A stretch of DNA of 64,000 nt from an uncultured Alphaproteobacteria bacterium (GCA_944392205.1 CALXVV010000012.1:403-64402), one strand, 5' to 3'; positions 1-64,000 are shown, numbered from the stretch's first letter. The notes: generated from the sequence alone by a model not told the origin. Numbers and translations are program-made.

Positions 1-206
1 CTGCCTTTAGACAAGTACATCTGCTGAACCACAAAATAAACACGGCGGCTCGGGGTGTTGGCATCTTTTTCTCTTAAAATAAATTTCTCACGCAAAATCG
101 GAACATTGCCCTCTATGTAAAAACGGGTCCGCTCCCCATCGTTGGTTATCAGGGCCTCCCCGATAATGATACTTTCGTGCGGTTTTAATTCAATCTTTAA
201 CGGCAT
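1..206 (-). CDS. flbT: Flagellar biosynthesis repressor FlbT, N-terminal part (runs off the window edge)
   Basis: Hand translation of the reverse strand from the ATG at 204-206 gives MPLKIELKPHESIIIGEALITNDGERTRFYIEGNVPILREKFILREKDANTPSRRVYFVVQQMYL. This matches my memory of the alphaproteobacterial FlbT N-terminus (MPLKLSLKPGEK...VLREKDI...TP.R.IYF..M.MYL). It is absent from the supplied ORF track because it is partial. Confidence 0.6.
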   Translation of the reverse strand, partial: MPLKIELKPHESIIIGEALITNDGERTRFYIEGNVPILREKFILREKDANTPSRRVYFVVQQMYLSKG

Positions 207-326
207 TTTGCGCTCCTTAGTAAAAATTTTCTGATTGCGCCTATCATATAGTGATTTTTTTATTTTGCAAATCTTTATTTTTTATGTATAACTAAAATCA
301 ACTTTGTTAAACTTAAGGACTTTGTT

Positions 327-755
327 ATGACTTCTACTTTCAAGCAAGACCTGAGCGCTGAAGAACAAGAAATCTTTCTTAGGGCTCTTTTGTATATCTT
401 GAATACCAATAAAAACTTTAAGCCCGCAAAAAATGAATATCTTGTCCACCAGGCAAAAGAAATCGGTTTCCCTATAAAAAAATTGTCTGCTCTTAAACCT
501 GCCTTGAAGCCTGAAACTATTTCTAACGAGCTCTTGAAAATTCATAATGTGCGTCTGCGCCGGTATTTTGTGCGCGAAATGATTATGCTTGCCATCTCTG
601 ATCATGAATTAACCGATGTCGAGATGTGCAATATCTACAAAATCGGCACGGCTATCGGTATTAAACAGGATAAAATCAACGACTTTTTCCTTTGGGCGGC
701 TCAGGGTATTGAATGGCAGGTGGAAGGAGTCCGCTTGGTGGAGGATGATTTATAA
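327..755 (+). CDS. Hypothetical protein, possibly TerB-like/co-chaperone-like helical domain
   Basis: 142-aa ORF with an AAGGA RBS about 8 nt upstream. The helical sequence contains ISDHELTDVEMCNIYKIGTAIGI, which is reminiscent of TerB-type domains. The functional call is weak. Confidence 0.55.
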   Translation: MTSTFKQDLSAEEQEIFLRALLYILNTNKNFKPAKNEYLVHQAKEIGFPIKKLSALKPALKPETISNELLKIHNVRLRRYFVREMIMLAISDHELTDVEMCNIYKIGTAIGIKQDKINDFFLWAAQGIEWQVEGVRLVEDDL

Positions 756-761
756 AGTATT

Positions 762-2564
762 ATGCAAGAACCCCCGATTTTTACCTTAAAAGGTGTCAGC
801 CTCTCGTTTGGCGACAACCAATTGTTTCAAAATGTTGAACTCTACATTAACCGCGGAGATAAAATCTCTTTGGTTGGCCGCAATGGTTCAGGCAAATCTA
901 CCTTGCTCAAAATTATTGCCGGTGTTCTTGAACCGGATAGCGGGGAAATCTTTGTCCAGCCCGGAATAAAAATTTCTTATATGCCCCAAGAGCCTGATTT
1001 TGGTAAGTGTAAAACACTGCGCGAGGTCGTACGATCCGGCTTGCCAAACTATACCCCCGAACAGGAATATAAGGTCAATATCCTTATTGAACAACTCTCC
1101 ATTGCTGCTGAGCAAGAGGTGGAAAGCGCCTCCGGCGGAGAAAGGCGCAAGGCCTCTCTGGCAAAAGCCCTTATCAATGAACCGGATATTTTGCTTTTGG
1201 ATGAGCCCACTAACCACCTGGATATTGCCACCATCGAAAAACTTGAAAACATCATCAAAGAATTTCAAGGCGCCGTCGTGCTCATCTCCCATGATAGAAT
1301 GTTTTTATCTAACACCTCGGGAGCCACTTTTTGGCTTGACCGCGGCAAAATGCATCGAAACAATAAGGGGTTCAAATTCTTTGAAGAATGGCAAGAGCAA
1401 ATCATTAACCAAGAGATTATTGAGCAAAATAACCTCAACCGCAAAATTGCCGAAGAAACCGAGTGGCTTCACAAAGGAGTCACGGCCAGAAGACGCCGCA
1501 ATATGGGGCGGTTGCGCAGGCTCCAACAGCTCCGGGCCGAAAGGCGTGAACAAATTAAACAAATCGGCAACATCAACCTCAATATCGATGAGGGAGATTT
1601 TCGCTCTAAATTGGTAATTGAGGCCAAGCATATCTCAAAAGCTTTTGGCGAGCGCCAGATTATCAAAGACTTTTCCACCCGCGTTATCAAGGGAAACAAA
1701 ATCGGTATTGTCGGGCCTAATGGTGCCGGAAAGACAACTCTTGTCAAGCTCTTGACCAAGCGTCTGGAACCAGACAGCGGTTCTGTGCGTATCGGTAAAA
1801 ACCTTGAAGAAGCTTATTTTGACCAAAACCGTATAACCCTGGACCCTAAGAAAACTTTGTGGCAGACTCTTTGTGATAAAGGCGACCACATCATGGTGCA
1901 GGGACATTTTCGCCATGTAGTGGCCTACTTAAAAGACTTTCTGTTTAAGCCAAGCCAGGCCCACTGCCCGGTTGCTGCTCTCTCCGGCGGAGAGAAAAAT
2001 CGTCTGATGCTGGCCAAGGCTCTTGCCCAACCCTCAAACTTCTTGGTTCTGGACGAGCCTACCAATGATTTGGATATGGATACTCTTGACCTTTTGCAGG
2101 AAGTGCTTGATGACTATGGCGGAACGATCCTTATTGTCAGCCACGACCGTGATTTTCTGGACAGAGTGGTTTCTTCCATCATCTATCTTAAAGGCGACGG
2201 CACTGTCTATGAGCATGCCGGCAGCTACTCAGAGCTTTTGGAAAAAATTTCTGCAACCTCAAACAAGCCTGCAAAAACTGAGCAGAAAAAATCCTCTGCC
2301 CCTCTTCTAGAGCCAAAACAAACTTCTAAGCCTAAAAAACTCAGCTACAATCAGCAACGATTGTTGCAGGTTTTGCCTACCGAAATAGAGCAAATCGAGG
2401 CTGAAATTGCAAAGACTGAAGAGGAACTTTCAGATGCTTCGCTTTACACCGAAAATCCGCAACGATTTGATATTTTGAGTAAAAAACTGCCGGAGCTTCA
2501 GGCTCAAAAGGAAGAAAAAGAAAATCAGTGGCTGGAAATTCAGCTTTTGGCTGAAGAACTCTAA
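762..2564 (+). CDS. ABC-F family ATPase (Uup/EttA-like, two ABC domains plus C-terminal coiled coil)
   Basis: Two Walker A motifs (GRNGSGKST, GPNGAGKTT), two signature motifs (SGGERRK, LSGGEKNR) and two Walker B motifs (LLLDEPTNHLD, LVLDEPTNDLD). No transmembrane domain. Lys/Glu-rich C-terminal tail. Confidence 0.9.
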   Translation: MQEPPIFTLKGVSLSFGDNQLFQNVELYINRGDKISLVGRNGSGKSTLLKIIAGVLEPDSGEIFVQPGIKISYMPQEPDFGKCKTLREVVRSGLPNYTPEQEYKVNILIEQLSIAAEQEVESASGGERRKASLAKALINEPDILLLDEPTNHLDIATIEKLENIIKEFQGAVVLISHDRMFLSNTSGATFWLDRGKMHRNNKGFKFFEEWQEQIINQEIIEQNNLNRKIAEETEWLHKGVTARRRRNMGRLRRLQQLRAERREQIKQIGNINLNIDEGDFRSKLVIEAKHISKAFGERQIIKDFSTRVIKGNKIGIVGPNGAGKTTLVKLLTKRLEPDSGSVRIGKNLEEAYFDQNRITLDPKKTLWQTLCDKGDHIMVQGHFRHVVAYLKDFLFKPSQAHCPVAALSGGEKNRLMLAKALAQPSNFLVLDEPTNDLDMDTLDLLQEVLDDYGGTILIVSHDRDFLDRVVSSIIYLKGDGTVYEHAGSYSELLEKISATSNKPAKTEQKKSSAPLLEPKQTSKPKKLSYNQQRLLQVLPTEIEQIEAEIAKTEEELSDASLYTENPQRFDILSKKLPELQAQKEEKENQWLEIQLLAEEL

Positions 2565-2567
2565 AGT

Positions 2568-3113
2568 TTATTCCAAAACTGCCTTGCCTGATAAGACTTG
2601 CTCTATTTGGTATAGATTAGCACGGACCAAGGCCAACTCTTCAGGATTGTAGCTCAGCGACTTAAACTGCTTTTCTTGTGAAGCGATTATGTTTTTGAGA
2701 TTGTCTGCTCCCGCTCCGGACATTGTCTTTAACAATCCGCGATTATCTTCCAGATTGTTTTGCAAAGTCGCTATTGTCGCCAGCTCTTTTAGGCGTTGCT
2801 CCATAGAGAAAAATCTTTCGGCGTTCCAGCCGTTGGCCTCCAGCCAGCGGCGAACTTGCGCAGGAATCTCGCTGTCTTGCCGCAGAGAAACTTGTGCCAT
2901 TGATTTACTCAAATCCTTTTGCATAAAATCTGACCACACGCTCAGAAAAGCATTTATTTCCTTAACACTTAAAACATCTTCCGGTGACGGCGGTGTATCA
3001 TAATTTGCACCAAAACGGGCAATATTGCTCAACGGCGTGGTCAATATAACGCCTAAAAAAACTAATGCAGCACATAAAATCAAAATCTTTTTACGCGTCA
3101 TCTGGCCTACCAT
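2568..3113 (-). CDS. Hypothetical membrane-anchored or secreted protein
   Basis: 181-aa ORF with an N-terminal hydrophobic segment (KKILILCAALVFLGVILTT). It overlaps the upstream HAD gene by 7 nt, suggesting operon coupling. Confidence 0.6.
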   Translation of the reverse strand: MVGQMTRKKILILCAALVFLGVILTTPLSNIARFGANYDTPPSPEDVLSVKEINAFLSVWSDFMQKDLSKSMAQVSLRQDSEIPAQVRRWLEANGWNAERFFSMEQRLKELATIATLQNNLEDNRGLLKTMSGAGADNLKNIIASQEKQFKSLSYNPEELALVRANLYQIEQVLSGKAVLE

Positions 3114-3967
3114 CTCAAGTTGGAAATAACATAATCCGGAGAAGCATCATAACTGTTGGACAGCTCTCTGGTTTTAGCAACATCGGGAATATAACCCTCA
3201 CCTAAGAAATTTACATGCACACCCTTAGAAATAAGAGCAGAATCCCATCCCAACATGACTGCGCCTTTGATGTCGGTGGCAATATTGTCGCCAATCACCA
3301 AGATGTTTCCGGGGTCGGCAATTCCATCCAGGCAATATTTGAAAATATTAATATCCGGCTTGCCTAGTGTGACAATTCTGCCGCCAATAACCGCATATTG
3401 CTCAGCTAAAGCTCCGGGGGCCAAACAAATTTTGCCATCCTTAAAACAAGAGGTGTCGTTGCCGGCACAGACAAACGGCAATCCCAATGCTGCGGCCTGT
3501 TCTAAAATGGGACGATAAGTATCTGTGGTATCATTTACATCTGCCACCGTATCCATATATAGGAAATGAGCGGTAGAGATATTGGCTACCGGCACAAAAT
3601 CAAGCCCGGCAAAAACGCCCTTGTCCGCCGAAGACCCCAAATGATAATAATTGGTCCCCAAGGCTCCGTAATTGCCGCTGCCGTGTTTTAGTTTATAGTG
3701 TAAAATTTCACCCGCACTCATGATGCAGCTGAAAATTTGCGGATTAATACCATTTTGCTGCAGCCACTCGGCTATGGTTGCCACGCGCCAGGCCATGTTG
3801 GTTAAGAGCACAATTTTTTTGCCTCTGGCCGCAAGGTTGCGCAGAGCATCTGCCGCAGCGGGCAAAATGCTGCCGCCTTCATATAAAACACCGTTAAAAC
3901 CTAGGACAAATGTGTCGTAGTTGTCTGCGGTTTTAGACAGATTAACTATGGGCTTTATCATCTTCAT
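3107..3967 (-). CDS. HAD-superfamily subfamily IIA hydrolase
   Basis: 286 aa. It shows HAD-IIA hallmarks: the first nucleophile motif appears degenerate (FVLGFNGVLY), plus LLTN and the C-terminal IGDNIATDIKGA. Confidence 0.75.
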   Translation of the reverse strand: MKMIKPIVNLSKTADNYDTFVLGFNGVLYEGGSILPAAADALRNLAARGKKIVLLTNMAWRVATIAEWLQQNGINPQIFSCIMSAGEILHYKLKHGSGNYGALGTNYYHLGSSADKGVFAGLDFVPVANISTAHFLYMDTVADVNDTTDTYRPILEQAAALGLPFVCAGNDTSCFKDGKICLAPGALAEQYAVIGGRIVTLGKPDINIFKYCLDGIADPGNILVIGDNIATDIKGAVMLGWDSALISKGVHVNFLGEGYIPDVAKTRELSNSYDASPDYVISNLRW

Positions 3968-4041
3968 TGCTTTTATTCCCGAACTAATTTGTTTATAAAC
4001 TAGCCGAAATTATCCATATTTACAAGAAAATAAACCGAGTT

Positions 4042-4779
4042 TTACGCCTTAAATTCTGCTTTTGATAATTTTAGGATTATCTCATTGGCTAAGGTCAGCC
4101 CAAAAATGGCCGTGATGGTCGGCAAAGAGCCCATGATATTGCGGGCACCATCTTCTTGCGGGGCCAAAATTGCGGTTTGCGGCAACTTTGGCTGTTCTTT
4201 GGAGTAGACGCAAGGTACTTCTGCAAGGTTTACCCCTTGACTTTTTAACTGGTGTCTTACTTTGCGAGCCAATGCGCAATTTTGGCTTTTATCAAGTGTG
4301 GAAACGGCAATATCTGCCGGATTGGTTTTAAGCGCCGCCCCCATTGATGATATAAACGCTATTTCCTCACGCCACAAAAATTCCAGCAAGGCACATTTGG
4401 CGCCAAGCGAATCGATGGCGTCCACCACAAAATCCGGCTTAACGGCAAAAATATCTGCTAAATTATCTTTATCTACAAAGACATTTTTAATCTCCACCAG
4501 GCAGGAAGGATTTATATCTTTTACTCTGGCGGCGGCGACCTCGGTTTTAAGTTTTCCCACCGTCGAATCCAATGCCAATATCTGGCGGTTGATGTTGGTT
4601 TCATCAAAACGGTCAAAATCCACCAAAATCAGATGCCCGATACCAGACCTGGCCAAAGCCTCTAAGGCATAGCCTCCAACTGCACCCAAACCTACAACCA
4701 TAACAGTTGCTTGTTTTAAGCACTCCATCCCCTCTTGGCCCAAAAGCATTTGCGTGCGCATAAATCTTTTATCTGACAT
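4042..4779 (-). CDS. tcdA: tRNA threonylcarbamoyladenosine dehydratase (ThiF/HesA family)
   Basis: Contains VMVVGLGAVGGYALEALARSGIGHLILVDFDRFDETNINRQ, then VVDAIDS and SSMGAA. This matches the E. coli TcdA/CsdL pattern as I remember it. Confidence 0.8.
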   Translation of the reverse strand: MSDKRFMRTQMLLGQEGMECLKQATVMVVGLGAVGGYALEALARSGIGHLILVDFDRFDETNINRQILALDSTVGKLKTEVAAARVKDINPSCLVEIKNVFVDKDNLADIFAVKPDFVVDAIDSLGAKCALLEFLWREEIAFISSMGAALKTNPADIAVSTLDKSQNCALARKVRHQLKSQGVNLAEVPCVYSKEQPKLPQTAILAPQEDGARNIMGSLPTITAIFGLTLANEIILKLSKAEFKA

Positions 4780-5497
4780 CTATGAACTCCCGTGAATTTT
4801 TATAAACTTCAGCCGCCAGCTCTTTTAACTCTATGTTTTTGCATTCGGCCACATCTTTTGCCAAGGCCGGAATATCCGTCGGATTTCCCTGATAGGGGCC
4901 ATCGCTTTCAAACAGCAACTTTTGCAACGGAACCTCTTGCGCCAGCTCTTTGAAATTTTTTCGTGTTCGTGTTTTGGGGCAAAAAGAAATATAAGCGCCA
5001 AAACTCAAAGCTCGCCTTAAAAGCTCTACACTTCCGCTAAAAGAGTGAAGAACGAACTTTACCTCTTTTAAAATTGGCCAAAACGCCTCCAACCAATCTT
5101 GCACTTTCACCGCATGTACCAGTAAAGGTCTGTTATATTCTTTTGCCAGGCGGATATGTTCGGCAAAAATTTCTTTTTGGAGCTCCGAAGGTACGTCTTT
5201 TAAGCTGTCAAGCCCACATTCTCCCACCAGCGCTTGTGGATTTTGCTCCAGAAGCTTTTGCAAATTTTTGTGCCAATCTTTTGAACAATCCTGCAAATAC
5301 CACGGATGCAAACCCAAAGCCGGCACAACTCTGCCTGGAAATTCTTCTGCCAATTTACACACTGCCTGCCAATTGCCCTCTTTGGTGGCGGCACAAACGA
5401 CCTCCTCAACCCCTTGCCTGTTTACCTCGACAAGAAATTGCGGTGCATTGTTTGACTTATAGTCTTGCAAGTGGATATGGGTATCAATAAACTGCAT
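4769..5497 (-). CDS. TatD-family metal-dependent hydrolase
   Basis: Starts MQFIDTHIHLQ (HxH metal motif) and has the later H and ESDGP motifs typical of TatD. Overlaps tcdA by 11 nt. Confidence 0.85.
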   Translation of the reverse strand: MQFIDTHIHLQDYKSNNAPQFLVEVNRQGVEEVVCAATKEGNWQAVCKLAEEFPGRVVPALGLHPWYLQDCSKDWHKNLQKLLEQNPQALVGECGLDSLKDVPSELQKEIFAEHIRLAKEYNRPLLVHAVKVQDWLEAFWPILKEVKFVLHSFSGSVELLRRALSFGAYISFCPKTRTRKNFKELAQEVPLQKLLFESDGPYQGNPTDIPALAKDVAECKNIELKELAAEVYKNSREFIDVR

Positions 5498-5542
5498 TTT
5501 AGATTTTTCATTAAAAAATTTTGATTCGGATTGTAGGTAATT

Positions 5543-6637
5543 ATGAGTATTTTGACAAGACCAATTTTGGAAATTGACTTAAACAACTTATTGGCAAACT
5601 ACCAATTGTTAGAAAAAATTGCTCCGCACGCCACTCCGGCAGCAGTCGTCAAAGATGATGCCTATGGCTTGGGAGCCGCTGTCGTTGCGCCTTTGCTCTA
5701 TGAAAAAGCACAATGCCGTAACTTTTTTGTGGCTCATGCCATTGAGGGGCAAAGAATCGCCGACAAACTGCCGCAGGCAAAAATTTATGTCTTGCAGGGA
5801 ATCGGCGAGGATTGTTTGGATATTTTTCAACAAGTGCCGCAGCTGATCCCTGTCATCAGCAGTCCCGAGATGTTTGAATTTTGGAAAAACAACCGCTTGC
5901 CAAACAGAAAACCGGTTATTCATATTGAGACCGGACTAAATCGCCTGGGCTTTAGGGAGCATGACCTCAAAGCCTTGAGCGATGCCGACCTGTCTGAGTT
6001 TTCAATGGTGATGTCTCACCTGGCTTGCGGTGATGAAAAGGACCATTTTATGAATGCTCATCAGTTGGAGACTTTTGAGCAGCTCAAAAACATCTATTTT
6101 CCTGACCTGCCGGCTTCTCTTTCGGCCTCTGACGGTGTCTTTTTGGGCGAGAAATTTCATTGGAACATGGTGCGTTTGGGCGCTGCCATGTATGGTATCA
6201 ACACCGCACCTTACCGCCTCAACCAGATGCAGAACGTGGTGCGCATCAAAGCGCCGGTCTTGCAAATCGAACCCTTACCCAAGGGCGAATTTGTCGGCTA
6301 TTCTGCTACTTATCGAGCCAGCTCGGACCGCAAAATTGCCATTGCCTCCATCGGGTATGGCGACGGATTACCCCGTTCTCTTTCCAATGTGGGCAAAGTT
6401 TATTTCAAAGTCCGTGGCAAGCTCCACGAATGCCGGGTTATCGGCCGGATGTCCATGGACAACCTTATTTGTGATGTAACCGAGGCAGAAGGCTTGGAAG
6501 TCGGCGATTTTGCTTATATTGCTGATGATTTCTACACGCTTGATGATATGGCAAGAGATGCCGGCACTATTTCTTATGAAATTATGTCACGCGTGGGCAA
6601 GAACACTCGTTATATTCGAAAATATATCGGACAATAA
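5543..6637 (+). CDS. alr: Alanine racemase
   Basis: The PLP-lysine region is AVVKDDAYGLG. Also present: HIETGLNRLG, RLGAAMYG, and the C-terminal IGYGDG...GRMSMD...ISYEIM. Confidence 0.9.
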   Translation: MSILTRPILEIDLNNLLANYQLLEKIAPHATPAAVVKDDAYGLGAAVVAPLLYEKAQCRNFFVAHAIEGQRIADKLPQAKIYVLQGIGEDCLDIFQQVPQLIPVISSPEMFEFWKNNRLPNRKPVIHIETGLNRLGFREHDLKALSDADLSEFSMVMSHLACGDEKDHFMNAHQLETFEQLKNIYFPDLPASLSASDGVFLGEKFHWNMVRLGAAMYGINTAPYRLNQMQNVVRIKAPVLQIEPLPKGEFVGYSATYRASSDRKIAIASIGYGDGLPRSLSNVGKVYFKVRGKLHECRVIGRMSMDNLICDVTEAEGLEVGDFAYIADDFYTLDDMARDAGTISYEIMSRVGKNTRYIRKYIGQ

Positions 6638-6668
6638 AAAAACCGGGGAATTTCCCCGGTTTTTTTAT
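6636..6668. terminator. Bidirectional intrinsic terminator between alr and the 1158-aa gene
   Basis: AAAAAAACCGGGGAATTTCCCCGGTTTTTTT: a perfect GC stem flanked by an A-run and a T-run. Confidence 0.85.
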
Positions 6669-6670
6669 TT

Positions 6671-9600
6671 CTATTTACTGAAGCCTCCTCTGCCCACTCT
6701 TGTTTGGAGAATTTTGGCTGCGACTTCATTTTTGGCCGGAATACTTGTGTATTCGTGATTTCTCAGCATAGCATCCGCCTCTTTAAACCTGCCCTCAACA
6801 ATCTTGGTCGGAACAGAGGTTGCCTCACTGCCATCCATATTGGTCATGGTGAAGTGCGGCACATTGTCTTTGCCAACCCGGATGTTAACCACTCCGTCTT
6901 CGGTAAACATCTTAAATTGAGATGTTCCGTTAAAAATAGAAGTTTTGGTCAGCTCTCCAGGCTTGCACCCGGCCAATGCCGCGGCCTCGTTGACAGTTTG
7001 GTCTGAAAGCGGCGTATAAGGAACAGAAACCATAACCGGCTCTTCATAGGTTTCGGTTACATTCTCGGTTATCTTGCGAAGAGCACTCTTATCATAAAAT
7101 TCGGGAGCTCTTCCATCCGAGTATTGGATCATCATCTCACCGGTTTCTTTATTAATCGTAACCGTTGCATCCTCAGGAATCTGATGTTGGCCGTGAGGAC
7201 CGGAAATCGCCCATTTAACTTCTCCCGGAACTGTCCGCTCAAAGGTGCCGACACCTTCCGTCATCTTTTGCTGATATTCTGGAATATCATATTGGCTCTC
7301 TCCATAGCTCATATCTATGTCAAGTCCCGGTCTAACCGGAGGCAAATCCGTCTTTTTGATATCATTATCAAAATCTACATCTCTGCCCACACTTCCAAAA
7401 TCTTTTCTTGCGACACTTGTCTCAGTCTTGGCCTGGTGCAAGTCGCCTTTACCAGAGCAATCATCGTCAATATGATAGTGAGCCTCATTGCCGGTCCAAC
7501 GGTTGTCTTCCGGTCTGACGTGGCCGGCACCGACATAATAACCACTCCTGCCATAGACCTCACCCGAGGTATCAATAGTTGCTAAGCCCCGATGAATAAT
7601 TTCTTGTTGGACCACATTGACCTCTCCACAATTGATGTCTCGATCAATTAATGTACGAGCCAAATGCGGGCCCAAGTGAGTTTGGAACAGTTTATCTGCT
7701 TCGGCTTTGCTGATGTTGCCTTCCAAGAAACGCTCCCAATCTCCTTCCTTAAAGCCAAGAGAAAGTAACTCTTTATTGAGCTGTATGCGTTGCTGTGCCA
7801 AATTTCCTGAAAAACCGACCTGTTCTCTCAACATATTATAACGATATACGTATTCTGATACGCTCATTCCTTCCGGCTTTCCTTCCAAGAGGCCTTGGCT
7901 GTCAACATCTTTAGCATAATCCAAAAACTCTTGAGCTGATAACTTCATGTTTCCACCATCTGCAGCATCTCGAATTATGATATTATCAAATTTGGCAAGA
8001 CTGCTTCTTGAATCAAACCATGAATCCGAGTGAGCTCCAAATTTCATTTCAATATTGACGGCTCTTTGGAATTTTCCGCCCAGCTCTATTGCGGCGTCTG
8101 CACCGGCTGTATGAGCTTCGGTTCCAGTAACGGTAGCTGCCGTACCACCACTAGTGCTTGTACCGTCGGTTATTGTATTTGTGTCAACCCCATCGGCAAC
8201 AGCATTATTGTCACCAGCACTCGGAACTTCCGGCATTTTGCCCCAGCCTTCGCGCAACGGTGTGGATGGTTGTGCTGAATCCTGCCAATTTTCAGCCCCT
8301 ACCCCGGCAACTCCGGTGTGTGAACGTCCTGCTCCGGTGATTGTGTCTATATGTTCAGCCACATTTGAGTTCAGACGTCTCAGACTCAACCATGATCCAA
8401 CTGCTGAGATTCCTAAGCCAATGTAAAACGAAGTTTTGGCTGCTTTCCATTTACTTCTGTTTTCTTCAGTCGGGCTCTTTTTATATTCCTTTCTGGCAAC
8501 AATCATGGCCGTGGTTTGGGCTGAAATAGAAGATGCCGTGCGTGCTAAACCGGACAATACTCGAGACGAAACCTTATCTAGTCCCATTGTTGTTCCGCCG
8601 GCTCCCAATAAACCTCCGGCAACAGCACCAACCATGCCAAACCAGCTTTGGCGCTTGTAGTCCTTGTCTGTTTTTTTGGTTTGCCATGCAGTCTTCATTG
8701 AATCCCAAAAGCCAATCTTCTCACCTTTTGCTTTGGCTGCCGCACGCTGTTTTTGTGCCTCGGCTACAACCGGCCAAAACCATGCTCCGGCTGCTGAATA
8801 TGCTGCATATGCACCAATGGCTATGGCCCCATATCCTGTTGCGGCAACAGCAAGAGTGGCACCACCGTTAACAATATGTTGCCACTTGTGCTCTTTGATG
8901 TTTTTTACAACTGCACGGCCGATTTCATAGCGTTTGCCCCACAGTGCAACAGCTTTGTCCCTGAAAGAATTTAATCTCTTGCCTAATGCCGACTTACCTT
9001 TACCAAGTTTTCCCTCCAAAACATCTTTGAACTTGGTGACCTCTACATCCGTATCGGCACAAGCGGTGATGATATCCTTAACTCTTATTTGAAGCTTTTT
9101 CCCGCCTTCAATCAGGCTCGCTATAAAATCATCTGCCGCCTTAGCCTTTCTTTCCAGGTAAGCTTTGAATTTGTTTTCATCTTTCTGCTCTTCTGCCGTG
9201 GGCAATTCAAAAGTGGAGGCAACACCTGCCATACCCAACTTGGCCACAAATAAATCTTTGACTTTTTCGGTCAACTGTTTGTGTTGCTCGCTCTTGGAAG
9301 CCATTAAATATTTCAGGTTGCCAACATTTTCCTGGTATGCCTCTAATTTGGCTGCCTCAAACATCTGAGAAAGGTTCTTGGCCTTGTTTTCCTCATCCAC
9401 AACGGAGCCGTCATCTTCAACTATATCGACATTGGCCAAAACCTGCTCTAGCTCTTTGAAATCTTCGGAAATCGTGCCGTCCTTGGCATAAAAATTTATA
9501 CGCTCAAGATTTTCATCTAAGCTCTTGTCATTCTTGCGCAAAACCTCTATTTCTTGGTCGAGACCATTCTCTTCCTCATAAGACTTCAATACCTCGTCTA

Positions 9601-10147
9601 ACTTCTTTTGAACCTCGGCTCTCTTTTTTTCATCTGTAATGTGACTTACAAAACTTTTGGCAGATTCAAGCTCATGAATATCTACGGATTCTTTACCTTC
9701 TATCAGTTTATCCATCTTTTCGGCAATGGTGTTATTTAATCTGCTTTGAGCATATTTTATCTCATCGCTTTGCGGAGCGATATTATACAGCGCCTGAAGT
9801 TCCTCAGCCTCCTTAAAGCTCATCTCCCCGAAGTCCAGTATTTTTGCTGTTTCCTCAGCTCTCCACTGAACATCTTTCTCCCATTTTTCTTCTTTGGGCG
9901 TTCCTTCAAAGATGCCTCTTATCTTGTCAAATTGGCGGTAGTCCGCACCCGTACTTTCCAAGCTCATGTCAAAACGCTCATAAAAGCCTTCTACCAAGTC
10001 TTTTTGGGTGGGGTCATTCCTTAAAAGCCGAACAGCTTCCAACAGTTCATCGTAACTGTAGTTTACAAAAGAACTTGCGCCCAAGATCTCTTGTGCTTCT
10101 TGAGTTGTCATCTTTTTAGTCTGTTGTATTTTTTCATTTTCTGCCAT
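6671..10147 (-). CDS. Large (1158 aa) protein of unknown function: coiled-coil N-terminal third, central hydrophobic/Gly-Ala-rich segments, Thr/Gly/Ala-rich linker, unknown C-terminal domains
   Basis: Uninterrupted 3.5-kb ORF bounded by terminators. No signal peptide. Hydrophobic stretches include GGATLAVAATGYGAIAIGAYAAYSAAGAWFWPVV, WFGMVGAVAGGLLGAGG and FYIGLGISAVGSWL. I recognise no family. Confidence 0.8.
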   Translation of the reverse strand: MAENEKIQQTKKMTTQEAQEILGASSFVNYSYDELLEAVRLLRNDPTQKDLVEGFYERFDMSLESTGADYRQFDKIRGIFEGTPKEEKWEKDVQWRAEETAKILDFGEMSFKEAEELQALYNIAPQSDEIKYAQSRLNNTIAEKMDKLIEGKESVDIHELESAKSFVSHITDEKKRAEVQKKLDEVLKSYEEENGLDQEIEVLRKNDKSLDENLERINFYAKDGTISEDFKELEQVLANVDIVEDDGSVVDEENKAKNLSQMFEAAKLEAYQENVGNLKYLMASKSEQHKQLTEKVKDLFVAKLGMAGVASTFELPTAEEQKDENKFKAYLERKAKAADDFIASLIEGGKKLQIRVKDIITACADTDVEVTKFKDVLEGKLGKGKSALGKRLNSFRDKAVALWGKRYEIGRAVVKNIKEHKWQHIVNGGATLAVAATGYGAIAIGAYAAYSAAGAWFWPVVAEAQKQRAAAKAKGEKIGFWDSMKTAWQTKKTDKDYKRQSWFGMVGAVAGGLLGAGGTTMGLDKVSSRVLSGLARTASSISAQTTAMIVARKEYKKSPTEENRSKWKAAKTSFYIGLGISAVGSWLSLRRLNSNVAEHIDTITGAGRSHTGVAGVGAENWQDSAQPSTPLREGWGKMPEVPSAGDNNAVADGVDTNTITDGTSTSGGTAATVTGTEAHTAGADAAIELGGKFQRAVNIEMKFGAHSDSWFDSRSSLAKFDNIIIRDAADGGNMKLSAQEFLDYAKDVDSQGLLEGKPEGMSVSEYVYRYNMLREQVGFSGNLAQQRIQLNKELLSLGFKEGDWERFLEGNISKAEADKLFQTHLGPHLARTLIDRDINCGEVNVVQQEIIHRGLATIDTSGEVYGRSGYYVGAGHVRPEDNRWTGNEAHYHIDDDCSGKGDLHQAKTETSVARKDFGSVGRDVDFDNDIKKTDLPPVRPGLDIDMSYGESQYDIPEYQQKMTEGVGTFERTVPGEVKWAISGPHGQHQIPEDATVTINKETGEMMIQYSDGRAPEFYDKSALRKITENVTETYEEPVMVSVPYTPLSDQTVNEAAALAGCKPGELTKTSIFNGTSQFKMFTEDGVVNIRVGKDNVPHFTMTNMDGSEATSVPTKIVEGRFKEADAMLRNHEYTSIPAKNEVAAKILQTRVGRGGFSK

Positions 10148-10321
10148 GGTTTTAGATCCTTCAATCTAAGAGGTAAGGTTTCATTTGCTTTGAAATATAT
10201 CACAAAAATTCAGTTGCTTCAAGTACTTTTTGTCAATTTTTTTAAATTTTGTAAAATAATCTTTAAAAAACGCCGATGATGGTGCTTATTTTATTCCTAA
10301 TTATTTAAAAAAACACTAAAA

Positions 10322-10353
10322 AACCGCTCTCCTTAAGAGGGCGGTTTTTTTTT
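10322..10353 (-). terminator. Intrinsic terminator downstream of the histidine phosphatase gene
   Basis: The stem is ACCGCTCTCC/GGAGAGCGGT-type (AACCGCTCTCCTTAAGAGGGCGGTTTTTTTTT on the plus strand), flanked by A/T runs. Confidence 0.7.
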
Positions 10354-10365
10354 AGATTCCGGCAT

Positions 10366-10953
10366 CTAGATAACCTGGCGGAAGTGCTTGCTCTCGTCGT
10401 CATAGCTCAGATGCAAAACGGCGCAGTTGTCGTAGCAGACATTCCAAAGCTCCATACCGCAGGCCAAGGCGCTGATTATCCCGGCATGAAGCGAGATTCC
10501 AATATTTTTGCCGGGGTTTTCTTCTGCTATCTTCTGCAAAACGGCAAACGCCCGGTCAAACATTTGGTGCTTGCTCTCGCCTTCAGCAAAACTCATATCC
10601 CAGCTATCTCTGGTCGGCTGGAGAAAGTTCTTCAGCAATTGAGGAAAAAGGCGTTCCAAATCTCCATGCAACATTCCCTCTGCCTTGCCGAAATTACCTT
10701 CTCGCAAATCTTGCATGACGATGACCGGTATCTTGCTGTTGTTCTGTGATACGATGTTGGCCGTTTGTACCGATCTCAACAAAGGAGAACTGTAGATGCA
10801 ATCTAACTTCCTCATTTTGAGAATATTTGCCAAATTCTTAGCTTGATCAACACCTTTATCTGTCAGAAGACGATCACTGCGACAACCCTGGCAACGTCCT
10901 TGCTGATTATAATCCGTCTCGCCGTGGCGAAACACATAAAAATTTGTTTCCAT
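10366..10953 (-). CDS. Histidine phosphatase family protein (phosphoglycerate mutase-like)
   Basis: N-terminal RHGETDYN catalytic motif (YVFRHGETDYNQQGRCQG) and a later SLHAG histidine motif. Confidence 0.85.
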   Translation of the reverse strand: METNFYVFRHGETDYNQQGRCQGCRSDRLLTDKGVDQAKNLANILKMRKLDCIYSSPLLRSVQTANIVSQNNSKIPVIVMQDLREGNFGKAEGMLHGDLERLFPQLLKNFLQPTRDSWDMSFAEGESKHQMFDRAFAVLQKIAEENPGKNIGISLHAGIISALACGMELWNVCYDNCAVLHLSYDDESKHFRQVI

Positions 10954-11015
10954 AATTTATCTTTTGTTTAATTTGCACTTCTGCCTATAAACCTTTTTTG
11001 TCTTTTTGGCAACAA

Positions 11016-11045
11016 AAAACCGCCTCTCTCAAGGCGGTTTTTATC
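11016..11045 (-). terminator. Intrinsic terminator downstream of ileS
   Basis: AAAAAACCGCCTCTCTCAAGGCGGTTTTT hairpin immediately 3' of the ileS stop codon. Confidence 0.8.
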
Positions 11046-11060
11046 TTAAGCCTTATAAAT

Positions 11061-14000
11061 TTAAGCCACTTTGGCATCAAAGCTGACTTTGGCGCCCTCA
11101 ATATCGGCCGTGGTACCGCCGGTGCAGCTATCTCCAAACTTAACGGCCAAAACCTGCTCGGCAATATAGGCTTTATTCTCATCCAAGGCTTTGGCAAGCT
11201 CCGGATTAGATGTCTGCCAGCAGAGCTCTATGCGGTCTGAGATGTTGAAGTCTTTATCTTTTCTTAAGGTTTGAACCAGGCGGACAAAGTCTCTGGCCAT
11301 GCCCTCGCGTTTTAACTCATCGGTTACATTGGTATCCAAGGTGACAACCGCTTTGTTATCTGCAAAAGACTTGCCGGCAACGCCCTCTTTCATCTCCAGG
11401 CGGACCTCAAACAAATCAGGTGTCAACTTCTGACCGCCGATTGACAAAGTTCCGTCAGCATTCAGCTCCCAGCGGCCTTGCTTGTAAGCGGCCATGACCG
11501 CGCCCATGTCTCTGCCCAAAGCCTTGCCCAAAAGCGGCGTATATAGATAGATCTTCTTTTCCGCATAGGCGCTCAAGTTATCGTCAAATTTAACCTCTTT
11601 GACATTTAACTCGTCTTTGACAATCTCTTGATATGCCGGGCTCAGTTTATGGCCAACCAAGGTCATTGAGGCCAACGGTAAGCGGTTGCGCAGATTCTTT
11701 TCCTCGCGGATGAACTTGCCGGCTGAGCATAGCTCTTGCAAGAAATCCATCTCTTCAACCAAGTCAGCATCAAACTTAATCTCTTGCAAGCTCGGATAAT
11801 CTGTCAGGTGAACGGATTCTTCACCGGTTAAGGTCTTGAAGACATACTCTGAAACAAACGGCATCAGCGGGGCAATAATCTTGCTCAAGTTTACCAAAAC
11901 CGTATACAAGACATCAAATGCCTGCGTATCTCCCTCCCAGAAGCGGTCGCGGCTGCGGCGAATATACCAGTTGTTTAATATCTCCATAAACGAGGCAACC
12001 TCGTTTGTGGCAACGGCAACATCATAACTGCTGATGCCTTTATTGACCACCTCTGCCAGTTTTTTCAACTTGGAGAGAATGTAATTGTCTATTGCCTCTG
12101 AAGAGCTATAAACCTCTTTGGCCTTGTAGCCCTCAGCATTGGCGTAAAGAGTGAAGAAGTAAAAGGCGTTCCAAAGCGGGATTTGGGCCACGCGGGCGGC
12201 TTTGGCTATTTCTTTTCCCTCCTTATCGACGGCCAAGTTGCCGCCTTTTAGGACCGGAGAAGATACCAAGAACCAGCGCAGAGTATCTGAACCGATGCTT
12301 TCCAAGACCTCGTTGGGGTCAGGATAGTTCTTGAGGCGTTTGGAAAGCTTCTGCCCGCCTTCGGCCATCAGCAAACCTGTGCAAATACAATTCTTGAAAG
12401 CAGGTTTATTGTGCAAAGCGGTTGAAAGCACCGTCAGAGTATAAAACCATCCACGGGTCTGGTCCATCGCTTCAACAATGAAATCTGCAGGGAAGTGGTT
12501 TTCAAACCATTCCTTGTTCTCAAACGGATAATGCACCTGAGCATAGGGCATTGAGCCGCTCTCAAACCAGCAGTCAAAGACATCGCCCACGCGGCGCATC
12601 ATGGTTTGGCCTGACGGGTCATCGGGGTTTTTGTAAACAACCTCATCAATGTAGGGCTTATGTAAATCTTTTACATCAAACCCGGTTTTTTCTTTAATCT
12701 CAGCCAGAGAACCAAAGACATCAACTCTCGGGAATTTCGGATTATCAGACTTCCACACCGGAATCGGGGTTCCCCAGAAACGATTGCGCGAGATTGACCA
12801 ATCTCTGGCCCCCTCAAGCCACTTACCGAAACGGCCGTCTTTAATATGGTCCGGCACCCAATTTATCTCTTGGTTGTTTTTGACCATCTCATCTCTGAAA
12901 TCCGTTACTTTTACAAACCAGCTGGACATCGCCTTATAAATAAGCGGGGTGTCTGTGCGCCAGCAGAAGGGATAAGAGTGCGTGTATTGTTCTTTTTTCA
13001 CCAAAAGGCCGTTTTCTTTCAGCCACTGCATAATCGGCTCATTGGTTTCAAAAACCTGTTTTCCCTCATAGTCCGGAACTTCTGAGGTAAACTTGCCGGC
13101 CTCATCTACCGGGCATACAACCGGGAAATGTTCATCATAGGCGCGGCAGGCATCAAAGTCATCTTGACCAAAACCCGGAGCAATGTGGACAACGCCGGTT
13201 CCGTCCTCGGTTGAAACAAACTCTCCTGCCAAAACTTTGAAGGCGCCCTTTTCTTTCAAATGTTTGAAATAAGGGAACATCGGCTCATAGCTCAAGCCGA
13301 CCAAATCCTTACCTTTGAGCGAGCCAACCTCGGTTGCATGCTCAAGCTGTTTTTTGTATCTGCCCACCAGAGCTCGAGCCAAAACATATTTTTGGCCATC
13401 TTCTTCCATCACAACATAATCAATATCATTGCCGACGGCCAACATCAGGTTTGAAGGCAAGGTCCATGGTGTGGTGGTCCAAACCAAAATCTTCATGCCG
13501 TTTTCAAGCTTGAACATTACCGTGATGGCATTATCGGTCTTGTCTTGGTAGCCCTGGTTGACCTCAAAGTTGGAAAGCGGAGTCTCTGCCGCCCAAGAAT
13601 ATGGCAGTACGCGGTAGTCCTCATATACCAAGCCTTTGTCATAGAGCTGTTTGAAGTTGGAAATAACACTTTCCATAAAAGGCAAATCCATGGTCTTGTA
13701 GTCATGGTTAAAGTCTACCCAGCGACCGATGCGTTTGAACATCTCAACCCAAATGCCAGAATACTTCAAAACATCAGAACGGCAAAAATTGTTAAACTTC
13801 TCAACACCATATTGCTCAATTTGCTTGCGGCCGGAAACGCCCAACTGTTTTTCTGCCGACATCTCGGCCGGAAGCCCGTGGCAGTCCCACCCCAAACGGC
13901 GCTCTACCTTTTTGCCGTTCATGGTCTGGAAACGCGCAACAACGTCTTTGACGTATGATACCATGATGTGTCCATAGTGCGGGGTGCCGTTGGCAAACGG

Positions 14001-14150
14001 AGGGCCGTCATAAAATACAAACTCGGCAGCACCGTCACGATTGTGAACGGATTTTTCAAAAGTTTTATCTTCATCCCAGAACTTGAGGACTTCTTTTTCG
14101 ACTTCTACAAAGTCAGGCTTGGCCTTAACATCGGCATAATGTTTTGTCAT
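11061..14150 (-). CDS. ileS: Isoleucine--tRNA ligase (type 2 / eukaryote-like architecture)
   Basis: Class I motifs: PPFANGTPHYGH (HIGH) and KLSKRL (KMSKS). The CP1 editing region contains TTTPWTLPSN. About 1030 aa, with no recognisable C-terminal zinc-finger region of the type-1 enzyme. I place the start at the ATG at 14150 (MTKHY), which has AAGGTG 9 nt upstream, rather than the TTG at 14156 used by the track. Confidence 0.93.
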   Translation of the reverse strand: MTKHYADVKAKPDFVEVEKEVLKFWDEDKTFEKSVHNRDGAAEFVFYDGPPFANGTPHYGHIMVSYVKDVVARFQTMNGKKVERRLGWDCHGLPAEMSAEKQLGVSGRKQIEQYGVEKFNNFCRSDVLKYSGIWVEMFKRIGRWVDFNHDYKTMDLPFMESVISNFKQLYDKGLVYEDYRVLPYSWAAETPLSNFEVNQGYQDKTDNAITVMFKLENGMKILVWTTTPWTLPSNLMLAVGNDIDYVVMEEDGQKYVLARALVGRYKKQLEHATEVGSLKGKDLVGLSYEPMFPYFKHLKEKGAFKVLAGEFVSTEDGTGVVHIAPGFGQDDFDACRAYDEHFPVVCPVDEAGKFTSEVPDYEGKQVFETNEPIMQWLKENGLLVKKEQYTHSYPFCWRTDTPLIYKAMSSWFVKVTDFRDEMVKNNQEINWVPDHIKDGRFGKWLEGARDWSISRNRFWGTPIPVWKSDNPKFPRVDVFGSLAEIKEKTGFDVKDLHKPYIDEVVYKNPDDPSGQTMMRRVGDVFDCWFESGSMPYAQVHYPFENKEWFENHFPADFIVEAMDQTRGWFYTLTVLSTALHNKPAFKNCICTGLLMAEGGQKLSKRLKNYPDPNEVLESIGSDTLRWFLVSSPVLKGGNLAVDKEGKEIAKAARVAQIPLWNAFYFFTLYANAEGYKAKEVYSSSEAIDNYILSKLKKLAEVVNKGISSYDVAVATNEVASFMEILNNWYIRRSRDRFWEGDTQAFDVLYTVLVNLSKIIAPLMPFVSEYVFKTLTGEESVHLTDYPSLQEIKFDADLVEEMDFLQELCSAGKFIREEKNLRNRLPLASMTLVGHKLSPAYQEIVKDELNVKEVKFDDNLSAYAEKKIYLYTPLLGKALGRDMGAVMAAYKQGRWELNADGTLSIGGQKLTPDLFEVRLEMKEGVAGKSFADNKAVVTLDTNVTDELKREGMARDFVRLVQTLRKDKDFNISDRIELCWQTSNPELAKALDENKAYIAEQVLAVKFGDSCTGGTTADIEGAKVSFDAKVA

Positions 14151-14496
14151 TATCAAACACCTTAAAATTTTTGATTATTTTGTTTTGAAAAAATTGGTTG
14201 AGTATGTGCAGCAAAAATATCATCCCCCTAGGGGATAATGCTAAAAATCGGTGATATGAAAAATTTGCACATATTTATTCTCTCTTAAAAAGACTTAACT
14301 CGCGTTTCAAAATAATACATTGATTCAGTTGAGTCAAACATAAATTTGCCCCTATTTCCTTTTTCTTCATAATGGAAACAAAAAAAATTTGCATTTTGTC
14401 TAAAGATATAGTATTCGGGAATTATCAACACAAATTACGCTTACTATAATTTTAAAGACAAAATAAGAAAATTATTGACTCTAAAACCCAAGCCTT

Positions 14497-14685
14497 ATGG
14501 AAGCCTTTCTAACATTTCTCACCATTTTAGGTGGTGTCGTCTTTGCGTTGTTTGTTCTTATGTTGCTGGTGATAATTTTTCTGTTCACCGTGTGCAAAAT
14601 ATCTTTGTGGCATGCAGACCAGCAAAGAAAAAAACGGTTGGAAACACTTTATAAACAAAAAAAGGATGATTCTCTTTTCCGTTAG
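14497..14685 (+). CDS. Small single-pass membrane protein (62 aa), hypothetical
   Basis: The ORF has one strongly hydrophobic helix (FLTILGGVVFALFVLMLLVIIFLFTV) and a basic tail, and is followed by a terminator. No homology recognised. Confidence 0.45.
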   Translation: MEAFLTFLTILGGVVFALFVLMLLVIIFLFTVCKISLWHADQQRKKRLETLYKQKKDDSLFR

Positions 14686-14691
14686 CGCTTT

Positions 14692-14727
14692 AGCCCCGCC
14701 TTTTTAAAATGGCCGGGCTTTTTTTTA
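14692..14727. terminator. Bidirectional intrinsic terminator between the small ORF and anmK
   Basis: AGCCCCGCC-TTTTTAAAAT-GGCCGGGCT followed by TTTTTTT. The stem has one mismatch. Confidence 0.65.
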
Positions 14728-14733
14728 TGGGCT

Positions 14734-15840
14734 TCATTTACCTGATTGCGGCTCAAAGACCTCGCCGCAGATGCAGGGCTCTCTCACGCCGGTCGTGAAG
14801 GGATAGGTTGCGGGCATAAAATTTTCTCTCCTTACCGCCAAATAGGCAAAAGCCTGCGCCTCTATGGCAGAGGCATCCCAGCCCATATCTGCTGCGGTTT
14901 TAACCTCAATATCCTCAAGTCTTTGGCGCAAAAAACGTACCAAGGTCGGGTTTTTGGCTCCGCCCCCGCAAACAACAACCATCTTTGGACGTTGCGGCAG
15001 ATAAAGCGCCATTGAATAAGCTATGGCCTCAGCCACAAAAGAGGTGGCTGCAGCAGCGCCGTCTTCCAAACTCAAGCCTTCCAAATGCTCCAACTTGTCA
15101 TTAAATGTATTTTTATTAGCCGCTTTAGGTGGAAATTTGGCCAAATACTTATGCCGCATGAGCTGGTTGACTATCGGCATATGGACAGTGCCGGTGGCTG
15201 CCAGCTTGCCGTTGTAATCCATGTGTTGGCCGCTGTGCTTGAAAACCCAATCATTTATTGCATTATTTCCGGGACCGACATCAAAAGCCAACATCTCGCC
15301 ATTTTCACCAATCCAAGTGAGGCTCGAGATACCGCCGATATCTACAACCGCCAAAGGCTTTGGCAGGTTGTGGCTTATTGCCTGATGGTATAGGGCCGAA
15401 AGCGGTGCACCTTGGCCGCCTGAGAGTATGTCTGCCTGGCGGAAGCGGCTGATGGTCTTAATCCCGCACAAATTGGCTAACAGCTGCCCATCTCCTAATT
15501 GCAAGATAAACTGCTCAGCCGGATTGTGGGCAATAATATGGCCGGCAAAACCAATAATATCTATTTTCTCATCGTAGTCATTGATGATGTCTTTGACAAT
15601 TGCGGCGTGAAACTCCGTAAACTCTTTTTCAAGTTGCTCTTTTTCTTCTGCCTCTGCATCCTTATAGTGGCGGTGAAACCAGCGCAGTTTTTCCCTTAAC
15701 TCATCTTCAAACGGAACATCTAAAATCGGGCCAAAATCAAAAACATCTACCCCATCGGTTGAAATCACCGCGGCATTGACCCCATCAAGCGATGATCCGC
15801 TCATTAATCCAAGCGCTCTCTTTGCACGCAACAAATCCAT
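14734..15840 (-). CDS. anmK: Anhydro-N-acetylmuramic acid kinase
   Basis: Contains GLMSGSSLDGVNAAV near the N-terminus, then DIGGISS, FDVGPGN and VCGGGAKN. This is the typical AnmK motif series. Confidence 0.9.
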   Translation of the reverse strand: MDLLRAKRALGLMSGSSLDGVNAAVISTDGVDVFDFGPILDVPFEDELREKLRWFHRHYKDAEAEEKEQLEKEFTEFHAAIVKDIINDYDEKIDIIGFAGHIIAHNPAEQFILQLGDGQLLANLCGIKTISRFRQADILSGGQGAPLSALYHQAISHNLPKPLAVVDIGGISSLTWIGENGEMLAFDVGPGNNAINDWVFKHSGQHMDYNGKLAATGTVHMPIVNQLMRHKYLAKFPPKAANKNTFNDKLEHLEGLSLEDGAAAATSFVAEAIAYSMALYLPQRPKMVVVCGGGAKNPTLVRFLRQRLEDIEVKTAADMGWDASAIEAQAFAYLAVRRENFMPATYPFTTGVREPCICGEVFEPQSGK

Positions 15841-15928
15841 GACTAAAAATCAAACTCCCTTCTTGCAATAGCCAAATATTATGCTAATATGCGTTAAAAT
15901 TTGGTTATAAAAAAGAAAAGGAAAAACA

Positions 15929-17179
15929 ATGTCACAATTTAAATCCCAATTCCTCAACATTATGCTTGAGCGCGGTTTTTACAATCAATGCACTAATGAG
16001 CAGGGCTTTGATGATTATTTGGCCGAGTGCGAAAAAAGCGGCAAACCGGCGGTTGGGTATTTGGGCTCCGACCCCACGGGGGATAGCTTGCATGTGGGGC
16101 ATATTGTGCCATTGATGATGATGCGCTGGTTCCAAAAATGCGGGCACAAGCCCCTCACCTTGGTTGGCGGTGCCACTGCCCGAATCGGCGACCCTTCCGG
16201 CAAAGACAAACTGCGTCCGTTCTTGTCTGAGGAGGTTTTGGCTCACAACATCATCGGGCTTAAAAAGTCTTTCTCAAAATTCCTAAAATTCGGTGACGGC
16301 GCTACTGATGCCAAAATGGTTGATAACTGGGATTGGTTCAAAGATGTTAATTATCTTGCCTTTTTGCGCGATATCGGAACCTTTTATTCGGTCAACAGGA
16401 TGCTCACCATGGACAGTGTCAAAACTCGTTTAGAGCGCGAGCAGCCTATGAGCTTCTTGGAATTTAACTATATGCTGTTGCAAGGATATGATTTTTGCGA
16501 GCTTTACCAGAAATATGATTGTCGGGCACAGATTGCCGGCTCCGACCAATGGGGCAACATCACCTCAGGTACCGAGCTCGGCCGCCGCAAATATGATGTG
16601 GAATTGTTTGGCTTTACAAGCCCGATTATCACTGATTCCAACGGCAAAAAAATGGGCAAATCCGAAGGCAATGCGGTTTGGATTAATGAGGATAAACTCT
16701 CTGCCTATGACTATTTCCAGTATTTCCGCAATATCGGAGATGCCGAGGTCGGCAAATGTTTGCGTATTTATACAGACCTGCCGATGGATGAAATCCGCCG
16801 CTTAGAGGCCTTGAAAGACCAAGAAATTAACGAGGCCAAGAAAATTTTGGCCTTTGAGGCTACAAAAATCTGCCGCGGCGAGGAAGAAGCCCGCAAAGCT
16901 CAAGAAACCGCGGTTAAGACCTTTGAGCAAGGCATGGCCGGCGGTGATTTGCCGCAAATCAACGGCAGCGAGGGGCTCGGAATTTTGGATGCCTTTTTGC
17001 AAATGGGCTTTGTTGAGAGCAAAGGCGAGGCCCGCCGCCTGATTAAGCAAAACGGCCTCAAACTCAACGATAAGCCAATCACGGATGAGAACTATCGTTT
17101 GAGTGCAGCTGATTTTGTGGATGGGCAAGCCAAAATCTCTCAGGGAAAGAAAAAACACGGCCTTATCAAACTGGCCTAG
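15929..17179 (+). CDS. tyrS: Tyrosine--tRNA ligase
   Basis: GSDPTGDSLHVGH (HIGH), KMGKS (KMSKS), and a C-terminal S4-like domain (ARRLIKQNGLKLN). Confidence 0.95.
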   Translation: MSQFKSQFLNIMLERGFYNQCTNEQGFDDYLAECEKSGKPAVGYLGSDPTGDSLHVGHIVPLMMMRWFQKCGHKPLTLVGGATARIGDPSGKDKLRPFLSEEVLAHNIIGLKKSFSKFLKFGDGATDAKMVDNWDWFKDVNYLAFLRDIGTFYSVNRMLTMDSVKTRLEREQPMSFLEFNYMLLQGYDFCELYQKYDCRAQIAGSDQWGNITSGTELGRRKYDVELFGFTSPIITDSNGKKMGKSEGNAVWINEDKLSAYDYFQYFRNIGDAEVGKCLRIYTDLPMDEIRRLEALKDQEINEAKKILAFEATKICRGEEEARKAQETAVKTFEQGMAGGDLPQINGSEGLGILDAFLQMGFVESKGEARRLIKQNGLKLNDKPITDENYRLSAADFVDGQAKISQGKKKHGLIKLA

Positions 17180-17322
17180 TCCTTTAGGAGCATAATAGAA
17201 AATGAGCTTGCCATCTTCGGCGGGCTTATTTTTTGAAAAAAATATTGATTTTTGTCTAAAATATGGTATGGTGTTTTTATCATAATATCTTATTTATAAA
17301 CAATTCTAAAAACCCAAACATT

Positions 17323-17715
17323 ATGAAAACTACCAGCCTAACAATCCGCCAAGCTATCTACAATGGTGATGTTTATACAATTTGTTTTGAGGAGGATGCG
17401 TATTTACCGTCTGACAGACAATCTTTGATGTGCATTTCCCGACCGCTCTTCCGGAATATCGGCAGGCCTAAGCCGGGAATGAAACTTAGAATTGAACAGT
17501 CGGACGACGGCATCTTCTTCTATCTTGATGGGCAGCTGCTTGGATCGCCGAAGACCTGGCTTTCTTGGCCGATTGAGAAGTGTAAAGAGGTGATTGCGCG
17601 ACAGTTAGAAGCTCGAAAGCGCGTTGAGGCTGCTAAGGCTCGTCTGAAACGTGCTGAAGAAGCTAAAAAGAGTGAGAAACGTATCGCTCGCAAAGCGCGC
17701 CTTGCCCTTGCTTAG
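17323..17715 (+). CDS. Hypothetical protein with a basic coiled-coil C-terminus
   Basis: I start at the ATG at 17323 (MKTTSLTIRQ) rather than the track's 17263. The tail is Lys/Arg/Ala-rich (RKRVEAAKARLKRAEEAKKSEKRIARKARLALA). A terminator follows. Confidence 0.5.
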   Translation: MKTTSLTIRQAIYNGDVYTICFEEDAYLPSDRQSLMCISRPLFRNIGRPKPGMKLRIEQSDDGIFFYLDGQLLGSPKTWLSWPIEKCKEVIARQLEARKRVEAAKARLKRAEEAKKSEKRIARKARLALA

Positions 17716-17728
17716 CGGTTCTCCTCTT

Positions 17729-17761
17729 GGTGTCTGAGTTTTTTCTCAGGCACCTTTTTTA
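17729..17761 (+). terminator. Intrinsic terminator
   Basis: GGTGTCTGAG-TTTTTT-CTCAGGCACC followed by a T-run. Confidence 0.8.
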
Positions 17762-17864
17762 TGCCTAAAATTTAAATATCAAAATATTCTGTGCTTGATA
17801 TTTGATAAAATAATCCTTACCTTATTTAGGTGCCGCTATTGTTTCTAGAAAGGGTCAAGATAAA

Positions 17865-18320
17865 ATGCCTGAAAATAATCTGCCGGAATTAAGAGATATT
17901 CATCTGCCTCAAGGGGTTGATTTTTTTCCCATAGCCTATGGCTGGTGGGTGATTTTGGCTGGTGTTTTAGGTCTTGTTGCCTTGTTTTTTCTTATCCGCT
18001 TTTTGCGCAAAAAATCCAAGAAACTTTACGCCCTTTATCTGTTAAAAAACATCACACCCATAAATCCTGTTATCGCCGCGGCCCAAATCTCGGTTATCTT
18101 ACGGAGAATCTGTGTGTTCAAATATAAAGAGGCCGCCACGCTTGCCGGCAATGATTGGCTCCAATTTCTCAATGCCAAAGCCAAAAAGCCCTTAGCCGGA
18201 AAAGCCGCAGAGCTCCTGCTTGAGGCGCCCTATATCCCCCAAAACAGCAAAGCTTTTGCCCGCATAGATGCCTTGAACTTACAGAACTTTTGCAAAAGTT
18301 GGATTGGAGAAAACCTATGA
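17865..18320 (+). CDS. DUF4381-like membrane protein (first gene of the Bat-type operon)
   Basis: 151 aa with the typical start LPELRDIHLP...WW, then a transmembrane helix and a basic stretch. Its stop overlaps the next start (ATGA). Position and architecture match the small protein that precedes batA in aerotolerance operons. Confidence 0.7.
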   Translation: MPENNLPELRDIHLPQGVDFFPIAYGWWVILAGVLGLVALFFLIRFLRKKSKKLYALYLLKNITPINPVIAAAQISVILRRICVFKYKEAATLAGNDWLQFLNAKAKKPLAGKAAELLLEAPYIPQNSKAFARIDALNLQNFCKSWIGENL

Positions 18321-19315
18321 ATCAGTTTGCCTTTCCATATGCTTTTTTGCTTATTTTACTGCCTTTTATCTGGCGTTTTTTGTGGCCTGCCGCCAAGGGC
18401 CTGCACGGTGATGCCTTAAAAATCCCTTTCATTAAAGATTTGGAGAAAATATCCATCAAATCTGGCGCATTGTGGCAAATGGGCGCCTCAACCGAGGGTT
18501 ACCGTTTAAGTAAGCTTTTCTGGTGGTTATTCGTAATTTGGGTCTTGCTGGTCATTGCCGTGGCCAGGCCTCAATGGGTGGGTGAGCCTATCAGGCTTAA
18601 AAACGAAAGCCGCGATATTATGCTGGTTTTGGATATCTCAACTTCTATGCTGGCGCAAGATTTTACTTATGGTTCCCGCCGAATCGACCGGCTCAGTGCG
18701 GTTAAAAAAACAGCCTCAGATTTTATCAGCAAACGCGCCAATGACAGAATCGGCCTTATCTTGTTTGGAACAAGGGCTTACCTGCAATCGCCGCTCACGT
18801 TTGACAAGAAGTCGGTGGAGGAAATTTTGTGGTCAATGGATGCCGGAATGGCCGGAGATTCCACCAGTATCGGTGATGCTTTGGGGCTTGCTCTCAAGAC
18901 GCTCAAAGATGCTCCCAAAGGCGATAACAAGGTTATCATCCTTTTAACCGATGGTGAGAACAACGATGGCTCTCTTTCCATGCCGCAGGCAGTCAAACTG
19001 GCCTCTGAAGAAGGGATTAAAACTTATACCATCGGTGTTGGCTCCAAAAACTCTTTTTTGGGTCTGTTTTTGGGCGCGACGCCCGGGGTAGATGAAAAAG
19101 GCCTCAAAGCCTTGGCGCAGGCCACTGCCGGACAATATTTCAGGGCCGAGGACACGTCAACTTTGCAACAAATTTATAACTACATCGACAAACTTGAGGC
19201 CGCTCCTCAGGAAAACCGCTTTATCAGAGAGACAACAGAGCTTTACTACATTCCGCTCTTGGCGGCGATTATCTTGAGTTTTATCTTGGCTTTAGTGGTT
19301 CGGAGGGCAAAGTAA
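18317..19315 (+). CDS. batA: VWA domain-containing protein BatA
   Basis: N-terminal transmembrane helix (FAFPYAFLLILLPFIW), VWA MIDAS motif (VLDISTSM), LLTDGENN, and a C-terminal transmembrane helix. I start at the ATG at 18317 (MNQFAF), which is translationally coupled to the upstream gene. Confidence 0.85.
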   Translation: MNQFAFPYAFLLILLPFIWRFLWPAAKGLHGDALKIPFIKDLEKISIKSGALWQMGASTEGYRLSKLFWWLFVIWVLLVIAVARPQWVGEPIRLKNESRDIMLVLDISTSMLAQDFTYGSRRIDRLSAVKKTASDFISKRANDRIGLILFGTRAYLQSPLTFDKKSVEEILWSMDAGMAGDSTSIGDALGLALKTLKDAPKGDNKVIILLTDGENNDGSLSMPQAVKLASEEGIKTYTIGVGSKNSFLGLFLGATPGVDEKGLKALAQATAGQYFRAEDTSTLQQIYNYIDKLEAAPQENRFIRETTELYYIPLLAAIILSFILALVVRRAK

Positions 19316-21093
19316 TGGAATCTTTTTTGATTAACTTTCATTTTTTGCGGCCGTGGTGGCTTTTGCTCCTCTTGATTCCGATTTTTTGGTTCGGCCGCTA
19401 TTGGCGCAGCAGTGCCAACAAATCTTCTTGGGAAAAAGTGGTTGATGAAAGGCTGCTCTCATACCTCTTGATCAAGGGCTCTTCAGGCCAAAGAAAAGTG
19501 ATGGCGTGGTTGGCGTTGCTTGGAATAATTATTGCCATTATCGCCGCGGCCGGCCCGAGCTGGGTTAAGATGGAAATTCCGGCCTTGGAAGCTGAAAATC
19601 CCTTGATGATTGCACTCAACCTCTCTACCGATATGCAAGAGAAAGACCTTACCCCCAGCCGCTTGGAGCGTGCAAAATACAAGATAAAAGATTTGCTTGA
19701 TGCCGCGCCTGAGGTGCAAAGCGGGCTGATGGTTTATTCCGCTGAGCCTTTTGTTATCTCCCCTTTCAGTGATGATACTAAATTGGCGAGCAATCTTCTC
19801 CCAGCCATTAGCTTTGATATTATGCCGGCCAATGGTGACAGGGCTGACAGAGCGATTGCCTTGGCGGTTAAGAAATTTCAGGATGCAGGCTTTCATAAAG
19901 GTGAAATTCTCTTGATTGCACCTGATGTCGGCCAAGGGTTTGATGCCGCCCTGCAAGAGGCTAAAAAAGCCAAAGAACTCGGTTTTAGGGTTAATATCCT
20001 CAATGCCTCTGCCCAAGATAACGAAAAACTGCAAATGCTCGCTGAGGCCGGTGGTGGAAAATATACCAGGCTTTTGAGTACAGATGCCGATATTCGCCAA
20101 TTTTTGCAAAGCCTGCAAAAGCCGTCTTCCGCTCTCAAAGAAAGCAAAAACGTGCAATCTGTTTGGCTTGATTATGGATACTATCTTTTGAGTATTCCGC
20201 TTTTGTGTTGTTTATACTTTTTCAGAAAAGGCATTTTTATCATTATTTTTAGCCTGATATTTGCCCATTCGGCGCAGGCAGGATTTTTCCTCAACAACAA
20301 TCAGGAAGGCTTGAGGGCTTTTAATGACTCAAATTTTGCCACCGCCAGCCAAAAGTTTGAGGACCCGGCATGGAAAGCCGCCAGCTATTATCGCATGGGC
20401 AACTATGATGAGGCCTATAAGCAATATGCCAAGGGAAATGACGCCACCTCTCTTTATAATCAGGGAAATGCTTTGGCCAAAGGAGGTAAAATCGAGGAGG
20501 CCATTGCCAAATATGAGGAAGTTTTGCAACTTGACCCTAACCATGAAGATGCCAAATTTAATCTTGAATATCTGAAACGCCAGCAAGAACAGCAACAACA
20601 AAATAATCAGCAACAAAGTCAGGATCAAGACCAAGAGCAAAACAAAGACGACCAATCTGCCGGCGGGAATGGCGACAATAACTCCCAAAATCAAGAGCAA
20701 AACCAGCCCCAAGGACAAAACAAAAGCCAAAATTCTGACCCAAACCAGGGGCAAAATGAGGGAAATGAAAACGAGCAATCCTCCGAATCTGGCGAGCAGA
20801 AGCCGCAAGGAGCAAATTCAACTCCCAACCAAGACAACGGCCAAAGCCCCCAAAATGACAAAGCCAACAATAGCTCTGCCAGTGGCGAGCCTTTGGGTGA
20901 GCAACCGCTTGAACAGCAAGAAGGAGAGCAAACACCTTCTGGGGCAGGCACTCAGATGGGCAAAGAAGATGAGGAATATGATGAGAAAGTTCAGGCCAGA
21001 GCTCAGCAATATCGTGAAATTCCCGAAGATCCGGGCGGGCTTTTGAAGGCTTTTATCTACAAAGAATATGCACGTAATCGGTATAATGATTAA
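19315..21093 (+). CDS. batB: VWA + TPR protein (BatB/BatC-like fusion) with a long Q/N/E-rich low-complexity region
   Basis: N-terminal FHFLRPWWLLLL motif, a VWA-like region, TPR segment (AASYYRMGNYDEAYKQY...GNALAKGGKIEEAIAKYEEVLQLDPNHEDAKFNLEY), about 150 aa of Q/N/E/S/G-rich sequence, and a conserved tail (IPEDPGGLLKAF). The start overlaps the batA stop (TAATG). Confidence 0.85.
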   Translation: MESFLINFHFLRPWWLLLLLIPIFWFGRYWRSSANKSSWEKVVDERLLSYLLIKGSSGQRKVMAWLALLGIIIAIIAAAGPSWVKMEIPALEAENPLMIALNLSTDMQEKDLTPSRLERAKYKIKDLLDAAPEVQSGLMVYSAEPFVISPFSDDTKLASNLLPAISFDIMPANGDRADRAIALAVKKFQDAGFHKGEILLIAPDVGQGFDAALQEAKKAKELGFRVNILNASAQDNEKLQMLAEAGGGKYTRLLSTDADIRQFLQSLQKPSSALKESKNVQSVWLDYGYYLLSIPLLCCLYFFRKGIFIIIFSLIFAHSAQAGFFLNNNQEGLRAFNDSNFATASQKFEDPAWKAASYYRMGNYDEAYKQYAKGNDATSLYNQGNALAKGGKIEEAIAKYEEVLQLDPNHEDAKFNLEYLKRQQEQQQQNNQQQSQDQDQEQNKDDQSAGGNGDNNSQNQEQNQPQGQNKSQNSDPNQGQNEGNENEQSSESGEQKPQGANSTPNQDNGQSPQNDKANNSSASGEPLGEQPLEQQEGEQTPSGAGTQMGKEDEEYDEKVQARAQQYREIPEDPGGLLKAFIYKEYARNRYND

Positions 21094-21105
21094 GAGGCTA
21101 AAAAA

Positions 21106-22839
21106 ATGAAAAAATTTGTTTTATCACTTATTATTTCTGTTATCTTGAGCGCAAACTCTTGGGCTCAGACTTTTGAGGCCAGGGTTAACCGCTCAAATGT
21201 GCCTGAGGGGGAGACCTTTTTACTCACGGTTGAGCTCCAAGACGCAAAGGCCAAAGGTACACCTGATTTTAGCGTCTTAAACCGAGATTTTACGACCTAT
21301 TCCGTTTCTAACGCCTACAGAACCAACATCATTAACGGAAAAGTCAGCCAGTCTCAGCAGTGGAACTTGGTGTTGATGCCGAACAAAGGCGGCAAGCTGA
21401 CTATTCCTTCCATCGTGCTTGACACATATAAAACAAACCCCATTACCATCAACGTGGGCGCAGTTCAACAGGTTGGCGGCGGCAATAACTCCTCTCAGCC
21501 TCAGGTTGCCAACGCCCCGCGGTTTAAAATCGAGGCTGAGGTTGATAATCGCACGCCTTATGTTCAACAACAAATCAACTACACCCTTACTTTGTATGAT
21601 ACCGGAGGTTTGCAAGGTGAGGCCCCCGTATTTTTGGCTGACAACGAAAACGATTGGATCATCAAAAGCTTGGGCGAGCCCCAAATTGACACCAAAACCG
21701 TTAATGGCAGGAGTTTCAGAGAAATCAAATTTCGCTACGCGATGTTTCCGCAAAAAAGCGGTGTGCAGGAAATTCCGGCCGTGCGCTTTAACGGATATTA
21801 TCTAACAAAAGAGCGCCGCAATGATCCCTTTGCCAAGTTTTTTGATGATGATTTGTTTATTGCCGGTTTTGGCATGAGCGATGTTTTTGCCACCAGAAAT
21901 CCGGTTGCTCTCACTGCCAAACCCATCAAAATCAATGTGCTGCCGGCTGCGCCTGAAAACGGCGGCAACTGGTGGCTGCCGGCAGAAGATGTCAAGCTCC
22001 ATGCCGAGTTCAATCCGCCCAAACCGCAATTTAAGCTCGGAGAAGCCGTTAACCGCACCATCTATCTGCAGGCCACCGGCGTGATTGACAGCCAACTGCC
22101 GGAACTTAAATTTAAATCCGTACCGGGACTTAAGCAATATCCGGAAAAACCGCTTTCTGAAATGCGGGTGGAAAACGGCAAAATTATTGCTTTGGAAAAA
22201 ATCACCAATGTCTATATTCCCTCTCAGGCCGGGGATATCACCCTGCCGGAGGTTAGCGTTAATTGGTTTAATGTTAAGACCAAGACAATGGAAAAGGCTA
22301 CGCTGCCGGCCATGAACATCAAGGTTATCGGCACTCCAGGCAGTGAGCCTCTGCCACAACCGACACACCAAGCCGCACCGCAAGCCCCTGCTCCACAGCC
22401 GCAACCATTGCCAAGCTCTGCACCCCAAACAGTGCCAAACATCTATGCTTTGTCGGCAACAGCTTTTGTTTTGGGAATCTTGCTTTGCCTCATATTTATT
22501 TGGCTTTGGAAAGCCCTTACCACCAAAGGAGAAAGCTCTTATAAAAAATTGGTCATCCGCGCGGCCAAAGAAAAAAATCTCAAACTCTTGCGCGATAGCT
22601 TGTTGGCCTGGGCGGCAAAGCACTATACGGATGAGCAAATCTTGTCTCTTGAGGATGTTGCCAAAATCTCTCAAAACAAGGACTTTGGCCTTGAGCTTGA
22701 TAAGCTTACAAGCGCGCTTTATGCCAAAGACACCTTGGGCTGGGATAGTGCATCATTTATCAAAATCTTCAACCAAGTCTGCAAACAAAAGCAAAAAAAT
22801 CCGAAAAAACAGGAAATTTTACCCAATCTTTATAAATAG
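21106..22839 (+). CDS. batD: BatD-like oxygen-tolerance protein
   Basis: Signal peptide, repeated beta-rich domains, a Pro/Gln-rich linker (PQPTHQAAPQAPAPQPQPLP), and a single transmembrane helix before the cytoplasmic tail. It sits immediately after batB. Confidence 0.8.
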   Translation: MKKFVLSLIISVILSANSWAQTFEARVNRSNVPEGETFLLTVELQDAKAKGTPDFSVLNRDFTTYSVSNAYRTNIINGKVSQSQQWNLVLMPNKGGKLTIPSIVLDTYKTNPITINVGAVQQVGGGNNSSQPQVANAPRFKIEAEVDNRTPYVQQQINYTLTLYDTGGLQGEAPVFLADNENDWIIKSLGEPQIDTKTVNGRSFREIKFRYAMFPQKSGVQEIPAVRFNGYYLTKERRNDPFAKFFDDDLFIAGFGMSDVFATRNPVALTAKPIKINVLPAAPENGGNWWLPAEDVKLHAEFNPPKPQFKLGEAVNRTIYLQATGVIDSQLPELKFKSVPGLKQYPEKPLSEMRVENGKIIALEKITNVYIPSQAGDITLPEVSVNWFNVKTKTMEKATLPAMNIKVIGTPGSEPLPQPTHQAAPQAPAPQPQPLPSSAPQTVPNIYALSATAFVLGILLCLIFIWLWKALTTKGESSYKKLVIRAAKEKNLKLLRDSLLAWAAKHYTDEQILSLEDVAKISQNKDFGLELDKLTSALYAKDTLGWDSASFIKIFNQVCKQKQKNPKKQEILPNLYK

Positions 22840-22881
22840 CGTTTATCATTATTCTTAAAGTAACAAAAGGATTTTTGGAAA

Positions 22882-24375
22882 ATGGAGATTTCAGAACTGC
22901 ATTTGCAAAAAATGCGTTATCCGAATAATGATTTTGACAGCTATTTTATCACGGCACAAGAAGTGGCTGAGGTTTTGGCTGTGGGGAAAATTCCGCATAT
23001 TACTTTGCCGCAAAGCTCAAACGGCCCAACCGTTGCGGTTTTGATGGCGGTTGAAAAACACCCGGACCGCGAAGAGCCTGACTACTATGTGCCTGAATTT
23101 TATGTAGAGGCTATCACGCAAAATGGCGGAAACCCCGTTTTTATCGGTTTTGATAAAACAGCAGAACAACTGCAACAAACCATGCCGCAGGCCATATTAT
23201 TGGTGGGTGGGGATTTTGCCTTTCCGCCCGCTTGGTTGGAAGAAGGCATCCAAGCCCATGGCGGAAATCTGCGCCGAGAAAAAGCCTATGAGACCATGAT
23301 AACTTATGCCAAAGAGCACAAACTGCCGCTTTTGGGTATTTGCGCCGGAGAGCAGGTTTTGGCCGGAACTTTGGGGGCAAAACTTTGCATGGTCAAAGGG
23401 CACCGTGCCTCCTTGGATGATGATGCCCACCTGATTAACATTGTTCCCCACACTCTGCTCGCCAAATTGTGCGGGCTAAAAATGGCTAAAGTCAACTCTA
23501 ACCACCACATGGCTGTATCTGCTAAAACAAGCGGAGATTTTGTTGTCTCGGCCACGGCAGAAGACGGCACCATTGAGGCTATTGAGCCTAAAGACCCGTG
23601 GCATTATTTTGTTTTGGGCGTGCAATGGCACCCCGAGCGCATGGTAAAAAAAGAAGATTTTCTCACGGATAGAATCTTCAATGGTTTCATGAAAGCGGCT
23701 CGCGGCGGCTTTGTGCATAATCATGAGGCCATCCCCTTTTCTCAGGCGCCGATGGTTGAGATTGACGACCCGCATTTTATTGTTGATATGATGTATGCCA
23801 AACCCCAAAACCTCTCCGGACAGCCGGTTTATGAGCTTTGCGGAATCGGCAACCATGCCTATGTGCGGATTGAATTGTGGGAGGCCCTAAAAAAGCTTAT
23901 TCCCTGGCTTGAGGAACATCAGCTCAAGCTCAAAATATGCGATGCCTTCCGCCCGATGAGTGCGCATATGGCGCTCAAAGAGGCAATCCACGAGAAAGGG
24001 CCCGGAATTTTTGCCAGCCTTGCGCAAACATCTAAACACTGCCACGGAACCGCAGTTGATGTCTTGCTCACCGATATGAACGGCAACGAGCTTGCCTACC
24101 CCACAAAAGTTGACTGCTACCGTCCTGATTTGGCAGCCAAAATCCAAAAAGGCGACACAAAAGATTTTTATGAATACACCAAATGCGGCCGGCATGACTA
24201 TTTTGCTCCCAACCTGGAAAAAGAAATTGCCAACCGCGAACAGCTTAAAAATCTTATGGAAAGTGTCGGCCTCATCTCTTGGGTGGGCGAATGGTGGCAC
24301 TATGAACTGCCCGACGAGTTTAACCTTGTTTACCCACCGGTCGAGCGCCGGCCAGGCAAGCGCCTGGAGGCATAA
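22882..24375 (+). CDS. Two-domain enzyme: N-terminal class-I glutamine amidotransferase-like peptidase C26 (gamma-glutamyl hydrolase type) fused to a C-terminal D-alanyl-D-alanine dipeptidase (VanX/DdpX, peptidase M15D)
   Basis: N-terminal domain: LPLLGICAGEQV (nucleophile Cys elbow) and VLGVQWHPE (His/Glu). C-terminal domain: ICDAFRP, SKHCHGTAVD (SxHxxGxAxD zinc motif) and EWWHYE. The last ~13 codons and the stop codon lie inside a repeat element. Confidence 0.85.
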   Translation: MEISELHLQKMRYPNNDFDSYFITAQEVAEVLAVGKIPHITLPQSSNGPTVAVLMAVEKHPDREEPDYYVPEFYVEAITQNGGNPVFIGFDKTAEQLQQTMPQAILLVGGDFAFPPAWLEEGIQAHGGNLRREKAYETMITYAKEHKLPLLGICAGEQVLAGTLGAKLCMVKGHRASLDDDAHLINIVPHTLLAKLCGLKMAKVNSNHHMAVSAKTSGDFVVSATAEDGTIEAIEPKDPWHYFVLGVQWHPERMVKKEDFLTDRIFNGFMKAARGGFVHNHEAIPFSQAPMVEIDDPHFIVDMMYAKPQNLSGQPVYELCGIGNHAYVRIELWEALKKLIPWLEEHQLKLKICDAFRPMSAHMALKEAIHEKGPGIFASLAQTSKHCHGTAVDVLLTDMNGNELAYPTKVDCYRPDLAAKIQKGDTKDFYEYTKCGRHDYFAPNLEKEIANREQLKNLMESVGLISWVGEWWHYELPDEFNLVYPPVERRPGKRLEA

Positions 24376-24500
24376 CTTAGCTGGTGCGAACGCGCACTTC
24401 GACCAGGCAAGCGCCTGGAGGCATAATCAAGCTGTAAACCGCAAGGCTAAAAAGCCTCTTCATCTGAAGAGGCTTTTTACGGCTTGCTGGCGCCAGTGCC
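24338..24500. repeat. Mosaic palindromic repeat cluster (REP/RPE-like), copy A
   Basis: Units present: CCGGTCGAGCGCCGG, CCAGGCAAGCGCCTGG (twice), GTGCGAACGCGCAC, ..TAA(C/T)..AGCTG(T/G).., then the hairpin AAAAAGCCTCTTCATCTGAAGAGGCTTTTT and CGGCTTGCTGGCGCCAGTGCC. Homologous clusters lie at 28686-28879, 39283-39412 and 41175-41422. Confidence 0.85.
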
Positions 24501-24517
24501 TTGACCAAATAAATTAA

Positions 24518-24545
24518 TTGCATTTTAATTTTTCTGCTCTAATAT
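24518..24545 (+). promoter_or_regulatory. Predicted sigma70-type promoter of leader RNA copy A
   Basis: TTGCAT, 16-nt spacer, TAATAT. It is part of a 42-nt block (24514-24555) that is identical at 28912-28953 and 41455-41496. Confidence 0.6.
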
Positions 24546-24551
24546 CATTTC

Positions 24552-24874
24552 CGCAAGGGCGAGTTGCCCCTGCGGAGTGTAGAAGCTCCTCTCAAGAAAA
24601 AGAACAACTCCTTTATGGGGAGCTGGGGATATAAGTATGCTTGCATGACGAATAAGGCAGACTGTCACGGTACAGTTTCGTCTTGCTGCGTAGGTTTCGC
24701 GCTTTGCGCTCAACAACTCCGCTTCGGTCACTTGTTTTCTAATTTCGTTTCGCTTGCTCACACTTCACTCACTCAATCAAGAAAACTTACGCCTCTTGTG
24801 GTAAAATCAACCGGAGCAGCGGTTGATTTTATCCTCGAGCTCCCCGCCTTGATTTTTCAAGGAGGTTTCTTTTT
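24552..24874 (+). ncRNA. Structured leader RNA, copy A (long variant with a ~150-nt insert), ending in an intrinsic terminator
   Basis: Shares the P1 hairpin (GCAAGGGC-GAGUU-GCCCCUGC), the GGAG..CUCC hairpin and the conserved blocks AACUCCU..UGGGGAGC, AUAUAAG, GACGAAUAA and AGACUGU with copies B and C. The terminator CCGCCUUGA-UUUU-UCAAGGAGG plus U-tract is at 24844-24874. The 5' end is only predicted from the promoter. Confidence 0.6.
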
Positions 24875-24899
24875 AATAAGAAATTTAGGAGTTGAAACG

Positions 24900-25139
24900 A
24901 TGAATAATAAAAAACAAGCTATCAGAGAACTTATTCAAAATCACGGCACTATTGCTCAGCAACTTCACCAACTGAGAGTGTCTAAACAATTATCTTTAGA
25001 GAAACTTTCTCATGACACCAGAATTCCTCTCTACATTTTGGACGATATGGAAATTGGCTCTCACCCCTTGCAGCTTTCCAATCTCTATATCTTAGCCAAA
25101 TACTACGGCAAAAAAATTCATATCCAACTGATAGATTAA
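24900..25139 (+). CDS. XRE-family helix-turn-helix protein (79 aa)
   Basis: AGGAG lies 8 nt upstream of the ATG at 24900. The sequence QLRVSKQLSLEKLSHDTRIPLYILDDMEIG fits the Cro/C1-type HTH pattern. The track's 191-aa version reads through the leader RNA, so I rejected it. Confidence 0.7.
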   Translation: MNNKKQAIRELIQNHGTIAQQLHQLRVSKQLSLEKLSHDTRIPLYILDDMEIGSHPLQLSNLYILAKYYGKKIHIQLID

Positions 25140-25143
25140 AAAA

Positions 25144-25171
25144 GTAGCCCACCGGTTAAACTGGTGGGCTA
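25144..25171. terminator. Bidirectional terminator between the HTH gene and secB
   Basis: TAGCCCACCGG-TTAAA-CTGGTGGGCTA hairpin. Confidence 0.75.
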
Positions 25172-25175
25172 TTCC

Positions 25176-25634
25176 TTATTGTTTTTCAGCTTTGGCAGCT
25201 TGATGCTTGGCGTTGTACATTGCCACAAAATCTATCGGGTTGAGCATCAAGGGCGGCAGGCCTCCGTTAAACAAGACATTGGTTATGGCCTGGCGAGCAT
25301 AGGGGAACAAAAGATGCGGAACCTCCACCATCAGCACCGGCTCTTTGTGCTCTTGCGGTACATTTAATGAAACCAAACCGCCATAGGTCATCTCCAGAAT
25401 AAAGAACTTTTCTTCCTTGACATCGCCATCTATGCGGAAAGTGAGCTCAACATTGTAAATATTGCCTTCAACCTCTTTGGCATTAATATTGACATCTATC
25501 TTGATTTTGGGCTCGCTGTCTATTTTCTTGAAAATCTCAGGCGCATGCGGAATCTCCAATGACAAGTCTTTGATGTATTGATTAATAATGCCAATGGCCG
25601 GGCCTTGGGGTTTGTTCTCATTTGCGTTTTCCAT
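25176..25634 (-). CDS. secB: Protein-export chaperone SecB
   Basis: 152 aa. Contains IINQYIKDLSLEIP, then FPYARQAITNVLFNGGLPPLMLNPIDF, which is characteristic of SecB. Confidence 0.9.
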   Translation of the reverse strand: MENANENKPQGPAIGIINQYIKDLSLEIPHAPEIFKKIDSEPKIKIDVNINAKEVEGNIYNVELTFRIDGDVKEEKFFILEMTYGGLVSLNVPQEHKEPVLMVEVPHLLFPYARQAITNVLFNGGLPPLMLNPIDFVAMYNAKHQAAKAEKQ

Positions 25635-25773
25635 AGAAACCTTCTCCTTATTTTTTGATATCTTTATTGCTTCTAGTTTTACACTCTAAAATTCCAGAGG
25701 TCAATAATAACAGTTGATAATAGTTACAAATACGTTATATTGAGAAAGATATGTAATGAGGACGTAAAAAAAG

Positions 25774-26451
25774 ATGATGACACATTTGGATATTTTGGTT
25801 TTGTTGGTTGTTGTGGTGTTGATTTTCCAACGCTTGCGCAGTGTGCTCGGAACTCGCCCCAATAATATAGAGGAAAAGAAAATCCGCCTCTCTAAGGAAA
25901 ATGCCGAGAAATTATACAATATCTTAAAAGACGAGGCCGACAAAATGCAAGCCGCCGAGGAAAAAAGTAAAGACTCCGCCGCCGAGCTGGTGCCTGAGGG
26001 TGAGCCTTTGAGCGAGCTTGACAAGACCTTGATGGAAATTCCAAACTTTAATAAAGCAAAATTCTTAAAAAGTGCCGAAAACGCCTTCCAAATCATTACC
26101 GAAGCCTTTAACAAAGGTGATGCGGAAACCTTGGAAATGCTCGTTAACAAAAAACTCTTTAAGAAATTTCAAGAAGTTATTGAAGATCGCAAGCAAAATA
26201 ATCTCTCTGCCGAAACTGATTTTATCGGCTTTGATAAGGTGGAAATCACCAAGGCCAAAATCTCTGCCGATAAGGTGGCCGAAATTACGGTCGAATTTGT
26301 CAGCGAGCAGGTTAACATTCTGCGTGATGCACAGGGCACCGTGATTGAGGGTGATGAAAACTATATCCAAAATATCACCGATGTCTGGACTTTTGAAAGA
26401 GCTATATCTTCAACCTCGCCTAACTGGCTTTTGATTTCTACTAAAAAATAA
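25774..26451 (+). CDS. Tim44-like domain protein
   Basis: N-terminal transmembrane helix and a C-terminal Tim44-like fold (FLKSAENAFQIITEAFNKGD...VWTFER...NWLL). The location next to secB is the conserved alphaproteobacterial arrangement. Confidence 0.8.
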   Translation: MMTHLDILVLLVVVVLIFQRLRSVLGTRPNNIEEKKIRLSKENAEKLYNILKDEADKMQAAEEKSKDSAAELVPEGEPLSELDKTLMEIPNFNKAKFLKSAENAFQIITEAFNKGDAETLEMLVNKKLFKKFQEVIEDRKQNNLSAETDFIGFDKVEITKAKISADKVAEITVEFVSEQVNILRDAQGTVIEGDENYIQNITDVWTFERAISSTSPNWLLISTKK

Positions 26452-27620
26452 TGAAGCAGCGCTATTTTAACATTTTTCTTGCCCTAATGCTCCTTGCCTC
26501 TTGCGGAAAGGAAGAAACGCCCCCCGCGCAAACGGAGCCTGAAGAAAAGCCCAAACTCCAACTGGTGGAAAAAACTTTTGACCAACTACCGGGATGGCAA
26601 GAAGATGATGTCTCTTTGGCCAGAGATGCCTTTTTGCAAAGCTGCCAGGCTCTTGCCAAGACAAAATCCCCCTTTATCGGCAAGGGTGAAATTAAAATTT
26701 CTGCCAACACCTACAAGCAGATTTGCAATGAGGCCAAACTCACCCCACAGCAACATTTTCGCCAATTTATCCTTGAGCATTTTACCCCATATCTGGTAAC
26801 TTATGAGGGCTCCGATGAGGGAAAATTCACCGCCTACTATGAGCCGCTTATTCATGTTTCGCACAATAAAGATGATAAATACAAATATCCTATCCACGCC
26901 AGGCCTCTTGACCTGATTGAATTTAACCCCCATGACTTTGACCCGCAAATGCCCTCAAAACGCCTGGTGGGCAGAGTAGACGGCCAAAAGCTGGTACCAT
27001 ATTATTCCAGAGAAGAAATTTTGCAAGGCAAAGGCAATGCGCCTGTTTTGCTCTGGTCTGACAGCTTTGTTGATGTCTTTATTATGCACATTCAGGGGCC
27101 AGCTGTGGCAGAACTCCCGGACAAAAGCAGAATCAGAATATCTTATGCCGACACAAACGGGCTGAAATTTCAGGGAATCGGTTCAATTTTGCTCAAGCAC
27201 GGAGAGCTCAAAAGCGGCGGCGCCTCTACGGACAAGGTCAAAAAATGGCTCATTGATAATCCCGACAAAGCCCGTGCTTATATGAATGAGAATCCGCGCT
27301 ATGTTTTCCACCGTTTGATTGGCGCCTCCGGTCCGGTCGGAGCGCTTGGCGTGCCGATTGCAGCCGGAAGATCTTTGGCGGTTGACCCGCAATTTATTCC
27401 GTTGGGGGCCTTGATGTGGCTTGATACTGTTGCCCCAAACGGAGAAAAAATCCAAAAGCTGGTTAATGCCCAAGATGTCGGCCGGGCTATCAAAGGAGCT
27501 ATTCGCGGAGATTATTATTGGGGCAGCGGCGGTGATGATATCTTGGCTCTGGCCGGCAAAATGAATGCCAAAGGGAGTTACTATATTTTGCTGCCTAAAG
27601 AAGAGAGGAATAATCCATGA
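26451..27620 (+). CDS. mltA: Murein transglycosylase A (lytic transglycosylase, lipoprotein)
   Basis: Lipobox LLASCG. Also present: TAYYEP, the RIS.AD.NG. region (RISYADTNGLKFQGIG), RSLAVDPQFIPLGA and AQDVGRAIKGAIRGDYYWG. Confidence 0.9.
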   Translation: MKQRYFNIFLALMLLASCGKEETPPAQTEPEEKPKLQLVEKTFDQLPGWQEDDVSLARDAFLQSCQALAKTKSPFIGKGEIKISANTYKQICNEAKLTPQQHFRQFILEHFTPYLVTYEGSDEGKFTAYYEPLIHVSHNKDDKYKYPIHARPLDLIEFNPHDFDPQMPSKRLVGRVDGQKLVPYYSREEILQGKGNAPVLLWSDSFVDVFIMHIQGPAVAELPDKSRIRISYADTNGLKFQGIGSILLKHGELKSGGASTDKVKKWLIDNPDKARAYMNENPRYVFHRLIGASGPVGALGVPIAAGRSLAVDPQFIPLGALMWLDTVAPNGEKIQKLVNAQDVGRAIKGAIRGDYYWGSGGDDILALAGKMNAKGSYYILLPKEERNNP

Positions 27621-28180
27621 CCAAAAAAATCTATAACCGGGCCGATGAGCTGGTTTTTCATGCCCTAAAAAAGGCTTTTGCCGAAAATAAAATTCATCTC
27701 TGCCTGGTGGAGAGCAAAATCAACCGTCCATCCTCTCCTGTTTATAACCCATGGGAGGTTTTGCTCCCAATTTTGGTGCCTGTTGTCTTGGGGCTTATTC
27801 TGATTTTGGCCGTTGGTCCGATATTTGGTCTCTTCTTTATGGTGGCCATGATTATGGTTTCTTCCAACTTGGTCAAGAAAAAGCTTGAGCAAAAACTTTT
27901 TGAGCGCACCAAGGAGCTCTTGCTCTCAGACTATGATAATTTTTGCAAGCTATGGGATTTTGGCGGCATTGTTCTGGTTAATGCCGAAAATAAAAAACTC
28001 GGGTGTATTGCCCCTGACGGCGATTGGAAGGAATTTGTCATCAAAAACTATGCTGATTTGATGATTGAGAAAAAAGAGGAAACTCCACCCCCTCCGCCGC
28101 AAGAGGAAAAACCGGTAGAACCCAAAACCAAAGAGGCCAAAAATGAAACGCCTGGATCAAGACGTCGCCCCCGTCGATGA
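27617..28180 (+). CDS. Hypothetical membrane protein with a Pro/Lys/Glu-rich tail
   Basis: 187 aa with two adjacent transmembrane helices and an ATGA overlap with mltA. Confidence 0.6.
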   Translation: MTKKIYNRADELVFHALKKAFAENKIHLCLVESKINRPSSPVYNPWEVLLPILVPVVLGLILILAVGPIFGLFFMVAMIMVSSNLVKKKLEQKLFERTKELLLSDYDNFCKLWDFGGIVLVNAENKKLGCIAPDGDWKEFVIKNYADLMIEKKEETPPPPPQEEKPVEPKTKEAKNETPGSRRRPRR

Positions 28181-28733
28181 AGACGGCGCTTGGCAGGAGG
28201 CAATTAAAGGCATTAAGAAAATTCCGCAAAAAGAGGAAAAGCCACAGCCTCCGCTGATTGTTGGCAAAATCTCGCCAAAGCTCAATTATGCAGAGGTTTA
28301 TTCCGGCGCGCCGTTGCAGCCGCTTGCGCTTGGCAACACTGATAATATCGACCGCCGCACGGCAGAAAAATTTAAGCGCGGCGAGTTTGCCATTGAGCGG
28401 CGTTTGGACTTGCACGGCATGACTGAAAAAGAGGCTTTTGCCGCAGTCGATGAGTTTGTCCGCAAGGCTTATATGCAAAAATGCCGCTGTTTGCTGATTG
28501 TCACCGGCAAAGGTCTCAACCGTGAGGATGATGCCTGGTATGAGAAAAAAGGCATCCTCAAAGATTGTGTGCCCAATTGGCTCAACGGCCCGGAGCTAAG
28601 GCCACTTATCTTGAGTATTTGCTATGCCCAACCCGAAGACGGCGGCACCGGCGCCATCTATGTTCTTCTCCGCTCTAGGCGGACGCCGGTCAAGCGACCG
28701 GAGGCAGTGCGAACGCGCACCTCGATAACTTAG
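28143..28733 (+). CDS. Smr domain protein
   Basis: Smr motif LDLHGMTEKEA...LLIVTGKG...L...V..WL. The final ~17 codons (RTPVKRPEAVRTRTSIT) and the stop codon are encoded by the repeat cluster. Confidence 0.8.
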   Translation: MKRLDQDVAPVDEDGAWQEAIKGIKKIPQKEEKPQPPLIVGKISPKLNYAEVYSGAPLQPLALGNTDNIDRRTAEKFKRGEFAIERRLDLHGMTEKEAFAAVDEFVRKAYMQKCRCLLIVTGKGLNREDDAWYEKKGILKDCVPNWLNGPELRPLILSICYAQPEDGGTGAIYVLLRSRRTPVKRPEAVRTRTSIT

Positions 28734-28879
28734 CTGTAACTCGCCCGGCTCCCTTTGGTCGGCGCGCTAATCGGCAGTGCCCAGGCAACGGCCTGGAGCG
28801 ATTACCAAGCTGTAACCCGCGAGACTAAAAAGCCGCTCCTCACAACGCGGCTTTTTACGCCTTGCTGATTTTGGGTGCC
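28686..28879. repeat. Mosaic palindromic repeat cluster, copy B
   Basis: CCGGTCAAGCGACCGG, GTGCGAACGCGCAC, ACTTAGCTGTAACTCGC, CCAGGCAACGGCCTGG, CAAGCTGTAACCCGC, then the hairpin AAAAAGCCGCTCCTCACAACGCGGCTTTTT. Confidence 0.85.
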
Positions 28880-28915
28880 ATAATCAAATAATCTTTGCCT
28901 TTCTAAACAATTTAA

Positions 28916-28943
28916 TTGCATTTTAATTTTTCTGCTCTAATAT
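28916..28943 (+). promoter_or_regulatory. Predicted sigma70-type promoter of leader RNA copy B
   Basis: TTGCAT, 16-nt spacer, TAATAT, within the identical 42-nt block. Confidence 0.6.
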
Positions 28944-28949
28944 CATTTC

Positions 28950-29122
28950 CGCAGACGCGAGTTGCGTCTGTGGAGTATCGAAACTCCTTTACAGCGAAAT
29001 AACTCCTCTTTTGGGGAGCCGGGGATATAAGCGTACTTGTATTGGTATGACGAATAACCCGGACTGTGCTGTAACAGTTTCGAACTCCCCACCTTGATTT
29101 TTAATCAAGGTGGTTTTGTTTT
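28950..29122 (+). ncRNA. Structured leader RNA, copy B (~173 nt), ending in an intrinsic terminator
   Basis: P1 is 28951-28958/28964-28971. The long-range helix is 28990-28995/29068-29073. CCGGG (29019-29023) pairs with CCCGG (29058-29062). The terminator CCACCUUGAU/AUCAAGGUGG plus UUUUGUUUU is at 29089-29122. Helices covary with copies A and C. Confidence 0.65.
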
Positions 29123-29143
29123 AACAAAACCGGAGTGAGAAAA

Positions 29144-29365
29144 ATGACTGAAACTCAAACTTTTTACAATGACATTCCCTCTAACACCGACCTCACTCAC
29201 AAAAGACTACGCTACCTGATTTGCCAACTTTATCACTTAGAAGGACAATGGGAAAATTTGCCCCTCAAAACCCAGCACAAACTCTGGCGCGCCCTACAAA
29301 CTAAAACTCTGCAAAACATCTTGAGTGATATGCCTGATTTTTCTCATCCCTTCATCTTGCCCTAA
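29144..29365 (+). CDS. Small conserved protein (73 aa), paralog of 41679..41897, unknown function
   Basis: GGAG RBS 9 nt upstream. Codon-by-codon comparison with the paralog shows 11 third-position synonymous differences and no amino-acid change over 71 codons. Confidence 0.85.
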   Translation: MTETQTFYNDIPSNTDLTHKRLRYLICQLYHLEGQWENLPLKTQHKLWRALQTKTLQNILSDMPDFSHPFILP

Positions 29366-29374
29366 CCACTAGGC

Positions 29375-29407
29375 AAAGCCCCGCTTGTTTTTTTCAAGCG
29401 GGGCTTT
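29375..29407. terminator. Bidirectional terminator between the small ORF and the ABC exporter gene
   Basis: AAAGCCCCGCTTG-TTTTTTT-CAAGCGGGGCTTT. Confidence 0.85.
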
Positions 29408-29420
29408 TGATTGCTGCCTA

Positions 29421-31202
29421 TTACTTATTGTTTTTGAACTGGGCGTTATAAAGAGAGCGGTAGGCGCCGTTTTCTTTTTGCAGTAGTTTTTCGTGGCTGC
29501 CTTGCTCGATAATCTCTCCGTCGTTAATCACCACTATCTCATCAGCATTCTGAATGGTTGATAAGCGGTGCGCTATCACAAATACTGTTCTGTCTTGCAT
29601 CAGGTTATCTATGGCTTTTTGCACCACGGCCTCTGATTTGTTATCCAAAGCCGAGGTGGCCTCGTCCAAAATAACTATCGGCGCATTCTTAACAAAAGCT
29701 CTGGCAATGGCCAACCTCTGCCGCTGGCCGCCGGAGAGCAAACTGCCGCGCTCGCCGATATCCGTATCTAAGCCGTTTTCCTGCTCGTTTACAAACTCTT
29801 TGAGATATGCCATCTCCAGGGCTTTGTTTATCTCCGCCTCGCTGGCATCGGGCTTGCCCATGAGAATATTATCGCGAATAGTGCCGGAGAACAAAAAGTT
29901 GTCTTGGAACACAACCGCTATATTATTTCGCAAGCTCTCCAAAGTGAAATCTCTGATATCTTTGCCGTCTATCTCTATTTTGCCGGAGCAAACATCGTAA
30001 AAACGCGGCAACAGACTCACAACCGTGGATTTTCCGCCGCCGGAGTTGCCGACTATTGCCGTGGTGGTGCCGGCCTTTACACGCAAGTTTATGTGCTTTA
30101 GCACCGGGGTCTCCGGATTATAGGCAAAGCAGACATCTTCAAATCTAATCTCTCGCCCTATCCTTTTGAGCTCCGTTGCTTGTGGCGCATTGGTTATCTT
30201 GGGCTTGATGTTTAAGATATCGGCTATTCTCTCTATGGCCAAAAATGAAACCTGAACCGCACTGAAGTTCTTGCCGATATTTTTTATCGGATTATACAGC
30301 ATAATCAATGCCGTGATGAATGATACAAAGTTACCCGAAGTTATTTCTCCGTTGACAATCAAATAACTACCATAGCCAATCACACCGCCGATACCTATTG
30401 AGGCAACAACGTGCAGCATTGGAGTCATCCAAGCCGTGCGCTGAACCATTTTGATTGAGAGCTTGAACAACTTGGTGATGACTGAATCATATTTCTCATA
30501 GGCTTGTTTTTGCAAATTATACGAGGCTATTGTCTTATTGCCGTGGTAGGTTTCGTTATAATTGGTTAAAATCGTGGAATTTTCCTGCACGGTTTTATAG
30601 ATAATCCCCTTAATCATTCGGCGCAGACGAGCCAAGGGCATCAAAGCGCAGACCAAAACCAAAATCGCAATAATGGATAACTGCCAAGAATTATATATCA
30701 AAACCCCTATCAATGACAGAGAAGAAAACACTCTTGAGACAAACAAGCGAATATTGTCTATCAGCCCCGTGCAGGCTGTGTCGACATCTGCCGAAAAACG
30801 CTGAATGATATGCCCGGAATCGTGCTTGTCATAAAAAGCCGGCTCCAAAAACAAAAGCTTCTTAAACAAGGCTCTTTTGACATCAGTGGTGATCTTGCCG
30901 CCCACCCACGCATTCAAGTATGTGGCGGCATAGTTAAAGCCTCCCTGCACCAGAGTAAATGCCACAATCAGCAACGGAATATAGGCCGGCGAATGCGCAC
31001 TCTTGTCGACCAAAACAACATCCATATAGGGTTTGAGTGCCAAAGCAACAACAGCGTCCAAAGCGCCAATCGGGATACACAACGCAATCGCCAAAAATGC
31101 CCTAAACATATAGGGTTTTACAAACGGCCACATAATCTTGTAGTGGTCCATAAACGGCAGTTTGGGAGATTCTTTTATCTTTTTCTCTTTTTGATTTGAC
31201 AT
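29421..31202 (-). CDS. ABC transporter permease/ATP-binding protein (MsbA/exporter type)
   Basis: Six-helix N-terminal transmembrane domain. Walker A GNSGGGKST, signature LSGGQRQR, Walker B ILDEATSALD. Confidence 0.9.
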   Translation of the reverse strand: MSNQKEKKIKESPKLPFMDHYKIMWPFVKPYMFRAFLAIALCIPIGALDAVVALALKPYMDVVLVDKSAHSPAYIPLLIVAFTLVQGGFNYAATYLNAWVGGKITTDVKRALFKKLLFLEPAFYDKHDSGHIIQRFSADVDTACTGLIDNIRLFVSRVFSSLSLIGVLIYNSWQLSIIAILVLVCALMPLARLRRMIKGIIYKTVQENSTILTNYNETYHGNKTIASYNLQKQAYEKYDSVITKLFKLSIKMVQRTAWMTPMLHVVASIGIGGVIGYGSYLIVNGEITSGNFVSFITALIMLYNPIKNIGKNFSAVQVSFLAIERIADILNIKPKITNAPQATELKRIGREIRFEDVCFAYNPETPVLKHINLRVKAGTTTAIVGNSGGGKSTVVSLLPRFYDVCSGKIEIDGKDIRDFTLESLRNNIAVVFQDNFLFSGTIRDNILMGKPDASEAEINKALEMAYLKEFVNEQENGLDTDIGERGSLLSGGQRQRLAIARAFVKNAPIVILDEATSALDNKSEAVVQKAIDNLMQDRTVFVIAHRLSTIQNADEIVVINDGEIIEQGSHEKLLQKENGAYRSLYNAQFKNNK

Positions 31203-31210
31203 CTAGCGTC

Positions 31211-31648
31211 CTACAATAAATTTAAAAATTTCAAAATTGCATATACAGCGGCAAATTCCATCACTATCATCAGCTTATACATGGCTTGAAAGCTCTTCTT
31301 AGAAGTTTTGTGATGAAAAACTTTTTGCCCCAGCCAGGCGCCAATCCAGCCGCCTAAGAACTCCATCAGGTGCAGGTCATTTTCCCGCACACGCCAAGCT
31401 CCCCTCACCGCGGCGCGCTTATCCACACCATAGGCAATGAAGGTGGTGATGTTGGCAAATATTACCTGAAAAACCACAAACAGCAAAAATGTTTTGGGGT
31501 TAAATGCCGGAGCCGTAAAACAATAGGTTTCCAAAAACCAGGCCGCACCGATTATCATGGCGCTGTTTAACAAAAAAAATCGATTGCGGCGCAGCGGATA
31601 AATAACGGCGGCAAGGCCGAAAAGTATGGCGGTAAAAGTGATAACCAT
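31211..31648 (-). CDS. DUF1294 family membrane protein
   Basis: YGVDKRAA..GAWRV.E..LH..E..GGW.GA...Q..F.HKT.K..F is the signature pattern of DUF1294. Confidence 0.75.
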   Translation of the reverse strand: MVITFTAILFGLAAVIYPLRRNRFFLLNSAMIIGAAWFLETYCFTAPAFNPKTFLLFVVFQVIFANITTFIAYGVDKRAAVRGAWRVRENDLHLMEFLGGWIGAWLGQKVFHHKTSKKSFQAMYKLMIVMEFAAVYAILKFLNLL

Positions 31649-31805
31649 AAAATCTTATTACTTTCATCTTTATCTCAACTTGTCGCAGTGTAGTATAATT
31701 TATTTTAAATTGCAAATAGTGAATAAGTAAAAAAATATTATGTGAATTTTAAAAATTACCTTTATAATCATTTTAAGCTTTGAATTTTTGAAGAGGGTGT
31801 TTTTG

Positions 31806-32432
31806 ATGAAAAAAACAATCAGTTTAGTTTCCGGATTGCTTCTTCTGTCCGCTTGTGCCTCCACTGAGGATACCACCTTGAATGAGATTATTTTTGATGA
31901 CGGAGAATTGGTGGAAGTCCGCGAAGCCGTTGTATCTAAAGAGGCTCCGGTTAAAGAAGTTTCCGTGCCGCAGTCTGATTTTATGATTGTCTCTGAAGAA
32001 CCAATGACCTTTCAGCTTCCGACCAGAGCCGAACGCTATGAGGCGAACGCCCCAACCGCCGAGGTTTATGCTATTCCGGCCGCCAGAGCTACTAACAAAA
32101 TGCTTGATGAAACCAGAGAATTTTATGAACACAACGGTGATACATTCCTCTTTATCACCGATATCAAAAAAGGTGACCGCAAGCTCCCGGACGGTGTCTA
32201 CAATGCCGAAATGACTACCCGCAAAATCATCGAGGGCTCTAAAACCTTTAAGGTTGTCAATGACAAGGCTGAGGCTGACTATATCTTGGAGACAATCATT
32301 GATAATGCCGGCACGCCCGAGGATCCGATTTTGGTTTATCGGATGATTTTGCTTGATACCGAAAACAATAAAATCAATGAATGGACGGAGACGCTCCGCC
32401 GTCTTCAGAACGATGACCGCAGCTGGTGGTAA
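31806..32432 (+). CDS. Lipoprotein, possibly LpoB-fold
   Basis: The ATG at 31806 gives MKKTISLVSGLLLLSACAS (lipobox LSAC). The C-terminal pattern (ADYILETIID...YRMILLD...NEW) is reminiscent of the LpoB/CsgG-like fold. This call is weak. Confidence 0.65.
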   Translation: MKKTISLVSGLLLLSACASTEDTTLNEIIFDDGELVEVREAVVSKEAPVKEVSVPQSDFMIVSEEPMTFQLPTRAERYEANAPTAEVYAIPAARATNKMLDETREFYEHNGDTFLFITDIKKGDRKLPDGVYNAEMTTRKIIEGSKTFKVVNDKAEADYILETIIDNAGTPEDPILVYRMILLDTENNKINEWTETLRRLQNDDRSWW

Positions 32433-33448
32433 TGCGCAAAATATTACTCACATATCTTTTGCTTTTTTATGCCGCTCCCCTCTTGGCCGCCGAGGTCAAT
32501 GATGAGGAGGAGGGTGTAAAGTCTGTTTATGCCACCGTATGTGAAAATCTGCGCAACGGCGAACCAAAGTCTTCTGCCAGAATGCGTGCAACAGATAAGG
32601 CCAGTTTCAAAGCCTTGGAGAACTTGAGCGACCTCAGCGACTACCGCGATAAATATGATGCCCATGATTATAATGTCTTGGTTTATAATCTGGTGGATAA
32701 TTATTTAGAAGACCTGGCGGTGCGCACGCTGGAGCAAGACAACGAAAAAATTTGTGTCGAGGTTACCGGATATTTGAGCACCCAAAATATTGCCAGAGCC
32801 GTTTCTGAGCTTTCGGCCAAGCAGGAAGCAAAGTACCCGGACCAACTGGTGGTGGAGCAAGCTGCTTTGACAGAGCCTTCGCCAACTGCATTACCTCCTA
32901 AGCCGGAGCTCAAAATCAGCGATGATATTGCGGTTGAAAAAATCTTGGAAGAAGAAAAAACTTTGCCGCAAAAACAAATCGCCTCAGATCCCATAAGCCA
33001 AGCCAGAGCCGCCGTGGATGACGGCAAAACCAAAGTCTTTATTGAGCAAACAAAATTCTATAATGATACGGCGACCAATGCTTTTCATTCCATCTTAGCG
33101 CAGGCCTTGCAAGAAAACCAGGTTCTTGCTATCACCAACAGCCTCAGTAATGCTGATTATGTTGTTAAAACAAAAGTTTTGAGGGCAAAAGTTGACCCGC
33201 TCAACTCTCAGACAAACCGCTTGCAGATGGTGGTTTCCATAGAACTCATCAATACGGCTGATTCATCTTCCATCACCGAGCATCAGAATCGGTTTATCCT
33301 TTTTGAAGCTTCTGAAAACGAGCAAACCGTGGCTGCATCTTTGCTTAAAAAACTTTTGCGCAAGGCCGGACAGCAAATTGCGCCAAAAGTCAAGCCTAAA
33401 GCCAATGTTCAGGCAACAAACTCTATCATTACGCCGCCTAAAAATTAG
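32432..33448 (+). CDS. Secreted protein, unknown function (C-terminal region with the same ADY..K...L...LIN pattern as the upstream lipoprotein)
   Basis: The ATG at 32432 overlaps the upstream TAA by 1 nt. Signal peptide MRKILLTYLLLFYAAPLLAAEV. Confidence 0.65.
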   Translation: MRKILLTYLLLFYAAPLLAAEVNDEEEGVKSVYATVCENLRNGEPKSSARMRATDKASFKALENLSDLSDYRDKYDAHDYNVLVYNLVDNYLEDLAVRTLEQDNEKICVEVTGYLSTQNIARAVSELSAKQEAKYPDQLVVEQAALTEPSPTALPPKPELKISDDIAVEKILEEEKTLPQKQIASDPISQARAAVDDGKTKVFIEQTKFYNDTATNAFHSILAQALQENQVLAITNSLSNADYVVKTKVLRAKVDPLNSQTNRLQMVVSIELINTADSSSITEHQNRFILFEASENEQTVAASLLKKLLRKAGQQIAPKVKPKANVQATNSIITPPKN

Positions 33449-34224
33449 GCTTCTTCTTCATCTGCAATCCAGCTCTCGTGTTGCTTGATGTTGCGGACAA
33501 TCACGCTTAAATTATAAAGCCTGTCTTTGCCGGTGGAGCGCCAATAAGCCTCTATCTTGTTTTCTATGTTGGACTGCATCTTGAGGCAGGAAATATCATC
33601 AAAATTTACATAAAGTACGATTTCCAACTCAGCGAAATCTCTGTCGTCATATAAATTATATTCGTAAGCGCAAAGGTAATCTGCCGAATGCTCAAGCACC
33701 AGTTTTTGGATATCTTTGAACTGGGCTTGACAATTGGCTTCCTCATAAAGGGCGGCAAACTCAAATAAAAGCTCATCTCCTTCTGAGGCTTCCGGGAAAG
33801 CCTCAAGCCTTTTCAGCAAGCCGATGTTGCCGGTCATAACCGCGAATTTTGCTAGAACAGAGTAAAAATCATCGATATTTTCTCTTAAATGCTCAAATCT
33901 GGGCTTGAGCAAAATGGTGGCCATATCTATTAACCCAAGGCTCAGGAGGTTTTCGGTATAAACAAGCTCAAAAAACGGTGGCAAAGCCCCGCCAATCTCC
34001 CAAATCTTATAGGCCAGCTCTTTGGCCTTGCTCCGATTTCCCTGCATAATGCATGCAAACATCAGGCTTATCAGCCCGCAGATATCTGCAGGGTGTTTTT
34101 GCAACTCTGCCATAATTTTTTGTTCAACAGTCTTAATTTCTGCCGTGCGGCTAAATGGCAACGCAAATAATTCATAAAGCAAATCTTCAAAAACTTGAGG
34201 CTCTGGTGCCATAGTGTTTTCCAT
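33445..34224 (-). CDS. Hypothetical cytoplasmic helical protein
   Basis: 259-aa ORF packed tightly between dtd and the convergent secreted-protein gene. No family recognised. Confidence 0.6.
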   Translation of the reverse strand: MENTMAPEPQVFEDLLYELFALPFSRTAEIKTVEQKIMAELQKHPADICGLISLMFACIMQGNRSKAKELAYKIWEIGGALPPFFELVYTENLLSLGLIDMATILLKPRFEHLRENIDDFYSVLAKFAVMTGNIGLLKRLEAFPEASEGDELLFEFAALYEEANCQAQFKDIQKLVLEHSADYLCAYEYNLYDDRDFAELEIVLYVNFDDISCLKMQSNIENKIEAYWRSTGKDRLYNLSVIVRNIKQHESWIADEEEA

Positions 34225-34226
34225 TT

Positions 34227-34679
34227 TTACCTCCCTTGATTTTTTCTTTCCAACATAAATGTTACAGGGCCGTCGTTTATGAGGGATACCTGCATATCGG
34301 CCTGGAATATGCCTCTTTTAACTTTCAATCCTTGTTTTTCCACATTCTCACAAAACAACTCGTATAGCTTATTGGCTTCTTCCGGTTTGGCGGCGGTTTC
34401 AAATCCGGGGCGGTTGCCGCGGCTGGTGTCGCCGGCCAAGGTAAACTGAGAGACTATCAAGGCCTCGCCTTTTATATCTTTGACCGACAAATTCATTTTG
34501 CCGGCGGAATCTTCAAAAATCCTTAAATCTGCCGCTTTGCGCGCCAAATATTCTCCCTCACTTGAGGTATCTCCTTTCTCCACGCCCAGCAATATCAGCA
34601 AACCTTGGCCGATAGATGAGACTTCTTTTCCCTCAACCGTGACAGATGCATTTTTTACTCTTTGCAATAATGCTTTCAT
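34227..34679 (-). CDS. dtd: D-aminoacyl-tRNA deacylase
   Basis: MKALLQRV..A.V.V......IG.GLL.LLGV ... SQFTL ... G.RP.F is classic Dtd. I place the start at MKALLQRV (34679), not the track's 34706. Confidence 0.9.
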   Translation of the reverse strand: MKALLQRVKNASVTVEGKEVSSIGQGLLILLGVEKGDTSSEGEYLARKAADLRIFEDSAGKMNLSVKDIKGEALIVSQFTLAGDTSRGNRPGFETAAKPEEANKLYELFCENVEKQGLKVKRGIFQADMQVSLINDGPVTFMLERKNQGR

Positions 34680-34692
34680 CTCTTTTCCCATC

Positions 34693-35919
34693 TTAATAAA
34701 AAACATATGATAAGGCTATGGCCGCTACAATCCCCGCCAAATCCGACAACAGCGCGCAAGGAAGCGCCGCTCCGACTTTGGAGATGTTGACTGCACCGAA
34801 ATACACCGCCAAAACATAGAATGTTGTCTCGGTTGAGCCCTGAACAACCGAAGCCACAAAACCTTGAAAGCTATCAGCTCCATAAGTTTGAAGTGTTTCT
34901 ATCATCATGGCACGGGCGCCACTGCCGGAAAGAGGCTTCATAATTGCCGTGGGCAGAGCGGCAACAAAATCGGTATCAAAACCAAGCACCCTAAAAACAT
35001 ATTCAAACCCTGCGACAATCCAATCCAGTCCGCCGGAAGCCCTGAAAACCGCAATACCGACCAGCATGGCCACCAAATAAGGAATAATTGTCACCGCAAT
35101 TGAAAATCCCTCTTTGGCACCTTCTATGAATGTATCATAAACATTAACCTTACGGATTAACCCACTTAAGATAAAGCCAGTTACCACCGCAAACAATATA
35201 AAATTGCCCATGGCAGCCGTGGCCGTTAGCCTGCTTTCTGCCGGAAGAGAGGCAAAATACCATCCGAGCCCGCCGATTAAGAGCGCAAAACCCAGTATAT
35301 AGCCCAAAACAACTTTGTTGAAGATATTTAGCTTTTGCACCCAAGCCACACTCAAAAAACCCGTCAATGTCGAAACTGAAGTGGCCAACAAAATCGGGAT
35401 AAACACCGCTGCCGGATTGATTGAGCCCAACTCTGCCCGATACATCAGGATTGTGATGGGAATGATTGTTACTGCCGAGGCATTAATAACCATAAACAAA
35501 ATTTGCGCATTAGAGGCTCTGTCTTTGTGTGGGTTTAGCTCCTGGAGCTGCTCCATGGCTTTTAATCCCATAGGGGTGGCGGCATTATCCAGCCCCAGCA
35601 TATTGGCGGCAATATTCATCACCATTGACCCAAGTGCCGGGCTCTCAGCCGGGACTTCGGGCATAATCTTTCTAAATAACGGGCGCAGCAGACGAGCCAA
35701 AAATTCCGTAATCCCCGCGGCCTGAGCTATTTTTAACAGTCCCAGCCACAGGCACAAAATGCCGGTCAAGTTCAAGCTGATGGAAAACGCTGTTTTGGCA
35801 GAGGCAAAAGTGGCTCCCACCAGCCTATTCCATACATCCAAATCTCCGCCCAAAAGGCTTTGGCTTGCCGCAAAAACAAACGCCAAGATAAAAAATCCGG
35901 CCCAGATAAGGTTTAGCAT
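34693..35919 (-). CDS. Nucleoside-recognition domain membrane protein (fused SpmA/SpmB-like)
   Basis: 408 aa and polytopic, with two Gate/nucleoside-recognition-like halves (LLRPLFRKIMPEVP...; GFSIAVTIIPYLVAML...). Confidence 0.75.
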   Translation of the reverse strand: MLNLIWAGFFILAFVFAASQSLLGGDLDVWNRLVGATFASAKTAFSISLNLTGILCLWLGLLKIAQAAGITEFLARLLRPLFRKIMPEVPAESPALGSMVMNIAANMLGLDNAATPMGLKAMEQLQELNPHKDRASNAQILFMVINASAVTIIPITILMYRAELGSINPAAVFIPILLATSVSTLTGFLSVAWVQKLNIFNKVVLGYILGFALLIGGLGWYFASLPAESRLTATAAMGNFILFAVVTGFILSGLIRKVNVYDTFIEGAKEGFSIAVTIIPYLVAMLVGIAVFRASGGLDWIVAGFEYVFRVLGFDTDFVAALPTAIMKPLSGSGARAMMIETLQTYGADSFQGFVASVVQGSTETTFYVLAVYFGAVNISKVGAALPCALLSDLAGIVAAIALSYVFY

Positions 35920-35965
35920 ATTTCTTCTCCTTTTCTCACTCTAGGCCAAAAAGATAAAAATATAA

Positions 35966-37114
35966 TTAAGCCTTTTTTATTCGGTGGCGCAAATAAAATG
36001 TATACACCAGCAAAGCGGCCAGAATTATCAGCGAGGAACAAAGGAACATCTTTGAGTAGCCAACCAGTTCCGCCAAAGCGCCCAAAGTCAAGGCGCCCAA
36101 GCCGTTGCCCAAGTCTATGCCGCTGTAGAAAGTTGCATTGGCGGCGCCTAAGCGGGTTGGCCTGACACCTTTGACAACCATGGTCTGCAATGTCATCTGC
36201 GCGGCACCAAAACCAAGACCAAAAACAGCGGCTGCCACCAAAAGTATTTCTAAACTCCGGGCCTGCGATATCAGCAATAAAGATATCATCAGTGCAAAAA
36301 AGCCTGGTATCAGAACAACACTATAACCGCGACGATCAACCACTTTGCCGATGATAAGACGGCTGAAAAAGATGGCAGCGGCATAGCATGTGAAAAACCA
36401 ACCGATATCTTCTATTTGCTCAGAGGCGGCGTATAGTGGCAAAAAGCTTGCTATGCCGCTGAATGTGACAGAAATGCAAAAAACTAAAAATGTCGGCCCA
36501 AATGCCGAATGCTCATAGAGCCCTTCTTGAATGGAAACTGCTTTGGGCTTGTATGCCTTGTATTTGATGACCAGCGCCAGCAAAATACTTGCAATCACCA
36601 AAACTCCGGCAAACTTGAAAGTATCTGAAAAACCGTATAAATGCGCAATATACAACCCTGCCGCCGGAGCTATCGCCATTGATAAGCTGTTGGAGAGGGC
36701 AAAGTACCCTATCCCCTCGCCCAGGCGTTCTTTGGGCAGCAAATCTGCCGCAATGGTGGCGTTTGAGGTGCCGGCAATGCCCCAGCCAATACCGTGGACA
36801 AGCCTAATTGCCGCAATCAGCGCCAAAACTCGCACCAAAGAATAGGAGAAAGCGCCAAGGCACAAAACCACCAGTCCCAGCAGGAATACTTTGCGGCGGC
36901 CAAACTTGTCCAGTGCAAAACCGGCAAACGGCCGGCTTATCAGCGAGGTGACCGTAAACACGCCCATAATCAGCCCCACAACCGAGTCACTACCGCCAAG
37001 CTCATGAATATAAAGCGGCAGAGTGGGAAATATCATCTGAAAGCTGAAAAATATAAAAAAATTTATCAGCATAACCGAGATAAAACTATGGGTAAAAATC
37101 GGCCGCTCTCTCAT
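35966..37114 (-). CDS. MFS transporter
   Basis: 12 predicted helices and the MFS loop motif (GFALDKFGRRKV). Confidence 0.85.
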   Translation of the reverse strand: MRERPIFTHSFISVMLINFFIFFSFQMIFPTLPLYIHELGGSDSVVGLIMGVFTVTSLISRPFAGFALDKFGRRKVFLLGLVVLCLGAFSYSLVRVLALIAAIRLVHGIGWGIAGTSNATIAADLLPKERLGEGIGYFALSNSLSMAIAPAAGLYIAHLYGFSDTFKFAGVLVIASILLALVIKYKAYKPKAVSIQEGLYEHSAFGPTFLVFCISVTFSGIASFLPLYAASEQIEDIGWFFTCYAAAIFFSRLIIGKVVDRRGYSVVLIPGFFALMISLLLISQARSLEILLVAAAVFGLGFGAAQMTLQTMVVKGVRPTRLGAANATFYSGIDLGNGLGALTLGALAELVGYSKMFLCSSLIILAALLVYTFYLRHRIKKA

Positions 37115-37147
37115 CTTTCCTCCTATATAAATTGGCTTTTGTCCTAT

Positions 37148-45231: not shown

Positions 45232-46827
45232 TTATTTTAGAGAATCTATGATTTTTATGGCGGTTTTTAGCCCATCTGCCGCGGCTGAGACTATTCCGCC
45301 GGCGTAGCCAGCTCCCTCCCCGCAGGGGTAGAGCCCCAGAATCGGACTTTGGTGATTGTCATCTCGCATAAACCTAACGGGAGATGAGCTCCTGGTCTCA
45401 ACTCCGGTCATGACTGCACCTTTGTGAGCAAAGCCTTTGAGTTTTTTATCCATCTCGGGAATTGCCAGTTTGAGAGTATCTATCACAAAATCAGGCAAAA
45501 TACCGCTGATGCTCCGCAGCACAACCCCGCAGGAATAGCTCGGCTCCACATCTTGCAGAGCCTTGGACGGGCGGTGTGCCAAAAAGTCTCCCACCAATTG
45601 CGCCGGGGCCGCATAGGTGCCGCCGCCCTCAATAAAAGCCCGCCGCTCTATTGTGCGTTGCCAATACATGCCCCGAAGCGGGTGTTTGCCCTCAAAATCA
45701 TCAGGCGTGACGCCTACCAGCAAAGCTGAATTGGCGTTTTTCTTATCTCTGGCATAGTAGCTCATGCCATTGGTGACCAAATGCCCTGCCTCTGAGGCGG
45801 CCGCCACCACCTCGCCGCCCGGACACATGCAAAAACTATAAGCCGAACGCCCATTTGGCAAATGAACCGCCAATTTATAGTCTGCGGCGCCTAACCTATC
45901 ATCTCCGGCATGAGAATGATATATCGCCTTGTCTATCAAACTTTGCGGATGCTCTATCCTCACCCCGACCGAAAAGGCTTTGGCCTCCAACGGAATCTTG
46001 TGCAAATACAACATCTCAAACGTATCTCTGGCACTGTGGCCTATTGCCAAAACCAATATCTTGACCGGCTCCTCATAGGTATCACCGTTTTCATCCCTAA
46101 TCCTTACTGCCGTCACCTTCCCGTCTTTGCTGATGATGACATCTTCCAGCCTATTGTTAAATCTATATTCTCCGCCCAAAGCCTCTATCTTTTCTCTCAT
46201 GTTGCGGACAATATGCGCCAGCTTATCCGTGCCTAAATGCGGTTTGGCCAAATACAAAATATCTTCCGGCGCTCCGGCAGAAACAAATTCTTTGAAAACC
46301 TCTGCGGTGTAGATATCTTTCTTGATCCCGGTCATTAACTTGCCGTCTGAAAAAGTGCCGGCTCCGCCCTCGCCAAACTGGACATTGCTCTCGGGGTTTA
46401 ATTTTCTGTTCTCCCAAAATATGTTAACATCTTTTTGGCGTTTGGAAATTTCTGAGCCACGCTCAAGAACTATCGGCTTTAGCCCCGCTTTGGCCAAGGC
46501 AAGCGCCGCAAACATTCCGGCCGGACCACTGCCGACAACTATCGGCGGTAAATCTTGCGCACGTTTTTTCTTTATCTTTAACGGTTCTTCGGGAATAATT
46601 TTTTCCGCGCACAGCCTTTTCTCGCTCAAAAATCTTTCTTCCTCAGCCGATTCAATATCTACCGTATATACAAAATAAACCTTATCTCGGCTGCGGGCAT
46701 CTGTTGCGCGTTTGACAATCTTGAAACTTTTGAAAGGCTTGTGCGCCTGCAGCTCTTGAGCCACAAGCTCCGGCAAGGTATCTACCTCCACTTCTATATC
46801 AAACTTTAGATTGCTTATGCGCAACAT
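45232..46827 (-). CDS. FAD-dependent oxidoreductase (COG2509-type uncharacterised dehydrogenase)
   Basis: Dinucleotide-binding motif VVGSGPAGMFAALALAKAG at about residue 100, after an N-terminal small domain. The C-terminal region has GLYPCGEGAGYAGGI. Confidence 0.8.
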   Translation of the reverse strand: MLRISNLKFDIEVEVDTLPELVAQELQAHKPFKSFKIVKRATDARSRDKVYFVYTVDIESAEEERFLSEKRLCAEKIIPEEPLKIKKKRAQDLPPIVVGSGPAGMFAALALAKAGLKPIVLERGSEISKRQKDVNIFWENRKLNPESNVQFGEGGAGTFSDGKLMTGIKKDIYTAEVFKEFVSAGAPEDILYLAKPHLGTDKLAHIVRNMREKIEALGGEYRFNNRLEDVIISKDGKVTAVRIRDENGDTYEEPVKILVLAIGHSARDTFEMLYLHKIPLEAKAFSVGVRIEHPQSLIDKAIYHSHAGDDRLGAADYKLAVHLPNGRSAYSFCMCPGGEVVAAASEAGHLVTNGMSYYARDKKNANSALLVGVTPDDFEGKHPLRGMYWQRTIERRAFIEGGGTYAAPAQLVGDFLAHRPSKALQDVEPSYSCGVVLRSISGILPDFVIDTLKLAIPEMDKKLKGFAHKGAVMTGVETRSSSPVRFMRDDNHQSPILGLYPCGEGAGYAGGIVSAAADGLKTAIKIIDSLK

Positions 46828-46910
46828 CCTCTTTTCTCCTTATTTTTCCTTCTTATAACAAAAAAGGCGATGATTGTCATCGCCTTTTTCAACTCTTTTA
46901 GGAAAAATTC

Positions 46911-47960
46911 CTAGATTTCTCCCGCTGCATAGCGTTTTGCCATATCCGACATCAACATCGGCTTAATTTTATCGGCGTGGCCGGCTGCACCAAATGCAAT
47001 GTAGCGAGCTTCGCAAACTTTTTGCATTTCCTCAATGGCCGGTTTTAAGTATTTGCGGGGATCAAACTCTTTCGGATTCTCGGCAAAGAGTCTGCGAATC
47101 GCACCGGTAATGGCCATGCGGCAGTCGGTATCAACGTTTACTTTGCGAACACCGGATTTGATACCGCGAACAATTTCTTCTACCGGAACACCATAGGTTT
47201 GCGGAATGGCTCCGCCATAAGCGTTAATCAGATCTTGCAGCTCTTGCGGAACAGAAGATGAACCATGCATAACCATGTGAGTGTTGGGAAGTTTTTTGTG
47301 AATCTTCTCAATAACATCAATGGCCAAAATCTCACCATCGGGCTTGCGGGTGAATTTGTATGCACCGTGAGAGGTTCCAACCGCAACAGCCAAAGCATCC
47401 AAATGAGTCTCGGCTACAAAACGGGCGGCCTCATCAGGGTCGGTGACCAGGCGTTTCTTATCAATAACACCTTCAGCGCCGTGGCCGTCTTCTTTATCGC
47501 CTTTGCCGGTTTCAAGAGAACCAATAACGCCAAGCTCGCCTTCTACAGAGGCTCCAACGGCATGCGCACGGGCAACAACCTCTTTGGTGACGCGAACATT
47601 GTATTCAAAAGAAGACGGGGTTTTGCCGTCTGCTTCCAGAGAGCCATCCATCATTACGGAAGAATAGCCGTTTACAATGGCAGATTGACAAATGTCTACT
47701 GAAGAACCATGGTCTTGATGCAAGCAAATCGGCAGCTCGGGGAACATCTCTATTCCGGCGGCAACCATGTGACGAATCATCGGGTCGCCGGCAAATTTGC
47801 GGGCGCCGGTTGAGGTTTGCAAAATAACCGGGGCATTAACCTTTCTTGCAGCTTGCAAAACAGCAATAATCTGCTCCATATCATTAACATTAAAAGCCGG
47901 AACGCCGTAGTTGTTCTCAGCTGCATGGTCAAGAATCTGACGCATTGTGACTAAAGGCAT
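46911..47960 (-). CDS. fba: Fructose-bisphosphate aldolase, class II
   Basis: GVPAFNVN, LHQDHG, EGELG and MHGSS motifs. I place the start at the ATG at 47960 (MPLVTM), which has GAAGGAG 7 nt upstream, rather than the GTG at 47993. Confidence 0.92.
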   Translation of the reverse strand: MPLVTMRQILDHAAENNYGVPAFNVNDMEQIIAVLQAARKVNAPVILQTSTGARKFAGDPMIRHMVAAGIEMFPELPICLHQDHGSSVDICQSAIVNGYSSVMMDGSLEADGKTPSSFEYNVRVTKEVVARAHAVGASVEGELGVIGSLETGKGDKEDGHGAEGVIDKKRLVTDPDEAARFVAETHLDALAVAVGTSHGAYKFTRKPDGEILAIDVIEKIHKKLPNTHMVMHGSSSVPQELQDLINAYGGAIPQTYGVPVEEIVRGIKSGVRKVNVDTDCRMAITGAIRRLFAENPKEFDPRKYLKPAIEEMQKVCEARYIAFGAAGHADKIKPMLMSDMAKRYAAGEI

Positions 47961-48026
47961 TATTTTCTCCTTCAAATATTTTAACTTACTCACCGCAAAT
48001 ATATTACGGTGAGCTTTTTTTGCAAG

Positions 48027-48296
48027 CTATTTTTGATGATTGTGATACTTTATGACCATCAACAATATCGGAAAGGAAAAACACAAACACAGACTGTTGA
48101 ACACCACCATCTGCACAGAACCCAGATATCCGCCGTATATCACCCAGCAAAGAACACCCAAGTTATAAATAATGTAGGTGCCTAAAGAAAAACCTCTGAC
48201 ATCTTTGGTGCGAAAAGTCTTGATTGCCTGCGGCATAAAAGAAATTGCCATGCAGACACCGGCAAAATAGCCGATAAATTCAAATAGGTAATTCAT
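48027..48296 (-). CDS. SemiSWEET/PQ-loop small sugar transporter-like protein
   Basis: 89 aa with three helices and the PQ motif (SFMPQAIKTFRTKD). Confidence 0.7.
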   Translation of the reverse strand: MNYLFEFIGYFAGVCMAISFMPQAIKTFRTKDVRGFSLGTYIIYNLGVLCWVIYGGYLGSVQMVVFNSLCLCFSFPILLMVIKYHNHQK

Positions 48297-48449
48297 AATT
48301 TTTTCCTTTCTTGTTTGCCAAACGTCTCAATGTAGCAAAAAAACTCTAAAATTTGGTAAAAACGTAAATTTAGCTTCAAAAGAGGTCTTGACTTTAAATA
48401 CAATATTCGTATATATTTGGATATGTTTAACGTACATTTGGAGGAATTT

Positions 48450-49448
48450 ATGGATAAAGATTTGAGCTTTGCAGAAGATTTGGAACTGAAATTAGACGGC
48501 AAACGCCCGATTAGGCGTGAAAACCCTAAAAAAGGACAAAGTCGGTGGTATTATGTTGACCCTCGTGAAAGAGATGAGGATTTTACACTCTTATCGCAGA
48601 TGAAAACCATAGATGTACCAAGCCCCAACACGCCTAATCCGGCTCTGCAACAGGTGATGTTTGAAGATGCTGAAAACAATCCTGATAAATATTATATTTG
48701 GCGCACCGTTGGCGATGACAAAGTCAGAGATTCTCATGCCGAGCGTGAAGGCTGTATTTTTAGTTGGGATGATGCTCCGGAAGGCGGGCATCCGGGAGAA
48801 GACTACAACTGCCGCTGTATTGCCGAACCCTACGTTCCCAGAAAAGACTCTTCTGAATCCGATGAACAATGGCGGCAACGCTTGCTTACAACGATGAAAG
48901 AATACTTACTTGAAGAAGAAGACTTGAAAAATCATATTTATTTAGACACCAAGGGATTTAAGACTGTTGGAGCCGGAAAAAATATTGATAAATGGGGAGA
49001 TTTTAAGAAAATTAATTGGGAGGTTGACGGCAGACCGGCAACAGAAGAAGAAAAATTGGCAGGATTTGAGCGTTATGAGGAATTAAAACAACAAAAATTC
49101 TTCGGACCAAATGTTACCTCTGATTTTTTTGAAGACAAAAGCAATCTCCGTATCAGCGAAAAAGAGGCAGAGCACCTTTTGGAGCAACATATTAAAAATG
49201 ATTTGAATAAATTGGAAACATATGTTTCCGGATTTAGAGACTTTCCGTTTGGGCTACAACAAGTTTTGCTTGATATTCGCTACAATACAGGGAATGCCGA
49301 CAGAAGAAATTGGCCAAATTTATATGAGGCTATTGATAAACGAGATATCCGCGGTATGGCCAACAATGTTAATCGAAAAGATGTTGGAGAGAGCAGAAAT
49401 CAATGGGCAAAAGAGACTATTCTTTCAATTAGAAATTGGGGATATTAA
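48450..49448 (+). CDS. Fusion protein: phage Mu-F/SPP1-gp7-like core motif plus a T4-type (GH24-like) lysozyme domain
   Basis: A strong GGAGG RBS lies before the ATG at 48450. The MuF core is WRTVGDDKVRDSHAEREGCIF...DYNCRCI. The lysozyme N-lobe EEEDLKNHIYLDTKGFKTVGAG has Glu, Asp and Thr spaced exactly as E11/D20/T26 of T4 lysozyme ([20 protein letters not shown]). The later LLDIRYNTG and NQWAKE resemble the T4L C-lobe. Confidence 0.8.
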   Translation: MDKDLSFAEDLELKLDGKRPIRRENPKKGQSRWYYVDPRERDEDFTLLSQMKTIDVPSPNTPNPALQQVMFEDAENNPDKYYIWRTVGDDKVRDSHAEREGCIFSWDDAPEGGHPGEDYNCRCIAEPYVPRKDSSESDEQWRQRLLTTMKEYLLEEEDLKNHIYLDTKGFKTVGAGKNIDKWGDFKKINWEVDGRPATEEEKLAGFERYEELKQQKFFGPNVTSDFFEDKSNLRISEKEAEHLLEQHIKNDLNKLETYVSGFRDFPFGLQQVLLDIRYNTGNADRRNWPNLYEAIDKRDIRGMANNVNRKDVGESRNQWAKETILSIRNWGY

Positions 49449-49840
49449 TCCTTTGGGATGAAAAACCAGGAAATTCCGTTAATTTGCCCGTTGGTGTTGG
49501 CAGTATATTCTTTAACCCTCCATTTTGCATAGCTGCAGCGGTCTTTGCAGGGAAATATTTGATAGGTATAAATATACGTTACGTCTCTGTTGCTCAGTGG
49601 ATTGAAAAACGTGCACTTGAGCGAGACTTTTTCCAAGGCGTTTTCTAACAGCTCACATTCCTCTATTTGCTCATATCCATCATTGGAAATACGGACCCGG
49701 GTCGGAGAAAGTTGAGTTGTCCATGCCATTCGTGAAATTGGTTTCAACGTCTCGTTAAATAACGGATTTACAAATTCTTCCGATGAAAATATCCGGCAAG
49801 ATGATACAAACACTACTAAAAACAACAATAACTTTCTCAT
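49445..49840 (-). CDS. Small exported (lipobox-like) protein, paralog 1 of 3
   Basis: MRKLLLFLVVFVSSC signal/lipobox, AAGGAGG RBS, 131 aa. Near-identical to 49909..50304. Confidence 0.75.
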   Translation of the reverse strand: MRKLLLFLVVFVSSCRIFSSEEFVNPLFNETLKPISRMAWTTQLSPTRVRISNDGYEQIEECELLENALEKVSLKCTFFNPLSNRDVTYIYTYQIFPCKDRCSYAKWRVKEYTANTNGQINGISWFFIPKD

Positions 49841-49861
49841 GTGAAACAGACCTCCTTATTA

Positions 49862-49884
49862 GATAGACATCAGGATTTTTTCAT
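49862..49884 (-). pseudogene. 23-nt remnant of the 5' end of a second copy of the 157-aa gene (duplication/deletion scar)
   Basis: 49862-49908 (GATAGACATCAGGATTTTTTCATTATGACATTATCCTTTCTGACAAACTAATC) matches 50816-50863. The latter is the start of gene 50366..50839 plus the spacer to paralog 3. Confidence 0.7.
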
Positions 49885-49908
49885 TATGACATTATCCTTT
49901 CTGACAAA

Positions 49909-50304
49909 CTAATCCTTTGGGATGAAGAACCATGCAATTCCGTTAATTTGCCCGTTGGTGTTGGCAGTATATTCTTTAACTGTCCATTTTGCATAGCTGC
50001 AGCGGTCTTTGCAAGGGAATATTTGATAGGTATAAATATACGTTACGTCTCTGTTACTCAGCGGATTGAAAAATGTGCACTTGAGGGAGACTTTTTCCCA
50101 GGCGTTTTCTAACAGCTCACACTTTTTTATTACCTCATATCCGGCGTTGGAAATACGAACCCGGGTCGGAGAAAGTTGGGTTGTCCATGCCATTCGTGAA
50201 ATTGGTTTCAACGTCTCGTTAAATAACGGATTTACAAATTCTTCCGATGAAAATATCCGGCAAGATGATACAAACACTACTAAAAACAACAATAACCTTC
50301 TCAT
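49909..50304 (-). CDS. Small exported (lipobox-like) protein, paralog 2 of 3
   Basis: 131 aa, with 8 amino-acid differences from paralog 1 and the same RBS and leader. Confidence 0.75.
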   Translation of the reverse strand: MRRLLLFLVVFVSSCRIFSSEEFVNPLFNETLKPISRMAWTTQLSPTRVRISNAGYEVIKKCELLENAWEKVSLKCTFFNPLSNRDVTYIYTYQIFPCKDRCSYAKWTVKEYTANTNGQINGIAWFFIPKD

Positions 50305-50365
50305 GTGAAACAGACCTCCTTATTAGATAGTTTGATTTTAATAATAGGCTTTAAAATTTGGCCGT

Positions 50366-50839
50366 TTAATTTGCAGTTAGTATCTTTTTCGTATAAATTA
50401 ACATTCTCAAAACAGCGTCTCGTACAAGGTTTTCGACTTCTGTCGAACTCAGTCTATCCGCAACTGAACCACAGAATAAATGCTCATTCTCACTATAACA
50501 AGCATTGCTATAATTGTACATTGAGGCATTCCATTCATAAGCCGCAGAAATAAACTTCGAAAAAGCTTTTTTCATTTCTGTTTCTTTTTCCGCATAAAAT
50601 AACTCAAATGTTTCGTTGGCAACTTTTTGATAGCATTTGACTAATTCATTATTAAGCTTTTGTATTTTTCTGTTGTCTTCTTTTTGCTCTGCCACAGCCA
50701 AATTCTGCTTTTGTGCCAGCAAACAGTTATCAACCGCCTTGCCCAACCTCTCAATATCTGAAAGTGATTTATTGGTATCAGCAAGAGAGGCTGACGTTGC
50801 AAAAAGTAAAAATAAGATAGACATCAGGATTTTTTTCAT
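50366..50839 (-). CDS. Secreted helical four-Cys protein (157 aa), unknown function
   Basis: Signal peptide MKKILMSILFLLFATSASLA. It is embedded in the paralog array. There is only a very weak pattern resemblance to DUF1311/LprI-type proteins. Confidence 0.7.
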   Translation of the reverse strand: MKKILMSILFLLFATSASLADTNKSLSDIERLGKAVDNCLLAQKQNLAVAEQKEDNRKIQKLNNELVKCYQKVANETFELFYAEKETEMKKAFSKFISAAYEWNASMYNYSNACYSENEHLFCGSVADRLSSTEVENLVRDAVLRMLIYTKKILTAN

Positions 50840-50863
50840 TATGACATTATCCTTTCTGACAAA

Positions 50864-51265
50864 CTAATCTTCTGAAATAGAGAACCAAGTAATTCCGTTA
50901 ACTTGCCCATCGGTGTTTGCCATATATTCTTTGACTTTCCATTGCGCATAGTTGCAGAAATAACCTTTGCAAGGGAATATTTGATAGGTATAAATATACG
51001 TTACGTCTCTGTTGCTCAGCGGATTGAAAAATGTGCACTTTAGAGAGACTTTTTCCCAGGCGTTTTCTAACAGCTCACACTTTTTTATTACCTCATATCC
51101 GGCGTTGGAAATACGAACCCGGGTCGGAGAAAGTTGGGTCGTCCAGCCAGTTCGTGAAGTTGGTTTCAACGTCTCGTTAAATAACGGATTTACAAATTCT
51201 TCCGATGAAAATATCCGGCAAGATGATACAAACACTACTACTAAAAACATCAATAACCTTCTCAT
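50864..51265 (-). CDS. Small exported (lipobox-like) protein, paralog 3 of 3 (more divergent C-terminus)
   Basis: 133 aa. The N-terminal two thirds are almost identical to paralog 2, and the C-terminal third diverges (CKGYFCNYAQWKVKEYMANTDGQVNGITWFSISED). Confidence 0.75.
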   Translation of the reverse strand: MRRLLMFLVVVFVSSCRIFSSEEFVNPLFNETLKPTSRTGWTTQLSPTRVRISNAGYEVIKKCELLENAWEKVSLKCTFFNPLSNRDVTYIYTYQIFPCKGYFCNYAQWKVKEYMANTDGQVNGITWFSISED

Positions 51266-51325
51266 GCGAAACAGACCTTTTCTGCTATTATGTATTTAAT
51301 GTTTGCTCATCTTGCACTTTTGAGC

Positions 51326-53302
51326 TTACTTAAGGCTGTTTTTGACGGCGTCTACAACCTCTTCTACCGTGATGCCAAAGTACTTGTAGAGCTCCCCGGC
51401 CGGACCCGAGGCGCCAAAACCGTCCATGCCGATGATATCACCTTTCTCCCCGACATACCTTTCCCAGCCAAATTTGGAGGCTGCCTCAACCGCCACACGC
51501 GGCGCATGCCCCAAAACCTCTTCTCGATAAGGCTCCGGCTGAGCATCAAACAACTCACAACACGGCATTGAAACCACCGTAACCTCAAGCCCTTCTTCTG
51601 CCAATTTGGCTCTGGCCTCCATAGCCAGAGAAACTTCTGAGCCGGTGGCAATAATGGTAGCTTGCCGTTTTTTGGCATCACCGGCCAAAATATAGCCGCC
51701 CTTGGCCGTGAGGTTTTCTTGTGCGGATTTTCTCAGCAAGGGTAGATTTTGCCTTGTCAGCGCCAAAATGCTCGGCTTGTTCTCAGTGCTGATGGCCAGC
51801 TGCCATGCCTCCGCCGTTTCCACAACATCGCACGGACGAAATGTCAGAATCCCGGGCATACAACGATACGAGGCCAAATGCTCTATCGGTTGATGAGTGG
51901 GGCCATCCTCCCCAACGCCTATCGAATCGTGGGTTAATACATATATAACCCGAACCCCCATCAGTGCCGCCAAGCGCATGGACGGGCGCATATAATCCGA
52001 AAATACAAAAAACGTACCGCCAAACGGAATTAATCCGCCATGCAAGGCCAAGCCGTTCATAATCGCTGCCATGGCATGCTCTCGGATGCCATACATGATG
52101 TTGTTGCCGTTATAGTCCGCCGCAGTTACGGTTTTTGAAACCTTGGTCAGGGTCAAATTTGAGGCAGCCAAGTCTGCCGACCCGCCAACTAACTCCGGCA
52201 GGTTTGGCATAATTGCCTCCAAACACATTTGCGATGCCTTACGCGTGGCCACTTTGGTCTGCTCGGCGATGGCTTGTTCTTTTAACTTATTCAACTCCTT
52301 ATCCCAGCCTTTGGGCAATTTGCCGGCTATGGCATCTAAAAAGTCTTTGCCTTTTATTTTGGCTCTTTTCTCCCAATCTTGATATGCCGCCAAAGAGCGT
52401 TTGCCTGCCTCTCTCCAATTTTTTAGTGTTTCAGAAGGAACCTCAAACGGTGCCGCTGTCCAGCCCAAAGCCTTGCGCATGGCGGCAAGCTCTTCTGCCC
52501 CCAAAGGTGAACCGTGGCATTTGGAGGTGCCGCATTTGCTAGGTGCGCCAAAGCCTATTTTGGTCTTGCAGGCAATCAGTGTCGGTTTTTTGGATTTTTG
52601 CGCCTTCTTTATGGCTTTTTCTATCTCTTTATAGTCGTGTCCATCAATGCTTATGGTGTTCCAGCCAACTGCCTCAAAACGTTTTATCTGATCTGTTGAA
52701 TTGGCGGCGCTTACATGGCCGTCAATGGTAATATCATTATTATCCCAAAAGACTATAAGCTTGTTCAGCCTCAAATGTCCGGCCAAAGAAATGGCCTCTT
52801 CCGAAATACCTTCCATCAAACAGCCATCACCCGCTATCACATACGTATAGTGATTGCAAACATCTTCCCCGTATTTGGCGGCCAACATGCGTTCTGCCAA
52901 GGCCATGCCAACAGATGAGGTTATGCCTTGCCCCAAGGGGCCGGTGGTCATGTCTATTCCGGCCAAGTGCCCATATTCGGGGTGGCCAGCCGTTTTGGCT
53001 CCCAATTGGCGGAAGTTCTTGATATCTTCTATGTCTATATCCTTATACCCAAGCAAATATAAAACAGAATAAAGCAGCATGGAGCCATGCCCGGCCGAAA
53101 GGACAAAGCGGTCTCTGTCAAACCAGCGCGGAGCCTCCGGATTTAGTTTTATGAACTTGGTGAACAAAACCGTGGCGACATCAGCCATGCCAAGCGGCAT
53201 TCCCGGATGCCCGGAGTTGGCTTTTTCTATTGCGTCTGCCGACAAAAAACGAATCGCATTTGCCATCAGACGTTCTTTTGCATGACCAAGTCTCAAACTC
53301 AT
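51326..53302 (-). CDS. tkt: Transketolase
   Basis: ANSGHPG, GHGSMLLY, the GDGCLMEGIS (TPP) motif and THDSIGVGEDGPTHQP. I place the start at the ATG at 53302 (MSLRLG), which has AAGGAG 7 nt upstream. The track's extension to 53428 overlaps the upstream gene. Confidence 0.95.
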   Translation of the reverse strand: MSLRLGHAKERLMANAIRFLSADAIEKANSGHPGMPLGMADVATVLFTKFIKLNPEAPRWFDRDRFVLSAGHGSMLLYSVLYLLGYKDIDIEDIKNFRQLGAKTAGHPEYGHLAGIDMTTGPLGQGITSSVGMALAERMLAAKYGEDVCNHYTYVIAGDGCLMEGISEEAISLAGHLRLNKLIVFWDNNDITIDGHVSAANSTDQIKRFEAVGWNTISIDGHDYKEIEKAIKKAQKSKKPTLIACKTKIGFGAPSKCGTSKCHGSPLGAEELAAMRKALGWTAAPFEVPSETLKNWREAGKRSLAAYQDWEKRAKIKGKDFLDAIAGKLPKGWDKELNKLKEQAIAEQTKVATRKASQMCLEAIMPNLPELVGGSADLAASNLTLTKVSKTVTAADYNGNNIMYGIREHAMAAIMNGLALHGGLIPFGGTFFVFSDYMRPSMRLAALMGVRVIYVLTHDSIGVGEDGPTHQPIEHLASYRCMPGILTFRPCDVVETAEAWQLAISTENKPSILALTRQNLPLLRKSAQENLTAKGGYILAGDAKKRQATIIATGSEVSLAMEARAKLAEEGLEVTVVSMPCCELFDAQPEPYREEVLGHAPRVAVEAASKFGWERYVGEKGDIIGMDGFGASGPAGELYKYFGITVEEVVDAVKNSLK

Positions 53303-53327
53303 ATTCTTTCTCCTTAAACTAAAACTT

Positions 53328-53984
53328 TTAACGGCGAACCGAGCAACTTCCGCACCCGGATGTCTTGGGTGCCAAGGTTGGCGCCTGAACTTGCGTTGTC
53401 GGGCCTTCTGAAAAATCGGCTTCTTCAACTTCTACGAAACCGCAAGGTGTTTCAACCATTCCGTCTTTTCTACGGCCTCTTTCTCGAGAGCGGGTGTCAA
53501 ATGTGCGCTGGTTATAATTTGCCTCTTCTGCTGAGACATTTAGCCCCAGCAAAATCTCTATATCATCCTGATCTACCGGAATCTTTACCTTTACCGGGCG
53601 ACCACTAAACGTTGTTTCCCTATCATCAACATCTATTTTGCCGCTGGCAAAATAGCTCCTCTTGCCAACAAACTCCGGCGGTCCTTGCTCAATATTGGTA
53701 TAAAAACTGAAATCCACCGCAGTATCTGCACTATCCTGCAATCTGGTCAGCCTAAACTGCGGAGTGATAACCGCATAGCGGCGAGAAGTACCATCTACCA
53801 CATAGCAATAGCCCTCGTAGCCTGTCAGCTCCACCCGGAAATTATCTCTGTAATTGACTATTTGCGTGAGGTAGGCCTCGCCCCCCGGAATTTTAACATT
53901 GGGGCAACGAAAATCTTCTGCTTGGTAACTTGCCGTGCAGGAAGCAATCATCAATAATGCTGTCAGCCATACGTATCTTTTCAT
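53328..53984 (-). CDS. Lipoprotein, unknown function
   Basis: MKRYVWLTALLMIASCTAS (lipobox ASC). 218 aa. Confidence 0.65.
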   Translation of the reverse strand: MKRYVWLTALLMIASCTASYQAEDFRCPNVKIPGGEAYLTQIVNYRDNFRVELTGYEGYCYVVDGTSRRYAVITPQFRLTRLQDSADTAVDFSFYTNIEQGPPEFVGKRSYFASGKIDVDDRETTFSGRPVKVKIPVDQDDIEILLGLNVSAEEANYNQRTFDTRSRERGRRKDGMVETPCGFVEVEEADFSEGPTTQVQAPTLAPKTSGCGSCSVRR

Positions 53985-54005
53985 CTTGTCCTCAATCTTA
54001 AAACA

Positions 54006-55130
54006 TCATTCCTTAATTGTAAACAACGCAACCAACTCGCTGTGGTCAGAATACACAAATTGGTCCACCATGGTAATGGAATCAAGCCCATAGCCCGCCT
54101 CTAACAACTTTTTTGCATCGTTTGCAAAAGTCGCCGGATTGCAGGAGATGGCTATAATCTTCTTTGGTCTTGCCTTGCACAACATCGCCACCTGAGCTGC
54201 GGCTCCTGCCCTTGGCGGATCAAAGACAACCACGTCGGCCCCGTTCAACTCTTTTTCATCTAATGGATATTTGAACAAGTTGCGTGCCAAAACCTCAACA
54301 TTGCTGATTTGGTTGCGATTGAGCGAATCCTTGAAACCTTTTAACAGCTCCTCAGACGAATCCACTGCCGTAATTTTATTTTCTTTATTTTCCGCCAAGA
54401 TATAGGAAAATGTTCCAACCCCGCAGAAAAGGTCAAAAATTTTACCACGGCTATCACCTAAATATTTCTTCACTATTGATGTGAGAGCCTCTTCTCCTTC
54501 TTTGGATGGCTGCAAAAAGGTGCCGGCCGGAATAAAGACACCAAACTTGCCGATTTTTATATAAGGTTTGGCTTTTTCAATTATCGGCTCGGCCGAATCT
54601 GATGTTCTGCGACGGTGGGATACTCTGATGATTTCATCTGCTTGGGAAATTTTTTCAAAAATTATCATCCGATGATTTAATTCCAACGGCGCATCGTACT
54701 CTAAAACCACGTCAACACCGTTTGCCGCCTCGCAGAGCCAGACATCACCGCCGACAATATATTGATTGATGATTTTTTTGCCTTTTTTCATCTGATAGGG
54801 TTCAGCACAAACCTCTTGTAAAAGCCCTCTTAAAATCGGTAATACTTTATTGAGTTTTGGCGTGAGTAACGGGCAATATTTGACATCGGCTATTTCTGTA
54901 CTCGCCTTGGCATTAAAACCGAATACCAGTTTGCCTTTGTGGTGCTTAAAAGTCATTGCCGCCCGTCTTCTGGTATTATCAGGAATAAAAATCGGGGACT
55001 CCCAAGGCAATTCTGCCGGTAGAGATGAAAGTATCTTTTTTACCTTGCCGAACTTTTCTTCCCTGTATTCTTCTTGCTCCTGCCCGCGCTTGGGACAGCC
55101 GCCGCAAATTGCCTCTAAAGCACAATCCAT
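54006..55130 (-). CDS. Class I SAM-dependent RNA (uracil-5-)methyltransferase, TrmA/RlmD family
   Basis: DLFCGVGTFS (SAM motif I), VVFDPPRAG and ISCNPATF (catalytic Cys). The N-terminal region has an incomplete Cys cluster (C...CGGC). Confidence 0.8.
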   Translation of the reverse strand: MDCALEAICGGCPKRGQEQEEYREEKFGKVKKILSSLPAELPWESPIFIPDNTRRRAAMTFKHHKGKLVFGFNAKASTEIADVKYCPLLTPKLNKVLPILRGLLQEVCAEPYQMKKGKKIINQYIVGGDVWLCEAANGVDVVLEYDAPLELNHRMIIFEKISQADEIIRVSHRRRTSDSAEPIIEKAKPYIKIGKFGVFIPAGTFLQPSKEGEEALTSIVKKYLGDSRGKIFDLFCGVGTFSYILAENKENKITAVDSSEELLKGFKDSLNRNQISNVEVLARNLFKYPLDEKELNGADVVVFDPPRAGAAAQVAMLCKARPKKIIAISCNPATFANDAKKLLEAGYGLDSITMVDQFVYSDHSELVALFTIKE

Positions 55131-56863
55131 TATTTGCTTTCTTTCTTGTTTGATGGTTCTTCTATTTGGGTATCTTCATTTGAGATTTGGCCTGCCTCAA
55201 CCCCGTCCAACAGCGATATTTCCTCGCTATTTTCCTTGTCAAACACAGGATGATGATTCTGGCTCTCATCTTTGTGTTCCGCTTGGCCGGAAGCCATGAA
55301 GTCTTCCATATCTTCTTTCTTGAAAACTTCTACCCGATTACGGCCATTTTGTTTGGCTTTATAAAGGGCCTCATCTGCCGTTTTTATCAGAGTATCAACA
55401 TTATCCGAAATATCTGAAGATGAAACACCGATTGAAACGCTGAAGGTAACCGGTAACTTGTTGTCCGAATATACAACCTGTTTGGAGATGCTTTCACGCA
55501 GCCTGTCAGCAACAACCTTGCCCTGCTCGGCATGAATGCCGGGCAAAAAGACCACAAACTCCTCTCCGCCATAGCGGGCAACAATATCGTTGTCACGCAG
55601 AGCTCTTTCTGCCGTTGAGGCAAGCTCGATTAAGACCTTATCACCGACTTTATGACCGTAGGTATCATTGACTTTCTTAAAATGGTCAGCATCAAGCATT
55701 AACACCGTGTAAGGCTGGCCTTGTGCCTTTGCCTCTAAAATTCTCTTATTTACCTCGTCTTCAAAATAGCGGCGGTTGTAAAGTGCTGTCAGAGGATCTC
55801 GAATCGCCTGATTTTTTAGCAAAGCCTCTCTGTTTTTACGAGAGGTGATGTCTTGGAATGCTGCGTACAAGGCAACATCATAATTATAATCTATGATGTT
55901 TACCGAGGCCAACAGCCAGAAAGGGGTATCTGACAATGGTGTTTTTACCAAAACCTCAAAATCTTGTACTTCTCTTTCGTTCTCTAACCGCTCGGTTAGT
56001 AACTGACGATTATCCGAATCGGCAAAAAAGTCTTTGAGGCGATACCTTTCAATCTCTCTTGGGTTAATTCCAAAAAGCTTAACGGCATTATTGTTGGCTA
56101 AAATAATTCTGTCATCACCTACTCTGGAAATGATAATCGGAAAAGGAGACAGCCTTATTATTTCTTCAATCTTTTGATTGTATTTGTCTATTTCTTTGGC
56201 CGATTTTCCCAAGCGTTGGTTGAGTGCATCCACTTTCATCATCACTGCAGACAAAGACAATAAGATGTAAAACAGTGCTGAACCGTACCAAAGATTAGCA
56301 ATGCCTTCCGTGAAGAAGCCACAATATTTACAAACAAGCATAATAACTACTGCAGAGGAAAGCATTGCAGATAACATTGAACCACTCTTAAATTCTCTAT
56401 TGCTTTGGGACCAAAAACCCGCTGCCAAACAAGCAAAGCCCGCTAAGGGGAATATTTGCCGCATCTGATTTACCACATTGCCGTCAGGGATGATGTACAC
56501 AAATAATGAAACTGCTAAAATACCTAATACGCCCAGCCCTACAACAATCCAATTTAGTAAAATGCCGTTAACCATCAGGCGGATGGCTGCCAACGCCAAG
56601 AATATCATTGCCGACAACGATAGCAAAAGCTCTAAAAATACGTAGCCATCGATGTCTTTGCCGCCAGCATATGCAGTGGCTCCGCTATAGGCGGCTCCAT
56701 TGGCACCAAAATCCAGCACTAAGCCGATAAATAAAAACCACAACGGCGTAAAAAGTTTATCTTGACCGGCTGTGGCATACATACTGGCAAAAAACAAAAT
56801 ACCTAAAGCCAGTAAAGTAATAAGAAAATATTGTGATTGTGCAAAAACTTCAATACTGCCCAT
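55130..56863 (-). CDS. Membrane-anchored PAS-GGDEF diguanylate cyclase
   Basis: About 7 N-terminal helices and a PAS-like region. The GGDEF domain has RYGGEEF and upstream DADHFKKVND. The tail is acidic. Confidence 0.88.
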   Translation of the reverse strand: MGSIEVFAQSQYFLITLLALGILFFASMYATAGQDKLFTPLWFLFIGLVLDFGANGAAYSGATAYAGGKDIDGYVFLELLLSLSAMIFLALAAIRLMVNGILLNWIVVGLGVLGILAVSLFVYIIPDGNVVNQMRQIFPLAGFACLAAGFWSQSNREFKSGSMLSAMLSSAVVIMLVCKYCGFFTEGIANLWYGSALFYILLSLSAVMMKVDALNQRLGKSAKEIDKYNQKIEEIIRLSPFPIIISRVGDDRIILANNNAVKLFGINPREIERYRLKDFFADSDNRQLLTERLENEREVQDFEVLVKTPLSDTPFWLLASVNIIDYNYDVALYAAFQDITSRKNREALLKNQAIRDPLTALYNRRYFEDEVNKRILEAKAQGQPYTVLMLDADHFKKVNDTYGHKVGDKVLIELASTAERALRDNDIVARYGGEEFVVFLPGIHAEQGKVVADRLRESISKQVVYSDNKLPVTFSVSIGVSSSDISDNVDTLIKTADEALYKAKQNGRNRVEVFKKEDMEDFMASGQAEHKDESQNHHPVFDKENSEEISLLDGVEAGQISNEDTQIEEPSNKKESK

Positions 56864-57007
56864 CTTGCGGCTCTCCTTAACTTTCTAATTTGTTGCCAGT
56901 TTAGATAAAGTTTATTAAAATAAATTAAAAAATTGATGATTATTTAATCCTTTTGGGATACCATGAGCGTATTAAAGCGCTTGTAACAAGTATGTGAGGA
57001 ATGTTTA

Positions 57008-58189
57008 ATGAATAATCCTGCTGCAAATCACTATAGTCACAAACTGGAATTTAATTTGAGCAAATTGCCTGCCAAGATATCTGATCGGACCAGCTGGCGT
57101 TTCTTGCTGCCCGGAATTGTTTTCGGGGCCTTGCTCTTTTTGTTGGGACTTTATGAATTGCTTAACGGCTTTGGCTACACAAACCCTAATGTGGCAGAAA
57201 TTATTCCTCTGGAGGCTATGCCAACCTACAAGCCAATATTTAGCCCCGTTTTCTTTGATGTTATTTTTATTGTTTTGGGCTTTGGTATTATTGCCGCCAG
57301 CATATGCTCTTATATCCGTTATCGGAAATTTATTTTTGACGGCAAAACCATGATGATTGGCAATAGGCCCGTGTTCGGCAAAAAACGAATCGTCAAGGAA
57401 AATATCAAAAACTACCTCGGTGTGCGGTTTAGAGTTGCTTTTTACCAATCGGGGCTTATTAATTCCAATAAATATATCATCGAGCTTTATCATAAGGATC
57501 CTAAAAAAATCGTGCCGTTGTACATCTCTACCTCACCCGAAAATGTGCGGAAAAAATGGAAAGAATATGCCAGATTTTTTAAATTGCCGGCTATGATTAA
57601 TACTGATGAAGGCCTCCAGTCCAGAGACCTCAAAAATTTGGACAAATCCATCAAAGAAATGGCCAAGCTTGGGTTTGTGGTCGATGATTATGATGCTTAT
57701 GAGCCCTTGCCCAGCGGAATTTGTTTTGCCAGACGCAAGGATAAAATTGTTTTGAAAGCTCGCAAAATCGTGTGGGATGCTTATAATTTCATTGCCTGGT
57801 TTATCATCATTGTTGTCGGCCTCGGACTTGTCGGCATGTCTCTTAATCCCAATGCTTATCATTCTGAGTTGGCCATTCCTTTTTATGCTTTGGTCGGATT
57901 GATGGCGCTTATTCTTGTAGCTGCTGTTTTTGTGCTTTTCCGCAAGGAAAAACTCGTCTTGAAAAAACATAAAATCGTTCATACCCACAAGTATATGATG
58001 TTTTCAACCAAGCACAACGAAATTAACAAGGATGAAATTGAGGCTATAGAAGTTACCCAAAACCCTGCCAGCGGACGCTTCTTTGTTTCTATCATCTCGG
58101 ATAACAAAACCGTTGCTTTTGGTGCTAAGCTGCCAATAAAAACCCTACAGTGGATTAAACGGTTTCTTATCCATGATGTTATCAGATAA
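57008..58189 (+). CDS. Membrane protein with an internally duplicated architecture, unknown function
   Basis: 393 aa. It is built from two units, each a pair of transmembrane helices followed by a soluble beta-rich segment. Confidence 0.6.
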   Translation: MNNPAANHYSHKLEFNLSKLPAKISDRTSWRFLLPGIVFGALLFLLGLYELLNGFGYTNPNVAEIIPLEAMPTYKPIFSPVFFDVIFIVLGFGIIAASICSYIRYRKFIFDGKTMMIGNRPVFGKKRIVKENIKNYLGVRFRVAFYQSGLINSNKYIIELYHKDPKKIVPLYISTSPENVRKKWKEYARFFKLPAMINTDEGLQSRDLKNLDKSIKEMAKLGFVVDDYDAYEPLPSGICFARRKDKIVLKARKIVWDAYNFIAWFIIIVVGLGLVGMSLNPNAYHSELAIPFYALVGLMALILVAAVFVLFRKEKLVLKKHKIVHTHKYMMFSTKHNEINKDEIEAIEVTQNPASGRFFVSIISDNKTVAFGAKLPIKTLQWIKRFLIHDVIR

Positions 58190-58260
58190 ATTTCGTTTGC
58201 TATTTTTTCATTAGCTTATATATTAACTAGAAAGATTGTGCTGTTTTTAGGAGATACCAG

Positions 58261-58950
58261 ATGATTAAAAAAGCCAAAAAAGAAAAAGATATTCTTGAGC
58301 ATGACCCTTTGTTAAAGGAAATTTCTGATGATGTCAAAAATGATCAGATGAAAATTCTGTGGGATAAATACGGATTATATGTCATCATCTTTGTTGCTTT
58401 GGCTTTAACTCTTGCCGTAAGCTTTGAGACTTTTAAGAATTGGGCAGATAAGCGCAACCAAGAAATCTCCAATGCATACGCCGTGGCAATTTCTCTCCAA
58501 AGCCAGGGGAAACTTGATGAAAGCCTAGATCTTTTTCAAGTGATTGCCAAACGCTCCGGCTTGTATGCCGATATTGCCAAATTGCAAATTGCAAACATCT
58601 ACTTTGAACAAAATAAGCCTGAAGAGGCCGTTAAAATGTTGGAGCTGCTGGTTGACGAGGCTGAAAGCATCCAAATGCAGGAAATTGCCTCACTCAAACT
58701 GGCCGCTTATAAAATTGACGCCAATGCTCCGGCTGAAGAGGTCCAGGAGATTTTGCTGCCGTTGACCCAGCAAGAAAACGGAAGCTATAACGTGGCCAGA
58801 GAACTCTTGGCCATGCTTGCCATTCGCGACGGCAAGTTGGATGAGGCAAAAAAAGAATATGAGCAAATCATTGCCTCGGCTTCAAGCTCCGATGAGCTGA
58901 AATCTCGCGCTCAGGATATGATTACAATTATCGATGACCAAAATAAATAA
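58261..58950 (+). CDS. YfgM-like TPR-type membrane-anchored protein
   Basis: Single N-terminal transmembrane helix and a helical-repeat periplasmic part. It occupies the conserved position upstream of bamB and der. Confidence 0.7.
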   Translation: MIKKAKKEKDILEHDPLLKEISDDVKNDQMKILWDKYGLYVIIFVALALTLAVSFETFKNWADKRNQEISNAYAVAISLQSQGKLDESLDLFQVIAKRSGLYADIAKLQIANIYFEQNKPEEAVKMLELLVDEAESIQMQEIASLKLAAYKIDANAPAEEVQEILLPLTQQENGSYNVARELLAMLAIRDGKLDEAKKEYEQIIASASSSDELKSRAQDMITIIDDQNK

Positions 58951-58965
58951 CGGAGTTTTGTATCC

Positions 58966-60300
58966 ATGAAGGTTTGCCAGTGTTCCAAATTTGCTCTCTT
59001 TGCAACGTCTTTTTTGATGCTTTCCGGTTGCGGATTGTTTGGTAAAGAGCCTCTCAATATTGAGGGGACGAGAATCGACGTCATCAGAGAAGATGCATCT
59101 TTGGCCCCTGACTATGCTCCGGGAGAAGTGAAAATCAAATTGCCCGCACCCTACGTTAATCCAAAGTGGACGCAAAACGGCGGAAACTCCATGCACCTGA
59201 TGGGGCATTTGCAGGCAGATGCAAAACTCAAAGAGGTTTGGAGCGAGGGGTTTGGCGAGGGAAGCTCCAAACGCGACTATCTGATTGCCTCACCGATTAT
59301 TGCCTATAATGTGGTTTTTGCTATTGATGCCGATGGCGTGGTTTCCGCCAGGCGCTTGGATGACGGCAACCAAATTTGGGAAAAGCGTCTAAAGTCAAAA
59401 AACAAGGCTGACCGAGGATCCTCTCTCAAGGGCGCCGGAATTGCCGAGTTTAATAAAAAAATTTATGCCACCACCGGCTTTGGCAGTGTTTTTTGCTTGG
59501 ATATGCTAACCGGCAAACAAATTTGGCGCCAGGATATGGATATGCCTTTGCGCATTGCTCCAACCGTTAATGCCGGTAGAGTTTTGGTACAAAGTTTTGA
59601 CAATACCCTAACTGCTCTTGATGCCGAAAGCGGCGAGATTTTGTGGAAAAATCAAACAGACTATGAGGCTACGACCTTGGTCGGCGGAGCTTCGCCCGCT
59701 TATAGTCCGGAGATGGATGTGGTGATTGCGGCTTTTTCAAACGGCGAGCTCAGAGCCTTTAAGGCCAGTACCGGCACGCCTTTGTGGGTTGATATGCTTG
59801 TCTCTCACAAACGCACAAACTCCCTTGCCGCCATATCCGCCATCAAGGCAAATCCTGTGATTGACGGAGACAAGGTTTTTGCCATTGGCTACAACAGTGT
59901 ATTGACAGCTATTGATTTGAGAACAGGTGCCAGAATCTGGGAAAGAGAAATGGGCGGCACCAACCAGCCTTGGGTGGCCGGAGACTATCTCTATGTTTTG
60001 ACCAATGATTTTGACTTGATTGCTCTTAATAAACAAAATGGCAAAATTGTTTGGAACACTGCCATCCCCAAGGGCGATGATTATGATGAGAAAAACGGCG
60101 TTTTTGCCAGTGGCCCGATTTTGGCTGACAACCGCTTGATTGTCACTTCCTCAAACGGATATATCTTTGCCGTTTCTCCTTATACGGGAGAGATTTTGAG
60201 CTATGTCTCTGCTGATGAGGGCATTGAGCTTCCTCCGGTTATGGCTGCAGGAACAACCTTGTTTACCACCAATGACGCCGAAATGCTTGCTTATAAGTAG
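58966..60300 (+). CDS. bamB: Outer membrane protein assembly factor BamB-like (PQQ-like beta-propeller lipoprotein)
   Basis: Lipobox (LMLSGC) and repeated ...G..W...... beta-propeller blades. It shows synteny with der. Confidence 0.8.
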   Translation: MKVCQCSKFALFATSFLMLSGCGLFGKEPLNIEGTRIDVIREDASLAPDYAPGEVKIKLPAPYVNPKWTQNGGNSMHLMGHLQADAKLKEVWSEGFGEGSSKRDYLIASPIIAYNVVFAIDADGVVSARRLDDGNQIWEKRLKSKNKADRGSSLKGAGIAEFNKKIYATTGFGSVFCLDMLTGKQIWRQDMDMPLRIAPTVNAGRVLVQSFDNTLTALDAESGEILWKNQTDYEATTLVGGASPAYSPEMDVVIAAFSNGELRAFKASTGTPLWVDMLVSHKRTNSLAAISAIKANPVIDGDKVFAIGYNSVLTAIDLRTGARIWEREMGGTNQPWVAGDYLYVLTNDFDLIALNKQNGKIVWNTAIPKGDDYDEKNGVFASGPILADNRLIVTSSNGYIFAVSPYTGEILSYVSADEGIELPPVMAAGTTLFTTNDAEMLAYK

Positions 60301-60311
60301 GATTAGAGATT

Positions 60312-61670
60312 ATGGTTTTGAAAGTTGCAATTATCGGACGTCCGAATGTTGGAAAATCTACCTTATTTAACCGCCTTGTGGGGCGCAAAGTTGCAATTGT
60401 GCATGACAAACCCGGTGTTACTCGTGACCGCAGAGAGGCTGAAGCCAAGCTAAACGACCTCAGGTTTTTGGTGGTTGACACGGCCGGTTATGAGTACTCC
60501 AAACAAGATTCTTTGGAAAAGCGGATGTGGGAGCAAACACACCGCGCTATTGAAGAGGCCGATGTCACCTTGTTTTTGTTTGATGCCAGAGACGGCCTGC
60601 AGCCTTATGATGAACATTTGGCGCAACTTGTGAGAGTGAGCGGTAAACCTGTGATTTTGCTAGCCAATAAGTGTGAAGGTAAGCTCCAAGAAGACAGTAT
60701 TCATGAGGCTTATAAACTAGGTCTTGGGGAACCAATCCCCTTTTCTGCCGAGCACGGGCTTGGGCTTTTGGATTTGTATGACGCCCTCAAAGAGGAGGCT
60801 GAAAAGCTCCCCGAAGATGAGCCTGATGAAGAATTTGATGAAGAAACAAAAAATGAAAGACCTATTCAACTGGCTATTGTCGGGCGGCCGAATGTCGGAA
60901 AATCTACTTTGGTTAATGCTTTGCTCAATGATGAGCGGATGTTGACCGGGCCGGAAGCGGGCGTAACCAGAGATGCTATCACCACAGCCTGGACCTATAT
61001 GGGGCGCAAGATTAATTTGGTGGACACTGCCGGATTGCGCCGCCAATCACGTGTTTCTGATTCTTTGGAAAAAATGTCTGCCGCCAGCACCAAGCATGCA
61101 GCCTTTATGGCACAAGTGGTAATCTTGGTCTTGGATGCCGATGCGGTTCTAGACAAACAAGATTTGACTATTGCTCGCCAGGTTTTGGAAGAAGGGCGCG
61201 CTTTGGTAATTGCCGTCAACAAATGGGATATTGCCAACCGCAAAGAGGCTTTGCAGCGCTTAAACGACAAACTGCAAACCTCTTTGGCGCAAGCAGAAGG
61301 TGTGCCCACCGTTACCATATCGGCTCTAAAAAAGGAAAATTTAGATAAGCTTATGCGGGCGGTTTTCAAGGTTTATGACCGTTGGAATATCCGTATTCCC
61401 ACTGCGCCGTTGAACCAGTGGTTTGCGGATATGATTGATAAATATCCGCCTCCGCTTGGTAAAAACAAACGCAGAATCAAGCTTCGCTATATCACTCAGG
61501 CCAAGACTAGGCCTCCGTCATTTTATATTTTCTCCAGCAATCCGGAGGGACTGCCTGATGCCTACCTTGCGTATTTGACCAACCAATTGCGGGAGGCTTT
61601 TGATATGCGTGGAATTCCCATCAGAATCACAGTGCGTAAGACCAAAAACCCCTATGCGGATAAGAAATAA
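60312..61670 (+). CDS. der: Ribosome biogenesis GTPase Der (EngA)
   Basis: Two G domains (GRPNVGKSTLFNRL, DTAG, NKCE; GRPNVGKSTLVNAL, DTAG, NKWD) and a KH-like C-terminus. Confidence 0.95.
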   Translation: MVLKVAIIGRPNVGKSTLFNRLVGRKVAIVHDKPGVTRDRREAEAKLNDLRFLVVDTAGYEYSKQDSLEKRMWEQTHRAIEEADVTLFLFDARDGLQPYDEHLAQLVRVSGKPVILLANKCEGKLQEDSIHEAYKLGLGEPIPFSAEHGLGLLDLYDALKEEAEKLPEDEPDEEFDEETKNERPIQLAIVGRPNVGKSTLVNALLNDERMLTGPEAGVTRDAITTAWTYMGRKINLVDTAGLRRQSRVSDSLEKMSAASTKHAAFMAQVVILVLDADAVLDKQDLTIARQVLEEGRALVIAVNKWDIANRKEALQRLNDKLQTSLAQAEGVPTVTISALKKENLDKLMRAVFKVYDRWNIRIPTAPLNQWFADMIDKYPPPLGKNKRRIKLRYITQAKTRPPSFYIFSSNPEGLPDAYLAYLTNQLREAFDMRGIPIRITVRKTKNPYADKK

Positions 61671-61696
61671 GATTTGGCTTTTTCACTTTAGAAATG

Positions 61697-63259
61697 TTAA
61701 TATAGGTTTAAGTATTCGACATCAAACCCAAGTTCTTCAAAGGTTGAACGAATTTGAGACATGACGCTTTCTCTTTTTGCCTCATATTCTGTTGGAGTAA
61801 TTGCTGTATATGGTGGAATCATATCTTTGAAAGTTGAATCATCTTTTGTACTTATATAGAATGTTCCTTTTGTTATGGGGCTTGAACCATATACTCTTAA
61901 TGATGGTATGTTTCCTTCGTCTCGACTGAAGAAGAAGCCTCCATTTACAACTTCTCCAGAATCAAAAACTAAGAGTCGCCCAATAAACGTTCCGCCATTT
62001 ATTGTCCCAAAAAGTTTATTCTGAAATCCTTCAAAAATAAAGTTTCCACCATTAATTGTCCCATTAAGTGAATGATCTATTAGAAAATTACCGTCATTAA
62101 TTACCGTTTTGTAAAATCTTATCTGTCCATTCCTTATGACAACATTGGTAGCATTTAAGATTTTCTCTCCACTTCCATCAAACTCTATTGCGTATCCTAA
62201 CCCTCCCTCTCCCTCTATAATGACATTATCTAATGTTACATTTATGTTTGATGATGTATTAACAGACAATAATACTGTATCTTTCTTTGAACAGTAGTTT
62301 CTTTTATGAATTCTTATATCTTTTAGCATGGCCCCCGAATTTAATCCTATTAGGCTGTTTTGTGTTGAAAAACAATCAGAATCTATTATTCCGTCAATCT
62401 CACTGCCATTTTTGCCTTGTAACACCTTGTTGCGAGCGACAGAAATAGTGGTTCCGTACCCTAAATATAAACTTTTGCTAATCGTGATATTATCCGCGAT
62501 ATAAATTTTTTGACATTTTTTAGAGCCTACATTTATTAACTCTTCTTCGGTAAACACATCAATAGTCGTATTGTCGCATCCTGTTTTTTTATATTTTGTC
62601 GCTGTTTCTCCGCAGCCCGGTGTGCAGCTCTCACAAGTATAGCCTGATGGGCAAGAGCTTAATGCATAATCCGAGCAATCATTAGGTACGCAGGTTTTGC
62701 CGACTTCGCACTTGCTCGGACATTCACTATAGTACTTTTCACAACCCAAGTCGGTTTCGTTATCTGTTAACCCTTCGCAGGGGTTTACACATTCAGCATA
62801 ATGTTTGCCGTTCTCATCAGAACAGGAGGCGCCACTTAGAGTGTAGGCACAAGAGGATGAGGTATGAGGATATAAACTTGTGTCACAGATGCATGTGGTG
62901 TAGTATTCTCCTGCACAAGAAGAACCACCAGGTATCTTTCCCTCTAAGCGGCATGAAGCTTCGGTTTCATCATAAGAGGATGGGCAGTGACAATTTCCAT
63001 AACAGGTCAGATGCATGATTTGTCTTTTGGTATCACACGTCATACCGGCCTCAATTTCTGAGGCTGGAATCAAACCATAGTTTTGGCATTTAACTACTTG
63101 AGGTTTGTTGGTTGAACCTTGCTCATTATTGTTTACTCGATGAGAGTAAAGTTGTCTTTGCTGATAATCCGGCAGTAGCCAAACCTTAGCTGAGGCGACT
63201 GATGCAATACCACACAGCATAATAACTCCAGCAAGGCAAACACAAACAGACCTAATCAT
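61697..63259 (-). CDS. Secreted cysteine-rich protein with a C-terminal NGG.F-repeat (beta-helix-like) region
   Basis: I start at the ATG at 63259 (MIRSVCVCLAGVIMLCGIASVASA signal peptide), with GGGAG upstream. There are 23 Cys within ~175 residues. The later repeats are INGGNFIFEGF, INGGTFIGRL and VNGGFFFSRD. Confidence 0.7.
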   Translation of the reverse strand: MIRSVCVCLAGVIMLCGIASVASAKVWLLPDYQQRQLYSHRVNNNEQGSTNKPQVVKCQNYGLIPASEIEAGMTCDTKRQIMHLTCYGNCHCPSSYDETEASCRLEGKIPGGSSCAGEYYTTCICDTSLYPHTSSSCAYTLSGASCSDENGKHYAECVNPCEGLTDNETDLGCEKYYSECPSKCEVGKTCVPNDCSDYALSSCPSGYTCESCTPGCGETATKYKKTGCDNTTIDVFTEEELINVGSKKCQKIYIADNITISKSLYLGYGTTISVARNKVLQGKNGSEIDGIIDSDCFSTQNSLIGLNSGAMLKDIRIHKRNYCSKKDTVLLSVNTSSNINVTLDNVIIEGEGGLGYAIEFDGSGEKILNATNVVIRNGQIRFYKTVINDGNFLIDHSLNGTINGGNFIFEGFQNKLFGTINGGTFIGRLLVFDSGEVVNGGFFFSRDEGNIPSLRVYGSSPITKGTFYISTKDDSTFKDMIPPYTAITPTEYEAKRESVMSQIRSTFEELGFDVEYLNLY

Positions 63260-63351
63260 CTGTACCACTCCCTGAGATAAAACCTTACCTTTTAGAGTAA
63301 TACTTATTTCATTACTTGTCAATGTGCAATAAATTACTCTAGACAAATTTA

Positions 63352-63380
63352 ACCCCCGCTTCTGTAAAAAAGCGGGGGTA
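63352..63380 (-). terminator. Probable intrinsic terminator downstream of the 199-aa gene
   Basis: ACCCCCGCT-TCTGTAAAAA-AGCGGGGGT hairpin. Confidence 0.6.
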
Positions 63381-63394
63381 TCGTTTTGAACTTG

Positions 63395-63994
63395 TTATTT
63401 TTGAATTATTTCCATATCTCGGATTTCTACTGCGGCCGGGTTATCAGGATATCCCATCAGCTCCACTGAGAAATTTAATGGGCTATCGCTTATTTGCATA
63501 TTGATGGCTTCTTCCTCGTTCACCTTTAGGCTCAACTCTGAGCCTTTTTTAGACAGCTCAAAGCTATAATAAACATCCGGCTTAATCAGGGGTCCGTCTT
63601 TTTCCAATACTGCGACCTTGTTTTTTAGCAATCTCAGTTTGTTCTTTTGAGCCAAAATTTTCATCTCGACATCATAAACATTTCGGCCTTTACCAAAAGC
63701 AAAACGGATATCTGCCCGCTTGGTGAGGCTCAACATTTGAAAACGTAAAGTGAAGTTACCTTTTAACTCCTCGGGACAATTCAAAACCAGGCCGGTGGAG
63801 CCTATGGCTTCTTGGACATAGAACTCATCTTCTCTTATCTCGAATATCGTGTTTTCCTGATTTTCAATCCATGAAGATAAGCTTTGCGGCGTGATAGCCT
63901 CATCTCTCTCTTTTGTGGAAGTTGTGTACCATATACCGGTACCTAACGCCCCTAGGACCACAAGCGCAACCAGCAAAAACACGTATTTCTTCAT
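63395..63994 (-). CDS. Hypothetical membrane-anchored beta-rich protein
   Basis: 199 aa with an N-terminal helix (MKKYVFLLVALVVLGALGTGIWY). No family recognised. Confidence 0.65.
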   Translation of the reverse strand: MKKYVFLLVALVVLGALGTGIWYTTSTKERDEAITPQSLSSWIENQENTIFEIREDEFYVQEAIGSTGLVLNCPEELKGNFTLRFQMLSLTKRADIRFAFGKGRNVYDVEMKILAQKNKLRLLKNKVAVLEKDGPLIKPDVYYSFELSKKGSELSLKVNEEEAINMQISDSPLNFSVELMGYPDNPAAVEIRDMEIIQK

Positions 63995-64000
63995 TTTTTC

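Follow-up and report, generated by a model that had tools for sequence, protein, structure and literature searches.

The stretch analysed here (the window, 64,000 nucleotides) carries a locus that we consider likely to be a MuF-type toxin-immunity module, in which three paralogous exported proteins (p1-p3) would inhibit the muramidase C-terminal domain (CT) of the toxin encoded beside them. This interpretation is favoured because the p genes are strictly linked to one kind of CT, co-diverge with it, recur with it at other sites and, when looked up from the p side, lead back to it. The sequence-only reading had proposed p1-p3, together with a secreted 157-aa protein (h157), as a candidate immunity set for an adjacent lysozyme-like protein. 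Comparative genomics upholds this for p1-p3, which are very probably periplasmic antidotes of the lysozyme-CT toxin, but h157 probably stands outside the set. The neighbour does carry a lysozyme-type CT but, far from being a simple lysozyme, is a polymorphic toxin with a MuF domain and with a CT that is swapped between strains. The tandem array is present as described, with all four ORFs on the minus strand, and p1 and the toxin gene on the plus strand overlap in their stop codons (TTAA at 49445-49448). The features are:

48388-48417, plus strand: promoter-like site TTGACT-18-TATATT upstream of the toxin gene (consensus scan 10/12)
48450-48851, plus strand: N-terminal part of the toxin, a short MuF/SPP1-gp7-like domain, presumed capsid-targeting module
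48852-49448, plus strand: toxin CT, predicted T4-lysozyme/pesticin-like muramidase domain, swappable
49445-49840, minus strand: p1, predicted 131-aa lipoprotein of the FVNP(L/I)F family, stop overlapping the toxin stop
49851-49908, minus strand: p2-p1 spacer, made of the p1 leader, an h157 fossil and the same spacer as after p3
49909-50304, minus strand: p2, predicted 131-aa lipoprotein paralog
50366-50839, minus strand: h157, 157 aa, secreted, probably helical, four Cys
50864-51265, minus strand: p3, predicted 133-aa lipoprotein paralog with a divergent C-terminus

The toxin start is placed at ATG 48450 because of homolog lengths and a Shine-Dalgarno sequence (GGAGG at 48440-48444), giving 332 aa; the mechanical start is TTG 48417. 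The promoter-like site ahead of it is weak, such sites being fewer in the region than in shuffled sequence. On the other strand, the AAGGAGG leaders said to be identical in all three paralogs are so for p1 (49851-49857) and p2, but p3 has the weaker Shine-Dalgarno sequence GAAAAGG. The first 24 nt of h157 and its upstream spacer recur between p2 and p1 (49858-49908 matches 50812-50863; direct repeat 49858-49881 versus 50812-50835, 96 % match), leaving a fossil of the first eight h157 codons at 49861-49884; a unit was therefore duplicated, with later deletion of the second h157 copy. Judged by the dN/dS values among p paralogs and orthologs (0.09-0.28) and by homologs across many genomes, the genes are real.

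The toxin is a cytoplasmic protein of two domains and lacks a signal peptide. Its N-terminal domain matches PF04233 (E = 7e-14, 53 bits, cut-off 29.6) and TIGR01641 (E = 8.6e-13, 48.6 bits, cut-off 39.65), in both cases over the C-terminal half of the profile only; this short MuF part comprises about 135 aa and ends in ...HPGEDYNCRCIAEPYVPRKDS. In phages, the MuF/SPP1-gp7 domain directs its protein to the portal, within the capsid. The CT scores below the cut-offs for PF00959 (E = 1e-3, 19.7 bits versus 22.3) and for Pesticin PF16754 (E = 0.016, 15.6 bits versus 25.8) and has weak BLASTP similarity to pesticin (E = 2e-4), and the homologs P0012, P0019 and P0041 have precomputed PF16754 or PF00959 matches. 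It contains an E-x8-D-x5-T motif in which E168, D177 and T183 (counted from the TTG at 48417) align with E11, D20 and T26 of T4 lysozyme, and a Y-x-D-T-x-G motif core recurs among those relatives that were inspected at sequence level. These sub-threshold scores and the motif alignment suggest a T4-lysozyme/pesticin-like muramidase.

That the CT is an exchangeable part is evident from 80 homologs that share the N-terminal domain and differ in their CTs. These include nuclease domains (colicin E3-type, PF09000; colicin D; colicin E5; RNase A-like) and cell-wall domains (GH108, VgrG3-like, Tlde1 and lysozyme), the Pfam families among the CTs being PF09000, PF11429, PF12106, PF18431, PF05838, PF21277, PF10908 and PF00959. 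At the same locus, the toxin of sister strain L001 differs by one substitution (E128D) up to codon 145 and then continues into a GH108 CT, homology ending at nt 48852: a strain-level swap at codon 146. Several MAGs hold 2-3 MuF-toxin loci per genome.

Among these toxins, the p genes go with the lysozyme CT. Each of the 15 non-redundant toxins whose lysozyme CT is strong has a convergent p gene abutting its stop codon (-14 to +107 nt), versus 1/57 toxins with other CTs (Fisher p = 1.1e-14), and further lysozyme-CT and p cases occur in metagenome contigs. Pairwise identities of CT and p correlate closely (r = 0.85, Mantel p = 2e-4), those of N-domain and p far less (r = 0.30), and the partial correlation for CT versus p is 0.83; co-divergence of adjacent genes would in part reflect mere linkage, yet the equally linked N-domain does not co-diverge in this way. 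Looked up from the p side, L251 and L252 adjoin lysozyme-CT genes and L255 adjoins a CT remnant, while orphan p genes without a toxin are common. The pair recurs on chromosomes at sites that are not related to one another, and also in a phage. The convergent orientation, held in the sequence-only reading to be a caveat, turns out to be the conserved arrangement for lysozyme-type CTs here and to recur with GH108 and VgrG3-like ones, as in pesticin/Pim. Partners of GH108, VgrG3-like and distantly related lysozyme CTs are convergent and most have evident signal peptides, the distant lysozyme CTs being paired with another partner family; partners of the largest non-lysozyme CT class (from Rhodobacterales, function not assigned) are co-directional.

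The paralogs share the signal/lipobox-like N-terminus (MR(K/R)LL...FVSSC) and four further Cys (C62, C76, C98 and C102) that had been noticed in them, and MRKLLLFLVVFVSS-C (V-S-S-C) matches the lipobox pattern [LVI][ASTVI][GAS]C, so that p1-p3 are predicted lipoproteins. A profile search returned 137 matches, of which about 95 clusters (at 50 % identity) correspond to exported proteins of small size (<=200 aa); F23, N25, P26, F28, C62 and C76 are invariant, and a lipobox-like motif is found in about two thirds of the family with a loose pattern, many others apparently carrying a type-I signal. Pfam, NCBIfam, PHROG and the PDB contain no match to the family, and the proposed HMM comparison with known lysozyme-inhibitor families gave p1-p3 no Pfam match at all at E up to 1; sequence relatives of the p proteins or h157 were not found in the PDB. 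By these searches, the exported-protein family of p1-p3 is undescribed so far and unannotated. A confident AlphaFold2 model of p2 (pLDDT 89.8) is all-beta, and its best Foldseek matches in the PDB are to lipocalins (E 0.024, TM about 0.4), which is not significant. The lipocalin-like fold class includes MliC/PliC. No known inhibitor, Ivy, MliC, PliC and PliG included, is among the 50 Foldseek matches listed.

DNA identity of p1 and p2, put earlier at about 95 %, is 93.7 % (25/396 nt differ); the count of 11 synonymous-only codons (stop codon included) and 8 amino-acid-changing ones is correct, as is the clustering of half of the changes, four of the eight falling in residues 54-61 (D/Q/E/E versus A/V/K/K; p about 0.01-0.05 by chance) and a fifth at residue 69. 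The resulting hairpin patch is acidic in p1 (D54, Q58, E60, E61, L69) and basic in p2 (A54, V58, K60, K61, W69), and the residue 54-61 patch is retained in the orthologs of a second MAG. p3 is indeed nearly identical to p2 before diverging sharply at the C-terminus, but over the first three quarters or so rather than two thirds (13 nt differences in codons 1-98, 27 in the last 35 codons), the protein being p2-like up to residue 99. Diversification is thus indeed patchy, though modest: over the whole gene p1/p2 have a dN/dS of 0.14, with no positive selection gene-wide. By synonymous divergence, the p1/p2 duplication (dS 0.21) is older than the split from MAG L010 (ortholog dS 0.04-0.10). Between these two MAGs the toxin has a dN/dS of 0.36 in the CT and 0.06 in the N-terminal domain, with 11/12 amino-acid changes located in the CT, and the toxin allele of a sister MAG has charge changes flanking the catalytic Glu. 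p3 is nucleotide-identical to its L010 ortholog save one 3-nt (one-codon) indel, flanks differing by 1-2.5 %, and the p array is kept between MAGs despite flank divergence of up to about 5 %.

A signal peptide and four Cys are present in h157, whose suspected resemblance to DUF1311/LprI-type inhibitors did not hold up, with no match even at E up to 1 and Pfam matches only to unrelated families at E 0.03 or worse. It adjoins the GH108 CT at +25 nt in L001/L012 and is absent from all other lysozyme-CT loci save that of the near-identical sister MAG L010. A weak relative lies beside another GH108 toxin, L042 (E = 2e-6 including the signal peptide; jackhmmer 5.7e-4), and the only other homolog, L089, is alone without any toxin. 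From this position in the sister strain, next to a GH108 CT, h157 is probably an immunity gene against that alternative CT, left here as an orphan; one lineage and one weak similarity point this way.

We propose that the toxin CT, presumed toxic once in the periplasm of another cell, would cut peptidoglycan there. p1-p3 would be exported by the lipoprotein pathway and anchored to the membrane in the periplasm, where we infer that they bind and block the muramidase. Transcription from the opposite strand would make them independent of the toxin, so that protection would be present whenever toxin arrives from outside. The array probably covers differing toxin alleles in the population, with presumed allele specificity residing in the charge-reversed p1/p2 patch, predicted to lie on a beta-hairpin beside an invariant disulfide, and in the C-terminal strands in which p3 differs; h157 probably guards against the GH108 CT of the sister strain. 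Neither phage genes (among 20 larger ORFs scanned across the window and the immediate neighbours) nor GTA or secretion-system genes (T6SS and T4SS included, same 64-kb scan) were found, so the toxin is without a visible delivery route, and at this locus it could be a silent relic.

Phage context raises the question of whether the pair serves phages rather than cells. On the IMG/VR phage contig L170 the order is TerL, MuF-lysozyme, convergent p gene and major capsid protein, with a portal gene upstream of TerL; the head module of a genuine phage thus contains the pair, its p gene running opposite to the late genes, and L015, L016 and L024 are likewise in phage context, a head-module location not seen at the window locus. 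Packaging followed by ejection is established for proteins of the MuF/SPP1-gp7 type (Zhang et al., 2012, PMC3482391; Jamet et al., 2017, PMC5576092). With unchanged biochemistry but another biological role, the MuF-lysozyme might accordingly be a capsid-internal ejection protein for breaching peptidoglycan, the p genes 'moron' genes of lysogens or former lysogens that keep out related phages by inhibiting the incoming enzyme, and the window locus a domesticated anti-phage remnant instead of a weapon. The frequent orphan p genes would suit such superinfection exclusion, but an exclusion-only role does not need the intact toxin gene that purifying selection maintains, away from any prophage, at the window locus and most others, nor CT swapping at the same chromosomal site, and sibling proteins bear nuclease CTs typical of interbacterial toxins. 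L170 also has its own endolysin and amidase, with which a separate entry enzyme is still compatible. We regard this explanation as unlikely.

Much less probable still is that p protects a gut bacterium from lysozymes of its host or of other origin, in the manner of MliC, PliC, Ivy and LprI, toxin adjacency being incidental. The export of these lipoproteins, their gut or rumen origin and the model, an all-beta meander with lipocalin-like top matches (weak as these are), would be in keeping with it, but the known inhibitor families are missing from both the HMM and the listed Foldseek matches, and neither the 15/15 CT-specific abutting linkage nor the co-divergence with the CT is expected of a host-defence factor; that distant lysozyme CTs are paired with another partner family also speaks against it. 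We give equally little credence to a lysis cassette or relic, in which the MuF-lysozyme would be a degenerate endolysin and the lipoproteins functionless remains of a decayed prophage, spanin-like or unrelated. The phage-free surroundings and the frameshifted or truncated relatives (L004, L011, L014, L047-049, L252) are what decay would leave; however, all genes are under purifying selection, the array outlasts flank divergence between MAGs, there is no holin, the orientation is convergent, the p proteins have neither the Pro-rich short mature part nor the C-terminal transmembrane helix of spanins, and phage L170, with the same pair, encodes its endolysin separately. A toxin-immunity module is therefore the reading we retain.

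If correct, the locus would define a cell-wall-targeting branch of MuF polymorphic toxins with a new periplasmic immunity family, its genes conserved tail-to-tail and found both in phage head modules and at phage-free chromosomal loci with CT exchange; among MuF polymorphic toxins, only Apk2 and Bxa, both cytoplasm-acting, have to our knowledge been studied. p1 and p2 would form a natural pair of near-identical inhibitors whose charge-reversed patch could be used for specificity mapping. The module bears on competition or phage resistance in uncultured gut and rumen Alphaproteobacteria, and annotation pipelines could give a name to a recurrent 'hypothetical lipoprotein'. More speculatively, and with considerable doubt on our part, short-MuF toxins encoded alone on the chromosome, with several to a genome, each paired with a CT of its own and a convergent immunity gene or array, might constitute a phage-independent arsenal, loaded in trans via MuF into capsids of a resident prophage or GTA-like particle that would inject cell-wall hydrolases into the periplasm of neighbours. 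Uncultured gut Alphaproteobacteria might then discriminate kin through arrays of inhibitor lipoproteins, specificity being set by a charge-variable beta-hairpin.

Architecturally, the locus parallels the MuF polymorphic toxins that temperate phages carry (Zhang et al., 2012, PMC3482391; Jamet et al., 2017, PMC5576092), of which Apk2 and Bxa are characterised (PMC11699363): an N-terminal MuF/SPP1-gp7 domain precedes a variable C-terminal toxin domain, a small CT-specific immunity gene adjoins it, extra or orphan immunity genes occur, and some relatives lie in head-morphogenesis modules beside the terminase gene. There are, however, a number of differences: (i), the MuF part of the window toxin is short; (ii), its CT is predicted to act on the cell wall rather than on a cytoplasmic target, and lysozyme or peptidoglycan CTs are not listed for MuF in either survey (PMC3482391, PMC5576092); (iii), immunity is by predicted exported, convergently encoded lipoproteins instead of co-directional cytoplasmic proteins; (iv), the window locus and most copies in gut Alphaproteobacteria sit among housekeeping genes, with no prophage.

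Immunity to T6SS and T4SS effectors (Tsi/Tgi, TsiV3, X-Tfi) is similar in relying on exported inhibitors, often lipoproteins, each directed at one peptidoglycan-hydrolase effector, and sibling MuF toxins bear VgrG3-like and Tlde1-like CTs. Unlike in those systems, the carrier domain is phage-derived and the window scan finds no secretion genes of these types; the p family has no HMM match to their immunity families and its model no significant match to a solved structure. Tandem paralogs, and orphan genes that persist without a toxin, are shared with polyimmunity and orphan-immunity arrays. With Ivy, MliC/PliC, PliG, PliI and LprI/DUF1311 the likeness is one of predicted function and of small, disulfide-containing, exported proteins; these families have no sequence match to p or h157, and the target predicted here is one particular toxin domain, of bacterial or phage origin, not an animal lysozyme.

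Pesticin, encoded on Yersinia pestis pPCP1, likewise has a T4-lysozyme-like muramidase toxin domain, and Pim reportedly acts in the periplasm. The two differ from the window locus in being plasmid-borne with a single immunity gene, where the window has a chromosomal array, and pesticin enters through FyuA/TonB by its own N-terminal domains, where the window toxin has MuF. Pim (131 aa) has no detectable homology to the p-family profile (hhalign probability 0.2 %). Its gene is nevertheless convergent with pst, 34 nt after the toxin stop, and independent immunity from the opposite strand is the logic that the window locus would share with pesticin/Pim and with the immunity genes of envelope-acting colicins.

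The three paralogous small lipoprotein genes p1, p2 and p3 probably encode immunity proteins for the muramidase-like C-terminal toxin domain (CT) of the adjacent plus-strand gene, which joins it to a MuF N-terminal domain. For all fetched loci, ORFs were called, MuF genes were found by phmmer, CTs were classed against the window CT and p genes were detected by HMM. After CTs more than 90 % identical had been collapsed, all 15 toxins whose CT strongly matches that of the window (E of 1e-22 or better) had an opposite-strand p gene, positioned -14 to +107 nt relative to the toxin's stop codon, against 1 of the 57 with other CTs, the sole case being a decayed window-type toxin at locus L004 (15/15 vs 1/57, Fisher p = 1.1e-14). 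These toxin/p loci occupy differing chromosomal positions; that in L005, for one, adjoins hslUV. Over 13 pairs, CT identity correlates with p identity (r = 0.85, Mantel p = 2e-4), N-domain identity does so at r = 0.30 in the same pairs, and controlling for the N-terminal domain leaves a partial CT-p correlation of 0.83. Five look-ups from the p side ended at a lysozyme-CT gene whose MuF motif is damaged or lost in two cases, at a 104-aa C-terminal remnant of such a CT in one and at an orphan in two; orphan p genes are found as well 0.5-1.9 kb past toxins carrying other CTs. As far as genome comparison goes, linkage and orphans together are the pattern expected of immunity genes.

ORF calling bears out the coordinates that the sequence-only reading had given for the four minus-strand genes of the array:

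49445-49840, minus strand: ORF of p1
49909-50304, minus strand: ORF of p2
50366-50839, minus strand: ORF of h157, a secreted four-Cys protein of 157 aa
50864-51265, minus strand: ORF of p3

The exported character claimed for the paralogs also stands, p1-p3 starting MR(K/R)LL..FVSS-C, a signal peptide ending in a canonical lipobox, with four more Cys each. An AAGGAGG leader, thought identical in all three, is common to p1 and p2 only, p3 being without it. The DNA identity of p1 and p2 is high as claimed but is 93.7 % (25/396 nt differ) and not about 95 %; the counts of 11 codons with synonymous changes only and 8 with amino-acid changes were correct, as was the placing of half of the latter in one patch (4/8 at residues 54-61, with a fifth at residue 69), a clustering with a chance probability of ~0.01-0.05. 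Likewise, p3 tracks p2 up to residue 99 and is divergent beyond it (27 nt differences within the final 35 codons), and the stop codons of p1 and the toxin gene do overlap (TTAA at 49445-49448). The real start of the toxin gene is ATG 48450, downstream of GGAGG. Downstream of p2, the spacer is a repeat of the one following p3 together with the first 24 nt of h157, and it then switches into the p leader at a CTATCT microhomology, from which we infer that a [p-h157] unit was duplicated and the second h157 copy deleted. A promoter/terminator scan of the region returned fewer sites than in shuffled sequence, and neither tRNA genes nor Rfam families were found in the 64-kb window.

The toxin itself has a phage-type N-terminal domain and an exchangeable CT. 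Residues ~80-138 match Phage_Mu_F (E = 7e-14) and SPP1-gp7 (E = 8.6e-13), and the C-terminal 200 residues match Phage_lysozyme and Pesticin, both sub-threshold. Its motif EE-E168-D-LKNHIYL-D177-TKGFK-T183-VGAG, numbered from TTG at 48417 and not from the real ATG, aligns to T4 lysozyme E11, D20 and T26. The N-terminal domain, ending ...HPGEDYNCRCxAEPY, is common to 80 homologs with unrelated CTs, either nucleases (colicin E3-type, colicin D, colicin E5, bacterial RNase A) or others (GH108, VgrG3-like muramidase, Tlde1, lysozyme-like). The sister-strain contig L001 is syntenic with the window, with transketolase on one side and SemiSWEET and aldolase on the other. Through codon 145 the L001 toxin equals that of the window except for E128D, and from window nt 48852 on a GH108 domain replaces the window CT. 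The same N-terminal domain with a swapped CT at the same locus is the hallmark of polymorphic toxins. Scanning species-representative genomes turned up 326 relatives, mostly in gut/rumen alphaproteobacterial MAGs and Rhodobacterales, with 2-3 such loci in several MAGs; the window toxin protein is 99 % identical to that of MAG 'uncultured Alphaproteobacteria bacterium E40__bin9'.

The putative immunity proteins belong to a real but unannotated family. A HMMER profile search of 1.84 billion representatives returned 137 p-family matches, ~95 of them exported proteins of <=200 aa; a word-index homolog search (4 clusters each for p and h157) under-samples by comparison. Long multi-stretch matches of the word-index search (e.g. 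P0158, P0206) were dropped as spurious, reflecting a 'LYAKWTINEYTI'-type surface-protein repeat. Pfam and NCBIfam gave nothing meaningful for p1-p3 and h157, PHROGs no match to p1, and PDB sequence searches no relatives of the p proteins or h157. Past the signal peptide, small exported members carry (E/Q)(E/K)(K/R)-F-V-N-P-(L/I)-F-(Y/N)..L.P.S...W.T.LTPT, and a later stretch, C-x-(L/M)-L-E-N......L-K-C, holds two invariant Cys. With 68 sequences, AlphaFold2 confidently models an eight-stranded all-β meander (pLDDT 89.8, pTM 0.79), superseding a poor model from only 6 close sequences (pLDDT 60). C62 and C76, seven residues either side of a hairpin turn, are likely cross-strand neighbours joined by a disulfide, going by the predicted secondary structure. 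Foldseek of the model against PDB and BFVD found nothing significant, the best matches being lipocalin-like (TM ~0.4), and no known lysozyme inhibitor was among the matches listed; homology to the pesticin immunity protein Pim was tested and rejected. By sequence and model, the p family falls outside every known inhibitor or immunity family tested.

The orientation of the p array, convergent with the toxin gene, had been put forward as a caveat, and it proves to be a conserved feature of lysozyme-CT loci. Distant lysozyme-like CTs (L029, L032, L035, L036, L078) have a convergent secreted partner of another family, 272-295 aa long and encoded on the opposite strand at about +3 to +8 nt from the end of the toxin gene, without a Pfam match in the one representative scanned; these partners look like a second candidate immunity family of the same architecture. 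Convergence extends to other CTs, with h157 facing the GH108 CT of L001 and a 157-aa secreted protein facing the VgrG3-like CT of L025, and to plasmid pPCP1, where the gene for immunity to pesticin, a T4-lysozyme-like muramidase, encodes 131 aa and faces pst with 34 nt between the two. Pore-forming colicins likewise have constitutive immunity genes on the opposite strand, whereas those of nuclease colicins are co-transcribed. The window toxin has no signal peptide, so the producer's own wall should be safe from inside and immunity needed only against incoming toxin, a need that would fit transcription of the p genes independent of the toxin; on this logic the conserved orientation is explicable. 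The large Rhodobacterales CT class has as partner a co-directional membrane protein overlapping the toxin stop. In the Rhodobacterales loci L053-L088, short-MuF proteins share a CT of ~203 aa with motif WSSRDFVNHYYRGNGRGVTV and no Pfam match, and each gene overlaps that of a downstream co-directional membrane protein of 164-169 aa (in L053, for example, 2899-3759 and 3752-4246), likely an uncharacterised toxin/immunity pair.

As for h157, it is probably not part of the immunity set for the window CT. The faint DUF1311/LprI resemblance suggested for it was not recovered, the Pfam search giving no detectable match. Among all loci examined, h157 occurs only in the window's close relatives, and in L001 it directly abuts the GH108 CT. 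A second GH108 toxin (L042) is partnered by a 152-aa secreted helical Cys-containing protein weakly similar to h157 (BLASTP E = 2e-6 over 111 residues including the signal peptide; jackhmmer 5.7e-4). The partners in L025 and L051 resemble h157 in style, yet without detectable similarity; the one more distant homolog (P0224, 58 % identity) stands by itself, away from any toxin, and the one GH108-CT contig from the metagenome scan, L090, ends 156 nt past the toxin, too short to be of help. The preferred reading, about as likely as not, is that h157 is immunity to the GH108 allele, kept as an orphan in the window.

The array p1-p2-h157-p3 is also that of the near-identical sister MAG L010, whose divergence from the window is ~1-2.5 % in the adjoining flanks and up to ~5 % over wider flanking stretches. 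Since p1/p2 dS (0.21) exceeds ortholog dS (0.04-0.10) and dN/dS is low (0.09-0.28), the duplication predates the window/L010 split, with both copies maintained; gene-wide positive selection on p1/p2 is ruled out by a dN/dS of 0.14. Both MAGs keep the patch acidic in p1 and basic in p2. Between their toxin alleles there are 12 amino-acid differences, 11 of them in the CT, including D236R as well as E166K and D169N flanking the catalytic Glu, and dN/dS is 0.36 in the CT vs 0.06 in the N-terminal domain. We hypothesize that the charges of patch and CT allele could provide allele-specific immunity through charge complementarity. Strain variants P0001, P0003 and the L001 gene are mosaics (the last with a p3-like N-terminus and a p2-like C-terminus), which shows recombination among p copies. 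Window 50801-51200, covering p3 and the h157 end, shows zero nt differences to L010 over 400 nt except one 3-nt (one-codon) indel, in contrast to flanks at 1-2.5 % and a toxin CT at ~5 % divergence, a contrast that points to recent recombination or to a sweep here.

The genomic setting is housekeeping DNA (ABC transporters, tRNA synthetases, BatA-D, MltA, AnmK, Tgt, aldolase, transketolase), and a scan of 20 of the larger ORFs across the 64-kb window and of the immediate neighbours found no phage, GTA or secretion-system genes. Viral contigs match mostly through ordinary MuF proteins. L170 from IMG/VR stands apart: a terminase large subunit gene is followed by a 343-aa MuF-lysozyme, a convergent p gene (14-nt overlap) and, later, a major head protein. 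The contig further encodes an amidase, an endolysin distinct from the MuF-lysozyme and, upstream of the terminase gene, a portal protein; L015, L016 and L024 lie in related phage contexts. L170 (UViG_3300028797_006165) has p-family ORFs at 5942-6193 (-) and 8985-9461 (-); one of them, truncated (83 aa, E = 2e-11) and additional to the p gene of the pair, lies upstream of the terminase gene, so putative immunity-gene fragments accumulate in phage genomes too. No connection of the MuF domain with gene-transfer agents came up in a literature search.

Several other window genes deserve mention. A 256-aa ORF at 39609-40379 (+) scores 52.8 bits (family cut-off 30.8; E = 5.6e-14) against PF00277, the Pfam family of serum amyloid A. 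Since SAA belongs to the acute-phase response of vertebrates, the match marks this ORF as an unusual putative SAA-like protein in a gut alphaproteobacterium. For the largest window gene, a 1158-aa ORF at 6671-10147 (-), no Pfam family reaches E = 1e-5. Peptidase_C26/GATase and, at the C-terminus, a stretch similar to M15 D-Ala-D-Ala dipeptidase are joined in a 497-aa protein at 22882-24375 (+). AnmK and MltA are encoded nearby, and this gene, grouped with 14734-15840 (-) and 26451-27620 (+), may form with them a peptidoglycan-recycling cluster. A 218-aa putative lipoprotein (MKRYVWLTALLMIASC...) at 53328-53984 (-) and a 104-aa protein at 44789-45103 (-) are conserved without family match, and both are also called genes in syntenic L001.

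MuF polymorphic toxins are established (PMC3482391, PMC5576092), and those characterised, Apk2 and Bxa, are cytoplasm-acting toxins with immunity genes in the co-directional arrangement (PMC11699363). The surveys PMC3482391 and PMC5576092 make no mention of MuF proteins with lysozyme or peptidoglycan CTs, and a literature search for MuF combined with a peptidoglycan hydrolase found none. As proposed here, the window toxin/p system would work like both pesticin/Pim and periplasmic T6SS immunity.
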